Source: Rhizaria sp. SCN 62-66
Lineage: Eukaryota
Direction: 5' to 3'
DNA: 64,000 nucleotides
Assembly (NCBI GenBank): GCA_001724265.1
Contig: MEDY01000189.1
Location: 1 to 64,000, forward strand
In this document: positions 1 through 64,000 of the stretch, one piece after another
Position numbering within the stretch: the stretch's first letter is position 1
Layout of the letters: the number at the start of each line of letters is the position of its first letter
Notes under the pieces: model-generated
Database searches by the model: none
Told to the model about the DNA's origin: nothing
The model's input: the letters and a program-made list of their open reading frames with translations, nothing else
Program-made: the position numbers and the translations under genes

Positions 1-2642
1 AATCCAGACGGGCCGGGCTAGCGGCGGCCGTGAACCGCCACGAGGGGGCGCTGGCCGACTTCCACGCCCTGTTGACCTCGCTCGTCGCCGCCGCACCTCC
101 CGCCACCACCACCATGAACAACAACAACAACAACAGCAGCGGCAACAGTTCTACTGCGGGCACCGGCGCTGCGAGGAGTGCCGACGGGCGGCGCCGCCGC
201 CGCCGCCGCCGCGAGCCCCGACCGGACCCGTACTCGCCGCGGCTGCTGACGCACGTCAACTACCTCTCGCGCGACGCCGCCGCTGTACTGGGCGCGCTGC
301 TGGCGCGGGCCGCCGTGGAGACGGGCTCGCCCGACGCGCTGCGGGTGCTGCGGCGGCGCACGCTCCGGGGCCCGGACAGCAGCGCCACGCACGACGTCGG
401 CGTGGGCGTCGCGCTCTCGCAGCACAGCAGCAGCAGCAGCTACAACAACAATAGCGGGCGCGGGCGCGGTCTCAGCGGGGCGAGTCCGCCGAGTGCGAGT
501 GGCGGTCTGAGTCCCGCGTTAGGTCCGAGCGCCAGCGCCAGCAGCCCGGGGTTCGGCCCTGGCGCCAGTGTGGGTAGCCCCAGCGGGTTCGTTCCCCAGT
601 CCACCGCTCCCGCTACTGCAAATGCGACTACGAGTGCTGGTGAGGCTTTGAGCAGCAGTTTGAGCGGTCTTAGTCTCGACACGGTCTCCAACGTCACCGC
701 GACGCAGTCACATCAGGCACAGGCACAGACGCAGGCGCAGGCATTGCGGTCCCACCCATCGTCGCCGTCTATGCTGCCGTCGCCGCCCCCCCGCGCTTTG
801 TCATCCTCGTCGTCGTCATTGCAAGTGCGCTCGCCCCTGGCGCTGCTGTCCCCGCGCGCCGCCGCCGCCGCGGCCGCCTCAGCACCGTACTCGCCCGCGC
901 TGTACCGCACGCACACCGCTCCCGGCCGCGCCGCCGCGGCCGCCGCCGCGGCCGCCGCGGCCGCCCAGGAGGCGTTGTTCCGCGCGGGCGGCGCGGCGGC
1001 CGCGGCCGAGGCGGCGTACCCGCTGCCCGGGACGCGGGCTGGTCGCGCGCTGCGGGCCGCCACGGGCGCTGCGGGGCCCTTCGCGCCGGTTACGGGCGCG
1101 GTGTTGGCGCAGGTCGCGGTGCCCATGCTGGCGCAGCAGCAGCAGTCTGGGAGCGGGAGTGCGAGCGACCTCGGCTCTGTGGCTGTGCCTGAGTCATCAT
1201 CTCTGTCATCGCTGTCGTCGTCGTCGCTGTCTGTGCCGACTGCGGCTGAGTTCGTTCCCGCTCCTCTCGCTGCTGCTGCGGCGGCGGCGGCGACTGCGGT
1301 GCCAGTGCCCCTGCTGCCGCCGATGCACCTGACGCGCGCGCAGAGGCTCTTGCTTGCCCCTCTCTCGACCGCGCGCCGCAACGGTAGCAGCAGCAACAGC
1401 AGCAGTAAGAGCCAGAGCCAGAGCAAGGGCCAGAGCCAGAGCCAGAGCACGGGCGAGGAGAGTCGTCCGGCGGCGAGTGATGCGATCGTGGCGAGTGGAG
1501 GTGGTTTCGACCGGAGCGCCCTCACTCCGCTGCCGTTTCCGTCGCTCGACAGCAACAACGACAACAACAACGGTCACAACAAGGACGACAAGAGCGCTGA
1601 TAGCAGCGCGAGCAGTGCCAAGAGCGCGTCTAGCGTTAGTGCCAGCGCGGGTACTACTGGTACGCGTGACACTCGCGACCACGCCGCCGGCGCTGTGATC
1701 GACTTTGCGCGCTTATACCGCGCGACCGCGAGTGCCCAGGACCTGGCCGGGGAAGCTGAGGACACGTTCGACCCCATTACATTCCACGGCCACCCTCTTA
1801 CAACGGCCGGCGACGGTGACGGCGACGGCGTCGGCCGCGAGAGCGTGTACCGCCAAGAGCCCTTCGCACTGGCGGCGCTCGAACAGCTTTACGCGCGTTC
1901 GCTCGCACCTGTCGTTGTCGCAGCTGCTCCTGCCCCTGCCCCTGCCTCTGCCTCTAGTGCTGCCTCGTCTGGCGTCCGTGGAGCCGTGGCGGCCATTCCC
2001 GAAGAAGAAGAGGAGGAGGAGGATGGGGCGCCGGGCTGGGGCGCGATGCTCGTCAGCAACGCCGCCGCCGCCTCTGCCGCCTTTGCCGCCGGTGTCGGCG
2101 CCGGTTCTGGGAGCGCCGCCGCGGGCGGTGTGCTGCTGCGGAGCCCCAGCGTGGCCCGCGGCGGCGGCGGCCAGGGGCATTACCACAGCTACAGCAACTA
2201 CAGCAGCTACAGCAGCGCGCTGAGTCCCCTCGGCTCTCCGCTCGCCGCAGCCGTCGTCGCCGCCGCCTCCAGTCTCGGCGGCATGGGCGCAAGCGGCGAT
2301 GGCGGAGATGACGAGGACGGCGAGGGTGGCTCAGACCTTGTCCCCATCACCACCCTCAGCGCTGCCGCCAACGCGATCTCCAGCACGGCGCCCCCGTGTG
2401 CTGCCACCACAACGGCAGCGGCGCCGGCGACTCCGGCTGCTGCGGTTTCTCACGAGGGCGCGGTGTGGGAGCTGGTGCCGGTGTTGGCGCGGCGCCCGGA
2501 CGCGCGCGACGAGGCGCTGGTGCTGCGCAACAGGGTCATCGCGCGCCGTATCGCCGCGCTTGCTACCGCTAGCAGCAGCAGCAGTAGCAGTAGCAGCGGT
2601 GACAATAAGAGCAAGGATAACAATGAGGAAGAGAACGCGTGA
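1..2642 (+). CDS. 3' part of a large low-complexity protein (5' end outside window); possible TPR-like helix at the visible start
   Basis: Frame is open from position 3 (SRRAGLAAAVNRHEGALADFHALL) to TGA at 2640-2642. Coding-type GC-rich composition ends sharply at the stop. Mostly Ala/Ser/Gln/Asn tracts with no firm domain. Confidence 0.75.
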   Translation, partial: SRRAGLAAAVNRHEGALADFHALLTSLVAAAPPATTTMNNNNNNSSGNSSTAGTGAARSADGRRRRRRRREPRPDPYSPRLLTHVNYLSRDAAAVLGALLARAAVETGSPDALRVLRRRTLRGPDSSATHDVGVGVALSQHSSSSSYNNNSGRGRGLSGASPPSASGGLSPALGPSASASSPGFGPGASVGSPSGFVPQSTAPATANATTSAGEALSSSLSGLSLDTVSNVTATQSHQAQAQTQAQALRSHPSSPSMLPSPPPRALSSSSSSLQVRSPLALLSPRAAAAAAASAPYSPALYRTHTAPGRAAAAAAAAAAAAQEALFRAGGAAAAAEAAYPLPGTRAGRALRAATGAAGPFAPVTGAVLAQVAVPMLAQQQQSGSGSASDLGSVAVPESSSLSSLSSSSLSVPTAAEFVPAPLAAAAAAAATAVPVPLLPPMHLTRAQRLLLAPLSTARRNGSSSNSSSKSQSQSKGQSQSQSTGEESRPAASDAIVASGGGFDRSALTPLPFPSLDSNNDNNNGHNKDDKSADSSASSAKSASSVSASAGTTGTRDTRDHAAGAVIDFARLYRATASAQDLAGEAEDTFDPITFHGHPLTTAGDGDGDGVGRESVYRQEPFALAALEQLYARSLAPVVVAAAPAPAPASASSAASSGVRGAVAAIPEEEEEEEDGAPGWGAMLVSNAAAASAAFAAGVGAGSGSAAAGGVLLRSPSVARGGGGQGHYHSYSNYSSYSSALSPLGSPLAAAVVAAASSLGGMGASGDGGDDEDGEGGSDLVPITTLSAAANAISSTAPPCAATTTAAAPATPAAAVSHEGAVWELVPVLARRPDARDEALVLRNRVIARRIAALATASSSSSSSSSGDNKSKDNNEEENA

Positions 2643-2729
2643 ACATGAGTGATTCATGTAAGAAAACGAATGCCAGACCGTGGTTGCGACAAGGATTAAT
2701 TATCAAGAGCGAACATAAGATGATTTATT

Positions 2730-3795
2730 TTATGTGTTCAGTATTACGCACGTACATAGTTTAATCATGTAGAAATCAGTTAGCCCAGCTACATGGCCCT
2801 TCTTGGAACGCCAGTCTGGATATGACGCAGCAACTTGAGCAACTCGTTGTCGGTCAAGAATAAAATCAAATTGTAAACCATGAAGTAAAAAGCCATCAGT
2901 AATCTTCTTCGGCAAATCAGATGGTGCACAGGCCGAGATTTTCGGCTCAAAAGCGGATAGTCTTGGCTTGGTCTCTTTAGCATGCTTACCGTCGTTGTTG
3001 TCGTTATTCATGCCACTAACCTTGGTGCGTCGCCGCCGATTGCGAACCTGATTTTACTGAGCAATATCGCCCACCATGGATACCACAAGCTTGTGGAGCA
3101 TGATCACAGGGTCGGACGTCACTTTACGTCGAATCAACTTCTCGAGAGTCTCCCTGTCGCCCGCTGCAAAGAAAGCTGCCAGGAACACGTTGCGCGGTTC
3201 AACACCTTCAGCCAGTACGGCTGGGTCAGGGCTCGTATCCCCTGACTTGATCAGGGGTCGCACTGCCTCGCACACTACAAGTGGCAGTTGGAGCGGTGTA
3301 GAGGTATCCGCAACAGCAGCACCGTACTTGTGTGCAAAACCGCAGGGCACCATACTCAAGCAGTGTCAGCGCCACAGCAAACCGGGACTGATTGACATCT
3401 TTGGCTGGGACCGCCTCTAGCATGCTGATGATTATCTTAGAGAGATTCTCGCTCGTCGTGTCAAAAAAGTACCATGGTGGTTCGCTCCGCAGTTTCATTT
3501 CCAGACGCCCAACGACAACTTGGAAATCGACATAGTTTTTAGAGAGTACCCCGTTGGCACAGTGCTGATGTATCCCCGCTGCGCTGTTCCTAACGAGCCT
3601 GTCTGAAAACCACGGTTTGCATGATACGCCGTGGTTCATTAACATTGTTTTCAAGCCATGCCCAATGAACCTGCTGCGCGGTGCCATGCCCGCCGGCCGC
3701 GTCACGTCTTGCGTGCCAGGGAAGAATGCAACGTACCACACGGACAATGAAAAACCTTCGGATAGTCCCTTTAGAGCTCCAGTATTGCGGCGCCT
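2730..3795 (-). pseudogene. Broken ORF of atypical composition (pseudogene or viral/TE relic)
   Basis: ORFs 3226-3747, 3054-3359 and 2730-3011 chain together through one frameshift near 3340-3365 and one in-frame TAA (3054-3056). GC is lower than host exons and there is no low-complexity padding. No family recognised. Confidence 0.35.
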
Positions 3796-5323
3796 TTAGA
3801 CGTTCTTACGCACCACTGAGAGATGTCGGACTGACAATATCAAGGCTTAGGTGTCCAAGTGTGATGATACGTACGTGACTACATTTGACATTGAGCACTC
3901 TTACTTGCATCAAGACAACTGCAACTTGGCACAACGGAATGTTCACAAAGACAATATAAGACTGCCGTGTATTGTTATGCCAATGAAAGCACACAAATAG
4001 CCGCACTGTGAACAGACCTGCGTGGATCAATCGAGGAAATTGCCAGGCAGGCAATGAGGGCTAGACAGACCGACAATGCAAGTGCTCGCGACTGGCGGAG
4101 AGTGAAAGAAGTCAAGCAGAGCTGGTGAACAGCTGTGCAGAATAGTATGTTACAAACACAAGTCATATAAGACATAAGAGTAATCGAGTCCAGATGATAA
4201 GTGGTGATTGTTTTGTTGCTTGTTGTCACGGCTGGCGCGCAGTAAAACGACACATTGCCGCGGCGTGAACAGAGCAATAGCAACGGAAAAATGACGGGTT
4301 TGGTCTAGTGATTGATGATAGGAGTGAAAGACTGGTGGTAACACGGAGTGGGTGTGGTGATATGATATATCTTTTTAAGGGCACGGTGTTTCACGTCTGT
4401 TTTAGCATGCATGTGACTGTAGGACGTAGAAATCACCGCGACAATGGTGGCGAGAGTGACAGTGATATGTGACTTTGATTGCGGCAGTAGCACTAGCTAA
4501 GTGTTGTGCCCGTGACCAAAGCGCACGAAACAATGTGAGGCTGACGTTTCGTGTCCTATTCGAACGTGATAGTTTAGTTTGTGTTTGAGCTAACCCTTTT
4601 AAATACACAGTGACGCAAACGCAAATAGTTTGCACGCATGAGCGCGTGAATTACAATTGTAGTGTGTTCGTCCCGATTGAAGTAGTGACGGTGTAATCGA
4701 ATCGAGGACGGGAAAAAAAGAGTGCGTTAGCGTGCAATTCTTAAGTGCAACACGCTTGAATTAATGGGGAGGTGTAAGGAGGAAGGAAAATTGACACAAG
4801 TGTCAAAACAGTAGGAGCGAAGTCGACGGATGATTCATTCGTTTGAAGCAACAAACTAAGAACAATAATTTCGTGATATACAAAAAAAACATATTTTCTA
4901 AGGAAAGCAAAGTAAGGCTGGAGACAGAATCAAAGAGGTGTGGCAAACCCAGATTAGATAAATGATGAATGTTAACAGACAGAGAGCAAGATAAACGATG
5001 ATAGGACAAATCAAAGGGATAAAAAACACATATTTTCACAAAGGAGCACGTCTGCAAAAAACAACAACATAAATTCAAACACAATGCTGCTGTTGCTAGT
5101 CTGATATTGCGGTCAGCACCGACAGTGGAGCATACCACGACACTTGACACATGACGTTGAGTAAAACGTCCGCAAATATGCGAAAATATACAAGAGCAAC
5201 TAAACATAACAAATAAAGAAGCAGACGCATTTAAAGCGATTGTTAATAGTTGCTGCAACGCAACAGTGACGTGAAATGACTCTGGACGAAGATAGAATAA
5301 GCATGGAGTTGGCATCGTGCTCG

Positions 5324-7075
5324 TTAGTTACTGCCATCACGGTCACTTGACTTGACAAACACGGCGATGAAGAGCCCCGACGTGCCGCAGTAGGGGTCGA
5401 AGCGCACCGCGTTGGCGCTCACTTGCGCATACGCCCACCGCCACGCGGCCTCGCTCTCGGGCTCACGGTCACCCTCACGGTCGCTCGCGTCCCTGTTGTG
5501 CTGCTGCTGCTGCTGCGTCGCGGCGGGGTGAGCGGTGGCCCAGCTCAAGATCTCCGCCCTGCGCCGGGGGCAGTCCAGGCAAGGAAAAGGCGTCGCCCGC
5601 ACGCGCGCGCGCTCGTCGGCGCTCAGAACCGGCGCCCCCAGCGCGCGGCGGAACAGCAGCGGCGGGTACAGCTGCTGCTGGGATTGCTGAGACTGTGATG
5701 TCGCAAGAGCCTCCGCTGACACTGACTGCGACTGCGACTCGCCGCCTTCGCTGTTGCTACTGTTGCTGCCGTTGCCGTTGCCGTTGTCAGTGTTGTCGGT
5801 GTTGGCGGGTAGCTCGAGCAGCCTGATGGGGGCGGGCAGCGCGAGCGGGACGACGCGCGCGTCCGCGCAGTGCAGCAGAAGCCACGCCGCCACGTCCTCG
5901 TTCTGCCGCTGCGAGAAGGAGCAGGTGCTGTACACCAGCCGGTGCGCGCAGCGGTCACCCGCGGCGCCGCCGGCGTCGGTGTCGCGGACGGCGTTGGCGA
6001 ACTCGTACTCGCACTCGTCGTGATCCTCTTCCACGTCAGTCACGCCGCTCACCGCACTCGTACTCGCACTCGCGCCGGTCACGCCAGCGGCGGCCGTGGC
6101 AGCGGCGCCAGCAGCGAGGGCGCGCGTCACTGCGGCCCGGGTTGAGGGCGCGAGCAGGGCGAATCCGCGGCGGAGCAGCGCGCGCTGCAGCAGCGGCAGC
6201 GACTGCACCTGTTCGTCGCTGCACACGTGCGTGTCCAGCCCCGTCACAGCCCCGCCGCTGGCGGTGCTCTTGGTCGCGGCGCTCGCGGCGCTGGCGCTGG
6301 CCTGCTTGCTCTTGGCGACTTTGACGACGTGTTTAAGCGACCCGTCGTGCGTGCACTCGGCGTCGACCATCACGCCCTCGTAGAGCCCGCTCGCGCTGCT
6401 GTGCAGCACGCCGTCCCGGCCCCCGCTCAGAGCAGCAGCAGCACTGGCGCCATTGTCTGCCTCAGCGGCAGCGGCGGCCTCAGTGGCAGCGGTGGCGGCA
6501 GTAAGCGCTCTGTGCCGGGCGTGCGCTCCCGCGAGCACTTCGTCGCGCGTTACCAGCTCCCGCTGCGCGCCGCCGCCGCCGCCGCCGCCGCAACTACTAC
6601 TGGCACTGGCGCTGAAGCTGCCGGCGGCGCCGTCGGGCCCCGCGGTGCGGAACTTGACGCTGTGTTCCTGGAGCGCGCGCGCAACGAACGCGCGGCGCAT
6701 CGCCTTCTCGGCACCACCGCGCCCGACGGCCGCGGGGGAACCCCCCCCACCGCCGCCGCCGCCGCCGCTGGCGCCAGCGGTGGCGGCGTTCTGGGCAGCG
6801 GTGTTGTTGCCGCGGCCGCCAGTTCCTACGCTTGTGGAGACGGCGGTGGGAACGAAAGGCAGAGCGGGCGCGTTGCGGCCGCAGCCTGTGCTGCCACTGG
6901 AGCTGTCGCAGTGCGAGATGAGAGGGTGTCCGTGCGCGTATGCGAGCGCTAGCGCGGTCGCGGGGGGCAGCGCGGGGGAGGTGCAGTCGTACTGGGCCAG
7001 GCCGGGCAGCCAGGACCAATAGGCCGGCAGCAGCGATGCGTTGCCAATGCCGCCACCGCCGCCGCCGCCGCCGCC

Positions 7076-7110
<35 letters not shown>

Positions 7111-9832
7111 CGAGGTCGGCCAGGCCGGCGACTCTACTGAGCGCCCGGCCGCCGCGCGCAGCCATGGGCAGCAGCGCGGGGCTGTTGCTGTTGCTGTCGC
7201 CGCGACTGCTGTCGCCGCTGCTGCTGCTACTGCTGCCGCTGGCGCCACCGTCGTGGAACCGGGCCGGGGGCGCGGCGTAGCGCGCGCGCTTGCCAGTGCC
7301 AGCGCCAGAGTGGGCGTGACCGTGGGCGCTAGAGTTGCGGTCACCGCTCGCACCGCTGGCCGGAGCCATGGAGGCGGCGCGGCGGGCACTGGCCGCCCTG
7401 CCAGGACCGATCGACGCAGCAGCAGCTGTGACGGTAGCGTCCGCGTCTCTCGAGGAGCCGGGGGCCGCGTCCGCAGCGGCGTCCGCAGCGGCGTCCGCGG
7501 CCTCGGCGCGTGGCGCGAGTGCGGGCGAGGATGCGGCGTTGTCGCCGTTGATGTTGCTGCTGCTGTTGTTGCTGGTGTTTCTAGCCGGTGTTGCGCGCAG
7601 CTTGGAGTCTAAGTAAGCCCTGAGAGCGTCCAAGTAAATGCCCGGCTCGTACGCAGTCCCAGCCGTCCCAGCCTTCGCTGCCACTGACGACGACAAGGCC
7701 CAAACCGCACTGACATGACTCGCTCTCGCGCCGCCGCCGCTGCCGCCACCGCCGCCGCGGGCGAGCACGGCGTGGTAGGGCGAGGGCGCGGCAACCTCCC
7801 AGGCGCCCGAGAGCCAGACGGGCGCAAAGGGCACCCGCAGCACGGGCGACAGGTGCGCGCGCAGCAGCGGCGAAGCGGGCAGCAGCAGCGCGCGCGCGGC
7901 CGCGCTGTCGCGGTCGCCCGATATCGCGGGGCTCACCCCGGCGGCGGCTGCGGCGGCTGCGGCGGCCGCGGCCACGGCCGAGGCGGCGGCTGACGCAGAG
8001 GCGGCCGCCGCGGAGGCCGAGGCGTAGGCGACGGAGACAGCGGCGGCGGCTGCAGTCAGAAAGACGTCTGGAACCCTCTCCGCATCACCGCCGCTGCTAC
8101 CGCTGCTACCGCTGTTGATGCTGCTGCTGCTGTTGCTGGTGGGGATAACGGTGTTGTTGGCCGCTGCGGCCGCTGCGGCGGTAGCGGCCGCGAGTGCCGC
8201 CAGCGAGGGCGCGTCGACCCAGGCGTGCGTAGCGACGGCGGCGGCGACGGCGGCGCACACCGCCGCGATAGCGCTCACCGGCGGCGACGGCGACGGGGCT
8301 TGCGCCGCGGCGCTGCGCGGCGCAAGGATGCCGCGGACCGCGTTGGCGACGAGGAGAGACGCCGCCTGCTGACTCAGAACGCCGTGACCGCCGTCGCCGG
8401 CGCCGCCGGCGCTCGAGCTGGCGCCGATGTGGCCGCTATTGGGCCCGCTGCGGCCGGTGCCGTAGATGGCCAGCCGCGAAGTCGGCGGCGGCGGGGGAAA
8501 GGCAAAGCTGCAGCCGTCGGCCCGGAAGAGGCGCGCGTTGGGCACGCGGTAGCGGGTAAGTACCCCCTTACACGTCGCGAGCCGGTGCGTCGAGATGTCG
8601 ACGCCGGTCACTGTCCCGGCCGCTACAACCGCCACGGCGCTCGCGTCAGCGCTGTCGCCGCTGTTGCCGCGAGTGCCGCTGCGGCACGGCAGGGCCCGGG
8701 CCGGCGCGCGGCGCCAGTGGCGCGCCCAGGAGCCCAGCCCGGCGTCGGCCGCGCAGCGCTCGTGCGCGGGCGCGGGTGTGCGAGAGGAGGCGCCCTTCGC
8801 GTTGCCCGTGTCAGCGCCAGTGCCGCTGCTGTTGCCGTTGCTGTCGGGGCCGCCGCTGTTGCCGTTGCTGAGGGCGAGCGCTGAGAGCGCGGCGAGCGCG
8901 CGCGGCGGCGTGAGCAGGAGGTCCGCGGCGAGCGTGAGCTTGGCGCCCGGCGCGCAGCAGAGGTCCAGCAGCTGCGCCGTGGGGCGCGGGCGCAGCGCGA
9001 AGACGCACACGGCCGAGGCCAGGTCGATGCCGTAGATCTGCGGTGTAATATCATTAGAGATGAAGATGTTGTCGCGGGGTGTGGGGGGAGGGGAGGGGGG
9101 GGGGGGGGGGGGGGGGGGGGAGGTGGAGATAACACACATAGATGGCAAATAAAAGAGTTGGTGATAAGACGTGTCAAGATCTTTTGAATTATATCCCCTA
9201 ACGAGTCAGCGCATATCAATAGCTTTTGGTTTTGCGATCGATCGATGATAAGGCGTGACTGGTGGCTACCTGCGCTGTTTGCGCGTCGACGTACCTGTGC
9301 GTGCGTGTACGCGTGCGTGCGCGCGATGGAGGCGGCGGCGGGCAGCGCGAGGAAGCTGGGTAGCGGCGCGGCGGCGAGGACTCGGCAGCCGGGCAGCGGG
9401 CGCCAGGGCAGCGCCTCAAGCGCGGGCCACGCCGCGGCGGGGACGGACTGCGCCAGCTGCGCGTCGAGCAGCGCCAGGTCGGGCAAGTGCTGCGGGTTCA
9501 GGCGGATGAAGCGCGGGACCGTCTCCGCGAAGCTGGGGGCGCGCGAGAGCAGGAAACAGATGGAACATGAAGTGACAAGTGGTGATATGAGGTGGGGTGG
9601 TGGTACGGCAAAGGTTGACTGTACTTTGGGCTTTTTGGCGAGAGAAAAGACAAGAAGCGTACTCGTAAACGGCGGGGTCGATTGCGTTTTGGCGCAAAAA
9701 CTCAAGGTAGCGCGGGGTGAGCGAGAGAGACTGTTGCTGCGACAGCGCCTGCGACTGTTGCGGAGGGGCGGCGGCCTGCGACAGCACGGCGAGGGAGCCA
9801 CCAGGCGCGGCAGGGGCAAGGTGCGAGTCCAT
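5324..9832 (-). CDS. NOL1/NOP2/Sun (RsmB/NSUN) family RNA m5C methyltransferase, 3 exons
   Basis: Exons 9832-9663, 9532-9295 and 9037-5324 join in frame; stop is TAA. Motifs: RFIRLN, IYGIDLAS, LDLCCAPGAK (SAM binding), TGVDIS, VMVDAECTHDG (motif IV), LVYSTCSFSQRQNEDV (motif VI), GTSGLFIA. Large low-complexity inserts lie between motifs. Confidence 0.92.
9083..9120 (+). repeat. Poly-G tract inside methyltransferase intron 2
   Basis: GGGGGGAGGGGA followed by about 26 consecutive G (poly-C on the transcribed strand). Confidence 0.9.
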
Positions 9833-10858
9833 GCGGATGGTAGCACGGGAGGAAAAAAGAGGAAGCTGGGAGTGCTGGAGCAAGGTCTGGCAGGGTGCGC
9901 GCGATTTCGGGAACTGTTTAACAGAAACAAGTGTGGGGCCACTGACGTGGCTTCTAGTGGGACATAAACAGAGTGGTTAGAAAGCGTTATTTAGTGTGAT
10001 GTGAGATCAAGTAATTTCAGGACAAGACATATGTTTCTAGCGCGATTGTCGATCAAGATATGACGAGCAGGCACTGAACAAGTGGTGTGAAACTGGGACT
10101 CCGCCCAGCTTCTTTACCGTACAGAGCCGAAGCCAACTGGACGCTATAAAGCATAAAACAAGCTGTTGATATCAAGGCTTGACAATAAATACAGGAATTT
10201 CGTGGCAATTTCAATCTTCACAAGCGAATCACGCCCGTGGACATCGCGCATTTGAATAGCGTGATGGTTCCGTTGTGGACGTGGACACATAGCCACAGTG
10301 TGCGAGAGCGACAGCCGCTCCCAAACCCAACGCACGCTCAATGTCCGCCATTTCAGCGCATCAGAACATGAGTACAGATTTAATGCGGATATTTAAAACG
10401 TATTTACTTAGTGGTATCCATGCAGCGTGCGTCTGGGTTGAGATATCTTTGCGTAAGTGACGTTGCTGTCGCCTTCGTGAAGTTCCCCCTCGCTCACAGT
10501 CAGTTTTTGGTAAACACTACAAAATGTGGATATTTCAAGTATCCTAACAAGATACGAGATCACACGTTGAATATGCTATTTAACACACTTAGAATTTATG
10601 TGATGACAAATTATTTTGCCTCTGGCATGACACTATACCCGATTTTGAGTTAGGAATGAGTTTCCAACCAATTCAGCCACGCCCCCTTGTCGACGTCGCA
10701 CGCCTTTCTAAACGTCCTTCCTACGCTTCATATTCTCCGTCAGCCGCAGTGTGACCGCACGTCCACGAAATTTGCTTACTTTTCTATCAAATTTCTTTAT
10801 AAAAATCCATTACACCATCACCCTGGCGCAGGCCCGCGACTCGCGTTGCCCTGCAACG

Positions 10859-13800
10859 ATGCGGTTTCTCAATGGCGTCATCACGCTCTTGGCACTGGCC
10901 TACAGCGCCACGCTGGCCGTCGCCGAGTGTCCCGACGCCACCACAATTTCTATCACGAGCATGGACCGCACCCTGCTTTACACCACGCTCGCGCAGCCTA
11001 CGCAGCTCACGCTGACGGGCTGCAACCTCGTCCCTCCTGCCCCGGCACTGGGTGACAGCAGCCAAACCAACGGTTCTGCCGCCGCCGCGAGCGGTAACAG
11101 CGCCCACAACGGCCGCAGCGTCTCCGGCACACTTTTGCCCGTGTCCGCGGACCCCGTCACGGTTACCGTGACCGTCGGCGGCATTACCTGCACCCCCATC
11201 GTCGCCTTTTCCACCCCCACCACAAACGCTGCCGCTGCCACTGCCGACGCTGATGCTGCTGCTGCTGGCGCCGCTGGCGCTGCTGTTGCTGCGGGCGTGG
11301 AGTCCACCTTCGTGTGCACGCTTCCCGCGGGCCCACTGAAGCCGACGAGCACGGCGGCGTCCGTGTTCAACTCGGCGACGGGCGCGCTGCTCTTCACCGA
11401 GCGCGAGGCCGTGACGTTTCACACGCCCGTCTTCTCCCACATCCTGCCGCGCGTCGTCGCCAACGCAGGCTGCTCACTGCGCCTCGGTCTCTCGGGGCTG
11501 GTCCGCGCGACGGACCCGATGCTGCGCTACGCGGTCACACTCGCGGGGCTGGAGGCCTCGCTGCAGGTCGTCGGCGAGTACTACCTCACCGTCAAGGCGG
11601 CCAAACTGCCCGAGGGGCAGGAGGAGGCCATTGGCGCCGTCGTCGTCGTCGACACCATCTACAACGAGACCATAATCGACACCGACGCCAAGCGCTCCCC
11701 ATATCTCGCTGACGTCGCTGACTCCACTGGCTCGGGCTCTGGCGCCGACGAGAGCGTTGATGGCGTGAACGGCGGCTACGCGATTGCGATCCGTCGCCTG
11801 ACGCAGTACATCAGCGCGGTGACGCCCAACTGGGCCTTCGCGAAGCTGGCGGACCCAGTGCGCATCGAGCTCGCGGTCAAAGAGATCGCCACGGTCGTCT
11901 CCGTCACCGTCTCGGGGCTGCCGTGCACAGACGTGCAGCGGCCGAACTTGTTCACCGTCACCTGTCTGCTCTCGGAGTGCCCAGAGGACGGCGACTGCGT
12001 GGGGCCCAAGCCGGAGGGAATTGTGCTCAAGTACAAAGAGGAGGAGACGCCCACGGGACTCGTACGCCGTCAAAACACTTAAACGCCTTCATTGAGCACA
12101 TATATCACATACTTCAAGTAAAAAAGAGGATATAATGCATAATCAGAGTACTTTCTTATCTTATCCAAGTAATGTTTTTTAAATCTGTTCACATTCTCAC
12201 GATATGTCTCATTTTATAATATTTCTGTTCTCTCTGACTCATGTTTAGAGTCTGAATGCTCGCGAGGATGATGACGACGTCAAGACCGTTACTTTCTACT
12301 TCCAGTATATCCGCACGCCGATCCTGCGCGCCGAGGCGCCACTGTTTCCCTCGGCCTCGTTCCCGGGCAACTACGCGCACCGCGTGACAGTGCACTTCGA
12401 GGAGAACTCGCTCGACGCTTCCGTCCCCATGAAGCTCTACGTCGGAGACCAGGTACGTGTCACATAAGTCAAATTAGATAACGTTGATGATATCGACTAA
12501 CCCGGCTGAAATTACTCTATAGCATAGATAATATATGTTTATATTGTAAAAATAGCTTTTTACATCGATCGTGACTCATTAACTCACATATAATCTTTGT
12601 TATACTTTGCTCCTCTTTATTACCACAGTCAATCTGCTCCTGCGCGCTCGTCTACCCCTGGGCGCTGCACTTCTTGCTGGATCCCACGAGCTACGAGGGC
12701 AACCTGCCCCTGTCGATCATGCTTTCGGACGGCCTCACGCGCGGCTATGACATCGCCGGCGGCATCACCTTCGAGCCCCCCGCGCCCGCGCCGGCCGTCA
12801 CGCTGCTCAAGCCCAATACCATCGCGCCCCAGGTACGTCCAACTGCGAGAACAATATCTTCGTTTTATTTCAAGTTATTTTTTGTTTAATTTTGTCCATC
12901 TCAGTCTTCTACCTGCTCTCAAGATAATCTTCTGATGTTCATTAATGGAATTCATTCTCTTTCAACTTGCCTCAAACTCTACTTAGGCCGACAACTTAGA
13001 TTCGACTGTGATCGATATCGTCGGCTACGGCTACGCTGACGTGCCCCGCCTTACCCACAAGTCCACCTCGGAGCCCTGCGGCACAGGCGGCTTGACTTCC
13101 TCCACCCCCGCGACCGTGGGCTCAACGACGGTGGTGCGCTTCGGCATCCCGCGTCTGCGTGTCATGTCGCGTGACGGCAACGTGTTGCTGCTCAAAGACG
13201 CGCCGCTGACGGCCGTGCCGGGCCCCTTTGGTGCGGCGCGGCCCGTGCTGACCAACGGCACGCTGGTGCACGTCGCGCACTGCACGACCACGCCCAGCGG
13301 CTGCGTGCCGGGCGCCTACGCCGTGCGCGGCTATGACGCCAAAGACAACGTCGTTACCACGCCCGCGGCGGGCGGCTGCACCGGCGCCGATGTCGTCACC
13401 GTTGCCACTGCCGACTCGCCCTCGGCGCGCGTAGCCGTGCGCATTGCCGCCGTGTACAGCGACGCCGCGCGCGACGCGGGCAAAGACGCTTTCTGGGCCG
13501 CGGTGGACGCGGCCACGGCGCCTGGCGCGGCGGGCGAGCGGTTCAACCTGCGGATCGTGAACCAGGGCCTCAGCGCGGCCAGCAAGAGTGAGAGCTACCT
13601 CCACCTCATCGTCACCGGCGGCAGCAGCCGGAACAGCAAGGCCAAGACCGCTGCTGCTGCTGCTAGCAAGGACGATGACGACGAGGACGAGGACACTCCG
13701 GCCAAGGAGCTTGCGGAGGACTTCATGAAGACTTTCTTCAAGGTAAGATAGCAAGATGAAGAATTCATTTTTCACATATTTAAGTTTGTTTTATTATTAA

Positions 13801-14187
13801 ATAACATGCAATGGGTTTATTTCAACTGGAGTCGTTTCTTCGTCTCTCTTCTATTTCCCTACCCGCCTCACCCTAAACCTCCTGTTTCCTCCCTCTTTCG
13901 TTCGCTTCGTGTAGCCCGATGACGCGATCCCCAAGGCGCTCGGCCGCGTCGTGCGCTACTCGATCTCGGCGGCGACGCTGTGCTCGGACGGCGAGTTCCG
14001 CGCCCGCTGCACGCCGGCCTCGGGGCTGGCGTCGTGGCAGATCGCGCTCATCTGTGTCGGCGCCGCCCTCGCCGCGCTCGCGCTCGCTTGGGGGCTTTAC
14101 TTCTGCTGCTGCCGGAAGAAGATCGCCAACGTCGCCATCAACGACACCAACAACCACAGCGTGTACCGCAGCATCCCCGAGTACTAA
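10859..14187 (+). CDS. Type I membrane/surface protein with IPT/TIG-like beta-sandwich repeats, 5 exons, about 879 aa
   Basis: Exons 10859-12061, 12249-12452, 12629-12832, 12987-13742 and 13915-14187, all joined by phase-0 GT-AG introns; stop is TAA. Signal peptide MRFLNGVITLLALAYSATLAVA. TIG-like VTVTVGGITCT..FVCTLP and VTVSGLPCT..VTCLL. C-terminal TM helix, then CCCRKK and a YRSI sorting-type motif. Confidence 0.85.
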
Positions 14188-15024
14188 GGCGGCGGAGTGC
14201 GCGAGAGCGTGAGGACGAAAGCAAGTTGGCAGGCTAAAAAAGAGAAATGACTTAGCCCAATGCAACTTGAAGTGTTTTTTTAATCGATCGAGCAGTGGTA
14301 TTTGCTCTGTTACATGTGTTGTTTATATTATAATGTACGCCCTTTTGTTTTTGTATTACATTTGCTGTTAGATTGTCCATTGTATATCTTGTATTTGTAT
14401 GACTGTTGTTGTAGAGACTTGTTATATAATGCTCAGTTGTCAACCTTCGAACGTGTATCACAGCTCTAAGGTTAAACACAAGCCGGTTTGTATTTTTGCG
14501 TCCTATTCGTTGCAATTGTTAACGTTTTATTTGTGTTCTGACTTGCAGTTAAGGTCGTTGTCGCTGTTTCTGCAACGATCTCCAATAACGAAAAGGCGTT
14601 CGCGAGACGAACAACATATTTGCTAGAAGCAATAATAATATGAAATTCTGTCAATAAACTACGGATCACGTATTTAAGCGCAATCTATTTTCAAATATGC
14701 ATTTATCTCATGAAGATATACGCGCAAGCATGCCGTACGCGTGTCATTTGAATCCATGATTCATGATTCAACCGCTGGCCCGCAACCGGACCCTCCGCTG
14801 CGTCCGCAGAACGACGAGGCCAGCGCTGAGTGGTATCCGGGGCTTTCAAACTCGAACAACCGCGAATTTTATTTGACATCTGGTCGAGATGCTTATACTG
14901 CAGATTCCGATATATTTACCAATTTTGGATTTCATGCACATGTCCGCCGTAATCCTCATCCCCGTTCACTGCTTACCACCCTGCCCTGCCTCGCTCTCTC
15001 TGCCACTCTCGCCCGTGCCCACAG

Positions 15025-17091
15025 ATGCGCATCACGACCTTTCTGCTCGCCCTGTTTGCGTGTCTGTCTTCGGTCGCGCTTGCCGCGGCTCCCATCAACA
15101 CGCAATTCCTGCAGCACCGCACCAAGACGACGCTGCTGGGTGAGTTCTCTTTCCCGGCGCCCGGCGGCTGGCTCAACATCACCACCGATGAAGTCTTCGC
15201 GTCGCTCCCCAAGAACTTCTCCGAGCAACTCTACCACTTCCGCTTTGCGCTGTGGGTTGCGCAGACTGCGCAGTCGCTCGACGAGGATCCTGTCTGCGAG
15301 CAGGAGGACTGGCGCAACCCCGTGGCACCGGTCGCAGCGCTGCATTCCCTGCTCTCGCCCATGTGGTGGCGCAGTCACACGCTGTCGTACCGCGTGCCCA
15401 AGGCCGGCGCGTACTTCGTCTACCTGTCCAACTGCGAGTCCGTCGCCGCGGTGTCGCTCATCAGCTCGCTGGCCTACTCGGGGGGCGCGCACGTGGCCAA
15501 CTCGGCCGCGCCCGCTGCCGCCGTCGACTCGCTCCGCGGGCCCCCGCGTGTGTACCACAAGGTCGACTACAGCGTTCCACCCGCCATCGCCGTCTCTGTG
15601 CTCGCCGCGCTCCCGCTGCTCGCCTGGTGCGCCTACCTGCTCATCCGCGCGCGCGCCTCTGCGGGCAAGCCGCAGGCGCTGCTGGCGCTGTCGATGGCCG
15701 TCAAGGTGGCCGCCCTTTCGGTGGGCGCGCAGATGATCGCCTCGGCGCACGGCTACGGCATCTTCGCCGACCAGGCCGCGTTCCGCGTCACTCTGGGCCC
15801 GCTCTCGGTCGCCTTGGGCGTGCTCAGCGCCGCCGCGCTCCTGCCCATCCTGCTCGCCGGAGCGCTCCTCTTCTCCACTCTGGCCCCCACGCTGCCCTCG
15901 GCGGTGACACGCACGGCTTACTTCCTCCTCGCCGTCGCCGCCGTCTCGGCCGCGGGCTCTGCGCTGACGCTCACGCACGAGTACGCCGCCACCTCGGCTT
16001 CTGGCGCCACCGCGCCCGCCGCGACGTACCCCACGCCCGGCGTGTCGTTGCAGCTCGCCTTCGCGCTCACGGCCTTCACCGCCGTCGCCGTCACGGTCAT
16101 CCTCGCGACGATCACCGCGCACACCTACACGCGCGCCGCTGAGCTCGCTTCCCCCGCCGCCACAGCCGCCGCCAGCGCCGCCGCGGGCCCTGCCTCGCCA
16201 TCTTCCGTCGCCTCGACGGCATCCACTGCGGCTGCCCTCTCTCCGAATGCGGTCGCGAGCGACGTGTACGACGACGACGACAACGATGCCGACGACCTCG
16301 AGACCTCGCGCACCGCCGCCGGCGCCGGCTTTGGCGCCGGCAGCGCCCGCGGTCCCGGCCCCAAGCGCCGCAAGCTTGCTGCGGCCGTGACGGCCGTGAC
16401 TGCCGCGGCGGCCGCCCGCGCCGCCGCGAGCGCGCGCCGCCACGGTGTGTCCCCGGCCGTCGCGGCGGCGCGTTTGCGCGGCTTCTCGGTGGTCTTCGCG
16501 GGTGCGGTGCTGCCCGCCGCGACGGCCGCGCTGGCGGACCAGCTCTACCTGCGCGCGGGCCCCGCGGCGGCGACGCAGCGCGTGGTCGTCGGCGGCGCGG
16601 TGGCGCTCGCGAGCTTCGCCATGAGTTGCTTCGTGCTCTGGCCCAGCGGTAAGCACCAGTACTCGAGCCTGGGCGTCGCGGCCGGGCTGGGGGCGATGGG
16701 CGCGGGCGCGGGCGCCGGGGCGGGGGCCGCGGGCGGCTACGATGAGTTCGAGGAGGATGAGGATTACGAGTACAACAACGCCCACAACGAGAGCACAGTC
16801 AGCAACGGCAGCATCGCCGTCAAGCGCAGCGGCAACAACGCCGATGACGGCATGTCTTTGGAGATGACCACGATGGCCCACTCGAGCAGCAGCTCCAACG
16901 GCAACAACGCCAACGGCCACCTGGCGCGCGCGGCCAGCGGCCACAGCGCAGGCAACGGCAGCGGCGGCAGCGGCAACGACAACGCCGGGCACGGCCCGAA
17001 CCACGGCGCCGACGCCAGCGAGCTGCAGATGTACGCCGTCGCCGCGCCCGCGCCCGCCAACGACGACGACATTAGCCTCACCGACGCCTAA
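15025..17091 (+). CDS. Signal-peptide multi-pass membrane protein, GOST/GPR107-GPR180-like (tentative)
   Basis: Single 688-aa ORF ending in TAA. Signal peptide, luminal domain (LLGEFSF; AGAYFVYLSNCE), about 7 hydrophobic segments and an acidic tail. Family inferred from architecture. Confidence 0.65.
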   Translation: MRITTFLLALFACLSSVALAAAPINTQFLQHRTKTTLLGEFSFPAPGGWLNITTDEVFASLPKNFSEQLYHFRFALWVAQTAQSLDEDPVCEQEDWRNPVAPVAALHSLLSPMWWRSHTLSYRVPKAGAYFVYLSNCESVAAVSLISSLAYSGGAHVANSAAPAAAVDSLRGPPRVYHKVDYSVPPAIAVSVLAALPLLAWCAYLLIRARASAGKPQALLALSMAVKVAALSVGAQMIASAHGYGIFADQAAFRVTLGPLSVALGVLSAAALLPILLAGALLFSTLAPTLPSAVTRTAYFLLAVAAVSAAGSALTLTHEYAATSASGATAPAATYPTPGVSLQLAFALTAFTAVAVTVILATITAHTYTRAAELASPAATAAASAAAGPASPSSVASTASTAAALSPNAVASDVYDDDDNDADDLETSRTAAGAGFGAGSARGPGPKRRKLAAAVTAVTAAAAARAAASARRHGVSPAVAAARLRGFSVVFAGAVLPAATAALADQLYLRAGPAAATQRVVVGGAVALASFAMSCFVLWPSGKHQYSSLGVAAGLGAMGAGAGAGAGAAGGYDEFEEDEDYEYNNAHNESTVSNGSIAVKRSGNNADDGMSLEMTTMAHSSSSSNGNNANGHLARAASGHSAGNGSGGSGNDNAGHGPNHGADASELQMYAVAAPAPANDDDISLTDA

Positions 17092-19496
17092 GGTCGCCGA
17101 CTCACGGCCACTGCCCCCGGTCGTTCAGCATCGTTATTGTTGCTGTACCCGCAGCGTTGTTATTGTTTGCGATTTCGTTTCAAGCGATTTCACCATATCT
17201 CTTGTCTTTTCTATCTTTCGTTTTTATTTTATTTTTTTCTTGCTGTTGATTCGCAAATAACTGCTCGTGACAGAGTTTGCCCTGTGTTTCTTTCGTTAAC
17301 GCCAGCGCTCTGTCATGTTTGCTCGTGGCTCGTGAGCTTTTGCGTCGTTTGCCTTGTTTTGTCACGATCCCTCTTCCCACTTCTGCGGTCGCGTGTATTC
17401 TTGTTTCTCACCGACTCTCGCGGCTCATAGATAGGTATATACGGAGATACCCCACGGTATTTGGCTGGCGTCGGCTTTCGCTTGACGCGCCGGCCTACCT
17501 CCCTTGCTCAACTGTCCGCTTCGCGCCAACCACCTACAGCCAAGCGGCGCTGCGGCAGCAGATCCAGTCGGGCTCTCTCTCCCTCGCACGCTGTGTCTAG
17601 CGACAAGTTTGGCGCTCTTTTTGTTTGTTGTATCTTATTCGATGTATTTGTTGTTTAGCTAGCTAGTGCGCGCGTATATGTGTATGTGTATATATATGTC
17701 GTGTCTGCGTTTCTTTTCTTTTGCAAACAGTTTTTTTTTCCTAGTACATTTGCCCTACGTTTGTCCTTTAAATAGTGTAGCTGCAATGCTGCCACCCGCG
17801 TTTTCTCGTTTGCTTTTAACCTGTGTCTTTACCCGTTCTCTCTCGCTCGCCTGCTTGCATCTGTCTCTGTGTGGGCGCTTTCTCGGTGTCCGTGGTATCA
17901 TTTTACTCAATAACAGCCCTATCGCCGTCATTACCCACCGCACCAGTCAGTCCCCACCCTGCAGACCCAGCATTCACACCCGCACTTGCGTCAGCCATCG
18001 ACGGTATTCTCAGCAGCAGCATAGCATTCGCAGCATGGTCAGCAGCAGCTGCAACGGCAGCTGCAGCAACACACCGCTCCCAGCAGCCGCCGCCTTTTCC
18101 GCAGCCGCCGTGCCGGCCCCGCATATGGCCCCCCGTATGCGGGCCCCCAAACGGCCCTGCTCTCAGCTCTGCGCCTGGCACCGCGCGACGCCGCAGTGAT
18201 GCACTGCGGCGCCGTGCCACGTGGCTACATGGCCACCGCCGCCACCGCCGCCGCCACTGCCCGCAGCGGCCGCAACTACAGCAGCTCCGCACTTCACTCG
18301 CACACTCCCTCACCTTATCATGCCACCGCCTCCTGAATCACATCCTCGCCTTTCCTTCCACATTCTCATTCACATGCACATTAACACTAGATTCGCCACA
18401 TCTTTCCTTTGCGCGACACAACGCTGACGACGCGGTCGGTGTGTCCGCTGGTGAGTCTTTGATTTTTCTCTTCGTTTTCGTTTTGTTCGTTTTCGTTTTG
18501 TTCGTTTTCGTTTTTCGTTCATCATTTGTGTCGTTTTCGTGTTGTATCTCGCGCGATAGACATTAGAGTCACTAGAATGAGGAGCTTCGAGAGCTTTTGC
18601 CCTCGTGCTTCTGTTTTCCCTCTTTATTGTTTTTGTCCATGATTTGTTTTTGCTTTTGGCTTCCTTAGTTCGCAGTCGTTGTATTTGGATGCAACGTTTG
18701 TCGGTCAGACTGGCCGCCACCCCCAGTCTGACTCGGCCACATAATATCGTTCTTGGCTGTGGCCCGTACGTAGCCGGCCTGCTCCCGCCTCGTCTCTGCC
18801 TCCCCGCTCGCCCCCGCTTGCACGGTGCTTGTCTGGGGGGATCTTGGTGTAGGGGAGACTTGTGGGTGGTTTTCCGCTCTTGCTGTCGCGATACATACGA
18901 TGTCGTTCACAGTGTGTGGACGGAACGCAACAAGAACGATGTTCAACAACGATACTCACTCTGACTTCTAAAACTGCGACATCAATGACGACGACAACAT
19001 TAACTTCAATCTCAACACTAACAACAATGACTATAGCTATGACAGTAATGACGACTACCAAGACGCTGACAACGGCGATGACTGATGACAGCAACGATAA
19101 CGATGACGACGACGACGATGATGGTGATGACGACGATTTTGACTGTTTGCAACTCTTCATATCGCGATCAGACGCTCTTGTGCCGCCTCTCGCTATCCAT
19201 TGCTGCTGTCTTGGCTCGCTGCCAATGCCTTTTGTAGTGCCGCTGCTATCTATTTTGTTTTCGTTGTATTCGTCTCCTTTTTCTCAATTCACACATGTTT
19301 TCCCATATACATGGAAGTACATGTAATACAAATATAATCTAAATCACACATATTTGAAAAAAGTTTGCTGCTTGCAACCACATTGATCACGAGTATAAAT
19401 ACGCTAAGCTAAGCTAAGTAACAATTGGTGCGGTTAAAATAAGCATTTCTCTGAAGGGCGCATCAGCCTCCGCCTCCCTGACACAGAGCCTGAGCC

Positions 19497-21937
19497 TCAC
19501 TGCCAGAGACAGAGAGCCCCGTCGACGCCCGCAGTGAGAAGCTGCCCCCGGTCGCGGCCGGTCACGGCGTCCGGCGGCCGCGCCGCCACGGAGCCCACGG
19601 CGCCGGTGTGGCACGGAGGGCCCGCGAACGCAGAGCCGAGGCCGCGAGCGCGGGTGTGGCTATGGCTATCGTGGGCGTAGGCGTGCGGGGCGAGCGTGCG
19701 CGCGCAGTCGATGACGCGGCCGCGGACCGGCACCCCCGGCGCGCACAGCCAGTCCATATCGCGGCCCCGGCCCCGGCCACGGCCGCTGCGGCGGCCACTG
19801 GCGCTGTCACCGGCGGCGACAGTGTAGTCGTCGGTGTAGGTGTGTGGGTCGGTGGGGAAGACGTGCAGGAGGCCGTCTTCGGAACCGGACACGATCGCGC
19901 TGTCGCCGGACACAAAGGCACTGATACAACAACATAAGCAATCAATTAAAAAAATATTAAAAGAGAGCATCGCGTGAGAAATTGATAGCTTGGTATATCG
20001 TATCGATTCGAGAGCGAACTGTGGTGGTTTTAGTGTTGCGTACCATTCAATTTTGTAGTTTTTGGACACTGGGCCCTGGTAGGCCTGCAGCAGCGTCCCG
20101 TCGGCGCGGTCCACGAGCCGCAGCACCGAGAACACGCCTGACCCGCTGTCGGCGGCGGCGCGCACGCGGGCGCGGGCGCGCGCGGCGAGCAGGCGGCGTG
20201 CCTGCGACTGTGACAGCAGTGGTGCCCGGCCGCCGGACGTGCGAGAGGCGTCGCTCTTGCCCTTATGAGTAGAGCCGGCGCCGTCGTCGTTGCCGTCGTC
20301 GTCGCCACTGCCGCCCGTGTCGTAACCGCTGTCACTGTCTTCGTCGTTGTCATTGTCAGTGCCGCTATTGCCATCGTCGTCGCTGCCGCCGCTGTCGCTG
20401 CCGCCGCTGTCGCTGCCGTCACAGCTGAAGGCCGGCCCCAGCCGCCCCAGGCTCTTGTCCTGTTCCAGCTCCCGCAGCTCCCGCACGAGCGCGCGCTTAC
20501 GCTCACGCGCACTCGTCTTGCTGCCGCTGCTACAGCGACTGCCGTCAGCGCTGCTTGTAAGCCCTGCCTTGCTACTGACCGTCTTCGCCGTCGCCGTCGC
20601 CGTGCCGGTGTCGGCGCTTGCAGTCATACTCGCGGTCGAAGAGCGCAGCGCGGTAGGCAATGTCTGCGCCAGGTAGCCCGCCCCATCAGCCGTCACGGCG
20701 AGCCACGTGACGGGCGCGCCCAGGCTGTCCGCGGCGACGCCGCCGTGGCGCAGGTCGAAGCTGCGCACCGTCCCGTCCAGACTCGCGCACAGCAGGCCGT
20801 ATCCTGCACCGCCGCCGCCGAGAGCGCCGCTGCCGTCAGCGCTTTCTCCGGCGGCGGTGAGGGCGGGGCGAACGCAGCTGACGCCGTCAGTAAAGCCCGT
20901 GAGCACCTGCAGCACGGGCCGTGCGCGCGCCCGCGGATCCCACAGGTGCACGGAGTAGTCGGTCGAGGCGGTGGCAACCACGAAGTCGCCCAGGGCGCCC
21001 GCGTTGCCGCCCGCGCTCAAGCCGACAGCGGCACTGGCGGTGGCACCCGCAGCGGCAGCACTCTTGTTGTTGCTGGTGGGCTTGCTGCTGTTGCTGCTGT
21101 TGAAGCGCTCTGGGGGTGCGAAGTGGGTGATCGAGGGCAGCAGGCAGACGCTGTTGATGCGGGCAGAGTGGCCGCGCAGCTTGAGCACGCAAGTCGCTGT
21201 GGGCACGTCCCACAGGTATCCGTCGCGGTCGCCGCCGACGGAGACCACGCGCGACGAGTCGGCAGAACTGGGAAGCAAAGCGATAAATGCAACAAATACA
21301 AAGCAGCACAAGATATCAAAAAAGGGATATACCGATGAGATAGCTTCGTATCATGACGAAAATAGGATGTAGTTCAAATATAATATAATATAGATTATGA
21401 CACAGAGAGACTGCGCAGTTCAGGCGCTAAGCGTGTGATATCTCGTGAAATGCGTTGCGAGTGTGACGTACATGGCGAGATCCAGCACGTCGTAGCCGTG
21501 CGAGCCGCGGAGGCTGGTGACGTAATGCGGCGCCGTGCGCTGCAGCGCGCCCGTCTGCGCGGACGCGTGCTCCAGCAGCTCGCTGCAACAGCAGCGCCGA
21601 GTCATAGAGCGAAAAGGAGGGAAAACAAGGAGTGAGTGAGTGTTGTAACGCGCGCATCGCAAAACGAGTCAAGAGAGACGCCAACCAAGAGAGAATACAA
21701 AGCAAGAGCATGGAGGTGCATATAGAGTTTGCAGCAGCCATACCTCTCGCTGCAGTCGACGAAGGGGTTCCACAGGTGCACAGCCTTGTCCTGCCCGGCC
21801 GCGAAGACGTGCGACCCCGAGGGCGAGAAGCGCGCTACCCAGAGCGGCTGAGCAGACGCCTGCAGCTTCAACACGCAGTCCTGCGGGCCCGCCGCGGCCG
21901 CGGACGAGTCAGAGTCGGAGCCAGAGTCGCGCGGCAT
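19497..21937 (-). CDS. WDR83: WD40 repeat protein WDR83/MORG1, 4 exons
   Basis: Exons 21937-21744, 21582-21472, 21267-20044 and 19920-19497; stop is TGA. Motif order matches WDR83: ARFSPSGSHVFAAGQDKAVHLWNP, HGYDVLD, SVGGDRDGYLWDV..LRGHSARINSV, SVHLWDPR..PVLQVL..FTDGVS, SLDGTVRSFDLR, LRLVDRADGTLLQAYQG..NYKIEC, SGSEDG. Confidence 0.88.
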
Positions 21938-22511
21938 CGGGCGCGGGACGGGCGCGGGGGCGCGGGGGCTGCGCCGGGGGTGCGCGAGGCAGGTCTGGAC
22001 ACAGGGGGTGGGAGACGTCGACTTGCTTCGGGAACAAGGTCTAACAAGAGTTTTAGTAAACTGCACGGTGATATGTTCGTCAGTTGGTGTGAGTTTTTAG
22101 AATTAAAGTTAAATTTTCATTTATAAAATTATCACTAAATTACAGTTGAGTATGATGCCGAGAAGTGTGTTTTCTGCATGCATTTCGAGCGACGTGGCGT
22201 GGTCCTTCGTCGCTCCTTGGCATAAACAACTATCTTCGAAGATACCGCCACCACAATGGAACTTTGTAGCATTTTTACGTTTGAATCACAGGGGTAATGA
22301 TGTTTTAATTGCAAATCTCGAGCGAATCTTGTTCCAGCACAAGTTACGCCTGGCATATTAACCAGAACTCGTCCTTCGCGTCCTGTCGGCCTTGGAGGAG
22401 GGGAGCTGCTTTGTTCAATTGTCAGTCTCTAAATCAAACTAAATCGCAGAATACTCACAAAACATTGTCCTTCATCATACTCCGCGCCTTTTCTATCTTG
22501 TTTCAGTGGCG

Positions 22512-24295
22512 ATGTCGCAGAACCTGCTCACCGCCGCGTCAGCCTCGACCGCGCGCCTGGCGTCCCGCGCCCGCGCACTGTCCTTCCCGCCCTCGGCCGT
22601 CTCCGCGCTCTCCGCCTCGGTCACCCTTGCCCCGCTCCGCCCCCTTGCCACCGCCACGGCCGCCGCCTTTGCCACTGCCGCCGGCGCGCCCGGCTCCGGC
22701 GCACGCCACTACCCGTCTCTGTCTGCGCGGCCCCCGATCGTGACTGGAAACGTGTATGATGGTTTCGCCAGCGCTGTGGGCAACACTCCGCTCATCCGCC
22801 TCGCTGACGCCTCCGCGCGCACCGGCTGCGAGATCTACGGCAAGGCCGAGTTTATGAACCCTGGAGGCTCCGTCAAGGACCGCGCTGGTACGTCTGGCGT
22901 CTTGTGGCTTCAACAACGCTTGATATTCTTTCATGCTGTGTTTCTGTTTATGACGTTGAGAAAGTCGAAGCGCCGTATAACTTGACTTCTTTGATTCATT
23001 CTTTTGCGAGCGCATCATTACAGTAAGACCGGATGTTAACTCCTATGAATCCACTGTCTTATTTTTCTCAATATGTCGCCGAATATCTCCGCCCCTCTCC
23101 CCAGGCTTGTACCTTGTCGCGGCCGCCGAGGCCCAGGGCATTCTGACCCCCGGCCAGCCCGGCATCATCGTCGAGGGCACTGCGGGCAACACCGGCATTG
23201 GCCTTACGCTCGCCGCCAACGCGCGTGGCTACCGGTACGAACAGCGAGCGACAGATCGTGCTCTGAAACGGAGCTTTGCTGTCAATGTCATCGTGATACC
23301 TTTGCTCACCGTGCTCTCATCTTATTATCCTGTTTGTCGTTACTTTTTTTATTTAAATATTCCCCAGCACGATCATCGTGATCCCGGAGACGCAGTCGCA
23401 GGAAAAGAAAGACACGCTGCGCTTCTGCGGCGCGCAGCTCATCGAGGTCCCCGCCGTGCCCTTCTCCAACCCGGCAAACTACGTGCACATCGCCGCCCGA
23501 CTTGCGCGCGCGCTGCAGACGCACCCCGCGCGGCCGTGCCCAGTGCACTACGCCAACCAGTGGGACAGTGTGGCGAACCGTGCGGCGCATGTCGAGGGCA
23601 CGGGCCCCGAAATCTGGGCGCAGCTCAAGGGCCGCGTCGACGCCTTCAGCTGCGCGATGGGCACCGGCGGCACGCTCGCCGGCACAGCGGCGGCGCTGCG
23701 CGCGCGGAACCCCGACGTGGTGATCGGGCTCACGGACCCGCTGGGCGCTGTGCCGGCGACTTTCTACACGACGGGCAAGGCTGTCGCGGGACAGGGCTCG
23801 TCGGTCGCGGAAGGCATCGGCCAGGGCCGCATCACGGGCAACATGGGCACGCCCTTCCCCGAGGACAACGCGGCCGCTGCCGCGCCGGGCGTGTTCCGCC
23901 CCGACCGCGTGTTCGAGGTGGACGACGCGGCGGCGATCGCGGAGCTCAACGCGCTGACGCTGCACGAAGGCCTCCAGGTCGGCCTCTCCTCGGGCATCAA
24001 CGTCGCGGGCGCGGTGAAGCTCGCGCGCGAGCTGGGCCCTGGCAAGACGCTCGTGACCGTGCTGTGCGACGGCGCGATGCGCTACGCGGGCAAGATGTAC
24101 AACCCGTCGTTCTTGCGCGCTAAGGGGCTCCCCGTGCCGCAGTGGCTCGACACCGAGGCCAAGCCCGACTGCAACAGTAGCGGCACGGGTGCGGCCGCGA
24201 CGGCGCAGGCGCTGCTGCCGTTCGACCTGGGCGAGCTCGTCAAGCAGGCCATTGCGGGGACCGAGCTGAGCCCCAAGCCGCCGGGCGTGGCCTGA
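22512..24295 (+). CDS. cysK: Cysteine synthase (O-acetylserine(thiol)lyase, PLP-dependent) with probable mitochondrial presequence, 3 exons
   Basis: Exons 22512-22887, 23105-23234 and 23368-24295; stop is TGA. Motifs [24 protein letters not shown] (PLP lysine), [35 protein letters not shown]-terminus is Arg/Ala/Ser-rich and lacks acidic residues. Confidence 0.95.
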
Positions 24296-24721
24296 GCGCG
24301 CACGCTGCGGTCGGGCTACTGGGAGGCGTGGGGAATGTGCAGTGACTGGAGGCGTGACTATGGACAGCTTGCAGGCTGATAAGTGACGAAGCTATGTGCT
24401 TTGTCTGATGAATTGGCCATATTATGGTACAATGACATGACGAACAGCTTCCTAACAAGTATTCGATTACACAATTGCAACTTATCCACGATGAATTTAC
24501 CTTCGTCAGGAACAATAACACATCAAATATGTATATGTAATATTGTTATAGCAGAACACAACAGATGACAACCTGTGAACAGCTGAATGGAAATTACACA
24601 CATTAACACGGAAAAATACTGAAACATCATCCTCAACAGAAACGCACAAAAACTTCATTCTCCAAGTCGTCTTATATACATTGAAGTCGCGCGATCCTCG
24701 GGCCCTCAAACGAGGTCGCCC

Positions 24722-26582
24722 TTAGACGAGCTCGCCCTTGCAGGCCTCGCCGCCCGCGCAGGGCTGGAAGGGGAACGTGTCGGGCACGACGCCGACGTGG
24801 CTGGTCGCGCGGGACGGCGCCGTGGTCGCGGCGGGCCCGCCGGGTGGCAGCGGGAGTCCGGGAAACTGGAACTCGAGGAAGAAGCCCCGGTAGAGACCCT
24901 CCTGCGCGGGCGCGGGCTCGTTGTGGTGGACCTCCCAGACCTCCAGCCCCGTGGCCTCGTCCGTGACAGGCTCCGCAAGATGGGTAACGTCGGCCTCGAC
25001 CCACACCAGCGGGTTCAGGCACAGGTCGTCGCTGACGGGCACCGCGCACGGCGTCTCGGGCAGCCGGCGGCGCAGCATGCGGAAGTCGCGGCGCAGCGGC
25101 GTCCCGCCCGCCGTCGTCGTCGCGCGCCACAGCGTCACGCGCGAGGGCTTCGCGGACGCGCGCGCGACGAGCGAGCGCGAGCCCTTGCCCGGCAGCAGCG
25201 TCGAGGCGACCGTGGGCGGCAGCATGCGCGCGGTGAGGGCGGTGACGAAGCCGGCGATGCCCGCGAGCATGGTCTTGAGCCCCGTCGCCATGGTGTGCTC
25301 GGCGTTGGGCACCGTGAGCAGGTAGTTGGCGTCACCGCCCAGTCCGTCAAAAAAGTGCGCGGGGTTTGTCATGTCAAAGAACTCGTCGCCCGTCGCAGAG
25401 CAGATGAGCCTGAAACAAAAAGGCGCAACGAAAAGTGTCAATATCGAGAAGGTATGAGTGCGATAAGATATTTAATCATCAAGGTGTTCGACTGAGTAAA
25501 TAAAAATAAATTATTGCACTAATAACACACAAATAAATGTATCAATAGCAGTACATGTCAATAGTAGATCAATTACGCGAATATTTGAAAATCATCCAAA
25601 TGGTTGTTCCGTGACATGTGACGTACTTGGGAACCTGCGCGAGCTCCTCGCGGTAGCTCCAGGGGTCGACAACCGCGGTGAGGCGCTCCATGTCCTTAGA
25701 GCGGAGCAGCTGTGTGACGCCCTCGCGCACGTAGTCCTTGAAGGCGAAGGTCCAGCCGCCGAGCGACTCGTACATCTGCGAGATGCCGCGCTCGAAGTTA
25801 AGCAGGTTGAACACGATGGGGATGATGCCCAGCACGCGGCGCCGCGCGGGCGCCAGCGAGGCGTCGTAGGCGCCCGCAAGCCAGGACGTGGCGCCGCGCT
25901 TGGAAGCGCCCGCGATGACGAACTGGCCGACGCCCTGGCCGTCGAAGAGCGTTGCCGTGAAGGCCGTGACTGTGTCCATGGCGCGGACGGCAGCGCGCGC
26001 CATCGGCAGGTAAACGGCGAACTCCTCGCAGCCCGTGCGGATGTACTCCATCCAGGAGTAGGCCACGAGCGAGTCCTCGCCGCGCTCCTTGCGCTCCTTG
26101 TCCGAGTAGAAGACCGTGGGCTGGTTGGGGACCTGGTACAGCACGGCCGTCACGATTCCCGTCTCGGTGGCGATGCGGCCGGCCATGACGTGCGCCACGT
26201 CGTCGTCGCCATAAGGCACGGCGGTGTTCTTGCCCTCGGCAACGAGCAGCGCGCCCGCGGAGAGGCTGGTGAGCTTGTCGGGGACGATGACGAGCAGGTC
26301 GTGCCACCACACGGAGCGCGAGACGTAGCTGTCGTTGAGCCAGCGCCCGGAGGTCATGTTGAGCACGTGGCCCGTCCAGCCGTCGCCCGCGAGCGTCTGC
26401 CCCGTCGGCGTCCACGAGTACTCGGGGCTGGGCGCGGCCACGAAGCGGTACAGCGCGTCGTTGAGCGCGGCCGAGGCGGGCGCCACCAGGGACGCGGCCA
26501 CGAGGAGCAGCGCCGCAGCCGCCAGCAGCAGCGCCTGGGGGGACATGCGCGTCGCGGCCCGGGGAGAAGCCAGAGCAGGCAT
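24722..26582 (-). CDS. Secreted PqaA / AprA-family (PhoPQ-activated pathogenicity-related) alpha/beta-hydrolase-like protein, 2 exons
   Basis: Exons 26582-25627 and 25409-24722; stop is TAA. Signal peptide. Motifs LNMTSGRWL, WWHDLLVIVP, QVPNQP, EDSLVAYSW, LPMARAAVRAMD, GASKRGATSW, PKLICSATGDEFF, VPNAEH. Confidence 0.88.
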
Positions 26583-27049
26583 GTCTACAAAAATTTAAAG
26601 GCAGGACAATGTGGATGTTTTCGGTGCATTCGCATGACGGGATAAGGCGGTAGAGGAGACGAAAAAGGGGTACACGAAGGAGAGGGTTAGGAGGGGCTGC
26701 TTGAGATGAAAACCCCGGATGTCGATGTGCAACATAAACGCAACATAAGACACGACTAAAACAAAAATCGAATACTAACCACTCTGTTCCAGCCAATATC
26801 AATATGGTGGGCCAGTTTGATGATGGGAAATATGCTCTGTAGTCAATTCAACAATTGTGATACGTCGTCTGTCTCGCCTGTCGATGTCACACTTGTCACC
26901 ATCAAAACTGATGGGTCGGTCAATACGCACTGCGCGAATACGCGAAGAGATAACAATTGTTAGCTTCACGGGTCAAAACGGGTATATAAGTGAGCATTCC
27001 AGATATGATGTGTTTTATGGTTGTTGGTTTGGGGGTTTGGGGGGATGGG

Positions 27050-30000
27050 AGGCGTTGAAAAACGCCATAGGGTCGACTTACATTTCAACAAAGCAACCAG
27101 GAACCTGTCTGTAACCGTACTGTGAAAACCGTACTTTAGACTTCTTACTGCTGCAACACACCTACGCGGAGAGCGAGAACCGTTACTATCGCGGGGCGGA
27201 GCTAAGGCTCGGAGCGAGAAAGGAACAGAGAGCGAGAGACCACACTAACTAACTAAACTAAACTTGGGTCAGAGCGAACGGCTTTACATTCAGGCACTTA
27301 TCACCACATCTTCACACTGATTAATACGATAGAGACTAACCAACGATTGCTTAACTACTGCGGGAACAGAAAGGAAGCGGGTCGACTTGCGTTACTCGGA
27401 GGCACACACACTCGCACACAGGGATCAAGCGCGCTACAGATACACTACAGAGGTGGCTTCGGCTTCGGAACTTAACTGGGTCTTTCACACGGGCACTACA
27501 TTACTGCAAACTACCACACTGGCTGGAATTCAGATATACAGGCGACAAGTACAATACAACAACACTGCTGCGGCAACTATGACGCAACACTACGGCTGGC
27601 TACTGATGGAACTGTGACTGAGACTACTAGGGCTACTGGGCGTCGAGCGCGAGGGAGCGGACTGCTGGTTGTGGGGAGAGGAACACTGTGGCTGCTGAGG
27701 ATCAGTGATACGGCTACGGCTACTGAGAGTGAGAGGGATGAACGACTGCGACTACCGGGGAGACATGTGAATGGCCATGATTTGATGTGATATAATGATG
27801 CGAACCAACCGAGAGAGGCACCGAAACGAAGCTAATTACTACTGGGCAACTACTACTGTAACACACTACGGACTCAAGAGGCAACATAAGAACGAGCTAT
27901 AAGAAGCGATGATGGCAGCGGCGGAGGCAAAGACGCGCAAACCGACGAAGGCAAGCAAGAACGGAGCGAGAAGCTGAGAGCAGGCAAGAAACCAGCAACA
28001 ATACACGACTACTTGGGCGCACAGGGCACAGGAACCGAACCGATGGCGAGACAACGGATAACTAACGAGAGAGACAAGAAGGATCTTACACAAGAAGCGA
28101 GCAGCGAGCGAGGCAACGGGACGCAGAAAACAACCAACTAACTAAAACTACTACGTACAACGACAGTAACAGCAAGCGAGGGGGTCTAACCGACGTAACA
28201 CCAGAAAACCAGCAACGAAGACTTACAGCTAACCATGGTAACGTGACACTAACTTGGATTCACACGGATTATTATCAATCATACACAACACACCAGAGGG
28301 ACAACAACACAGGCAGAAGGGATGAGATGGAAACGAGAGCGTCTACTACAACTACAGCTACGGCTTAACTTACTTACATACGACGAAGAAGCGAACTTAC
28401 ACCGGGAACACGCACACAACACCCACATATTTCACGCACACAGAAAGATAACCTGCGGCGGCTGACTTATACTGATAGACTTACGAGCGAACTTCGACGA
28501 GCGGATTGACTTACAGCAACAGACACACACAGAGCGGCAACGAGGGGTACGACTACGGAGACAAACAGCAAACAGCAAGCAAACACGGGACAGCTAGCAC
28601 TCACAGGCAACACGGGCGGCAACAGGACCCGGGGGCGGATCTTACGGACTCACTCTGTTTCGCAGAAAGCAACAGGCACACATACGCAGACACACAGGGA
28701 CAACACAGGGGCAGACGCACCTTCACTAAACCGAGTTCCAAGAATGCAGCGACAGCGACAGCTACACAGGCACAGGAACGCAGGCACAAGGCTAGCAAGC
28801 AGGCGGAGACAACGAATGTACAGGCAGACTGAGAGATACACAGGCAGCGAGGGATAGTGCGAACGAATATAATGGGGCCAACGAGGTGAAACTACGACAG
28901 CATATAAACCAAAGAGCGCAACAACTGAGCAACTGAAGGGTATGTGGGGGAGGGGACACTACAACGGCTAGTAACAGCAACTATCGGATCGAAGGAGAGG
29001 AACACTACTATCGTCATCGTCAATATGGGTCGAATAGAGGGACAGCGGAACACCGAGGGCTGCGGGGAACACCAGAGAGAGAAAGAAAAAAGAAATGGGC
29101 AACAAGACAACACTGCGAAAGCTTTAGTACTATGCTTATTAGGAAACGACATCACTCTTACCATAACGCACAACTAGCAAAAACTACATTTTCCTACACG
29201 AGCGAGTGAGAGAGAACAGCGCGTCTACAGCGGCGGCGGCGGAGCGGGACGGAACCGAAGGGAGCCAAGCTAAACCTAAACGACTAGGGGAGCGGAGAGC
29301 GGAATATGGGGACTACCAGGCAGGCAAGCGAGCAAGCAAGCAAGGACATGGCAACACACGAGAGACACACACACAGAGCGATTGGGACGGAGGGTGCAAC
29401 AACACAGACTAGCTGTGATGAAAACATCAACATACAACACAGTCAGCGGGATCAATCAGGGAAAACACAAGCACAGGCAGAGGCAAACACACCATTAAGC
29501 ACGTAGGCACATGATACACACACGCAAATAACTAAGTCGGTCAAGAGAGCAAAGGAAACGGTCCATAGTCGGTCGGTCGGCGTCGGCGTCAGTGTTAACA
29601 GTCAATCAGTGATCGTCATCAATCAGTCAAGGCGGAATGCAAGTGAGTGAGTCAGTTGAGTCAGGTCATCATCATCGTAGCAGCAAGTGGAGGGGCGCGC
29701 GCGGGCAGGCCGGCAGCTAGAGAGCAACGGCAGCGGCGGCGGCAGCAGCGCACTTGAGCGAGCGAGTGAGTGAGAGAAAGCGAGAGAGCTAAAAAAAAGC
29801 GAGTGATACAGGAACACGCACGCACAAATGATTGAAAAGGGAGTCAAAGGGGCGAATGGCAAAGGGCCGTCTCGCGCTGGCAGTGGCCGCTGGAAGGGGC
29901 GCTGCTGCTGGCGATGAGGGCGCGCTTTGGCTGTGGCTGTCGTCGGAGAGATAGGTCGAGGCGAGAGCGACTATGATCGCCGCAGTAGCGACCACGTCAG

Positions 30001-31150
30001 CATCATCGGGGTTGTTGAAAAACAAGAAACACAACATAGGGATAACGAACACAAAAGAGGGGGGATGCGCTTCACAAACAAAAAAGGACACACACACACA
30101 CACAAGGAGCAAAGAGGAAGGAGCAAGTTAAGTCTCAAAGAGGTACTACACTACTGCTGCAACTGCTAGATCGTCGTTGATGGTGCAAATTCTGTGATTT
30201 GTCATTCCTGTCTTGGGGGCGTCAGGAGGGTGCGAGCTTAGAAACACTTTCCGTTTGGAGGGCTGGCTTTGCCGTGCGTCGTCGAAGGGGGCGGGAACCG
30301 AGCAGTAAACACACTTTCACAGTGAACCGGGGCTGGAGCAGAGCAGAGAGCTGACGGCCTGTGCGTCAGTTTCTGTCTACGGGGCATCAGGCATCCAAAC
30401 AACAAACACACTCAGAGCTTCTCACAAGGGACTACCACGACTTCAACACACACGCGCGTCTTTAGTTCGATATTCCGTATTTCTTGGTCGTTTTCAGATT
30501 CGTCTTTGCGAGGCCGGTAATACGAGAACCACACTGCAACTTGTTGCTTGCTTTCGAAGTACTTCGGTCAATCATTCCTTGATCACGTCATCGTCGTCAC
30601 GGTCGTCTTCTTGGGGACTCGGACTCGAGGGGCAAATCACGAACGGCGGCGTTGCGCGCACATTCAAGGTCTGCAGCAAGAGATAGAGCGAAGGCAAAGA
30701 AGGGAGCGAGAGAGCAAGAGAGGAGGAGCGAAGGCGAGGCGAGGCGCGAGCAGCGGAGCAACAAGGAGGAGGGTGGAACGAAACCGGACAGCAAAGAGGG
30801 CGAAGAGCGAGCGAGAAAAAGGAGAACGGGACACGGGAGGAAGAAGAAAGCAGTGCGATGCAAGATTGAGGGCGGATGAAGAGGGAAACCGGGGCAACGG
30901 CAGCAGCAGCGGGGCGGGCGAAAGGAGCAGAGGTCGGGTCAGGTTCGAGAAGCAGAGGCGAGATTGGGGCCAAAACGCAACAAACGTGGTCAAAAAGGAA
31001 CACCGGCGGCGCGGGGAAGGGGAACGGGGAAGCAAGGGTTAAACACGAGCAAAAGCGCGTTAGTAAGGGGGAACATTGGGGGCAGGAACATTGCGTAATG
31101 CCTTGGGGACAAGCGACGACAGGTCGACACATCTCACACCATCGCTCGAG
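27050..31150 (-). ncRNA. Candidate long non-coding transcription unit or very long 5' UTR/intron
   Basis: About 4 kb with no host-like ORF. Strong strand skew (A-rich/T-poor on +), matching the T-rich sense strand of introns and UTRs elsewhere in the window. On the minus strand: TACTAAC, a polypyrimidine tract ending in CAG, and clustered GTAAGT. Transcription is inferred only. Confidence 0.35.
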
Positions 31151-31876
31151 CGTCATTCGACGGCCATTTCTCACGAAAATGACCATGGAATGCTCTCACG
31201 AAATGCGAAACGTATTAAAACCCATCGAGATTGTCATTAGTGAATCTGTTCCAACAAGAAACAGGCGACAACAGCTATTTGCTGATGATTTTCGATCCGC
31301 CTCGACTCCCCCTCGTCATTCAAACCGCTGGTCGAAAGAAGTCAGGTCGCCGACGACGGTTGGTTGCTCACAGTCACCTTGGCCAACAACAACCACAAAC
31401 GACGAACCAACATAGACGGAAAACTTCGACTAGCTGGGCCGAGAGAGTTGTTGCCTTTTCGGCGTGCAGGAGTCGGGGATAGAGTCCGACAGGAGTGCAT
31501 GGGCGCTGGCAACACGCGTTGGCTATATTTCTTGCATGCTGTCTTGTTTTTGTGCTTTCACCCGAAGTTGATATTAATGCCAGTATGTCTTGCCGTTTCG
31601 CCTCTGCTCTTCAGTCCTGTCCAACCTAACGTAACCTCTGCTTGCTCTACAAATGTCACTCACTAACAAATTATATTCGGTATAGCGTTACAAGCGACCC
31701 TCACTTGCGTATCTGTACGTCCTGACTGCTACCAGTGCTTATCTGACACAGCTGGCCCTCTTCCCGCACCTGCTACCTCATCCGTTGACGTCGTCGCCGC
31801 TGTCGTCCACAGCCCACTCTCCGCCGCAGAAGCAGCGCAACGCCCGCCGTCTCTGTCCCAATCTTTGCCGCGCAGC

Positions 31877-33268
31877 ATGAGTAACCGCAATTCGAAGAAG
31901 AACAAGGGCTCTTCGGCCCGCGCTGTCCAGCAGCAGCAACAGCAACAGCCGCATCAGTTGCTGCCCGACAACGATGACTCCGCGGCCTCCGTGTCCGCGT
32001 CCGTCACGGCCTCGGCCGCTTTCCTCCCCACCCAGGCCCCCGGCGCCGCATCCACAATCCCTCTATCTTCCTCTTCTTCTTCTTCCTCGTCCTCGTCGTA
32101 TGCGCTTGCCGACGCAGCCGACCTCTCGTTCGCCCACTCGCCCGCGGGCGTCGCGCCCCGCAGCCTCCTCTCCGCCTCCGCCTCGACCTCGGCTGCCGGT
32201 GCTAGTGCTGGCGCTGGTGCTGGGCCCTCGACGGCGCCCTCCGCGGCGACAGGCTACCCAGGGCTGTACGCCGCCGCCGCTGCCGCCGACAACGCCGCAG
32301 CAGGGTCGGGCACTGCGACCGCGGAGACGCTCTACCTCGCGCGCCACGCCGCCGGCGCCCAGGGCCACGGCGGCGGCGGCGTGGTGCTGGTGCCCGGCTC
32401 CGCGCTGCCAACTATCACCGCCGCGGGCAGCGCGGCGCCGCTCTATGGCGCCCCCGGCTTCAACGGCGACAGCTTCGGCGGTCACAGCACCCGCCACGGC
32501 AACAGCGGCCTGTACCTGCAGAGCGGCGTCAGCGACTTCGGCGGCGCCGTCTCGCCCTACAACAACGCGGCGCTATTCACGCTCAACGCCAACGCGAGCA
32601 GCGACATTAGCAGCGGCGGCAACAACAACAACAGCAGCGGCAACACCAACTCTAGCAATACCGGCGGCGCGCGGCCCTCGGTGGTCGGCGCCCGCGCCCG
32701 CGCCGGCGTGGCGGGCCACAGCGACAGTCGCAGCGCGACGGCGCACTACGGCGGCGCGGCCTCCTACGGCGGCGGCGACGGCATGACCATGACCGTCACC
32801 CTCAACAGTAACAGCGCCAACGACGGGGAGCTGGGCGGGGACTTCGTGGTGGCGCGGGACGCGATCCTGACGGCGGCGCAGGACGATGCCCAGCGCTTGC
32901 TGCTGCAGCGCGTCAAGGGCCTCTGCGCCGCGCACCTCGTCGCGCTGGCGCTGCTGGTCTACTCGAAACTGTGGCCCGTGTCCCTCTTCTCGTACCTGGG
33001 CTTCCTCTGCGCGGGCGCGTACTGGCAACAGTTCCACCTGCAGCGCGCCAAGGCCGTCGCCATCCTGGGCGCCGTGCTGCTGCTGTCCTGGCTCGGCGTC
33101 GTCACCGCGTGCATCTACTTCCTCGCGTACCCAGTCACGGCGCTGGCCTGGTACGACACCATCGCGCTGTGCGCCGTCGTCGTTGACGCCGTCGTCGTCG
33201 TCCCCGTCGCGCTCTACAACGCATTCTGGCTCCATCGCTCGTACAGCTTCATGCTCATGGCCTTCTGA
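31877..33268 (+). CDS. Unknown membrane protein: disordered N-terminus plus about 4 C-terminal TM helices
   Basis: Single GC-rich ORF from ATG 31877 to TGA, with hydrophobic helices in the last ~115 aa. Confidence 0.8.
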   Translation: MSNRNSKKNKGSSARAVQQQQQQQPHQLLPDNDDSAASVSASVTASAAFLPTQAPGAASTIPLSSSSSSSSSSSYALADAADLSFAHSPAGVAPRSLLSASASTSAAGASAGAGAGPSTAPSAATGYPGLYAAAAAADNAAAGSGTATAETLYLARHAAGAQGHGGGGVVLVPGSALPTITAAGSAAPLYGAPGFNGDSFGGHSTRHGNSGLYLQSGVSDFGGAVSPYNNAALFTLNANASSDISSGGNNNNSSGNTNSSNTGGARPSVVGARARAGVAGHSDSRSATAHYGGAASYGGGDGMTMTVTLNSNSANDGELGGDFVVARDAILTAAQDDAQRLLLQRVKGLCAAHLVALALLVYSKLWPVSLFSYLGFLCAGAYWQQFHLQRAKAVAILGAVLLLSWLGVVTACIYFLAYPVTALAWYDTIALCAVVVDAVVVVPVALYNAFWLHRSYSFMLMAF

Positions 33269-34206
33269 GACTGAAACAACGTTCAGGTCACGCCGTTGTC
33301 TACAAAAAGCTGTGATAGAGTAGAGTGCATTATTTTGTTTGTTCTATCCCGACTTTGGATGCGTTTTTGTATTGTCTGTATCTGTTGGGTGACAGCTTGT
33401 GAGGCCATCGCGCGGTCTGCGTGCGTCGCTTTGTTTTTGTCCGTGACCGGTGACGAAACATGATAGATTTCCAAGGATTATTTCCGTTGTCTTGCATCAA
33501 TCAATACGTGGTCGTCAATTTGTGAGTTTTCTCAGTCTGCGAGATGATTATTTTGTTGTCTTGATTGGATTTTTCAATCACGCTGTTTTATTTTTTATCT
33601 TCAGATGAGCAGAAGACTTCAGTAGTTACTGCCTTTGGCCTCTTAATGTGTCGTCTGTCTGTCTGCTTATTTCTCCTCCGACTTCTCGCAAGTTCCTATT
33701 CTCGTTTTTTGTGGGCCACACAACTTCTGCATCGTGCATTTGTCCAAACGTGCTCTATTTGCTCTTTTTGTTTTCACTCCGTTGTCCTGTTGTATTGTTT
33801 AATTTTTAAAATCCCGTGATTCGGTTACCACACTTTTTTTTCTATCACTGATGTGCGTGATGCGATAAGCTTATGCATCCATATACACACTTGTATTTCA
33901 TCTCCCACCAACAAAGTTGATTACATGTACGTACGTAAATAGGATTGTTGAAATGAAGCTTTGTTGGAATTGTTATTAAACTCGCATATCCGTATGTATT
34001 TATCGTGAGCTCGCACTCGGCCGTGTGGTCTCTGAGCGAGCAGCACGCAGCGTTGGCACACAGAAAGCGCAAATGTTACGAGGGAGCGAGCAATTAAATA
34101 ATAACTACTATTATTATGAGTAAGATGTGAATATAAACAAAGATTGAGTCAAACAGACTGACGAGAGCACTCAGCCTCGGCGTCAGCGTCAGCGTCCGCC
34201 TCGGCC

Positions 34207-36330
34207 TTACTCATTCTTGCGGCTGGGGCGCGCGCGCGAGGCCGACTTGCGCGCGGGCGACGCGGCGCCGCGCTTGGCCTTGCCCTCGGAGGCGGACTCG
34301 GAGGCGGCGGTCTTGGCGGTGGCGGAGCGGCCGGCGCGGGCGCGCGCGGGGCTGCGGCTCTTGCTCTGGCCGCGCGCGGGGCTCTTGGCCGCGTCCTTGG
34401 CCGCCTTGGGCTTCGCGGGCGCGCGCGAGCGCGAGCGCGAGCGGGAGCGGGCAGCGGCCTTAGGCTCGGCCTTGGCCTCGGCCTCAGAGTCGGACTCGGA
34501 GGCCTCGGCGGTGGGGGCGGCGGCGGCGGCGGCGCGGCTGCGGGGGCGGCGCTCGGCCGCGGCGGAGGAGGCCACAACAGCGACGGCGACGGCGGCGGCA
34601 TTGGTGGCGGCGACGGCGGCGGCGCGCGCGGCGTCGGCGGCGGACTCGGCGGCGGCGACACGGAGGTGGTACTGCTCCGTGAGCTCGGAGTGCTGCGTCG
34701 CCGTTGGGTGGCGCGAGAGGATCTTGTACACGCCGCGCACGCAGTAGAGCACGTAGGCCGCGATCATCACCCACATCAGCACCCTGAGTCGAGACGTTGA
34801 AGTTGTAAGGAGAATGACAGGATTTGATGTGAGTAAGAGTTGACGACAACGATAAACGCTAATGTAAATAAACAAGGGAAACTAAGCATAAAACGCAATT
34901 TCACGGTTAATTACTAAAAAAAATCAATTGATTGTTAAACACTACTTATCGAGATGTCTAGTGTCGAAGGAATTGTGCGTACTTGTTCTGGTAGGCCATG
35001 GGCTCGTTGAACTCGCCGGCACCCATCTTAACGATGATGAGGACCTCGGTGAGGATGATGACGACGCAGAGAAAAGCCTGGCGGCCGATGGACTTGACCG
35101 TGGGGTCCGTCATGTAGAGGTAGAACTGGCGCAGGCACGGCATCGAGAACATGAACCAGAAGAAGAGGCTAAACAAGGAGCAACAAAGAGACATGAAGAA
35201 ATAGACATGTTAGTGAGTGACTTAGAAAATTGATTTCAAATAAAGCGCAAGTTCATATAACAGCCAAGTTCATGTTTAACTAAGTACAATCAATGCACCC
35301 AATAAAGATAGCACTATCCTGTTACTGTAGCAAGCAATGAGGCGTACCGCGTGAGGTTGAGGTAGTTGGTGGGTGGCAGCCAGAGAAGGGTCTTAAGGAA
35401 GAACGCGTTGAGCTCCTCGAGCGAGATGGCGACGATGAGCACGTGCATGCCGAAGAAACGCTTGAGCGAGTCGGCCTTGGGCCAGCGGACCTTGACCCAG
35501 GACTCGGGGGCCGCGAACTGCATAAGCACGCGGCGCGCCTTGGCCGAGTACGTGGGGTACTCGTGCACGCCCTTCCACGAGTAGGACATCATCTCGAAGC
35601 GGCGGCAGATCTGCTGGCCGACGTAGATGCCGAGCCCGTTGCAGATGAGCACGTCGAGCAGCCACTGGTCCCACCAGCACTCGGCGAAGTTGGGCAGCAT
35701 GTGCGTGAAGAGCATCTCGATGAACTCCCACATGATCGACAGCGTCCACAGCGTGGCCGTGTCGCGGATAATCAGCGCCTTAAGCGCCCAGCCGATGAAG
35801 TGCGAGGCCACGAAGGCGTCGACGTTGCTCCAGACGTTGGCGACGGTGAAGGCGCAGTCTGCGGCGTAACTCTTCTCGACCAGGGGCACGCCCAGCGACG
35901 AGTCGAAGAAGGTCATCATGCGGCGCGCGTCGGCCTTAGACTGAAAGAGGATGGCGATGAGGACGAGCTCGTAGATGACTGCGAAGCCGAAGGTGATGCG
36001 CCACAGGATCGGGTGCGGGCGGATGAAGGGGCCCGAGGGGAAGACCAGCATGCCCAGCACCAGGATGAAGACGCAGGCGGCGACGAAGGCCGTGCGCGAG
36101 TTCTGCACCCAGGTCGCAGCCTCGGCGTTGGTCGAGTAGGCGAGGTAGAGAATGGAGCCCATGACGGCGCAGATGGCGAGCACGGCGTGGGGCTTGTAGA
36201 GCCACGAGACAGTCACGTCGGGCACGTACTGCTCGTCCGCGTAGCCGCTCGAGATCGACGTCAGCGGCGCAGACATGTGTGCGGACGCGGGCGAGGCGGA
36301 GGCCCGGGATGCCATCTTGGAAGAGGACAT
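34207..36330 (-). CDS. Base-exchange phosphatidylserine synthase (PSS/PTDSS family) with basic RS/SPxR-rich tail, 3 exons
   Basis: Exons 36330-35348, 35168-34983 and 34783-34207; stop is TAA. Motifs GPFIRPHPILWR, EKSYAADC, DAFVASHFIGWALKALIIRD, WEFIE..HMLPNFAECWWD, DVLICNGLGI, ELNAFFLKTLLW. Confidence 0.95.
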
Positions 36331-37792
36331 CGAGAGACCTGGACGCATAGAAGCAAGCGGAAGGCGCGTCGTTCAGGCATGTGTTATGAGGTTGGGGGAG
36401 TGGAACGGGGAAAATGAAATATGCACGTGAGAAACCAAGTGTAATGGTGCAAATTATGAATATCCAAGTAGATCGACATTATTTGGATCAGTCACAGAAG
36501 GAGAAATTGAACTATCGGTCCTTCCGATGCAGAATATTCGATACCGCGCAAGCACTTTGAACCTTCGTCACGCAGCCCTCGATCGAGCGCGAAAGAACCT
36601 GGAGTGTTGCTCTAAACGAAGCTTAATACGACATGCTAATGAATATTCAAGATAATATACGTGTATTTCTGTCAACAACGGCGCTTCGTTTATTATACTA
36701 AAATGATGCGTTGATCGGGGCTGAATTTGATTGTTTTTTGTCGATATACTGAGGTGACGAGCCAATTGCCTGTGCACTGTCGCATCGTTGCATCCGCCGC
36801 ATACAACGCCAGCTACGCACAACTGTCGCTCTGATGAGTTTCACGTGGCACTTGGGATAAAACGTTTCTTTATTGCGCTACCACATTGCTTTGGCGTCCT
36901 TCAGCAACGTTTTCTACCTTGTTGTGGCGCTGGGGCGACTTGAACTAGCGTGTGTATGTTCAAGACGACATCAGAAAACTCGGCTTCTAGTCGCCACAGT
37001 TGCGTGTGAAAACCTCAGTGTCGCGTATAGCGCCCGCCCCAGATTGGCGATGACATTGATGTGACTGTGCAAGTGCCTGGTCGCGCTTGCGACGTGGATA
37101 ACTGCGACTGTGAAGGGGATTGGTGCTTCCTAACACACTCGCTCGACGGCTGGTGACCACGGGAAAATAACTGGCTCGGGCGACACATACCGTGTTGGCG
37201 CAATACCCACTTGACTCAGAGGGCAAATAAGTGTAGTAAATACAGTTTTGATGTGTTCGGTTCTTGAAACTTGGTTTATAGCGAGGTCCAGCTGCAGATA
37301 GCGAGCGACCACAATTGTGACTGACAACCGTTGCAGTTGGCATCGGGACGGAACGATACGAATATCATGCATATAACTGCAGCAAGTCCGTCGATAGTCG
37401 TGTTTGTATATTGCCTGCGTTTTAAGATGTGATTTATTCTATTATTACTTAATTGTACTGCTTGTTGGCATGAGTAAGTGTGCCAACTCGATCCAGGACA
37501 AGGTTGACGTCGAAGTCGACGTGTCGAGCGACGCGACGCTCGCCGTTTCATATATGCTGCCATATAACACGCGTTTCGACTTGTATCATGATTTGAACGC
37601 TTACACAACCTCACAAATACTATGTATATAACTTTTCTTTTTCTTAACTCCAACATTTGCTTGCGCAGCACTCTCCCGAGCGCGCGAGTCCTGCATTCTC
37701 GCGCCCCGCTCCGTCGCCCCCTCCGCCCTCGTCCCTGCAGAGCCTGTCTGGCTCTCGCGCCCGCTTCCCCGTTAACGCTGCTGCCGCCGCTT

Positions 37793-40111
37793 ATGGCCGC
37801 CGCGGCCGCGCCGTCCCCCGGCCCGCGCGAGGCTGCCGGGCTCTCGCTCTCGCTCTCACTCTCGCCTTCGCTCTCGCTCCCGGGGCTCTGGGACTGCGCA
37901 GTGCTACTCCTCGCGCTCGTGGGCCTAGCGCACTGCCTCGCGCTCCTTGCCACGCATTTCGCCGCGACGGCGCCCAATGTGGCGGCGGCGAACGTGGGCG
38001 CGCACGGCGGCAACGCCAGCTCCGGCGCCAAAGGTGTGGCCACATCCACCAGTCCGGAGCTGCAGCAACTTACTCTCGACACCACCGAGTGCTCCTGCTC
38101 CAAGTCCAGCGGCGCTGCCGCTGCGCGCACGCTCTCTGCCCCTGCGACAACCACTGCTACCCAGGCCGATGTCGCTACCGACGCCACTAACACTGCGCCT
38201 GCGGCTGCAGCTACGAGTGTGGCTACTGAGCCTGCCTCGTGTCCCGAGCTCAACTGCCCGGCGGGCTCGCGCTGCGTGTCCGGTCCTGTGCTGCGGCCCT
38301 CGCGCTTTGTCTTCCCCGCGCCCAACTCGGACCCCTCGTGGCCGGCCTGCCCGCGCTCCCGGACCCTCGCCGTGCTCCACGAAACGCTCCAGCTCCTCCC
38401 CGGCGGCGTCGGCCTCGCGCCCGCGCTCGCCGCCGCGCTCGCCACGCCCCTCTCGCCGCCCGCGGCCTCGGGCTCGGCCTCGGGCTCTGCAGTGGGCTCT
38501 GCAGTGGGGACACCTCGGGCCTCGCCAAGGGCCTCGCCAGGGGCCTCGCCCCAGGCGTCGCCGCGCGCGTCGCCCCGGGCGTCGCTCTCCGCGGCGTCGC
38601 TCTCCCGGGCCCTGCAGCAGCAGCGCCAGCAGCAGCAGCAGGGCTGGGAGGGGTGGGCGCAGGCGCAGGGGCTGCTCACGCCCATCGACGCCTTCGCCAA
38701 CGCCAACACTGTCAACGCCAACGTGAACACGCCTGCAAGCATGGGCAGTGGGCACGCCGGAGCGGGAGCGGGCGCGGGGGCGGGGGCGGGGGCTCCTGTT
38801 GTGGGCCTGAGCGCGATCACTGACGCGGTCGACCGCAGCAGCAGCAGCGGCGGTGGCGCTCTCAGTGTGCTGCAGCTGCAACTCCCGCAGCAGCTGCCGA
38901 ACACGTGCCCTGCCTCCGCCTCGGCGTTCTCCCACGCTGCCGCCGCCGCGGGCTCGGGCCCCACGTCAGCGCTGGGCAGCCCGGCCGTGGTGGTGGCGCC
39001 GGGCGTGCGGCGGCGCGTGCCCACCGTCCACATGCTCTGCGGCATGATCTGCAGCGGCAAGTCCTCAGTCGCTAAGGTACGAACGGGGCCAACCGTGAGA
39101 AACAATGAAATGATCAATGTGTACTCCGTTACATCTGTTAGTCTGTTGTTTATTTCTTGAATTGCTTGTCCTATGATAATATTCTATCTAAATCCGTGTT
39201 TATATCGTCTAACACAATCCTAAGTAACATCTTCACATCTTTGCTGACTTGCGTCCGCCACAGCGGCTGTCCCTGCGGCACAACGCGGTGATCTACTCGC
39301 CCGACACGTGGCTGCTGTACCTGTTCGGGCCCGAGTTCCCGATCTCCTCCTTTGGGCTGGTCGGCGACCAGGTCAAGGAGCTCATCTGGCGCGCGGCGCA
39401 GGAGAGCATGGCCCGCTACGGCGTCGACGTCGTCCTCGACTTCTCGCTCTGGACGCGCGCCGACCGCGACGCCTGGCGCGCGCGCATCCGGCGCGACGCA
39501 CGGAACTGGCACCGCGCGCCCGGCGCCGGCTGCGCGGGGACGGCCAGCCCCGGCGCCGGCGCCGGCGCTGGCGCGGGCGGCGACAACGACGAGGAAAACG
39601 TCAAGATCGGTACGTCAGCCAAACAAGACCATCGCATGAGTGTATCACCAATTTGTCGATTTGCAACGGAAGTGTATTTGTTGTCGTTGACCTCATCTTG
39701 GCCTATCTTGTCCTCTTTCATCTTTGTCCGCGCGCAGTGCTGCACTTCGCCGAGTGCCCCCTGGACGAGGCGCGCAGCCGCCTGGTGCGCCGCAACGCCG
39801 CCGTGGCCGCCACCAAGGCGCGCCTCCTCGCCGAGGCTGAGGCCGAGACCAAGGCCAAGGCCGCTGCGGCCGCCGCCGCCGCGAGCAAGGGCGACGCCGA
39901 CGCTGACGCCGATACCGATACTGCTGAGTCAGCAGAGTCGGCGCGGTCGTTCCAGGGCGACGACCTGAACCTCGAGGTGCCGCTGTCCTCGTTCGACGAG
40001 TGGCGTGGGCTGCTGGAGCCGCCCGGGGAGGACGAGCGGCCCGTCGTGCACCACTGCGGCAGCGGCGCGCAGCAGCACAAGCAGCAGCAAGAGCCGGCCA
40101 AGGCGCCGTGA
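37793..40111 (+). CDS. Membrane-anchored protein with C-terminal P-loop (AAA_33 / nucleotide kinase-like) domain, 3 exons
   Basis: Exons 37793-39076, 39264-39609 and 39738-40111; stop is TGA. Motifs VHMLCGMICSGKSS (Walker A), YSPDTW, GVDVVLDFSLWTRADRD, ECPLDEARSRLVRRN, LEPPGEDE. Hydrophobic segment near the N-terminus. Confidence 0.82.
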
Positions 40112-40648
40112 ACGGGCTGAGGGGCTGCAGTCCACCGAGGGGAGTGACCGGGGACTTGTTGGGTCGGTGCCAAATTGGGCCAAGATAGGATTGTTTTGAA
40201 CAATGTCATCTTACTTTAGCTTTATAACAATAAATCTTCGATAATATTTTTATCTATTGTTTGATTTCTCTTCTGTTTTCATGTGATTCTTCAATGCTTG
40301 TGTATTTAAAACGACTTCTCGCGCGCAACTACTGTCGTGTATGTTACTCTGTGTATGTCGTTGTTGTTTTATGACAGGTCTCTCTTCAGACGACACTGTC
40401 ACAGCAAACAACAACAGCAACATCGGAAGCAATAACAGAAACAGACATATATACGTTTTGGATATGACATCGACAGAATACAAGTTGTTTCGAACGACAC
40501 AAATACTACACTGAACATGAAACATAAACAGCACAAAGATTCCAAGATATCAAAAAAGCAAAATACCGAGTATTTCAAAACAATATTGTCAAACAAATAC
40601 AAATAAATTCAACCCTATATTGCACGCCCACATTTCCCTCTTCGCCCG

Positions 40649-43081
40649 TTACATCTCGGTGACGCTGACGTCGTCGAGCTCGGAGTCGTCGACGCCCTCG
40701 ACGGTGAACTGCGGCGGCGCCGACACGTCGATCTCGTCGCCAGCGTGCGCGTCCACGGTCGCCAACACGCGCCCGCCGCCTGCGGTCGGCACCGCGGCCG
40801 CGCCCGCGGCGGCGGCGGCGGCGCCGCCCGCGGAGGCCGGGGCGGCGGCGGCGGCGGCGCGCGCGCGGCGGGCGGCGGCGGAGGCGTCGCCTGCGATGTT
40901 GTCGAGCTCCACGTCGTCCGCGTCGTCGTCGTCGCCCGAGGCGAGGATGACGCCGCCGTCGGTGACCTGGCTGTACTCGTAGCGGCGCGCCGTCTTGGAG
41001 GGCCGCCAGAGCACGGCGATGGTTACGACGACGACGAAGTAGAGGATCTGCGAGAAGCCCGAGGTGGCGAGCCACTGCTGCTCCCAGCGTTCCCCGGGCG
41101 TGAGCGAGGCCGTGAGGTTGTAGAGCATGAAGACGACCTGCGCGGCGACGGCACATGACAAAACCAGCGCGAAGCGGCCCATGAGCCAGAGCTTCGCGGC
41201 CTGCTTGTGGGCGCGAAGGTACGCGATGGTGTCGTAGAGGCTGACCATCGTCCACCACGCGAAGAGACAGTCTAGGCAGTAGAGCGCGACGTCGAGTGCG
41301 AGCAGCGGCGCGGCGGCGGCCGAGGGGTCGAGCCGCGTGACCAGCTCGCGCGCGACCGAGAGCGCAAAGTAGGGCGCGCTCGTCAGCGCGAGCTTGCGGC
41401 GCGCGGCGCCGAGCGTGGGGCGCACGACGCCGAAGCCGACGGAGACTGCGACGACGAGCACGCGCGAGCCCGTCTGGTGCGCGCACTTGATGATGGCGCA
41501 CAGCACCAACAGAGGGGTGGCCGGCGCGCCCGCGGCGTTGTAGCGGTAATGGTCGGCGAAGCAGAGCAGCGCCTCGGCGACGCACGAGACAAGGATGACC
41601 GTGATGAAGCGCTGCAGCGTGATCTGGTCCTTGTTGTACACGGCCGTCAGCGCCAGCCAGACGAGGCAGACGAGAAGGTATGCCGCGGCGAGCGCGCCGT
41701 AGAAGGGCAGGAAGGGGAATAGGTGGCCCGGGAGGTAGCCGTAGGGGTTCATCCACTCGACCGTCCCGCTCACCGTGAAAGTCGCCACCTAGGCGCTGGG
41801 TGGCGCGGGCGCGGCCGACGAGTCGTCACCAGCGGCGTCTTCCTCGGCGGCGTCAGGATCGGCGTCGGCGGCGGCGGCAGCCACAGCGGCGGCGGCAGTG
41901 CTGAAGGAGCCGGTGGAGAGCGCTGAGAGGCGGCGCACCGCGGAGCTCTTTGAGTTCTTGCTCTTGCTCTTGCTCTTATCCTTGGCACCCGAGCCAGAGC
42001 CAGAGCTCGAGCTAGAGCCAGAGACTGAGCCCGAGATAGCCGGCGCGGTGAGCGAGTACTCGGTGTCGTCACACTGGGCGATCACGACGGAGTACTGGTC
42101 CGTGGCGTTGATCGCCAGCCGCACGCCGGGCCCGCGGTAGTCGTAGTCGCTACCGTCGCCGTCCAGGTCGCTCGCGCCGGCGTCCGCCCCAGCGCCGGAG
42201 CCGGCAGTGCCGGTGCTGGCGCTGTCGCTGGAAGGATGGAACAAAGGAGAAATAACCAGATATAAAGATGATAGTGAGAAATCAACCAACTAATACAACA
42301 CTCACTTCTCTCAAAAACCAAACAAATACAGCTGTAAATCTGATAAACACGAGATAGATCCTCAATGAGGCGTGTGGACGCACCTGCCGGGAAGCGCGGG
42401 GCCCTGCGGGGCCAGCACGGCCTTGACCGAGGCCGAGCTCTGCCCCGCCGGGATCGTCACCGTCATGCGGTGCCACGGCCGCAGCGCAGCCGAGCCCGTG
42501 CGCGGCGCGAACACCACCGGCGCGCCGCTGCTGCTGGTCTGGCCCTTGGCTCCGGCGTTGCCGCCAGTCTGCTGCTGCTGCCGCAGCTTCTCCTCTTCGT
42601 CGGCGCGCGTGTAGACGCGGCCGTCGCGGCACCAGAGGTACTCGTCGGCGGTGGCCTCGTCGCGGCCGAAGTACGTGTCTGCGGGCGCAGTGCCCTGCAA
42701 CACGAAGACATCTAGCACCGACTCCTTGTGGAAGCGCGGGTCCGAGTGCGCCGCGCCGGGCCGCAGCAGCACGCGCGCAGGCGGCACCGACAGCGCGCGC
42801 GTCACCGTCAGGTCCACCGTCACGAACGCGCGCCCGTTGCCCGGCTCCAACGCCGCGGGCGCGTCCTGCGGCGCGTAGACGCGGGCGAGCGATAGCGAAG
42901 TCAGCGTGCGCGGCGCCAACGCCTGCGGACGCACGGGGAACACCTCGGCGCGCGCCAGGGGCGCCAGCGCGGCCGCCAGGACCAGCAGCAGCGCCGCGAG
43001 CGCGAGGCGAGGCACGCGCAAGAGGCCGGGCGCGCGCGGGGATGCGGCAGCGGCGGCGGCAGAGGCGGCGGTGCAGAGCAT
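40649..43081 (-). CDS. TMEM87/GOST (lung seven-TM receptor family) protein, 2 exons, with one in-frame TAG
   Basis: Exons 43081-42384 and 42227-40649; stop is TAA. Signal peptide, YSVVIAQCD, SGTVEWMNPYGYLPG, VSVGFGVVRPTL, EQQW, LWRPSKTARRYEYS. TAG at 41789-41791 lies in frame between the luminal and 7TM parts. Confidence 0.9.
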
Positions 43082-43567
43082 GCTGGACTCTTTGAGAGGA
43101 CCGCGAGCCGGGGAGGCGCTGGGGACTGTTACGGAAAAGAAACGCCAACGGTCTGCGACTGAAACACCCGCGAAAAACCGGCGAATGACAGGAGCTCGCG
43201 GGGCTTGATAAGATTGGACACGGTGCCGAGGAGCGACGTGAGGTGACGCTCGTCTGGGATGGATTGTATGGGTATATCAGACGTATACAGAAAAAAAGAA
43301 AAGTAAAATGAGTTGAAGTTAATGCTTACAATTCGGAAATGGAAGAAGATACTAAAGTGTCGACCAAAATATCGCGGGGTTCGCCTTTTTTTGCGACATG
43401 CCAAAGCCATCATCAGAAATCGCAACGAACCACCAGTCCGCCATTGTAGGCAGAGGCAAAGGCGAAAAACATGTCAAACCAAGCATATCGATGATAAACA
43501 GTCGTAAAATCACGTGGAATCTATGTATTGCTTTAGTTAAGTAGTCTTATTGCGCATTACAGCATTT

Positions 43568-45937
43568 TTACCTCCTGCGCGGCGCGGTGTCGAGCGCGGC
43601 CTGGAGCCCCGCGCGCTCATGTTCGCTCCGGAGCAGCGCTGCCTGAGCAGCGCTGAGCTGCTGCTGCAGCGAGGCCACGCGGCCCTCTGCAAGCCGCGCC
43701 TCGGCCAGCTGCGCCTCCGCGCGCTGCACCTCAGCCCGCAGCCGCGCAGCCTCGTCCTAGCCGCCCGCGGCTGCGGCTATCGTCGTCGCGGCCACGGCCA
43801 CAGACGCGGAGGCGGCGGCAGCGGCGGCCGCCTTGTCGTCCTCGAGGGCCTTGACGCGCGCGCGCAGTAGCGCCAACTCCTGCGACGCGGCGCGCAGGTC
43901 CCGCTCGGCGCGCGCGCCCGCCTCGGCCATGCTGTCCGCGCGCGCGCGCCAGTCTGCGGCCTCGCGCTCCGCCCGCAGACGCGCGGCCTCGACCGCCTCG
44001 ACCGTCTCCACGGAGGCCGAAGGGGGCTGTGCGGCGGACGGCTGCTGCGGTGCAGCGGAGGAGGAAGAGGAGGAGGAGAAAGAGGTGAGCTCTACCTCGA
44101 GCGCGCGGACCCGGGCGCGGGCGGCGTCAGCCTCGGCCTCGGCAGCGGCCTTGGCGGCACGCAACCTAGTGTGCAGAGTCAGACAGATAAACAAGAGTTA
44201 GCGGAGTAACGAAAGAGTCAAAGAGGCAGGAAAGTGAGGAGTAGAACAATTCAAGATACAAGATATGAGAGAGCTTCAATTTAATAATCATACATATACA
44301 CATTTAAAAAAAAAAAGAACGACAATTTCTTAATATGCAAAAACGGTGAACTATACTCCACGAAAGCTGAAGAGCGTAAGAATAGCGTACCTGGCCTCTG
44401 TGTCCTGCGCCTGCGACACGGCCGCGACGGCCGAGTCGAGCGAGCCCTGGCTCTGCGCAATCTGCCCCAGGAAGCCCTCGCGCTGCGCCAGGAGCGCCTG
44501 CGCCTGCGCGTTGAGGTCGGCCACCTGCGCCGAGAGATGCGCCGTGACGAGCCGGTGGTGCTCCTCGCGGTCGATGGCCGTCGCCAGCTCGGTCCGCGCC
44601 GCCAGGGCGCCGCGGCCGATGGCGCGCAGCTGCTCGTCCAGCGCCGCCTTCTCCTCCCACAGCGTCTCCAGCTGCGCCCGCAGCGCCGCCACCTGCGCGC
44701 GCAGCGCCGGCGCCGACGCCGAGTCCTCTTCCTCGTCGTACGGATCCTTCTTGCCATCGCTCTGGGGCTTGGTCTCAGACTGCTGCTGTTTGCTGTCCTG
44801 CGCGGGGTTAGCTTCGGGGGCAGCCGTCGCCGTCGCCGCCGCGTTGCCGCCGCTGTTGGCGTTGGCGTTGGCGAGCGCGGCCTTGAGTGCGGCGACCTGT
44901 TTGCGCAGCGTCGCGACCTCGCCCGCGTGCACCTCGGCGGCGCCGCGCCACTCGCCCGCCTCGGCCTGCGCCGCCGCCGCGTCCCGGCCCGCCGCCAGCG
45001 CCCGCGCGCGCGCCCGCGCCAGCTCACCGCGCGCGTCGTCGCGCTCCAGCTCGGTGCGCCGCTGCAGGTTCGCCATGCGCCGCACGTCGTCGCCGCGCGC
45101 GCCGGCCTCGGCGGTTGCCGCCGCCAGCGCTGTCTGGGCCGCGGTGAGCGCGGCGGCGGCGGCGGCCTGCGCGGCGCGCGCGTCGGCCAGCTGCGCGCGC
45201 TCGGGCAGTGCGTCAAGCGCCTCGCGCAGCGCGCGCGCCTCGTCCGAGCGCGTCTGCAGCGCGGCCTGGGCCTGCGCCAGCCGGCTCGCTGCGTCGGCGC
45301 GGGCGGCCACCACGGTCACCAGCTGCGCCCGGACAAGCCCCGTGCGCGCGTCCGCCGCCTGCGTCTCGGCGCGCGCGTCCGCCAGCTGCTTCGCCAGCGC
45401 GGCGATCTGCGCCGCCAGCTGCTCTGAGCTCGCGCGCGAGAGTCCCGCCTCGCGGTCGCGCTGCTCTAGCGCGGCCGCCTGCGCGCGCGAGGCGGCGAGC
45501 AGGGCCTGGAGGCGCTGCAGCTGGTCCGCCTGCTGCGCGCAAAAGCCCGCCACGGCCGCGTAGTTGCGCTTCAGCGTCAGCACGTACTCCAGGTCCATCT
45601 GCAGCGTCGCCAGGGAGGAAATGTCGCCCGCAGAAGGGGCGGGCGCAGGTGCAGATGATGAGCCCGCTGCCGCAGAGGCTGATGCTGTGGCCGCTGATGA
45701 TAACGATGTCGAGGTTGCAAAGGCTGACTGTGACGTCTGCGGTCCTTGGGTTGCGCCCGATGAGGCCGCAGACGCGAAGAAGAGCGAAGGACCCATCTGT
45801 GGCTGCGGCTGTTGCTGACCAGAGGAACTAGGACTGGGGAGAGCTGAAAAGTCGCCGAAGTCATTGGCTGTAGCTGAAGCCGTGTTGTCAGTGCGGCGAC
45901 GGCCCGCAAGAATGGGGTTTGCCGTCGACGTCGACAT
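43568..45937 (-). CDS. Long coiled-coil protein of unknown function, 2 exons, with one in-frame TAG
   Basis: Exons 45937-44391 and 44165-43568. Heptad-rich A/E/Q/R/L sequence continues for 62 codons beyond TAG 43757-43759 to TAA 43568-43570. That end could instead be a GTAAAA donor. Confidence 0.8.
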
Positions 45938-46324
45938 TGATCGCTGTGGTTGTCTCTGCAACAAGACACAACTGTGTGAGGTTCGGGATAGTGCTTGTGG
46001 TGCTAAATAAGGAAGGCTGTAGCAGAGCAAAAATGCTACATTGTGAGTGACCATAATAAAAAAAGAGATTAAACGCCAAGAATGTTCACACGACGTTGAA
46101 TATAATTTAACTGACGATCAAAACATCGAGATATGATCAATTCTAAATAGTGGACCGTTTTTCGAGTCGTCCCAGCCAGCCAATCGACCTCGAAAGTCAG
46201 CGATTGACCGTGGGCAAAACGGGGAGCCTGGTGGCGGCTTAAGTTTAAGTAAGGGCAGGTCGACAGAGATGAGGGGCGACTTTGCAAGAGCTCGTTCTTG
46301 TCCAAGTGTTTCCATCTGTGAACA

Positions 46325-48615
46325 ATGAAGGGTTTCTGCCTTTTGTTTGCTTTGGCTGCGCTTTTTGCAAGCGCCCTCGCTTACACAGCGGTACGTATCG
46401 CGCCCTATCCCGCCTGCCATGTTGCCCCCAAAGGGGAACTGGCTCTGCTCTCGCTTCCTTTGCTTTCGCCCATTTCCAGCATCTGCACATCCATGTTTGA
46501 ATCCCTGCGTACTTCCATGCGATGTTATACTCCGCAGAGAATCTCGTGCAGTGCTGGTGAGCGCGTGTGTCCGCCTCTTTTGCCACTCCAAGCCCCCTTT
46601 TAAGTCTTCTCGAGCCACTCCCCTCTACCAATCGACTCAGTGCTTTCCTCTCCTCTCTCACACCCCATTCTCTTCACCCCTATCCATTTTCACGCGTCCT
46701 TCGCCTTGCTTTACTATAGGAGGAGAGTCTTGCAAACCGTGTGACCACGTCTGCGGGGCCTAGTGCTTCGTTCGTGGATATGTACTCGGAGACTCACGCC
46801 GAGGGCGAGATGTCTGCTGAGGAGGCCTACCAGCTCGAGGCCCAGCAGGAGGCCGACGACGCCGCTCTCGTTGAGATGTCGTCTGCCGTCGCCTTCGAGA
46901 CTGAGCTCGATGCCGCGGCCGAGACCGAGACCGAGGCCGAAGTTGACCGCCGCCGCCGTCGTCGTCGTCGTGGCGGCATCATCCGCCGCATCTTCGGCCG
47001 CCGCCGTCGTCGCCGCGGACGTCGCGGACGTGGACGTGCCGCTCCCCCGCGCATCATCCACCGCGCTGCCCCCGCTGCTCCCGCTGCCCCCGCAGTGGAC
47101 AACACCGCCGTCCAGGCCGCGGTCGCCGCCGCCCGTGCGAAGGCTGAGGTCGAGGCCGCCGCCGCCGCCAGGGCCGCCCGCGCCAAGGCCGACGCCGACA
47201 TCGCCGCCGCCGCCGCCGCCGCGCGCGCCAAGGTCGAGGCCGAGGCCCGTCTGGCCGCCGAGGCCAAGGCGCGCGCCGAGGCCGAGGCCCGCGCGCTGGC
47301 CGCTGCCCGCGAGAAGGCCGCCCGCGAGGCGCGCGAGAAAGCTGCGCGTGAGGAGGCGATCCGCGCCAAGGAGCGAGCTGTCGCCGAGGGCAAGGCCAAG
47401 GCCGAACGCATCCGTCTGGCGCGCATCGCGACGCAGAAGCGCATCGCCAACGCGAACCAGAACGTGATCAAGAAGATCGAGAAGGCTCGCCGGCGCTCGC
47501 AGAGCTGGAAGAACCGCGAGAGCGCCATTAAGACCTCGCACGACACGATCGCGAGCGACTTCAAGAAACGCGAGGCCGTCAAGACTCAGGGCGCGGTGCA
47601 GATCGAGGCCGCCGTGGCGAAGCTTAACGTCCTCGCTCGCGAGATCAAGCGCGAGATCAAGGAGGTTGAGCAGAAAAAGGTCGAGCTCGACGCCAACACG
47701 CGCATCATGGCGCGCGCCGCCATCAAGAAGGAGGGCTCGTACCTCGGCGGTCACATCTCGTACCAGCCCGACGTGGCGGGCCCGCGCTTCCAGGCCGAGG
47801 CCAACGGCGCGCCCGCCGTCATCCAGACGCTCGAGCTGGGCAAGAACATCGCGCCCGCTGAGCACGGCCGCGGCTTGATCGACGACAAGTTCAAGGCCGA
47901 CTTCGCGTCCAACCTGCGCGCCGGCAACCTCGAGGCGCAGGCCCGCGCGGACCGCCCCGGCATCCTGGAGGACATCCGCCACGCGGCCGCGTTCGACGAC
48001 GGCGCTGACGGCCCCACCAAGGCTCAAGCCGAGCTCTCGGACAAGTTCCTCGACGGCTCCTTCCTCGAGACGCTCTCCGAGGCCGACGCCGAGGCTGAGG
48101 CCGAGCTCGATGCTGAGCTTGACGCCGAGGAGGCCGCTATGGCCGAGGCTGAGGCCGACGCCGAGGCTGAGGCTGAGGCTGAGGCTGAGGAGGAGACTGA
48201 CGCTGACTCTGAGGCCGATGCGGACGCTGACGCCGAGGAGGAGGCCGACGTCGACGCCGATGCTGACTCTGAGGCCGACGCCGAGGAGGAGGCCGAGGCC
48301 CCCGAGTCGTTCATGGAGACCGAGGCCGAGGCTGACGCTGCGGCCCTCAAGGACGCCGAGATCGTCAAGATGGAGGCCGAAGCCAAGGCGGCCGAGGACA
48401 AGGCCATGGCGCGCGCCCGCTCTGAGATCAAGAAGATCGACAACTTGGCGGAGCAGCACAAGTCTAACCACGCGCGCCTCACCTCGACCTTCGACTCGAG
48501 CCGCGCCAACTCCGCGGCCTCCGACCTCGAGGCCACCACCAAGACCAAGAAGCTCGACCAGGACCTCTCCAAGTTCGAGCAGCTCGCCAAGCAGGTCGAG
48601 GCCATGGTTGAGTAA
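46325..48615 (+). CDS. Secreted preproprotein (signal peptide, acidic pro-segments, poly-Arg segment, coiled coils), 2 exons, about 653 aa
   Basis: Exon 1 (46325-46390) encodes MKGFCLLFALAALFASALAYTA. Phase-0 intron 46391-46719. Exon 2 (46720-48615) ends in TAA. Strongly biased codon usage suggests high expression. Confidence 0.88.
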
Positions 48616-49152
48616 GCAATAAGTCTTGGCTCGACTCTGTCTTTGTTGTTTGGTGTTGAGTAGTTTTTCTCGTGTGTTGGTGGATAACCTGTCGCGCAGG
48701 TTTACAAAGAACAATTACAACAACTCTCATTTTCTCTTTCGTCCACAGCAATATGAATGAATGTGTGTCGCGCCCGTGTGGGTCTCCGTGAGCCGTGAGT
48801 TGGTCGGAGGGAGCTCCGGACTGACACTGGATGAAATCAATACACATCTTTACTTAAAACAGATATCTACGAGTATTGTTAACAGATTGGTGGTTATTAT
48901 GACGATAACGAATGTGTATTCCTCTAGATAATGGGTGCCAGTGCTATGTCTTTCAGTGCAACTTAAAAGCGTAACAAGCGAATCTGCAATCATATTCACT
49001 GTGAATCAGCTTGTTCAAGTACTGTTAATACATGTTCTCGTTGATAACGTTTAAATAGTTCTCATATCGCGAAATTCTATCATTTTGAAATTCACATCTG
49101 ATTTGTCCCTCGGCAAAAGTTTGTTATCCTTCCTCATATGAAATGCGTGCAC

Positions 49153-52100
49153 TCAGAAGTGGTTATCCCTGATGTCCACCTCGATCTCCTGTCCTAGGCT
49201 GAACACCGTCCCCCCGGTTCCGGCTCCCGCGCCGCCGCTGCGACCTAGGCTCACACCGCTGCCAGTAGCCGTCGAAGAAGAAGAGGAGCCACCGCTGACG
49301 CTGGCGCTACCGTCGAGCGCGAGCGCGAGCGCTGCCGCGGTCGAGGGCGGCGCGGCGGGCGCAAGCGTGGGCGTGCACAGGTGCGCCAGCGCCAGCTCGC
49401 CCGCAAGCTCCGCCGCCAGCAGCGCGAACGACGGCGCGCTCGACAGCCGCGGCAGCCGCGGCGCGCGCGCGTCCGCAGACTCGCCGTCGCTCGCTGTCTC
49501 TCTCGCTATCGGGCCTGAGCCGGGGCTTGCGGGGCTGTGCTGCGACGGGAACTCGGGCGCCTGCGCCTGCCATGCCACCGGCGCGGGCTTGGACCAGAAG
49601 GACGCGAACAGCGAGAGCGGCCCCGACGACTTCGGCCGCGCCGTCTTGTGCGACTGCGACTGCGAGCTGCTGTTGGAGCTGCTGTTAGAGCCATTGCTGT
49701 TGCTGCTGCCGTTGTTGCTGTGCTTCGGCGCCATGAACGCGGCGAGCGCGGCCTCGAGCGCGGCGACGTGCGCTGCCGCAGCGTCGCGCGCGCAGCGCAG
49801 CTCCGCGCCCCGCAGCGGCGGCGGCAGCGCGGGCGGCGCCAGGCACGCGCCGCCCAGCGCCAGCGCCTCGCCGCGCGACAGCCGCGCCAGCGCGCGGGCC
49901 AGCGCCGCCGCCGCCTCCGCCTCCGCAGCAGCCTCCGCGGCAGCCTCGGCAGCAGCCTCCGCGGCGGTCTCGGCGTCAGCCTCGGCGTTCGCAGTGCAGC
50001 CACCCGCAGTCGCGCTGCAGCGGGGCGCCGCGTCCGCGGCGCACTGCTCCTGGAGCGCGCGCGCGGTCTCGGTGGCGGCGGCGAGCAGCCCCAGCACGTC
50101 GGCGACGCGGAGCCCTTCGAGCGCGGCCCGCAGGCGCGCGGCGCCGGCGTCCGGCGCGGACCGCGCGAGCGCGAGCACGGCGCGCGCGGCGACTGCGGCT
50201 ACGCCGCGCCGGGCGCCCGCGCGCTCGCGCTGCAGCCACCCCTCGGCCAGCGGCGCCGCCAGCGCCAGCGCGTACAGGTGACCCAGCGCGGCGCGGCGCT
50301 TGGCCGCGGACGCGCCCGCGATGGGCACCACAGCCAGTACGGCGTCCCACTCGCTCCCGCCCGTCGCCGGCGCAGACGCGGCCGCATGTTCACGCGCGGT
50401 GCCCGCGGACGTCACGGAGCCTGCGGCGGCACCCGCAGAGGGCGGGTGGCCGGCAGCGAGCGCGGCAACGGGGTCTGTCCCCGCAGCGGCGGCGCGCGCG
50501 AAGGCGGCGCGAGCGAAGAGCGGCGGCGCGGGCGCGTGCAGATAGGGGTTGAAGCTGGGGTGCGCGGCCACGGCGGCGAGCGCGCGCGGGGCCGCCGCGA
50601 AGGGCCGCAGAGGCGCCAGCAGCGCAAGCGTGAGGCGGGCCGTGTAGGCGCGCGCCACGGCACTGCCGGCGCGGCACGCGCGCGGACACAGGTAAGGCGT
50701 CTGCAGCGTCAGCAGCCTCAGCCACGGCGCCGCGTCCTCCTCGGCGCGCGCGAGGCACCGCGCGCAGCGGGGCTGCGGCTGTGGCAGGAGCAGGGGGCGG
50801 AGGAGCGCGGCGGCGACGTCGGTGTGGGCGCCAACGGCGGGGCAGTCGCCGTGCGCGGCCGCCGCAGCCGCGCTGCCGCATCCGCCGCCGGCGGTCGCGC
50901 CCGCACCGACGCCGAACACGGCGCGAGGGCTGCCGGCTCCATTGCTGCTGCTGTAGCCGGTGGGCGCCGGCGCGGCGGGAAACGGGTAGGCGTACGTGTT
51001 CGAGTCCAGGTCCGCGCAGGCGCCGCAGCGTGCGAGCGACAGAAAGCCCGGGCCGGCCAGCCCCGCCGCAGGCAGCAGCGCCGCAGCAGCGTCACCGCCG
51101 CCGCCTGGCGAGGCGAGGAGGCGCACGGCCGAGGCGCCGGCGGCGTCAACCGCGGCCTGCACAAGCCGCCGCGAGCGCAGCGCCTTGGCCGCGAACGACG
51201 ACAGAGAGGGCTCGCCCGCGCTCGCGGCCGCGGCGGCGGCGGCCGAGGAGGACCGCAGCAGCGCCCGGGCCGGGACGGAGGCCGACACGGCGGCCGCCGG
51301 CGCAGACGACACCTGCTGGTGCTGCTGCTGTGCGCCATGCTGGGCACTGTGTTGCTGCTGCAACGACGTGCGCGGAAGCAGCAGCGGGAGCGAGCCGCCG
51401 CCAACGGCGCCGCCCGCGCGCAGCAGCGCCGGCGGGGCCGCCACGGCCGCGCCCAGCACTGCCCGCGCCGGCGCGCGCGGCCTCAGCGCCGCCACGGCCG
51501 CCGCCGACAGCAGCGTGCCAGTGCCGGGGCCGGGGCCGTTGGCCGCGGGGCCGGCACAGTCGCAGTCGCGGGCAACCCTGTACTCGGCGTCAGCATCGTC
51601 GTCGTCGCCGTCGTCGTCGTCGTCGAGACCGCTCCCCCGGCCGCTGGCGGCACCGCCCTGCTCGCGCCCCTCAGCGCCCGCGCGCACTGGTGCAACAGCC
51701 CCGTCGGCGGCCCGCGGCGCGGGCGGCGCGGGCGGTGCGGGCGGCGTGGGCGTGACCGCGAGCAGCTGCTGCACGCGGCACGCGGCAGCCAGCGGCACCA
51801 GCGCGGGCGCCAGCGGCGCGTCGTGCGGTGCCACGTGCTCCGGCCGCGGCGCGGGCATCAGCGCCCGCTGCGCCCGCAGCGCGCCCTGCGCGGCCACAAA
51901 CATGCCGGAGCCATAGACAGGGCCGGAGCCAGTGTGGCTGAGGCCGCGGCTGTGCGCGGCGAGGCCCCAGGAGCGGAGCGCGCGGCGCGAGAGCGGGAGC
52001 GTGGCCGCGGCGGCCTCGACCGCAGTCCCGCCCAGCGCCAGCACCAGCGGCGCGGCCGCGAGACGCCGCAGCAGGTACAGGTCCACGACGCCCACCACGA

Positions 52101-55100
52101 GCGCGCGCGGCGTGTGCAGCGACACGCGCGCGCCCGCCGCAGACGCAGACGCGCGCGCGAACGCGGCTGCGGCTGTCGCGGCAGCGGCCAACGCTGCGGG
52201 CAAGGTGGAGGACGAGGCGGCCGTCGCGGCGGCGACGGCGGCGGCGGCGCTGGCTGCCGTGGCCGCCGCCGCAGTGGCCGCCGCCGCAGTGGTCGCGGCC
52301 ACGTCCGCGGCCGTGAGCGCGGCGATGATGGGCTCTAGTAGTGGGTTGCCGACCGAGAGCAGCGGCACCACGCCGCCCGCCAGCGCCGGGCCCGCCAGCG
52401 CCGCACCGCGCGGCTGGGCGGGCGCGACCACGGGCAGCGGCGTAAGCGCGGCGTGCGCGGAGAGCGGCGCGGCGAGCGCGGCGACGGCCAGCACGGCGCG
52501 CGACACGGCGGGCGCCGAGGGGCCCGCGACAAGCACCGGCACGCCCGCCAACACGGCCGCCCACAGAGTCGGCAGCAGCGGCGCGAGCCGCGGGCCCAGC
52601 ACGGCCAGCGCGTCCACGGCCGCGTGCGGCGCGTTGAGGCCCGCCAGCGCCGCGGGCGAAGCCGAGACGGCGTACGGTAGCGCAGCTGGCGCGCCCGCAG
52701 CAGGCGCAGGCACGGGAGTCAGCGTCTGTGCGGTCGTCGTCGGGGGGCAGAGCAGCGGCCGGTATGCGGGGCCGGCCCAGACGCGGCCCCAGTCGCACAG
52801 GCCGCGGGGGGCCCCGCAGCCGCCGCTCCCGCTGCTGTCGCAGCTGGTCGAGTCGAGCAGGGCCGAGAGGGCGCGCCACGGGCGCTGGCGCGGGCGCAGG
52901 GCGCCGAGACCGTGGCTCGCGCCCGCAGCCTCCGCGAGCACCGGAGACACCGCAGCCAGCATCCCGACTGCGCCGGAACCAGCATCCGCATCAGCACCAG
53001 CATCAGCATCAGCATCAGCATCAGCGTCAGCGTCAGCGTTCGTGTCAGCGTCAGCGTTCGTGTCAGCGTCAGCGTCAGCGTCAGCGTCAGCGTCAGCGTC
53101 AGCGTCAGCGTCAGCGTCAGCGTCAGCGTCAGCGTCAGTGCGGGTACGGGCGCAGGTGCGGGCGCTCTCGAAAGCGGCGGCCCGCTGCAGCGCGGCGTCG
53201 AGCGGCGAACGCGGAGCCGCCAGCAGCAGTGCCGCCACGGCCGCCGCGCCCACCGCCAGCCCCGCCGCGGGGTCGCAGCTCGCTGTGTGCGCTGTGTGTG
53301 CTGTGTGGTGGAGCACCGAGGCCATGAGGCGCCGCGCGCACTGCAGCATGGGCCCCAGCCCCGCGGCCCCGCCCAGCGCCACCCGCTGGCCCTGCGCGCC
53401 CGCCCCCATCGCTTGCGACGATGTGTCGTCTGCGGGCGCGAGGGCCTGCGCGGCAAGCAGCGGCAGCAGCCCCGCGCGCGCGGGCGGGGCCCAGAGCGCC
53501 GCGGTGGCCGCCCACGCCGCGCACAGCACCGCCGCGGGGCCCGCCAGCGCCGCAGACAGCTGTACCCCGGCCACCGTCAGTTCGCCGGCCGCCGTCAGCT
53601 CACCGACCGCCGTCAGTTCGCCGACAGGCTCTGATGCTGTCGCAAGTGCAGTCGCTACGGTTGAGGCATCACTCTCGGGCGATGTGGCTCTGTGCTGCTG
53701 CTGCTGCTGCTGCTGCTGCAGCTTACGGTGTCGCCGCCGCAGCTGTCGCAGCGCGCGCGCGCGGAGCCTGTCGGCCGCGCGCTCGGTGGCGGCGTGCGCG
53801 TCGGCCCGGCTCAGCGCGCGCGCCTCGGCCGCGAACGAGTCCACCACACACGGCGACTGCGCATACGACTGCGGCTACAACTGTGCGTCTGACTGTGACC
53901 GTGGTGCGCAGGGCAAGAGCCCCCAGAGCGCGGTGGCGGCGTCGGCGGCGAGCGCGAGTCCCAGGGCGTGGAGCGGCAGCGGCAGCAGCGCGAACACGGC
54001 CTGCTGCGCGAACCCGCGCGGGCTACTCTCGTCGCGCACGCGCGCGAACCGCGCGTACCCGTACAGCACGCGCACGCCAGCGCTGGCAGCGTCAGAGGCG
54101 CCTGCGTGGGCGGGGGCGTGGGTGTCGCTCTGGAGCAGGGCTGCGGCGGCGGCGCGGGGCGCTCCCAGGGACGGCAGCTGCGGGTGCGGCCGCCACCCCC
54201 AGTCCGCAGCAGCGTCGGTGTCAGCGGCAGCAGCGGCAGCAGCGGCAGCAGCGGCAGCAGCGGCAGCAGCGTGAGCAGCGTGAGCAGCGTGAGCAGCGTG
54301 AGCAGCGTGAGCAGCGTGAGCAGCGTGAGCAGCAGCGGAGCCGGTCTGCGCGAGTGCTGGAGCGACCGTAGCGGCGTCGGCGAGCGCGCGCGGGGCGACG
54401 CAGCTGGCGCCCCAGAGCCCGCGCGCGACGGCGCGCTCGGGGCACTCGTTGCTGTGGCTGCTGTGGTGGCCGTTGTGGCCGCCGCCGCTGATGCTGCTGC
54501 TACTGCCGTTGCTGTTGTTGCTCCTGGCGCTGGCGCCGCCGTTGTCGCCGCCGTCGTCGCCGCTGTCGCCGCCGCTGTCGCCGCTGTCGCTGCTGCTGCA
54601 GTCGCCGAGCCCCTCGCCCGCCCAGCCCCAGGGCCGCGCGGAGTGCCTCGTCGCACGGGCCGCCCGCGCCGCGCGCGTGGCAAGGGCGGCGCGAGACTGG
54701 GGTGACTGGGACTGGGACTGGGACTGGGACTGGGGCTGGGGCTACTGAGGCTGGGATGATTGAGGCTGGGACGATTGAGGCTGAGGATGAGACTGTTTGT
54801 CCCGCTTGCGCTCCAGCAGCGCCCGCAGCCCGCGCGCGGCCGCGCACCGCGACAGGCCCGCATCGCAGTCTGCGTCACCGACAACGCTCGCACGGGCGCT
54901 GCCCCCATTGCCGTGACCGTTGCTCCTGCTTGCAGTAGCAGTGGCCGCAGGAGCAGCAGCAGTGAGCGGCAGCGGGGGGCGCGCGAGCGCGACCTGCACG
55001 GTGAAGCAGTGCGTGGTGTCGGTCTCGGCGGGCGAGAAGGTGGCCGAGTCGGGGAAGGCGAGCGCGCAGGCGGAGGCCACGGCGGCGGCCGAGAGCCCGT

Positions 55101-55290
55101 GGACCGGCGGCGGCGGCCACAGCGCGTACGGCCGCGGGCCGTGGTAGAGGTCGAACGTACACGCGCCCAGCAGCGTCACCCAGGGTGAAAATGCCGCCGG
55201 CGGCGCGGCGTGCCGCAGCGGCACCGCGGCGCGCGCGGGCGCGCGGGCGGGCCCGACGGAGGCGGGCGCGGGCGAGGGGGCCGAGGGCAT
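49153..55290 (-). CDS. DENND6: DENND6/FAM116-like Rab GEF, single frame of about 2045 aa with two in-frame TAG
   Basis: ORFs 54742-55290, 53875-54075 and 49153-53847 share one frame. The only interruptions are TAG at 54742-54744 and 53875-53877; stop is TGA. Motifs in order: CTFDLYHGP, LAFPDS, LYGYARFARVRDESSPRGFAQQAV, LWAAVLAGVPVLVAGPS..AVLAVAALAAPL, VVGVVD, FNPY, LYALALAAPLAEGWL. Confidence 0.88.
52995..53138. repeat. (GCGTCA)n hexamer repeat encoding Asp-Ala repeats in DENND6
   Basis: Tandem TCAGCG/TCAGCA units, directly visible. Confidence 0.9.
54223..54336. repeat. 9-nt tandem repeats encoding poly-Ala and (His-Ala-Ala)n in DENND6
   Basis: AGCGGCAGC units followed by AGCAGCGTG units, directly visible. 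Confidence 0.88.
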
Positions 55291-56080
55291 CGGGCGGGGC
55301 GGCCGGCGAAGGCGGCAGCGCGGGACTGCTGCGCGGAGGGGACGCGATCTCGTGGGCTGCGGGCAGTTGAGTTAGGAATGTGTTCTAGTCAGCACTAAGG
55401 GCAGATGAAAAACTGGGAGACATAGGGGAAGCAACGAGCTGGTGAGATAGATTTGAAAAAGGCAGGGTGAACTTGAAACCATAGTACTATTAAGACTGAC
55501 TACGAGTTGATTTCGAGGTTTGAGACGATATAATACAAGTATGTGAATACACTGTCATAAAACATCACATTATTAGTAGTAAATCATGCAACGGTAATAT
55601 ATAGTATGAATAGGCTGGTTGCTCCCGTTTGCCACAGGGACGCGAGACTGTGGGGGAACCTGCTCGTAACGCCATAAAATAAGGTTCTGCTTGGTCGAAC
55701 TCGATATTACCATCGTCAAATGCCACACAATCAAAGTATGGTGAACAACCTACTTGTTTTTACTTGTTCCGTTAATTATACTTTTCGAATTTGTTATGAT
55801 GTTCCTATAGCCGATGAGACAAGGAAAGTCGCGTCCCACACCAACTCACGTCACCACCTCCGCAAGTCAGCCTCCCAGCCTCTTGAGAGTTGAATCCAAA
55901 GCCCAGTTTGTTTCTTTAATGTGGCTACTACTTAATCCATCATGTTTGTTTCACGCTATCTGTATTCCGCTGCATTTTCTGTCTCCAAGCACCGCTCACC
56001 CCTTCTCTTCAAAAATTTATCCTTCATGCCGTCGACACAAACGCGTGTGCTTGTATGTTCACTGCCAGGGCATTCCCGCG

Positions 56081-57898
56081 ATGAATCCATTCCCATTGGT
56101 GGTATTCATCCTGGTGATCGTTGGAGTCATCATCACTGTCAACTTCAATGTCTCCTTCCCCATCCCTTGCTGGCCCTTTCCCAACAACGACAGCAACGCT
56201 ACCAACGGCAACGCCGCCGTCAATAACAACGACAACACGATCAACGCCGCCGTCGCGGCCAACGCCGCCGCAGACCCCGAGGCGGCCGCGGCTACCGCCG
56301 CCGCGGCGCCGGTGCGGCGCGTGCGCGTGAGCTACACGGCGGTGCCCATCGCGGGCGTGCTGCTGCTGCTGCTGGGCGGCGCCATCGGCGGCGACGACGT
56401 GTGGGCCGGGCTCGCGGGCGACAACGACATCCAGCCCTACACGATCATGATTCTCTTTATGGCGCTTGCGTACGTGTGCATCTCGCTCGACTTCACGGGC
56501 GCGCTGGCTTTCGTCTCGCTCAAGGTCGTCGCCGCCGCGGGCAGCTCCAAGCGCCGCCTCTTCGTCGCCTTCTTCTGCCTCACGGGCGCGCTCACGGCCT
56601 TCACGTCCAACGACGTCGTTATCCTCACGCTGACGCCCGTTGTGGTTTACTGCGCGCACTTCGCGCAGACCGACGCGGAGCCCTACATCTTCACGATGTT
56701 CTACGCCGCCAACCTCTTCTCCTTCTTCTTCATCATCTCCAACCCGACCAACATCATCGTCGGCGAGGCCGTCGGACTCTCATTCGCCGACTTCATCTCC
56801 TACATGCTGTTGCCCGGCTTTGTCACCGTGCTCGCCACGCTCGTCGCGCTGTACCTCTACTTCCGCTCCTCCCTCGACGGCGCGCTCGCGATGCCCGCGC
56901 TGGACCCCGCCAAGGAGCTGCAGTCGCGCCGCGGCGCGCTCGTCCACGCCGCCACGCTCGGCGTCTGCATCCTCTTCATGTGCGTGTCCTCGCTCGTGCC
57001 CGGCGTGCGTCTGTGGATGGTTGCGCTGGGCGCCGGCATCGTCTCGCTCGTCTACAACCTCTTCGCGCTGCCCTGGCGCCTCCCCGCGGGCGCGCCCGGC
57101 AGCGGCCGCGGCGGCGCGCGCGGCGGCCACCGCGCCGGTGCGGGCGACGCGCACGCGCAGCACGGGTACGTCGAGTTCGGGGACGAGCAGCTCCAGCAGC
57201 CCGGGCACGGGGGCGCGCTTGGCGTCATCGACCTCGGCGGCAACAGTAACAGCAACATCAACAACAGCGGCTTGCACTCGGTTGTGATCGGCGACGCGAG
57301 CGTTAGCGTGACTATTAGAGGCGCCGACGGCGGCAGCGGTGGCAGCGAGGTTGTCGTGGCGGGCATCGAGCCGAAGCCGCAGGCGCACATGCCGATCGTC
57401 AAGGCGCTGCCGTGGGCACTGATGCCCTTCGTGTTCGGCATGTTCTGCCTCGTGCAGGCGCTGCTCGTGCACGGCTGGATTGACGAGTTTGCACGCTGGT
57501 GCATTGGTGCCATGGGCGGCGTTGACGCCCTACGCGACTCGGACGGCGGGGCGGCGCCGTTGGTCACTTCCTTGTTCATGATGTTTGTCACAATTGTGCT
57601 GTGCAACGCGGCCAACAACCAGCCCGCAACGATTTTGCTTACGCGCATCCTCATTTCGCCGCGCATGAAGGCGATGGGCCCGTTAGCGCACCGTGCCGCT
57701 GTGTTGTCCGTCATTGCTGGCTCAAATATTAGTGCGTGCTTCACCACGATCGGCGCACTTGCTGGGATCATGTTCTGCGGCGTACTCGCCATCCACAAGA
57801 TCGAGATGTCCTACGGTCGCTTCATCAAGGTCGGCGTTATCTCGCTCCCCATTGCGCTCGCCTGCGCGCTCGCGATCACTGCCGTCGTCGCGATTTGA
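56081..57898 (+). CDS. ArsB/NhaD-superfamily permease (arsenite/metalloid efflux-type)
   Basis: Likely start MNPFPLVV at 56081; stop is TGA. About 12 TM segments. Motifs AYVCISLDFTG, LTAFTSNDVVILTLTP, ISNPTNII, CNAANNQPATIL, GSNISACFTTIGALAG. Confidence 0.85.
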   Translation: MNPFPLVVFILVIVGVIITVNFNVSFPIPCWPFPNNDSNATNGNAAVNNNDNTINAAVAANAAADPEAAAATAAAAPVRRVRVSYTAVPIAGVLLLLLGGAIGGDDVWAGLAGDNDIQPYTIMILFMALAYVCISLDFTGALAFVSLKVVAAAGSSKRRLFVAFFCLTGALTAFTSNDVVILTLTPVVVYCAHFAQTDAEPYIFTMFYAANLFSFFFIISNPTNIIVGEAVGLSFADFISYMLLPGFVTVLATLVALYLYFRSSLDGALAMPALDPAKELQSRRGALVHAATLGVCILFMCVSSLVPGVRLWMVALGAGIVSLVYNLFALPWRLPAGAPGSGRGGARGGHRAGAGDAHAQHGYVEFGDEQLQQPGHGGALGVIDLGGNSNSNINNSGLHSVVIGDASVSVTIRGADGGSGGSEVVVAGIEPKPQAHMPIVKALPWALMPFVFGMFCLVQALLVHGWIDEFARWCIGAMGGVDALRDSDGGAAPLVTSLFMMFVTIVLCNAANNQPATILLTRILISPRMKAMGPLAHRAAVLSVIAGSNISACFTTIGALAGIMFCGVLAIHKIEMSYGRFIKVGVISLPIALACALAITAVVAI

Positions 57899-58697
57899 TG
57901 CTTGGTGCTTATACCCTGTCGGTCAAGACTGACAACAAAGAACTGCCTTTTTCTACATGACTATTCAACGAATTCTACGATTGATACATAGCCTTTGATA
58001 CAATTTAGTGGACTACATGATATGACGTGAATTATAAGCTCTTGCATTGCCGCCACTCGATTTGGGACTGGCAAGAGACCTAAATACTTCATACTCGACA
58101 AAATGATGTTAAAATGACCGGTTCATATTGTAAAACATTAAATAATATAATAAAAACATATAGTAAAATTGAATAAGTAATTATTTTAAAAATCGGATGC
58201 TTTAAAAATTTAATAGGTATTTAATGTATTATTTCAACTAAAATTAAGCAATAAATTTATTTTGATATAAAATGTCGTGGTTTTTGAAAACTTTTGAGAA
58301 TGTAATCATATTCTCCAGCAACCGATCACAGGGTATAAAAGCCAACTTAGCTCTTTTTGCTTTAAATAACACAAAAAAACTTTTAAAAGCTTTATTAATC
58401 TTTAAAAACAAAAAATGTTTTTAAATCGAAATAATTATTAAACTATTTTAAATACATACTTATAGAAGGTAAATAGAGATTTAAATTTAATTTTAATCAG
58501 AAAATATTAATTGTCATTTTATTTTGCATTTTTGTTTCAGTTTACTGTTGTTTTTGCAGTTGGGACTTCTATTTGTTTGCTTCCAGCATGTTTTCACAAA
58601 GGGTCGAGAAGTTTTTAAATATACAGTGTATGTATATCATACAACAACCAATAACATCTTTACATGATTAAAAGTCAGATGCGACAAAACTCAAGCG

Positions 58698-60856
58698 TTA
58701 GATGTCTTGGATGGCCTGGACGATGGTGTGAAGGTCCTCACGAGTGAAGCCGCCACTCTCGTCGATTGCAGTGACGAGGTCATCTTCCGTCGGCCACATA
58801 AACCAAATATCATTGACAGAGCGGCCCGCAGCTGTGTTAACACGGACGATGCGGTTCGCCACGACCTGCAGTAACGCGGCAGCGAGCAAGCGCCACTCCC
58901 CCTTGCCAAAGGGCGGCAGTGCGTTACGAAAACGACCATAAAACGTGTCACAAAATGACAGCACGGCACCGACAGGCTCAGTATGCGGCCGGTCCGCACG
59001 CACCAAATTCATGATCGAGTTGAGGTGCGGCCGCAGCACGGTCTTGAGCGCGATCAGTCGTCCGTCCGTCACAGCGGGCAGCGTGATCGTCGGGAAGCTC
59101 GTGTCCTCTGCAGCAGGCGAGTCAGCTGCAGCCTCGGACGCAACGGCAGCCGCAGGCTTAACGGGCGGGAAGAGCACGTTGTGCGATATGTCACTGGTCC
59201 ACTGGAAGACGACGCGCGTGATGCGGCCCACGGGCGTGAGATACCGGTCCAGCGCGGCCCCGTCGGCCGAGGTCAGTGCCTCGTGCAGCTCGTGGTCTGC
59301 CGCGGCCGCCGCGCGCGCAGCGGCGCGCTCCTCCCGCCGCGCGGCGCGCAGCTCGCGCCGCGTCTCCTCGTCCCAGCCATCGCCGTCGCTCTGGTTGCTG
59401 TTGTCCCCGCTGTCGTGATCATCGTCGTCGCCGTCGCCGTCGGGGTCGTAACGCTCGAGCCAGGGCAGCCAGGCGTCGCCACCCTCCTCTTGGTCCGGGT
59501 CCGCGTCCGCGCCCGCACCGTCGTCGCTCTCTTCCTCGTCCTCGTCCTCCAGCTGCTCTTCCTCGCTGCCGCCACTCTGGTCCTTCGAAGCGGCGGCAGC
59601 CTTCTCCTTCTCTTTGTCGGCAGCGCGCTGCTGCTTCTGCTGCCGCTTCTGTTGCTTCAGGATCTCCTGCTGCTGCCGCTCCACCATCCGCGCCTGCTCG
59701 GCCGCCTCCTCATCCTCGTCAGCCTTCACCTGGTCAGCCGTGGCTTGGTTTGCCTTGGCCATGGCCTCGGCCTCGGCCGCAGCACTCTCGCTGCTCTTGC
59801 CACTCGCACTCGCAGCGCTGGCCACGGCGTTGCGGCCGGGGCGGACGCGCTCGGTGACCTGAAGCCCTACCACCTCCGGCGTCGGCTCCGTGGCGGCCTT
59901 CTTCTTGCTCCCAGCCTTCTTGCCGCCCACAGCGTCGGCCTTAGCGCTCGTAGCGTCATTCTTAGCGCTGTCGGCGCTCTTGGAGGCGTGTGCCTGGGAG
60001 CTCGTCGGAGCTGCAGCCGCCGTCACAGACGCCCTGACAGCTGTCTCCGCAGTCGCAGGCGCAGCAGGAGCCTTCGGAGCAGCCGCGGCCTTGGTGGCGC
60101 CGACCGCCTGTTCCAGAGCCACCTTGTCAATGGGGTGGCCCTGGCTCGGGCTCCGCGAATGAGCCTGAGTCTGCGTCTGCGTCTGGGGCTTGGCCGCTGC
60201 CGCGGGCTTAGCCGCCGCCGCGGGCTTGGCGCCCGCCGCCGAGGCCGCGGGCGGGGGCCGCGCGGCGAGGTCCCTGGAGAGCAGCGAGTCCTCCGAGAGT
60301 CCGGCGCGCGCGGCGGCGGCGCGCTGCGCGCAGGCCTGGGAGCAGTAACGCGCGACTTCGACGACGCCCGCGGCGGCCGCGCTCAGGCGCGCGTCGGGGC
60401 CCTGCGGCAGCACCGTGCCGCCGCCGCGCGCACCCGCAGCGGCCCGCGCCTGCTGCTGTTGCGTGTGCTCGCGCGCCTGCTGCGCGGCGGCCAGCGCGTC
60501 GGTCAGCAGCTCGCGCGACGTCCGCGGCCCCAGCGCGCGCGCGCAGCAGGGGAACGCGCACTGCAGCAGTTCCGTGCGCTCGATCAGCACCGCGTCCCAC
60601 TGCGCGGGGTTCAAAACTTTCGTCTGCGGGAAGGATAATGACAACGACAGCGGGTGATAGATGACTGTGAGCAGATGAGATTCAATGAAGCGTGGACGAG
60701 TTCGGGAAAGAGCAATGCTTGAGAGAGACGTACCGCGCGCGCAAGGGCGTCTTCAGAGACCTCCTTCTGACAGAGGATTTCCTGAACCTTGAGGGCAAAC
60801 TGCGAGGCCCGGAGTGCGGCCTGCTGTGCCGTCATCGACTTCTTGGCGGCCGACAT
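58698..60856 (-). CDS. RPAP2: RPAP2/Rtr1 family RNA polymerase II CTD phosphatase-like protein, 2 exons
   Basis: Exons 60856-60734 and 60623-58698; stop is TAA. LNPAQWDAVLIER..CAFPCC and RYCSQAC match the Rtr1/RPAP2 zinc-binding pattern. Long acidic linker and a helical C-terminal domain follow. Confidence 0.75.
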
Positions 60857-61340
60857 GGCGGCTCGGCTCTGGTTCGGGAGCTTTACTTAGTGCGGCAGAT
60901 TTGGATAAAGCTCTACGAAGCAGGTCGACCGTTACTAGCGCTAAAATTATAAAATCCAAATAAAAAATTAGCGTGTAAGTTAACTCATTCAATTATACGC
61001 AATAATACTACCTATGTATGCCACAATCCAACATCTACTAAAGTCGTACTTGACTCCGATTCGAACCGAAGAGTAAGGACCATGCGCCAACCACAAATCA
61101 CTCCCATTCACCTTCAAGTGCATCATTCTCATTCAAACATCACCCGACCAGGACAAAACAAAGTTAACAAGTTAAAAACCTTGTTATATACTATTTTACA
61201 TGATAAATAACAACGCAGCACCAACTACACATAAATATATCCTGAGACAGAGGCCCCTGCACCACCAGGCCCACTCACTCGACTGGGCACACGCGTTGCA
61301 CTCAAGCAATGCCTCGCTCCCCGGCGCGGGCGCCCCCAGC

Positions 61341-62960
61341 TCAAGCGATCCCGTGCGCCTTGAGCAAGGCGTCGACGGCGACGCGGACGTCTGCGAAGTC
61401 GTGCTTGGGCTGCTGCAGCGGGAGCGAGGAGCGCGGGATCGACCCCGTGCGCACGAAGACCGAGTCCCAGCGCGGGCCCGCTCTGTTGGCGCCCTCGATG
61501 TCCGCCGCGGGGTTGTCGCCGACGCCGTAGCAGCGCGCGACGGCGGCCCCGTGCGCGGCGGCCTGCGCGTCGAGCAGCGCGTCGGCGTGCGCGTAGGTCG
61601 CGGCTGTGGGCTTGCCGCAGACGACGGGATGCAGCGGCTCGCCTGTCACGCGCGCATAGAGGTACCCCAGCACCTCGGTAAAGGCGCCCTGCGCCAGCCG
61701 TGGGACGTCGAAGCGCGCCGAGTAGAGCAGGTCCGGGTTGGACAGGTAGAAAGGCGTGTGGCGCGGCGCGTAACCCCCCCGCAACGCCTGAGCGACCGTG
61801 TAGAGCTGCGACGGACCCAGGTGCGGCGCGCCGCAGTAGGGCGCAGAGGCGCGCTGCGCGCCCGCGGGCTCGTGCGCGGGGTCCTGCGGCAGCCCGAACC
61901 CGCTCGCGCCGCCGGTCGACGCGATCTCGGCCCCGGCCTCAGGGGCAGCAGAGGAGGCGAGGTTGGTGGTGCAGAGCTTGCTGTAGGTGTGCGAGGCGCC
62001 CTCACCGCCCGTGCACTTGCCCTTGTCCTTGCCTCTGCCACACTCACGCTCTGCGGCGCGCTCGGCGACGCGCTCGGGGCGGCCCGCGAGGAGCACGTCG
62101 AGGCAGACCTGGAGGTCGACGTACCAGTCGCGCGGGTCGTGGAGTACCAGCACCGCCTTGACCTCGCCCAGCAGCGCGCGCGCCTCGGCGACGGCGTCGC
62201 TGCCGTCCGCGCGGCGCCCGTCAGACGCGCGCGCCGTGGGGTAGTGCAGCGGGTCGAGCGAGGTGTGCGGGGACAGCAGCGAGCCGAATTGCGCGTGCAC
62301 GTCCGCCGGCGTGATCACGCGCGAGAAGCCGTACGCGCGCGCGACGGCCGCGCAGTCGCGCATGCCAACCACAAGCACCAGGTCCTCGCCGTGGCGCGCG
62401 GCGAGCGGGCGCAGCGGCGAGTGAGATAGCACCACCTGCTCGGGCGCCACGGGCAACGCGAAGAGCTCCGAGAGCTGCTGCGCCTTGACCGACTCGAGCA
62501 CGCCGCCACCGTTGGTCAGGTAGATGTGCGGCAAGCCCGCCGCAGCAACTGGGGCGGGGAGCACATATAGCAAGGAGGACAAGGTGGGGTCGTGTGATGT
62601 GAGTTAAAGCAAAGCAAAGCGACAACGATGCGAGTGTAGAGATGGGCGCGTTTATGAAGGGCAAGCGAGGCGAAGTGGAACTGATTAGATATGAGACACA
62701 AGGAAGAGTCTTATGGGAAAAGTACACGCGACACAATAAAAACAGATGTTAACTGTGAGATATTGAGCAAGGATACGCGTTCACGTACCTTTGTGGAGCG
62801 CTTCCTTGGCTCCCGGGATGGGGTTGCCACTCTTGAGAAGAACACCATCGATGTCGAAGGCAAAGGCGGGCAGCGCAGGCTTGGCAGCAGATGCAGCAGC
62901 CGAAGAAAACGCACGCACACCTAAAGAGGAAGCGACACGTGCAACAGCCTTACGAAGCAT
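61341..62960 (-). CDS. HAD-IIA hydrolase, CECR5/HDHD5-like, with mitochondrial presequence, 2 exons
   Basis: Exons 62960-62789 and 62548-61341; stop is TGA. MLRKAVARVASSLGVRAFSS presequence. Motifs FAFDIDGVL, LTNGGG, SHSP, SNPDL, PRLAQGAF, CGKP, GVGDNPAADIEGAN, VRTG. Confidence 0.92.
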
Positions 62961-63745
62961 GGCGTCGAGAGAGCGTTACAATCGCTTGTTCACATCAAAT
63001 TAGAGTCAGCCTTGAAAGGCATGACAGGGTTCGGGCCCAACGGGTAGATTGTACTGCTGAGTTCCTTCAACATTATTTGCGAGGCTTTGTGGTGACAAAG
63101 TACCACATGTCACAAAATATATTACCTCTACTTCGCTAACATATCTTTATTTTTATCATAGCCGCTTCATAGACCCTGTCTAGGGGTGCCTAAAGTGGAG
63201 CGCCAGAGCAAGTAGACACGAAGACGGACACCAGTCAGTCGGGCATGCGCTCTACAATCTGCCTTGTAAGAAACATCCCAATATACACTCTACACATAGC
63301 ACTGCGTTGCACAATTTTCACCCACTTATTCGTCTTAGAAAGTATACTGTGAAGCGAGATGCTTCCAAAAGCAAGTGGCAGGAGCACGGTGTCCGACTGC
63401 CCAGCGCAGAAAATTGCCAATCATAGGCTACCAAGACATAACATCTAACAAATGTGCATATAACAAGCACATATCTTAGACAGACACGCCCCCGCCCAGC
63501 TAATTACATTTGCTCAGGAGCAAGGGGATAAAGCCAAAGCGCGAGATACAGAGTGCAAAGATTGTTTTGGGTTCTGTTTTGGATTCGGGCACGGTTCTCA
63601 AAAAGTCCCGGCCTTCCCCGGCCCCCCACTATTGACGCCCACGGTCACTGCCCGGAGGCTGGAAGAAAGCCTCGCTCTCGCTCTGTCCCCGTTCACGACT
63701 CGTCCTCTCGAGGCGGAGCTTGCTTTTGTCCCAACTGCATCAAAA

Positions 63746-64000
63746 ATGGTACGTACTCAGTTTTAGTGTTGTTTGAATGATATATTCTGCAGTGTAGTAT
63801 TTCGTCGTTTGTTCGCGGGATCTATTTTGCTTTGTGCTGGGGCAGGGTATCGTTGTGTTTGTGGGCCCCAGAGAGCCCAGCGTCTTGGTGTTTGGCAGAG
63901 CTGTCGTCTAAAGCTCGTGCGTCCGCTTGCTCTCCGTGTGCTCATTGCTTTTCCTACGCCTTTTGTGATTGCTCCCCTATAGGTGAAGTACGCTAAGGTC
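63746..64000 (+). CDS. RPL17: 5' end of a gene, probably 60S ribosomal protein L17 (uL22); runs off the window
   Basis: AAAAATG followed directly by a GTACGT intron (63749-63982, ending CCCCTATAG), then GTG AAG TAC GCT AAG GTC = MVKYAKV. An ATG-only first coding exon and an MVKY start resemble RPL17, but only 7 residues are visible. Confidence 0.5.

Follow-up and report, generated by a model that had tools for sequence, protein, structure and literature searches.

Nuclear codes in which UAG and UAA part company are rare, and the cited parts of three reports place them in two non-ciliate and a few ciliate lineages (PMC5304391, PMC11687900, PMC10553269). In the portion of their paper drawn on here, Panek et al. 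2017 describe UAG as Gln in Iotanema spirale and as Leu in the rhizarian exLh, and predict a mechanism that combines a tRNA(CUA) with subtle changes of eRF1 (PMC5304391). They also consider the eRF1 residues that correspond to T32 and L69 of the human protein (PMC5304391). Phyllopharyngean ciliates read UAG as Leu or Gln, as set out in the excerpted text of McGowan et al. 2024 (PMC11687900).

We analyzed a 64-kb stretch of DNA, referred to as the window, which carries four in-frame TAG codons in ~18 genes. As described for the two non-ciliates Iotanema and exLh, UAG alone would be a sense codon here, UAA would be kept as a stop and the in-frame stops are exclusively UAG (PMC5304391, in part). 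The evidence differs in scale, since exLh offered 384 in-frame UAGs in 71 genes, with conserved alignment positions that settled the amino acid, whereas 0/4 of our TAGs falls at a conserved site (PMC5304391, same portion). Unlike Iotanema and exLh as characterized in that source, the present organism is GC-rich, has AT-rich introns and uses UGA as frequently as UAA as a stop (PMC5304391). The phyllopharyngeans share with it the reassignment of UAG alone and the discovery in metagenome-derived eukaryotic genomes, with UAA as their preferred stop; they differ in that their UAG is widespread and their suppressor tRNA genes have been identified, compared to no suppressor tRNA in our 64 kb, and in that our organism is a GC-rich, intron-rich protist (PMC11687900, in the text cited). 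In Oligohymenophorea sp. PL0344 UAA and UAG are likewise decoupled, but there both are sense codons for different amino acids, whereas UAA is the stop at 9/18 gene ends here (PMC10553269, as far as cited).

We propose that UAG is read as an amino acid in this organism while UAA and UGA are kept as stops, and we hold it reasonably probable that this is the best explanation of the window. The change would be a UAG-only switch from stop to sense, like that of NCBI table 15 or of the Iotanema and exLh codes. Since UAG-only reassignment is already known, the organism would be a new lineage for that type of code.

Three adjacent genes with in-frame TAG codons

The earlier note had reported that four in-frame TAGs split three adjacent, otherwise intact genes, and we confirmed their positions and frames. 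The plus strand reads CTA at 41789-91, 43757-59, 53875-77 and 54742-44, and a long minus-strand ORF lies in frame on either side of all four codons:

41789 to 41791, minus strand: TAG no. 1, GOST/GPR107-like gene, codon 379 of ~758
43757 to 43759, minus strand: TAG no. 2, in the coiled-coil gene, 62 codons 5' of its TAA end
53875 to 53877, minus strand: TAG no. 3, DENND6-like gene, codon 472, 15 codons past the second conserved block
54742 to 54744, minus strand: TAG no. 4, DENND6-like gene, codon 183, within an S/Q/P 15-nt repeat

All four sites are variable, low-complexity linkers. TAG 41789 is located 25 codons upstream of the 7-TM domain, within an expanded low-complexity luminal loop, and TAG 54742 is placed between two conserved N-terminal (longin/uDENN-like) blocks. 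The observation that the TAGs sit in GC-rich coding sequence also held up, as they lie in exon sequence of 70-79% GC, within segments (40640-42233, 43569-44177 and 49182-55375) that have a GC content of 71-78%, compared to 33-45% in introns and intergenic DNA, and neither an AT-rich stretch nor a pyrimidine tract was present upstream of any of the four. The coding signal is in the same frame on both sides of each TAG, being weak or ambiguous in the 150 nt upstream of 54742. Frame-0 codon usage is clear in the 150 nt upstream of 41789 (+0.31) and 43757 (+0.49), where the other frames score -0.55 to -1.11.

The first gene, as judged from its sequence, is a GOST/GPR107-type seven-transmembrane protein:

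42384 to 43081, minus strand: exon 1, encoding the signal peptide and the larger part of the luminal domain
42228 to 42383, minus strand: intron of 156 nt, 38% GC, GTGCGT...TTCCAG
40649 to 42227, minus strand: exon 2, last part of the luminal domain, TAG-bearing loop, 7-TM domain and acidic tail, with the TAA at 40649-51

The 7-TM domain PF06814 was matched at E 5e-45, from 25 residues past TAG 41789, and the luminal domain precedes it. The orthologue P0002, 590 aa in one ORF, is 58% identical over 397 residues of exon 2; its alignment is gap-free across TAG 41789 into the 7-TM domain and also covers exon 1, which matches residues 30-174 at 35% identity (E 3e-26). The closest named GOST homologue is that of Andalucia godoyi (34%). 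A metagenome scan with the GOST exon recovered four loci, two of them fragments from the same organism, 100% identical and stopping short of the TAG, and the other two distant AT-rich homologues (35% and 26% identity). The contig of the 58%-identical relative, represented by P0002 and P0007 at 58-80% identity, was not among these loci.

The second gene encodes a coiled-coil protein:

44391 to 45937, minus strand: first coding exon, with an RNA contig of run X5 over 44565-45010
44166 to 44390, minus strand: intron of 225 nt, 36% GC, GTACGC...CACTAG
43568 to 44165, minus strand: last exon, its TAA at 43568-70 exactly at the switch from GC-rich to AT-rich DNA

For TAG 43757, composition and codon usage are the only indications of a position inside the coding sequence: the frame-0 score is +0.49 upstream and +0.22 downstream, the downstream GC3 is 0.82, and no stop follows within 40 codons.

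The third gene is rich in low-complexity inserts, and the TAGs at 53875 and 54742 are its sole interruptions:

49153 to 55290, minus strand: DENND6-like gene, one exon of 6,138 nt, 2,045 codons and TGA
54955 to 55191, minus strand: conserved block 1, residues 34-112, LAFPDS motif; P0133 21-95, 34% identity, E 5e-05
53923 to 54114, minus strand: conserved block 2, residues 393-456, VLYGYARF...RGFAQQAVF; P0133 191-255, 37% identity, E 2e-07 (whole-library E 3.2e-08)
52333 to 52620, minus strand: conserved block 3, residues 891-986, cDENN/SPA-like; P0133 323-423, E 2e-07

Block 1 is upstream of TAG 54742, block 2 between the TAGs and block 3 downstream of TAG 53875, so that P0133 (849 aa) is collinear with the window protein before, between and after the two codons. 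The nearest atlas clusters of P0133 are DENND6/Avl9, and its counterpart of block 3 is the Pfam SPA domain PF08616 (26.9 bits against a cut-off of 22). Pfam gave no match to the window protein or to three blocks of it, and the gene may be of the DENND6/Avl9 type on the strength of the three collinear BLAST blocks to P0133. Homology to P0002 and P0133 places three of the four TAGs within coding sequence, and under the standard code the GOST/GPR107-like and DENND6-like proteins would lose essential domains.

The TAG codons in sequencing runs

We matched the window against sequencing runs; the tables hold mostly short matches of unrelated GC-rich contigs, and every result given is one among the matches listed. 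DNA runs X1-X3 contain 96-100% of the sampled words of the window, and the organism is also present in the polyA metatranscriptomes X5 and X13. A contig of DNA run X4, which belongs to a different study, covers 41601-42204 with 0 differences and includes TAG 41789 (among the matches listed). Similarly, a contig of run X6 (RNA-Seq cDNA, another study) covers 43645-43843 with 0 differences and includes TAG 43757, again among the matches listed. Run X6 is filed as RNA-Seq cDNA, yet was rated 'probably DNA', and transcript evidence reaches one TAG at most among the matches listed, namely 43757 in this run. No variants at the TAG positions were reported in any of the four runs, among the matches listed. 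With the X4 and X6 contigs free of differences and no variants at the TAGs, an assembly error is an unlikely source of these codons.

PolyA-RNA contigs of run X5 lie on the DENND6-like gene at 51803-52215, 52497-52971 and 53192-53639, all downstream of its TAGs. On GC-rich exons the X5 RNA contigs are collinear with the DNA over aligned spans of ~370-900 nt, among the matches listed. The matches listed include no piece over 53875 or 54742 and no RNA piece over 41789, which says nothing either way.

The X6 contig bears on the proposal that the code is standard and that A-to-I editing converts UAG to UGG in the mRNA. Such editing corrects premature stops in genes of some filamentous ascomycetes; it acts specifically on UAG and has no effect on TAA and TGA, which would match the pattern observed. 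However, the contig from this cDNA library has TAG at 43757, the PSS tree places the organism outside the fungal clade, and ~3/18 affected genes would be far above the frequency of the fungal cases. We therefore regard editing as very improbable.

Stop codons, gene ends and introns

Across 17 coding pieces (9,688 codons) the in-frame counts were TAG 4, TAA 0 and TGA 0. The earlier claim that intact genes have no in-frame TAA or TGA was thus borne out, with the qualification that the two zeros arise partly by construction because the coding pieces were picked as open frames. We also made an unbiased scan for any stop with 30 open, positively scoring codons on each side. It yielded 16 sites, and in 3/16 the frame outscored each of the five alternatives on both sides: TAG 41789, TAG 43757 and a plus-strand TAG at 55145, with no TAA or TGA. 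The plus-strand TAG 55145 was rejected as an in-frame site because it is antisense to the conserved N-terminus of the DENND6-like gene.

The gene ends (n=18) comprise 9 TAA, 9 TGA and 0 TAG. The earlier note had 17 ends (9 TAA, 8 TGA), likewise with no TAG:

TAA gene ends: 5324, 14185, 17089, 24722, 34207, 40649, 43568, 48613, 58698
TGA gene ends: 19497, 24293, 33266, 40109, 49153, 57896, 61341 and, less certain, 2640 and 18334

Past these 18 ends the GC content is 0.34-0.63, GC3 is 0.28-0.62 and the codon score is -0.12 to -1.05, and another in-frame stop follows within 40 codons in 16/18. Past the four TAGs the corresponding values are 0.66-0.79 for GC, 0.82-0.95 for GC3 and +0.51, +0.35, +0.28 and -0.16 for the codon scores, and the next 40 codons are open in each case.

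Three further TAGs were set aside. TAG 13912 forms the acceptor site of an intron rich in AT; TAG 35314 lies in an AT-rich stretch just past the PSS exon, an intron in the gene model; and TAG 18387 is spurious as a gene end because that gene ends at TGA 19497. A two-strand gene finder produced spurious tiny introns and merged genes and served only to list introns and to locate exon ends approximately.

Sense-strand TAG is scarce in every frame, the off-frame counts being 17 and 24 for TAG and 101 and 116 for TGA. TAG occurs 4-6 times less often in frame than off frame and is therefore still strongly avoided. Because of this general rarity, the lack of TAG at 18 gene ends has a P of only ~0.02-0.07, assuming an expected TAG share of 14-20%. 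In addition, 68% of single-base nonsense paths under the window's codon usage give TAG, so that four TAGs out of four have a probability of 0.22 and the exclusive occurrence of TAG is weak evidence. The earlier note had used both patterns as arguments; the counts behind them hold, and their weight is reduced to the values just given.

The same 68% favors the view that the code is standard and the TAGs are true nonsense mutations, marking young pseudogenes or null alleles taken by the assembler. The clustering of the codons in three adjacent genes of ~18 also suits this view, and the repeat contexts hint at recent point mutations of TCG and TAT. Counting against reassignment itself, the effect is limited to four codons in adjacent genes, and the remaining 12 coding pieces (~6,170 codons) have no TAG. 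Nonsense mutation would, however, require that ~3/18 genes of a compact, expressed region are broken. Over ~3,500 codons of low complexity the three genes show neither a frameshift nor another stop, codon bias is preserved past the TAGs, two of the TAGs were found again in runs of other studies and years, and polyA-RNA contigs lie on the DENND6-like gene downstream of its TAGs. On this evidence we consider nonsense mutation quite improbable.

The scarcity of the codon (4/9,688) and its confinement to tolerant linkers would also be expected if UAG were still a stop that is usefully read through, by a suppressor or near-cognate tRNA or by context, in an ambiguous code or programmed readthrough. 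Ambiguous stop/sense codes have been reported and provide a precedent, in the parts of the sources cited (10.1101/2022.04.12.488043; PMC4967479). Against readthrough, TAG is found at 0/18 gene ends, the four contexts share no motif (next bases G, G, C and C), and partial readthrough would be very costly with two TAGs in a 2,045-codon gene and one ahead of a 7-TM domain. Readthrough is accordingly an unlikely account of the four codons.

We evaluated the possibility that the code is standard and that each TAG lies in, or ends, a GC-rich in-frame intron ('exitron') that is spliced out and never translated. The linkers that contain the four TAGs are dispensable and separate conserved blocks, as might be expected of exitrons, and introns that end in TAG exist in this genome (13912, 44166). 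An in-phase consensus-like donor, GTGCGC, 147 nt upstream of TAG 41789 would define a 150-nt intron; consensus-like donors also occur 103 and 149 nt upstream of 54742, though out of phase, and the codon signal over the 150 nt upstream of that codon is ambiguous. However, GC is 31-53% in the 22 introns whose flanking exons reach 100 nt or more, and 16/22 start with GTACG, whereas the GT-AG candidates able to remove a TAG in frame all have 62-75% GC and no pyrimidine tract. The clear frame-0 codon usage upstream of 41789 and 43757 argues against splicing there, and upstream of 43757 no consensus-like in-phase donor was found within its exon; the X6 contig is unbroken over 43645-43843. In-phase consensus-like donors near 53875 and GTACG donors upstream of 54742 fall inside conserved blocks, and use of the former would remove block 2. 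The collinearity of the X5 RNA contigs with the DNA on GC-rich exons is a further point against exitrons, which we judge unlikely.

Meaning of UAG and placement of the organism

The four TAGs are real, lie within coding sequence and resemble neither termination sites nor typical introns, and independent samples carry two of them. Their difference from gene ends, introns and errors suggests that UAG is probably decoded as an amino acid, and we infer that the ribosome inserts one at the TAGs. The UAG-only reassignment put forward in the earlier note is supported to this extent, on a basis of four codons and 18 gene ends. The expected mechanism would involve a tRNA with anticodon CUA, able to pair with UAG and not with UAA, and an eRF1 whose recognition of UAG would be lost or weakened. 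No tRNA genes were found in the 64-kb window by ARAGORN, also with introns allowed, or by Rfam, nor does the window include an eRF1 gene.

The suggestion that UAG is probably Gln was not upheld. The residue opposite TAG 41789 in P0002 is Glu, and the repeat units around 54742 and 53875, read by eye, place TAG opposite Ser (TCG/TCA) and Tyr (TAT), which together give no consistent signal. Since all four TAGs are in poorly conserved linkers, they have no conserved aligned residue that could name the amino acid or prove translation. A protein search around TAG 53875 gave no match at E <= 0.001, and there is therefore no orthologue from which to read an aligned residue at that site. NCBI translation table 15 assigns Gln to TAG; this table opens all three TAG genes, and its Gln is without support here.

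The organism is placed outside the fungal and animal clades in a PSS tree, which is based on a single gene, and a PSS search of genome contigs gave no match. We give balanced credence to an early-stage, independent UAG-only reassignment in an uncultured GC-rich, intron-rich wastewater protist that has no sequenced close relative. The early-stage reading, which might equally prove right or wrong, is that UAG has gone from gene ends and is back in only ~0.04% of codons, all in tolerant disordered linkers. The rarity of TAG in linkers would fit a codon recently freed and recaptured, or one that is slowly decoded.

If true, the case would be unusual in combining a GC-rich genome, UGA and UAA both used as stops, and a new sense codon at very low frequency. 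These traits could therefore show the intermediate state debated by the codon-capture and ambiguous-intermediate models, and would offer a natural view of a nuclear genome in the course of codon capture, with two working stops. New independent cases of this kind test how release-factor specificity and suppressor tRNAs co-evolve. Gene callers on the standard code cut this organism's genes at TAG, and database fragments that end or start at the TAGs are P0001, P0126 and P0127. P0126, an ORF fragment of 182 aa and 100% identical, ends exactly at TAG 54742.

TAG codons and the sequence downstream of them

The sequence bore out the claim of the earlier note that four in-frame TAGs (41789, 43757, 53875 and 54742) interrupt three adjacent genes, which lie on the minus strand and were modeled as follows:

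43081-42384, minus strand: exon 1 of gene 1, which encodes a GOST/GPR107-like seven-TM protein; an AT-rich intron of 156 nt comes next
42227-40649, minus strand: gene 1, exon 2, ending in TAA; PF06814, E 5e-45
45937-44391 and 44165-43568, minus strand: gene 2, coiled-coil protein, ending in TAA
55290-49153, minus strand: gene 3, single exon of 2,045 codons, ending in TGA

TAG 41789 is 25 codons upstream of the gene 1 TM domain and TAG 43757 is 62 codons ahead of the end of gene 2, while the gene 3 TAGs are codons 183 (54742) and 472 (53875). The proteins of gene 3 and of other genes are rich in low-complexity inserts, such as S/Q/P repeats, (DA)n, (HAA)n, poly-Q and poly-A.

The contig is eukaryotic, dense in genes and has zero N across the 64-kb window. 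Its base composition is two-peaked, with exons at 70-78% GC (GC3 0.8-0.95) and introns and intergenic DNA at 33-45% GC, so that composition is enough to place the exon borders. A few 3’ UTRs (61257-61341 and 24296-24360) stay GC-rich for 60-90 nt past the stop, with more in-frame stops soon after, and hence not every gene end is marked by composition alone. We set the 120 nt past each of the four TAGs against the corresponding stretch past each of 18 TAA/TGA gene ends, and the TAGs do not resemble stops.

Sequence downstream of TAA/TGA gene ends and of in-frame TAGs (120 nt unless stated)
GC: 0.34-0.63 at the 18 TAA/TGA ends; 0.66-0.79 at the four TAGs
GC3: 0.28-0.62 at the 18 TAA/TGA ends; 0.82-0.95 at the four TAGs
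Codon log-odds: all negative at the 18 TAA/TGA ends; +0.51, +0.35, +0.28 and -0.16 at the four TAGs
Further in-frame stop within 40 codons: 16/18 TAA/TGA ends; 0/4 TAGs

The best-scoring frame was identical on both sides of each TAG, with one exception: two frames tied over the 150 nt ahead of 54742, and frame 0 (the gene’s own reading frame) scored best over 300 nt. We also looked for stop codons of any kind with 30 open, positively scoring codons on each side, which yielded 16 sites; every other frame was beaten on both sides only at TAG 41789, TAG 43757 and 55145, and at no TAA or TGA. The site at 55145, an in-frame TAG of a plus-strand ORF (54917-55408) that scores as coding, was rejected as probably an antisense artefact of the DENND6-like N-terminus of gene 3, the homology being in the minus frame.

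The statistics proved weaker than the earlier note assumed. With codon usage taken from 5,455 training codons, TAG is the product of 68% of the single-base changes that create a stop, so under random nonsense mutation the chance of four TAGs out of four is P = 0.22. The absence of TAG from 18 gene ends has P = 0.07-0.02 if the expected TAG share is 14-20%. Sense-strand TAG is scarce off-frame too, at 17 and 24 in 9,688 codons versus 101 and 116 for TGA. All four TAGs fall in the three adjacent genes (~3,500 codons) and none in the other 12 coding pieces (~6,170 codons), which would be somewhat unexpected if the rate were uniform.

Homology across the TAGs

The GOST orthologue P0002 (590 aa), a single ORF from another metagenome, matches exon 1 of gene 1 at 35% identity (E 3e-26) and also aligns to the gene 1 strand just upstream of the loop. 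From 14 residues before TAG 41789 the alignment continues for 397 residues at 58% identity, gap-free across the TAG and into the TM domain. The layout is the same in two distant gene 1 homologues, and TAG 41789 is internal to the gene 1 coding sequence.

Gene 3 was searched exhaustively with HMMER against 1.84 billion representatives, giving 326 proteins at E <= 0.001. Two fragments of the window’s own protein rank highest, one of them ending exactly at TAG 54742; nearly all the others match the D/A repeat, leaving one real homologue, P0133 (E 3.2e-08), which has a Pfam SPA domain and DENND6/Avl9 as nearest atlas clusters. Pfam search of the gene 3 window protein gave no match, and the DENND6-like family name therefore derives from P0133. 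This protein is collinear with three parts of gene 3 around both TAGs, which are likewise internal to coding sequence.

Collinear matches of gene 3 and P0133
Gene 3 residues 34-112, before TAG 54742: P0133 21-95, E 5e-05
Gene 3 residues 393-456, between the TAGs: P0133 191-255, E 2e-07
Gene 3 residues 891-986, after TAG 53875: P0133 323-423, E 2e-07

The conserved DENN blocks are spaced by 280 and 435 residues in gene 3 versus ~95 and 68 in the homologue. No homologue of gene 2 was found, and the case for TAG 43757 is built on composition and codon usage.

In P0002 the residue facing TAG 41789, within a variable loop, is Glu. Reading the repeats by eye, the 15-nt units at 54742 (TCC CAG CCT CAA TCG, ...TCA, ...CAG TAG) set TAG opposite Ser, and at 53875 TAG CCG CAG TCG parallels TAT GCG CAG TCG, setting TAG opposite Tyr. 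These alignments suggest that the TAGs arose by recent point mutation in linkers that tolerate change; they do not indicate a meaning for the codon. The earlier note read UAG as sense, probably Gln, with UAA and UGA kept as stops; its TAG observation is confirmed, and with Glu, Ser and Tyr opposite the TAGs its assignment to Gln is unsupported and is a guess by analogy.

Sequencing error, introns and nonsense alleles

Among the contigs listed, two match the window over a TAG site with zero differences: one from DNA run X4 (2025, another study) over 41601-42204, and one from run X6 (from a further study and deposited as an RNA-Seq cDNA library) over 43645-43843. None of the four runs has a variant at a TAG position among the alignments listed, and the TAGs are probably not errors; no piece among those listed spans 53875 or 54742, so these two are read from the window alone. 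X6 looks RNA-like, with almost nil depth in two intergenic bins that the DNA runs cover at 5-12, but the read-mapping tool rated it ‘probably DNA’ and its exon bins are inflated by unrelated GC-rich contigs; it is thus weak evidence for TAG 43757 in transcripts. The alignment of a DNA contig of run X3 ends at 54750 with 45 letters unaligned, at the S/Q/P repeat (54745-54750) beside TAG 54742, and may reflect an assembly tip or a variant in repeat length.

The 22 introns flanked by exons of at least 100 nt in the gene model have 31-53% GC and close with CAG or TAG after a pyrimidine tract. The donor site is strikingly uniform (e.g., 12453-12628, 25410-25626, 39077-39263 and 44166-44390), being GTACG in 16/22, mostly GTACGT or GTACGC, and otherwise GTAAG, GTATG, GTGCG or doubtful. 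GC-rich exitrons could carry the TAGs: a GTGCGC donor 147 nt upstream of 41789 would give a 150-nt intron of roughly 75% GC, and at 54742 an intron is conceivable via two out-of-phase consensus-like donors. However, the 150 nt upstream of 41789 show clear frame-0 codon usage, consensus-like in-phase donors for 53875 occur only within conserved block 2 of gene 3, and the exon with 43757 has none. All in-frame GT-AG candidates that remove a TAG are 62-75% GC and lack a pyrimidine tract, and an intronic location of the TAGs is unlikely.

Nonsense alleles or pseudogenes would require three broken genes among ~18, with long low-complexity ORFs free of frameshifts or second stops and codon bias intact downstream. 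RNA contigs among those listed cover two of the three genes, and two of the four TAGs were seen again in runs of other studies. The pseudogene reading fails and is, in our estimate, improbable.

The genetic code and its host

We consider decoding of UAG as a sense codon the best explanation, and a fairly probable one. Partial readthrough or an ambiguous code has a small chance of accounting for the TAGs, and UAG-to-UGG editing a very slight one. UAG-only reassignment has been established in Iotanema spirale (Gln) and in the rhizarian exLh (Leu), the latter with 384 in-frame UAGs across 71 genes (PMC5304391), and in phyllopharyngean ciliates (Leu or Gln), where suppressor tRNAs were also identified (PMC11687900); Oligohymenophorea sp. 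PL0344 uses different amino acids for UAA and UAG (PMC10553269). Our literature search found no code of this kind described for a GC-rich protist from wastewater, which is no proof of absence from print. If real, the code would be a further, probably independent case of an already known kind of change, set apart by how rarely the new sense codon is used and by the retention of both UAA and UGA.

Near-identical DNA occurs in activated-sludge, wastewater and bioreactor metagenomes from several studies and in polyA metatranscriptomes, and the source is therefore taken to be an uncultured protist. A single-gene tree of phosphatidylserine synthase (PSS) put the organism and an 80%-identical metagenomic relative among protist sequences and apart from the fungal and animal clades, both well supported, and the closest named homologue of the GOST protein (Andalucia godoyi) is only 34% identical; the lineage is accordingly unplaced. 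P0002 and the PSS relative P0007 represent a related organism in other metagenomes (GOST 58% and PSS 80% identical to the window’s), which would be a natural comparison for the genetic code. Its GOST gene is a single uninterrupted 590-aa ORF where the window gene has an intron.

No rRNA, tRNA or other Rfam matches were found in the 64-kb window. A 5-kb region (26600-31700) has intermediate GC (0.52-0.60) and a strong plus-strand purine skew, with an AT skew of 0.47 at 28-30 kb; its coding score is positive in no frame, and the gene finder yields tiny doubtful exons there. From its translation read by eye, we take the two-exon gene at 24722-26594 (minus strand) to resemble the PhoPQ-activated pathogenicity-related protein family, which occurs in bacteria and some amoebae.

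Follow-up and report, generated by a model that had tools for sequence, protein, structure and literature searches.

The window, by which we mean the whole stretch of 64,000 nucleotides of Rhizaria sp. SCN 62-66 that was analysed, contains a minus-strand frame of 2072 codons (55371 to 49153) whose internal stops are two TAG codons, at 54744-54742 and 53877-53875, and no others. Numbered from the ATG at 55290 and with both TAGs read, the product has 2045 residues, including very long inserts rich in Ala, Ser, Gln or Asp-Ala. The features of this gene are listed below.

49153-55290, minus strand: DENND6/Afi1-family gene, a single exon from ATG 55290-55288 to TGA 49155-49153, placed by GC3 and homology
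54952-55191, minus strand: uDENN part 1 (WVTLLGACTFDL...LAFPDS...), residues 34-113 matching residues 21-96 of the homologue P0009 (BLASTP, E 1e-4), upstream of TAG1
54742-54744, minus strand: TAG1, in-frame at residue 183, preceded by ...SSQPQSSQPQ and followed by PQPQSQSQSQSQ...
54704-54783, minus strand: tandem repeats around TAG1 (TRF), with period 6 at 54704-54740 (CAGYCC) and period 15 at 54728-54783 (about CAGCCTCARTCNTCC)
53923-54114, minus strand: uDENN part 2 (LYGYARFARVRDESSPRGFAQQAV...), residues 393-456 matching P0009 191-255 (E 5e-7), between TAG1 and TAG2
53875-53877, minus strand: TAG2, in-frame at residue 472, preceded by ...SQSDAQL and followed by PQSYAQSP..., 15 residues past the end of the uDENN part 2 match
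52309-52620, minus strand: core DENN/SPA-like region (LWAAVLAGVPVLVAGPSAPAVSRAVLAVAALAAPL...), residues 891-994 matching P0009 323-437 (E 3e-7), downstream of TAG2

By sequence comparison, the gene at 49153-55290 is a member of the DENND6/Afi1 family, the identity that the sequence-only reading had given it. A phmmer search of a library of 1.84 billion proteins matched it to P0009, a single DENND6-type protein of 849 aa from Choanoeca flexa (E 2.3e-8), with uDENN part 2 as the best stretch. Among the best 150 of 328 matches (E 0.001), P0009 is the sole real homologue and two are the window's own fragments; the other 147 were set aside, their best stretch, where given, being the Asp-Ala repeat at about 650-880 of the query. 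P0009 carries Pfam SPA at residues 331-430 (26.9 bits, cutoff 22), and the clusters closest to it bear the name DENND6. The window protein, searched whole and as five pieces, gave no DENN-type Pfam match and only DUF4763 at E 0.091, and in a homologue search with 53272-54189, aimed at longer proteins, none of 8,000 scored candidates reached E 0.01, low-complexity words having crowded the search. Because there is no direct Pfam match, and SPA and the DENND6-named clusters are reached via P0009, membership in the family runs through this one bridging protein. The likeness to the DENND6/Afi1 (SPA-domain) branch lies in ordered matches over the two-part uDENN, the core DENN/SPA region and, weakly (E 0.11), the C-terminal part, and P0009 also has an insert between its two uDENN parts, as the window protein does. 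The difference lies in length: P0009 has 849 residues and the proteins of the DENND6-named clusters about 550-670, whereas the window protein reaches 2045 because it contains huge low-complexity inserts. That DENN motifs are kept in-frame beyond the TAG, as had also been claimed, is confirmed by the BLASTP matches, which are collinear in one frame before TAG1, between TAG1 and TAG2, and after TAG2, and by GC3 of 0.83-0.87 in that frame in all three pieces split by the TAGs, with flanks at a total GC of 0.39-0.40. TAG2 was absent from the sequence-only reading.

Two neighbouring genes on the same strand each contain one in-frame TAG, and the residues around these two codons read PPSA before and VATF after the one, AAGG before and DEAA after the other.

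43568-44165, minus strand: last exon of a coiled-coil gene, whose upstream exon ends at 44391; intron 44390-44166 (225 nt); TAA 43570-43568
43757-43759, minus strand: coiled-coil TAG, in-frame, followed by 62 coding-like codons and then TAA 43570-43568
40649-43081, minus strand: GOST/GPR107-like gene, with exon 1 at 43081-42384, intron 42383-42228 (156 nt), exon 2 at 42227-40652 and TAA 40651-40649
41789-41791, minus strand: GOST TAG, in-frame in exon 2, 24 residues before the 7TM domain

The GOST gene matches Pfam GOST_TM at E 1.6e-45, and its orthologue P0276, one protein of 590 aa covering both the luminal and the 7TM parts, matches exon 1 (8e-26) and, in exon 2, the stretches on either side of the TAG (2e-5 upstream of it, 1e-150 downstream). 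P0276, like P0153 and P0154, comes from relatives at 64-80% identity. The layout of GOST/GPR107-108 proteins, a signal peptide, a luminal domain and a 7TM domain, is found in the window gene, and its luminal and 7TM parts form one chain only if TAG 41791 is read. In the coiled-coil gene GC3 still stands at 0.82 beyond the TAG, and total GC drops to 0.38 only past the TAA. The coiled-coil TAG site is Glu-rich.

These four TAGs, all in minus-strand genes between 41.7 and 54.8 kb, are the only in-frame stops among 12,096 exon codons in 21 exon segments, which contain no TAA and no TGA. They fall in 3 of 18 gene models (two in DENND6, one in GOST, one in the coiled-coil gene), at a rate of about 0.33 per 1000 codons. 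The models were assembled manually, with GC3 phase, ORFs, Pfam and three orthologues as guides. Since a working standard-code gene has no internal stop, four such stops in three of 18 models are beyond chance. That all four are TAG is in itself weak evidence, because about 65% of the single-base paths from sense to stop, given the codon counts, lead to TAG, and random nonsense mutation would give four of four with a probability of about 0.18. The 18 gene ends consist of 10 TAA and 8 TGA with no TAG; orthologue C-termini confirm two of them (PSS and GOST), and one, at 12465, is uncertain. Over the 40 codons past these ends GC is 0.31-0.63, as against 0.66-0.79 past the four in-frame TAGs, where GC3 is 0.82-0.95 and no further stop occurs. 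These values come from GC by codon position, which replaced a codon-usage six-frame discriminator that was too weak in low-complexity sequence and passed only TAG 43759. Introns were examined in four cases; all are rich in A and T, measure about 150-240 nt and have GTACGC or GTGCGT (GTRCGY) at the 5' end. TAGs at 44353, 35316 and 34960 fall within AT-rich introns, whereas the four exon TAGs do not. ARAGORN and Rfam each found 0 tRNA genes in the 64-kb window, and two scans of genome contigs, one with the GOST alignment and one with that of PSS, returned no match.

The same TAGs recur in several assemblies (2015-2017 runs; JGI and ENA contigs). A metagenome scan with the neighbouring transporter returned the locus L001 and four loci at 32-35% identity, which were not used; L001 is 100% identical to the window over 53864-57363 (3,500 bases), both DENND6 TAGs included, and possibly stems from the same sample. 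A gene-caller product of 182 aa (P0002), present on three contigs from two sources (JGI, ENA), ends exactly at TAG1, and a gene-caller fragment of 66 aa (P0003) ends at TAG2. DNA contigs of two data sets, X2 and X3, whose tables are almost identical and which may be one data set, span 53731-54209, TAG2 included, with 0 differences. Among the read and contig pieces listed, none spans TAG1, and a DNA contig begins at 54750. Contigs of a polyA RNA library, X4, cover 50999-51263, 51803-52215, 52497-52971 and 53192-53639 with 0 or 1 differences; being contigs, they neither establish transcription nor rule out an infrequent spliced form. Another X4 contig spans 53814-54057, TAG2 included, with 14 differences and 4 gaps, of which the listed ones fall at 53958 or beyond and none at TAG2; we rejected it as evidence for conservation of TAG2 in a diverged relative. 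The depth of X4 is zero in the intergenic stretch 55321-55922 while the DNA runs continue, which hints weakly at best that X4 derives from genuine RNA. The read mapping also contains hundreds of joints and loose ends from other GC-rich metagenome organisms, which were disregarded.

Taken together, the sequences indicate that Rhizaria sp. SCN 62-66 very probably uses TAG as a rare sense codon. We put at roughly 75% the probability that UAG is translated as an amino acid while UAA and UGA end translation, an arrangement that fits NCBI table 15 (TAG = Gln). If UAG is translated in this organism, then TAG1 is an ordinary but rare codon within an intact DENND6-family gene, and the same explanation very probably covers TAG 53877-53875 in DENND6, TAG 41791 in GOST and TAG 43759 in the coiled-coil gene. 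Such a code would involve a tRNA with anticodon CUA that reads UAG and a release factor eRF1 that no longer acts efficiently on this codon. The amino acid is more likely than not glutamine, presumably delivered by a derivative of tRNA-Gln(CUG), in which case TAG would have arisen from CAG by a C-to-T change.

Which amino acid is inserted is a separate matter. The sequence-only reading had placed TAG1 in a Gln/Pro/Ser repeat, and the minus strand at 54760-54700 does read ...TCC CAG CCT CAG TAG CCC CAG CCC CAG TCC CAG TCC CAG..., its translation, ...KRDKQSHPQPQSSQPQSSQPQ before the stop and PQPQSQSQSQSQSPQS... after it, being equal to the quoted string. The further claim that TAG sits where CAG fits the repeat depends on the register: read in hexamers, the repeat runs from TAGCCC into CAGCCC and then into five CAGTCN units, in agreement with CAG, and the period-15 register found by TRF at 54728-54783, which spans TAG1, puts it on TCG/TCA (Ser). 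At TAG2 a 12-base repeat (TRF, 53856-53883) pairs the codon with TAT (Tyr). All four TAGs lie in variable, lineage-specific, low-complexity inserts at which homologues fail to align, and therefore no conserved column reveals the residue. Local composition favours Gln moderately: the Gln enrichment summed over the four sites is reached by 52% of random true-Gln sets of four, and the same test gives 0.08 for Leu, 0.10 for Glu, 0.15 for Lys, 0.06 for Ser and 0.04 for Tyr, all non-Gln residues falling at 2-15%. Given that TAG is read at all, glutamine is thus the probable amino acid, if not by a wide measure of confidence. It is less probable, though by no means remote, that TAG is a sense codon for Leu, Glu, Tyr, Ser or another residue, an alternative that rivals only the amino-acid part of the explanation. 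In the rhizarian exLh UAG alone has been reassigned to Leu (PMC5304391), PMC11687900 describes the same change for three uncultivated phyllopharyngean ciliates, and the nearest named relative of the window PSS in our tree is a rhizarian, Lapot gusevi, with a weak support of 85. The Ser and Tyr registers point the same way, as do the Glu-rich coiled-coil site and the Glu that P0276 has opposite TAG 41791 by ungapped offset; against these, the repeat alignments at TAG1 and TAG2 are short and imperfect (81-82% matches in TRF), the Glu offset lies in an unalignable linker, two of the four TAG sites are within Gln-rich tracts, and no rival residue approaches the composition value of Gln. The proposal that TAG points to Gln thus divides into two parts. 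Its sense-codon part is upheld by exonic TAGs with in-frame homology or coding signal continuing past them, by four TAGs in three genes and by 18 gene ends of which none is TAG; glutamine itself is less firmly placed, with the TAGs in unalignable inserts, repeat registers that disagree and a composition that favours it only moderately.

The other explanations retain the standard code. Leaky termination at UAG, by near-cognate readthrough with no dedicated tRNA, or internal starts, would yield truncated together with full-length products, and could account for a TAG that is very rare (4 of 12,096 codons) and confined to unconstrained inserts. C directly after a stop codon is a weak termination context, and both TAG1 (TAG CCC CAG) and TAG2 (TAG CCG CAG) precede C, but the other two TAGs precede G. 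Likewise the GOST 7TM domain could start at a Met 13 codons past the TAG, where gene callers began the fragment P0275, but neither a GOST protein devoid of its luminal domain and signal peptide nor a three-piece DENND6 would match the single-chain homologues. Leakiness would also leave the absence of TAG from all 18 gene ends unexplained unless selection already avoids TAG, which is the first step of reassignment; we consider this alternative unlikely. Less likely again is that the three genes are pseudogenes or nonsense alleles. At a GC3 close to 0.9, a stop reached by one base change is usually TAG (the 65% noted above), CAG to TAG is a simple transition, and all the sites lie in fast-evolving inserts, but nonsense changes would need to have struck three of the 18 neighbouring genes, the exon codons contain neither frameshifts nor any TAA or TGA, the downstream coding signature and homology are intact, no window gene ends at TAG, and the same TAGs appear in several assemblies from the 2015-2017 runs and in both JGI and ENA contigs. 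The least probable explanation, to which we attach very little weight, is a small intron over the TAG that is spliced from the mRNA. GT and AG dinucleotides are plentiful in the CAGTCC repeat, a GTGCGC at 54847 precedes TAG1 by about 100 nt, and among the RNA pieces listed none spans TAG1. The four introns examined, however, are AT-rich and 156-240 nt long, and the TAG surroundings have a GC of 0.66-0.79; from 54847 to the AG of TAG or of later CAGs the lengths would be 106, 112, 118 nt and so on, and because these are never multiples of three, splicing from 54847 would shift uDENN part 2 out of frame. By our own estimate from base composition, roughly 3 GTRCGY motifs would be expected in the 1.7 kb that holds six; none occurs in 44170-43560, and the sole one near the GOST TAG is downstream and so irrelevant. 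The sequence-only reading had named an intron over 54742-54744 as one outcome that would overturn it; from intron features and GC we judge TAG1 to be exonic, with no intron covering it.

A UAG that is translated while UAA and UGA terminate has counterparts in other nuclear codes. UAG is read as Gln, with UAA (and UGA) as stops, in the fornicate Iotanema spirale, as described in PMC5304391, and in the ciliates Hartmannula sinica and Trochilia petrani, as described in PMC11687900, a code equivalent to NCBI table 15. The window organism resembles these in that, very probably, only UAG is sense and in that UAA is a frequent terminator (10 of 18 ends here), and it resembles Iotanema further in the scarcity of UAG, as reported in the PMC5304391 text. 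It differs in being neither ciliate nor fornicate as far as seen, in having long contigs and GC-rich exons with few AT-rich introns of 150-240 nt, in a PSS that groups with environmental sequences outside animals and fungi, and in that Gln, assigned there, is only favoured here. With the UAG-Leu systems, exLh (a rhizarian of the Sainouroidea; PMC5304391) and the phyllopharyngean ciliates (PMC11687900), it shares, according to these sources, UAA as the main stop and, very probably, a change of UAG only; like them, it is an uncultured organism found from sequence alone. The possible rhizarian affinity of the window PSS, weakly supported in the tree, is a further likeness to exLh. In exLh, however, 384 in-frame UAGs are reported in 71 genes, often at conserved Leu (PMC5304391), as against four in about 18 genes and none at conserved positions in the window, and the local context here gives Gln 0.52 and Leu 0.08. 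Giant-virus bins form a third comparison: some are best called with single-stop reassignments, the text of PMC13524828 giving no known hosts for them, and the window differs in being cellular, with spliceosomal introns and the housekeeping genes PSS, GOST and DENND6. According to the same text, isolated giant viruses all have standard-code hosts, and hosts with such codes are therefore being sought (PMC13524828).

The organism is an uncultured eukaryote found in bioreactor and wastewater metagenomes. A trypanosomatid origin was rejected because spliceosomal introns occur, and a ciliate origin is improbable from the length of the contigs, their GC content and the size of the introns. At slightly better than even odds, we consider it a previously unrecognised, non-ciliate protist of wastewater reactors that has acquired a UAG-only code independently, is at an early, low-usage stage of the change (about 0.3 TAG per 1000 codons) and is a candidate for the type of host that giant viruses with such codes would need. 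Standard gene callers fragment its genes, and public protein collections include the resulting pieces P0002, P0003 and P0275. Few nuclear code changes occur outside ciliates, and those that split UAG from UAA are rarer, the examples in PMC5304391 and PMC11687900 being exLh, Iotanema and some phyllopharyngean ciliates. If the reading of UAG as a sense codon is true, the window would represent reassignment at a stage that is early or makes little use of the codon, in a GC-rich genome with introns and with rare TAGs placed in inserts, and would bear on how such changes begin. A cellular organism with a single-stop code would also be a candidate for the missing partner type of the host-less giant-virus bins described in PMC13524828.

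The TAG triplet does not act as a terminator within the window, and we consider it probable, at roughly three chances in four, that this organism reads UAG as a sense codon. The sequence-only reading had placed an in-frame TAG (TAG1, 54744-54742) inside a minus-strand repeat, and both the sequence and its translation match the string given there: the strand runs ...CAG CCT CAA TCG TCC CAG CCT CAA TCA TCC CAG CCT CAG TAG CCC CAG CCC CAG TCC CAG..., which translates as ...QSSQPQSSQPQ, the stop, and then PQPQSQSQSQSQ... in the minus-strand frame from 55371 to 49153. This frame comprises 2072 codons, and its only internal stops are TAG1 and a second TAG at 53877-53875 (TAG2). The limits of the gene, by frame reading, are as follows.

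55290, minus strand, first ATG of the DENND6 gene
49155-49153, minus strand, TGA terminator of the DENND6 gene

Stop-free frames of 300-900 codons also overlie the gene on both strands (53811-55175 in another minus-strand frame, and several plus-strand frames within 49142-54371). Since these frames arise from the GC content of the gene, an open frame by itself is no coding evidence in this window.

Pfam gave no match on the DENND6-gene protein, whether searched whole or as five pieces. Residues 1-1173, translated with Q at TAG, were searched by phmmer against a set of 1.84 billion representatives, and 328 proteins scored E 0.001 or lower. Among the 150 listed, 147 matched the Asp-Ala repeat only, two were gene-caller fragments of the gene itself (P0002, 182 aa, stopping at TAG1, and P0003, 66 aa, stopping at TAG2), and one was a real relative, P0009, which is 849 aa long and comes from the choanoflagellate Choanoeca flexa (E 2.3e-8 over three stretches). 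The repeat is a 159-base, period-6 array at 52980-53138 on the minus strand, encoding (Asp-Ala)n interspersed with a little Asn and Thr; such low-complexity inserts thus mask the gene in ordinary searches. P0009 bears the Pfam SPA domain (26.9 bits; cutoff 22), and the language-model clusters closest to it carry the names DENND6 or DENND6A, with a family set common to 14 of 30 hits at scores of 0.95. BLASTP against P0009 gave four matches, collinear and all in one frame.

Window residues 34-113, P0009 21-96, E 1e-4, before TAG1 (residue 183)
Window residues 393-456, P0009 191-255, E 5e-7, between TAG1 and TAG2
Window residues 891-994, P0009 323-437, E 3e-7, after TAG2 (residue 472)
Window residues 1672-1733, P0009 741-802, E 0.11, far downstream

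These ordered matches support assignment of the gene to the DENND6/Afi1 family through a single bridging protein, in agreement with its earlier identification as DENND6. They also bear out the proposals that downstream DENN motifs stay in the same frame and that a stop here would truncate uDENN, as termination at either TAG would sever that domain from the remainder.

An intron covering 54742-54744, which would have removed TAG1 from the message, was sought in the genomic sequence. Third-position GC (GC3) in the same frame is 0.84, 0.83 and 0.87 in the three pieces into which the two TAGs divide the gene, against a flank GC of 0.39-0.40, and the 40 codons past each TAG keep this character (GC 0.79 and GC3 0.90 past TAG1; GC 0.79 and GC3 0.95 past TAG2), with no AT-rich stretch near either one. 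The motif GTRCGY occurs six times in 1.7 kb of the gene. If an intron ran from the nearest of these (54847) to the AG of TAG1 itself or to a later one, its length would be 106, 112, 118... nt, never a multiple of three, and it would therefore throw the second uDENN match out of frame. As far as the sequence can tell, TAG1 and TAG2 lie in exon.

Two further minus-strand genes carry an in-frame TAG.

43081-42384, minus strand, exon 1 of a GOST/GPR107-like gene, encoding signal peptide and luminal domain
42383-42228, minus strand, 156-nt intron between GOST exons 1 and 2
42227-40652, minus strand, GOST exon 2, then TAA, by frame reading
41791-41789, minus strand, in-frame TAG 24 residues ahead of the GOST_TM domain (E 1.6e-45)
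44165-43571, minus strand, last exon of a coiled-coil gene, after a 225-nt intron, with an in-frame TAG at 43759-43757

The GOST orthologue P0276, one unbroken 590-aa protein, aligns to exon 1 (8e-26) and to exon 2 both before (2e-5) and after (1e-150) the TAG. The coiled-coil gene continues for 62 further coiled-coil codons to a TAA, and GC drops to 0.38 only past that TAA. The 21 exon segments (12,096 codons) contain four in-frame stops, all TAG. The 18 gene ends in the 64-kb window, modelled by hand using GC phase, ORFs, orthologues and Pfam matches, comprise 10 TAA, 8 TGA and no TAG. GC over the next 40 codons is 0.31-0.63 past each gene end versus 0.66-0.79 past the four TAGs, where no further stop occurs. 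TAGs at 44353, 35316, 34960 and 22495 were dropped as gene ends, being sited in or beside introns. Three of the eight TGA ends are followed one to three codons later by a second in-frame TGA (TGA ACA TGA, TGA GAC TGA and TGA ACG GGC TGA, at 2640-2650, 33266-33274 and 40109-40120), possibly as a back-up stop.

Random nonsense mutation would account for four TAGs with p near 0.18, as about 65% of single-base sense-to-stop routes yield TAG by the codon counts, so the all-TAG pattern by itself is weak evidence. Moreover, all four TAGs fall in low-complexity inserts of minus-strand genes within 13 kb of one another, and no tRNA gene was found in the window. The case for translation of TAG consequently leans on four points jointly: four internal stops in three of 18 otherwise intact genes, no frameshifts or other stops, homology that carries on downstream of each TAG, and no gene ending at TAG. 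Taken together, these favor the earlier proposal that TAG is translated. Both DENND6-gene TAGs recur in a 3,500-base contig of another assembly (L001), 100% identical over 53864-57363, and P0002 was called on three contigs from two sources. Contigs from two DNA runs (X2 and X3), which look like one data set, span 53731-54209 with zero differences; the next begins only at 54750 and narrowly misses TAG1. The polyA RNA library X4 gave contigs, which are no proof of transcription, that match the gene in several places with 0 or 1 differences. The X4 contig at 53814-54057 spans TAG2 with no difference listed there; it is identical to about 53957 and then shows 14 letter differences and 4 gaps to 54057. 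It may derive from another allele, another strain or a paralogue, or result from a mis-join within low-complexity sequence.

The proposal that TAG means Gln is plausible and, if TAG is read, we lean modestly toward it; at none of the four sites does a homologue align. Read in the hexamer register, the array opens with TAG1 (TAGCCC) and continues with CAGCCC, which agrees with a CAG-to-TAG change. Other registers do not point to Gln: the period-15 repeat sets TAG1 on TCG/TCA, and the period-12 repeat over TAG2 pairs it with TAT. By a crude local-composition test, random sets of four true Gln codons matched or exceeded the Gln enrichment around the sites in 52% of cases; sets of other residues did so in 15% (Lys), 10% (Glu), 8% (Leu) and 2-8% (all others), a contrast that is overstated because calibration used all positions and not low-complexity ones alone. 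The UAG-only changes described in PMC5304391 and PMC11687900 include some in which UAG became Gln (Iotanema spirale, Hartmannula sinica, Trochilia petrani) and others in which it became Leu (rhizarian exLh, three uncultivated ciliates).

The window alternates GC-rich blocks (GC3 0.8-0.95 in one phase) with stretches of 35-50% GC. Its spliceosomal introns are AT-rich within very GC-rich genes. They share GTRCGY as an extended, unusual 5′ splice site, and pyrimidine-rich sequence precedes the YAG; the four that were delimited are about 156-240 nt and start GTACGC or GTGCGT.

42383-42228, minus strand, intron
44390-44166, minus strand, intron
35346-approx 35168, minus strand, intron
34981-approx 34785, minus strand, intron

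A phosphatidylserine synthase (PSS) gene contains two of these, and its three-exon model and C-terminus are confirmed by full-length relatives (P0153, 80% identical; P0154, 75%). A quick tree built for PSS, covering 47 rows with SH-aLRT as the only support measure, groups the three with support 100. They nest in a 23-row set of environmental sequences and two entries without species label, which is separate from both the animal clade and the clade of fungi plus nucleariids; among named rows, the rhizarian Lapot gusevi lies closest (support 85). The same DNA is present in metagenomes from bioreactors, wastewater and activated sludge, and we treat the organism as a protist, not an opisthokont. 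Elsewhere, a two-exon PhoPQ-activated pathogenicity-related gene (PF10142) occupies 24722-26594 on the minus strand, with profile positions 3-266 matching 25572-26594, positions 265-367 matching 24727-25414, and a TAA end at 24724-24722. Beyond it, 26600-31600 is gene-poor, with about 5 kb lacking a GC3-periodic coding block and no convincing ORF even with TAG as sense. Within it, the plus strand is strongly enriched in A (0.31-0.38) and poor in T (0.09-0.15) over more than 2 kb (27700-30100), with an AT skew of 0.465 for 28001-30000.

Mechanistically, as in the UAG-only cases already published, a tRNA with anticodon CUA would read UAG and not UAA, a point made in PMC5304391, while eRF1 would spare UAG; the tRNA would most simply be a derivative of tRNA-Gln(CUG). 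UAA stays the preferred stop in the UAG-reassigned lineages described in PMC11687900, and the window is likewise TAA-rich (10 of 18 ends) despite GC3 near 0.9. The kind of code change is already known, and the organism appears new to it; the publications listed in a literature search included no UAG-only case in a GC-rich, non-ciliate wastewater protist. PMC13524828 describes giant-virus bins for which single-stop reassignments give the best reading, and states that isolates so far all have standard-code hosts. A cellular organism with a UAG-only code would be the sort of host that those findings call for, a link that we regard as putative.

Follow-up and report, generated by a model that had tools for sequence, protein, structure and literature searches.

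Why should one long open reading frame be interrupted twice by TAG and by no other stop? On the minus strand of the window (the whole stretch of 64,000 nucleotides that was analysed), the frame running from 55371 to 49153 comprises 2,072 codons with two internal TAGs and a terminal TGA at 49153-49155, and each of the other five frames across the same span contains 13-39 stops. Both TAGs are genuine: the reading RSQSDAQL*PQSYAQSPCVVDSF given in an earlier note on this DNA is exact on the minus strand, with the TAG at 53875-53877, and, as stated there, neither TAA nor TGA occurs in the frame before the terminal TGA. The open reading frame downstream of this TAG measures 1573 codons from stop to stop, not the 1564 given before.

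Two TAG codons in a single gene

The earlier note had held that two TAGs are unlikely for a pseudogene. This argument is weak, because under the codon usage of the gene 66-72% of single-base nonsense changes lead to TAG, and random nonsense would therefore give TAG at both sites with a probability of 0.44-0.51. The conclusion itself, that the gene is not a pseudogene, probably holds, but on the genome-wide evidence of TAG in coding exons described below, and its two TAGs are probably read through; their cause is a property of the code of this genome and not of this gene. The Gln-rich surroundings of the TAGs, which had implied a Gln meaning, are uninformative, because the first TAG (54742-54744) aligns with Ser codons (TCG/TCA) of the neighbouring tandem units and not with CAG, and evidence from across the genome favours Glu. 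The protein is of low complexity and rich in Ala and Pro. A six-base tandem repeat at 53000-53140 codes for a long DA tract within the gene.

Table 1. Features of the window, with the two TAG codons of the gene and the neighbouring genes
Feature	Position	Strand	Remark
Single open frame, first ATG 55290 to TGA 49153-49155	49153..55290	-	2,045 codons if TAG is sense
N-terminal non-repetitive segment FSPWVTLLGACTFDL...LAFPDS	54955..55209	-	matches itself alone in the assembly
First in-frame TAG, codon 210	54742..54744	-	in (S)SQPQ tandem tract
RGFAQQAV motif	53995..54018	-	between both TAGs
Second in-frame TAG, codon 499	53875..53877	-	context DAQL-TAG-PQSY; putative Glu
In-frame TAG in neighbouring gene	41789..41791	-	flanked on either side by coding signal; upstream of GOST 7TM domain
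In-frame TAG in Ala-rich, coiled-coil-like frame	43757..43759	-	weak upstream coding score
Phosphatidylserine synthase	35314-36372	-	Pfam
GOST 7TM	40649-42301	-	Pfam
ArsB/CitMHS transporter	55811-57898	+	Pfam
Rtr1/RPAP2	58698-60752	-	Pfam
HAD hydrolase	61341-62603	-	Pfam

A second intact copy of the gene was sought, and its N-terminal part matched no other place in the assembly; two SPA-family matches elsewhere in the genome were considered as duplicates and rejected, being Afi1-like and DENND11-like instead. The name DENND6 given to the gene before could not be sustained: no DENN, Avl9 or SPA profile or sequence match to its product was obtained by Pfam, PDB, homolog search or phmmer (which returned two matches, both to unrelated repeats). 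We take the DENND6-like motifs, RGFAQQAV among them, to have been the sole ground for the family name; the low complexity of the product may mask a true DENN match. A cut-off product of the gene, 182 aa long, is present in the protein collection used for the homolog search, and annotation under the standard code cuts both this gene and the gene for eRF1 short.

The second TAG lies within a DNA contig of sequencing run X3 (53731-54209, 0 differences; possibly the source sample) and is bridged by a contig of run X4 (53814-54057), a polyA metatranscriptome of another study, with no change listed at the codon and no joint (in such comparisons an unlisted difference is not proof of identity, nor is a contig proof of transcription). 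An intron at the second TAG was rejected because the RNA run lists no joint there. Depth in X4 was absent over the AT-rich upstream stretch at 55321-56128, and runs X5 and X11 gave little cover. In X4 RNA contigs of a related strain we counted 22 variant codons, 13 of them synonymous; between the two TAGs six of nine were synonymous, and past the second TAG there was a single variant codon, a non-synonymous one.

In-frame TAG codons elsewhere in the genome

The genome assembly (G000; 34.9 Mb in 714 contigs, eukaryotic) has GC-rich exons with sparse introns that are AT-rich, it encodes dyneins of the axonemal type, and its sequence occurs in bioreactor, wastewater and activated-sludge runs. Among 142 protein kinase (Pkinase) matches nine carried a lone TAG, of which five were exonic and four were intron acceptors. 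Another 16 TAG-bearing matches included five exonic cases (SUV3, two UCH proteins, one of them USP5-like, a TKL kinase and a Rab-like GTPase), the remaining 11 being dropped as intron acceptors or intronic, and exonic TAGs were found in UBE2J and eRF1 as well. TAG sites are seen again in further assemblies (run X3, locus L194), which possibly derive from the same sample. UAG is a very rare codon in this genome: no exonic TAG was found in the dynein heavy chains (37,320 codons, which hold 2,365 GAR codons), nor any TAG in the matches to ABC_tran (0/20), AAA (0/22) and WD40 (0/149). Single TAGs in kinesin and DEAD matches were rejected as intron acceptors, and none of eighteen further TAG fragments gave a Pfam domain that clearly extended across the TAG.

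Usage of the three stop codons was surveyed with a dicodon model over 784 kb (~2% of the genome), a score >0.15 being taken as coding signal. Coding signal on both sides of the triplet was found for 10 TAGs and for no TAA or TGA. Coding signal upstream was followed by non-coding sequence in all 63 cases of TAA and all 48 of TGA; after TAG it was followed by open coding sequence in 10 cases, by intermediate sequence in two and by non-coding sequence in 21. Three of nine inspected TAG cases were intronic, and the others were antisense, internal or ambiguous. Off-frames held 83 TGA and 24 TAG, and when the threshold was lowered to 0 the two-sided counts were 26 TAG, three TGA and one TAA, several of them antisense frames. 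A TAG filter based on GC3 was discarded, since it was swamped by antisense frames.

The 38 gene ends of the 784 kb that had no donor-like motif upstream comprised 23 TAA, 15 TGA and no TAG; those with such a motif comprised 21 TAA, 13 TGA and six TAG, one of the TAGs being ambiguous (L166:1755), and these counts come from a loose motif filter and a small sample. UAA and UGA are thus kept as terminators, and at a score >0.15 they were not found internally in the 784 kb. The sole possible TAG terminator lies at L166:1753-1755 (minus strand), 19 codons ahead of a TAA and directly past a PLA2G12-like domain.

UAG is almost certainly used as a sense codon throughout the genome, and, because of this, both TAGs in the gene would be ordinary codons of one product of ~2,045 residues. 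Which amino acid UAG specifies is a less settled matter; the reading that we favour, to which we give a probability of roughly 0.7, is that of a variant nuclear code with UAG as a rare sense codon for Glu and with UAA and UGA as stops.

A tRNA(CUA) and an altered eRF1

A pattern search for CUA tRNAs gave 25 matches, one of which is a tRNA (G000:C84:76008-76080; Rfam RF00005, 58 bits). By DNA search it exists in one copy, on a contig of the gene style usual for the genome; a second CUA tRNA may have been missed, because 63 of the 506 Rfam candidates were scored. Under the favoured reading this tRNA, apparently derived from tRNA-Glu, would be charged with Glu and would decode UAG, and the gene at 49153..55290 would be translated over its full length into one protein.

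The gene for eRF1 (G000:C63) itself contains an in-frame TAG (L121:1594-1596, minus strand), which is colinear with human Glu107 and sits in an otherwise strongly biased coding sequence. The other PF03463 locus of the genome reads, as we take it, as a Pelota-like gene. The rare codon AAA follows the eRF1 TAG directly. Within its GTS motif the protein shows T32S, as against Thr in 116 of 117 homologs; it also has G57S, T58K, L124M and K130Q, with L69 kept. Its closest relative, P0004 (86% identical), is among the homologs with Thr32; it shares T58K and has Val at 107, which disfavours strict conservation of Glu in the lineage, and its genome could show the state that preceded the code change. 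In the available portions of the published work on Iotanema, Thr32 is described as bonding to the G of UAG and as replaced in this UAG-only recoder (T32G), and the alignment there shows T58K in standard-code ciliates too, so T58K is not specific (PMC5304391). By analogy, T32S may weaken recognition of a third-position G.

The presence of a TAG in the eRF1 gene may be due to chance (at a rough rate of 0.2 TAG per 1,000 codons, ~8% of genes of 435 codons would carry one), or the TAG may be a feedback element. An alternative reading is that UAG is ambiguous, the single tRNA(CUA) competing with an eRF1 that still partly recognises UAG, so that full-length and truncated products are mixed; the TAG in the eRF1 gene may then act as a feedback switch, and the amino acid would be the same Glu. 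The extreme rarity of TAG, its absence from the dynein heavy chains, the one tRNA gene found, the mildness of T32S and the position of a TAG in the strongly biased eRF1 sequence itself all agree with such a state. We nevertheless regard it as unlikely, since no clean TAG terminator occurred among the 38 gene ends (L166:1755 being ambiguous), since eRF1 is essential and needs efficient read-through, and since, at the rough rate above, ~8% of genes of this length would carry a TAG by chance. A more elaborate scenario is tentative and rather doubtful: an early-stage code with UAG as Glu and with UAA and UGA as stops in a GC-rich, probably non-ciliate protist, marked by one tRNA(CUA), the mild T32S and very rare UAG, in which the UAG in the part of the eRF1 gene that codes for the N domain would be a negative-feedback switch that balances termination and read-through.

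The amino acid probably inserted at UAG

The sharpest pointer to Glu is the body of the tRNA(CUA), as judged by sequence likeness. Of the 40 other tRNA sequences that were recovered, tRNA-Glu(CUC) resembles it most (64% identity), followed by Glu(UUC) (55%), Asp (53%), Gln(CUG) (45%) and Gln(UUG) (37-40%, according to which ends are taken). The acceptor stem TCCCA...TGGGA is common to the tRNA(CUA) and both Glu tRNAs, the Gln tRNAs start with GG and end with CCT, and a long variable arm is absent from the tRNA(CUA).

Residues aligned with TAG in homologous proteins indicate a hydrophilic residue, with Glu the most likely one, on the basis of few informative sites. At the eRF1 site the homologs have Glu in 107, Asp in nine and Val in one (P0004), and neither Gln nor Leu in any (117 homologs, three multi-domain fusions being left out of the 120 listed). 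A TAG in the kinase hinge falls in a column with 20 Glu, four Asp and one each of Pro, His and Asn, but no Gln, among 27 paralogs; the best PDB match, KSR2, has Ser there, CaMK1 has Gln, and RAF kinases have Gln. The UBE2J column (59 aligned of 63) has 20 Asp, 19 Glu, eight Asn, seven His, two Ser, two Gln and one Gly, and no Leu. The other sites are less telling: four of the other kinase TAGs align with variable columns and one lies in an insertion, the SUV3 column has Asp in human chains and Ser in the other chain, the column of L058 has Ala or Lys in its best PDB matches, and USP5 has Cys at the UCH site. Pfam scores summed over 10 sites were 529.5 bits for Glu, 525.4 for Gln, 524.3 for Lys, 518.6 for Ser, 509.8 for Tyr, 506.5 for Leu and 503.7 for Trp, the margin of Glu over Gln being ~4 bits, of which 2.4 bits came from one site. 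A test of the residues neighbouring 26 sites picked by hand, calibrated in-sample, preferred Glu to Gln by 7-16 bits, with Leu and Arg ranked first and the score outside the ranges of both Glu and Gln.

A code with UAG as Gln, of the type of Iotanema and Hartmannula, is improbable in our judgement, even though Gln is the assignment most often reported in the literature and second in the Pfam sum and CaMK1 has it at the hinge column, and even though one ubiquitin-like copy (on a contig of atypically low GC3) has TAG where its paralogs carry Gln. The tRNA(CUA) is Glu-like and not Gln-like, Gln is absent from the eRF1 and hinge columns (0/117 and 0/27) and nearly so from that of UBE2J (2/59), and the neighbour-residue score falls outside the range of true Gln sites. 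Still less probable is another residue, be it Leu as in the rhizarian exLh, Lys, Ser or Asp. Val in the closest eRF1 relative, the first rank of Leu in the neighbour-residue test and the occurrence of Asp in every column examined speak for this; against it, Leu and Ser score 23 and 11 bits under Glu in Pfam, Leu is found in 0/59 and 0/117 sequences at the UBE2J and eRF1 sites, the long variable arm of Leu and Ser tRNAs is missing, and the identity to tRNA-Asp is 53% as compared with 64% to tRNA-Glu. The standard code, with the gene as a pseudogene or a product of assembly errors and the other TAGs as scattered null alleles, can be set aside as highly improbable: two TAGs by themselves fit random nonsense, the DENND6 identity rests on motif likeness and one variant codon lies past the second TAG, but the single eRF1 gene that was recovered would be cut in its N domain, a cognate tRNA(CUA) exists, and the internal stops are specific to TAG and recur in run X3 and locus L194 (possibly the same sample).

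Lineage markers and additional loci

The organism is probably not a ciliate, as judged from GC content and gene structure. In a quick tree its eRF1 grouped with P0004 alone, on a long branch. Three loci (L124, L127 and L128) encode a divergent ubiquitin that starts with MSMQIF, and several single-unit genes end in RGG-HPQ; the MSMQIF start recalls the insertion at the ubiquitin junction of Rhizaria, as far as this is described in the accessible text of two reports (PMC12930898, PMC3014934). No polyubiquitin junction was recovered.

The sole SSU rRNA found (L120:1501-5945, on G000:C706) is very divergent and contains four group I intron matches. Its first insertion holds a His-Cys-rich ORF, presumably resembling a twin-ribozyme homing-endonuclease intron, and this rRNA may come from another organism and not from the main genome. 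At L126 (G000:C681), where the contig has a GC3 close to 0.5, a ubiquitin-like domain with an internal TAG is fused to a tail that we take to resemble a phage tail-fibre chaperone; the locus is possibly a mobile or decayed element. In the window, an orphan of 631 aa (46720-48615, plus strand), which contains a stretch rich in Arg and Gly as well as repeats rich in Glu and Ala, gave no Pfam match and no usable Atlas match.

Comparison with known variant codes

UAA and UAG are nearly always reassigned as a pair. Where UAG alone is reassigned it stands for Leu, Gln or Ser, as far as the available portions of the sources describe: Leu in exLh, Gln in Iotanema spirale, Ser in Scotinosphaera, Leu or Gln in phyllopharyngean ciliates and Gln in Protocruzia tuzeti (PMC5304391, PMC11687900). 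These codes resemble the present one in a sense UAG, in UAA and UGA as stops and in a CUA suppressor tRNA, and Iotanema in addition in an altered Thr32 of eRF1 (T32G there, T32S here; PMC5304391). The probable Glu would place the present genome outside their Leu, Gln and Ser; moreover, its UAG usage is far below that of the phyllopharyngeans (78-91% of genes), and the L69A of exLh eRF1 is absent.

Glu as the meaning of UAG appears in the same kind of partly available sources only alongside a reassigned UAA, which means Lys in Oligohymenophorea sp. PL0344 (PMC10553269) and Glu in peritrichs (PMC11687900) and Blastocrithidia (PMC12153298). The first of these, in which UGA is the stop, is alike in that UAG is read by a tRNA-Sup(CUA) nearest to tRNA-Glu; it differs in that UAA still terminates here, that one CUA tRNA gene was found as against ten, and that UAG is very rare in a GC-rich genome which is probably not that of a ciliate. 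Peritrichs and Blastocrithidia likewise read UAG as Glu by tRNAs derived from tRNA-Glu, but there UAA is reassigned together with UAG, whereas here it is a plain stop. AT pressure, invoked for Blastocrithidia (PMC12153298), cannot explain the change here, because the coding DNA is GC-rich. A literature search of listings and the beginnings of abstracts, with subscription papers largely outside its range, yielded no code combining UAG as Glu with UAA as stop.

If true, a code in which UAG alone has changed to Glu would fill in the missing variant, and it would be the intermediate that is expected to precede the codes with UAR as Glu and to those with UAG as Glu and UAA as Lys. Low use of UAG together with a single tRNA makes this genome a candidate for early reassignment, in which codon capture and an ambiguous intermediate could be distinguished, and the natural pair of eRF1 T32S and tRNA-Glu(CUA) is directly testable in yeast.
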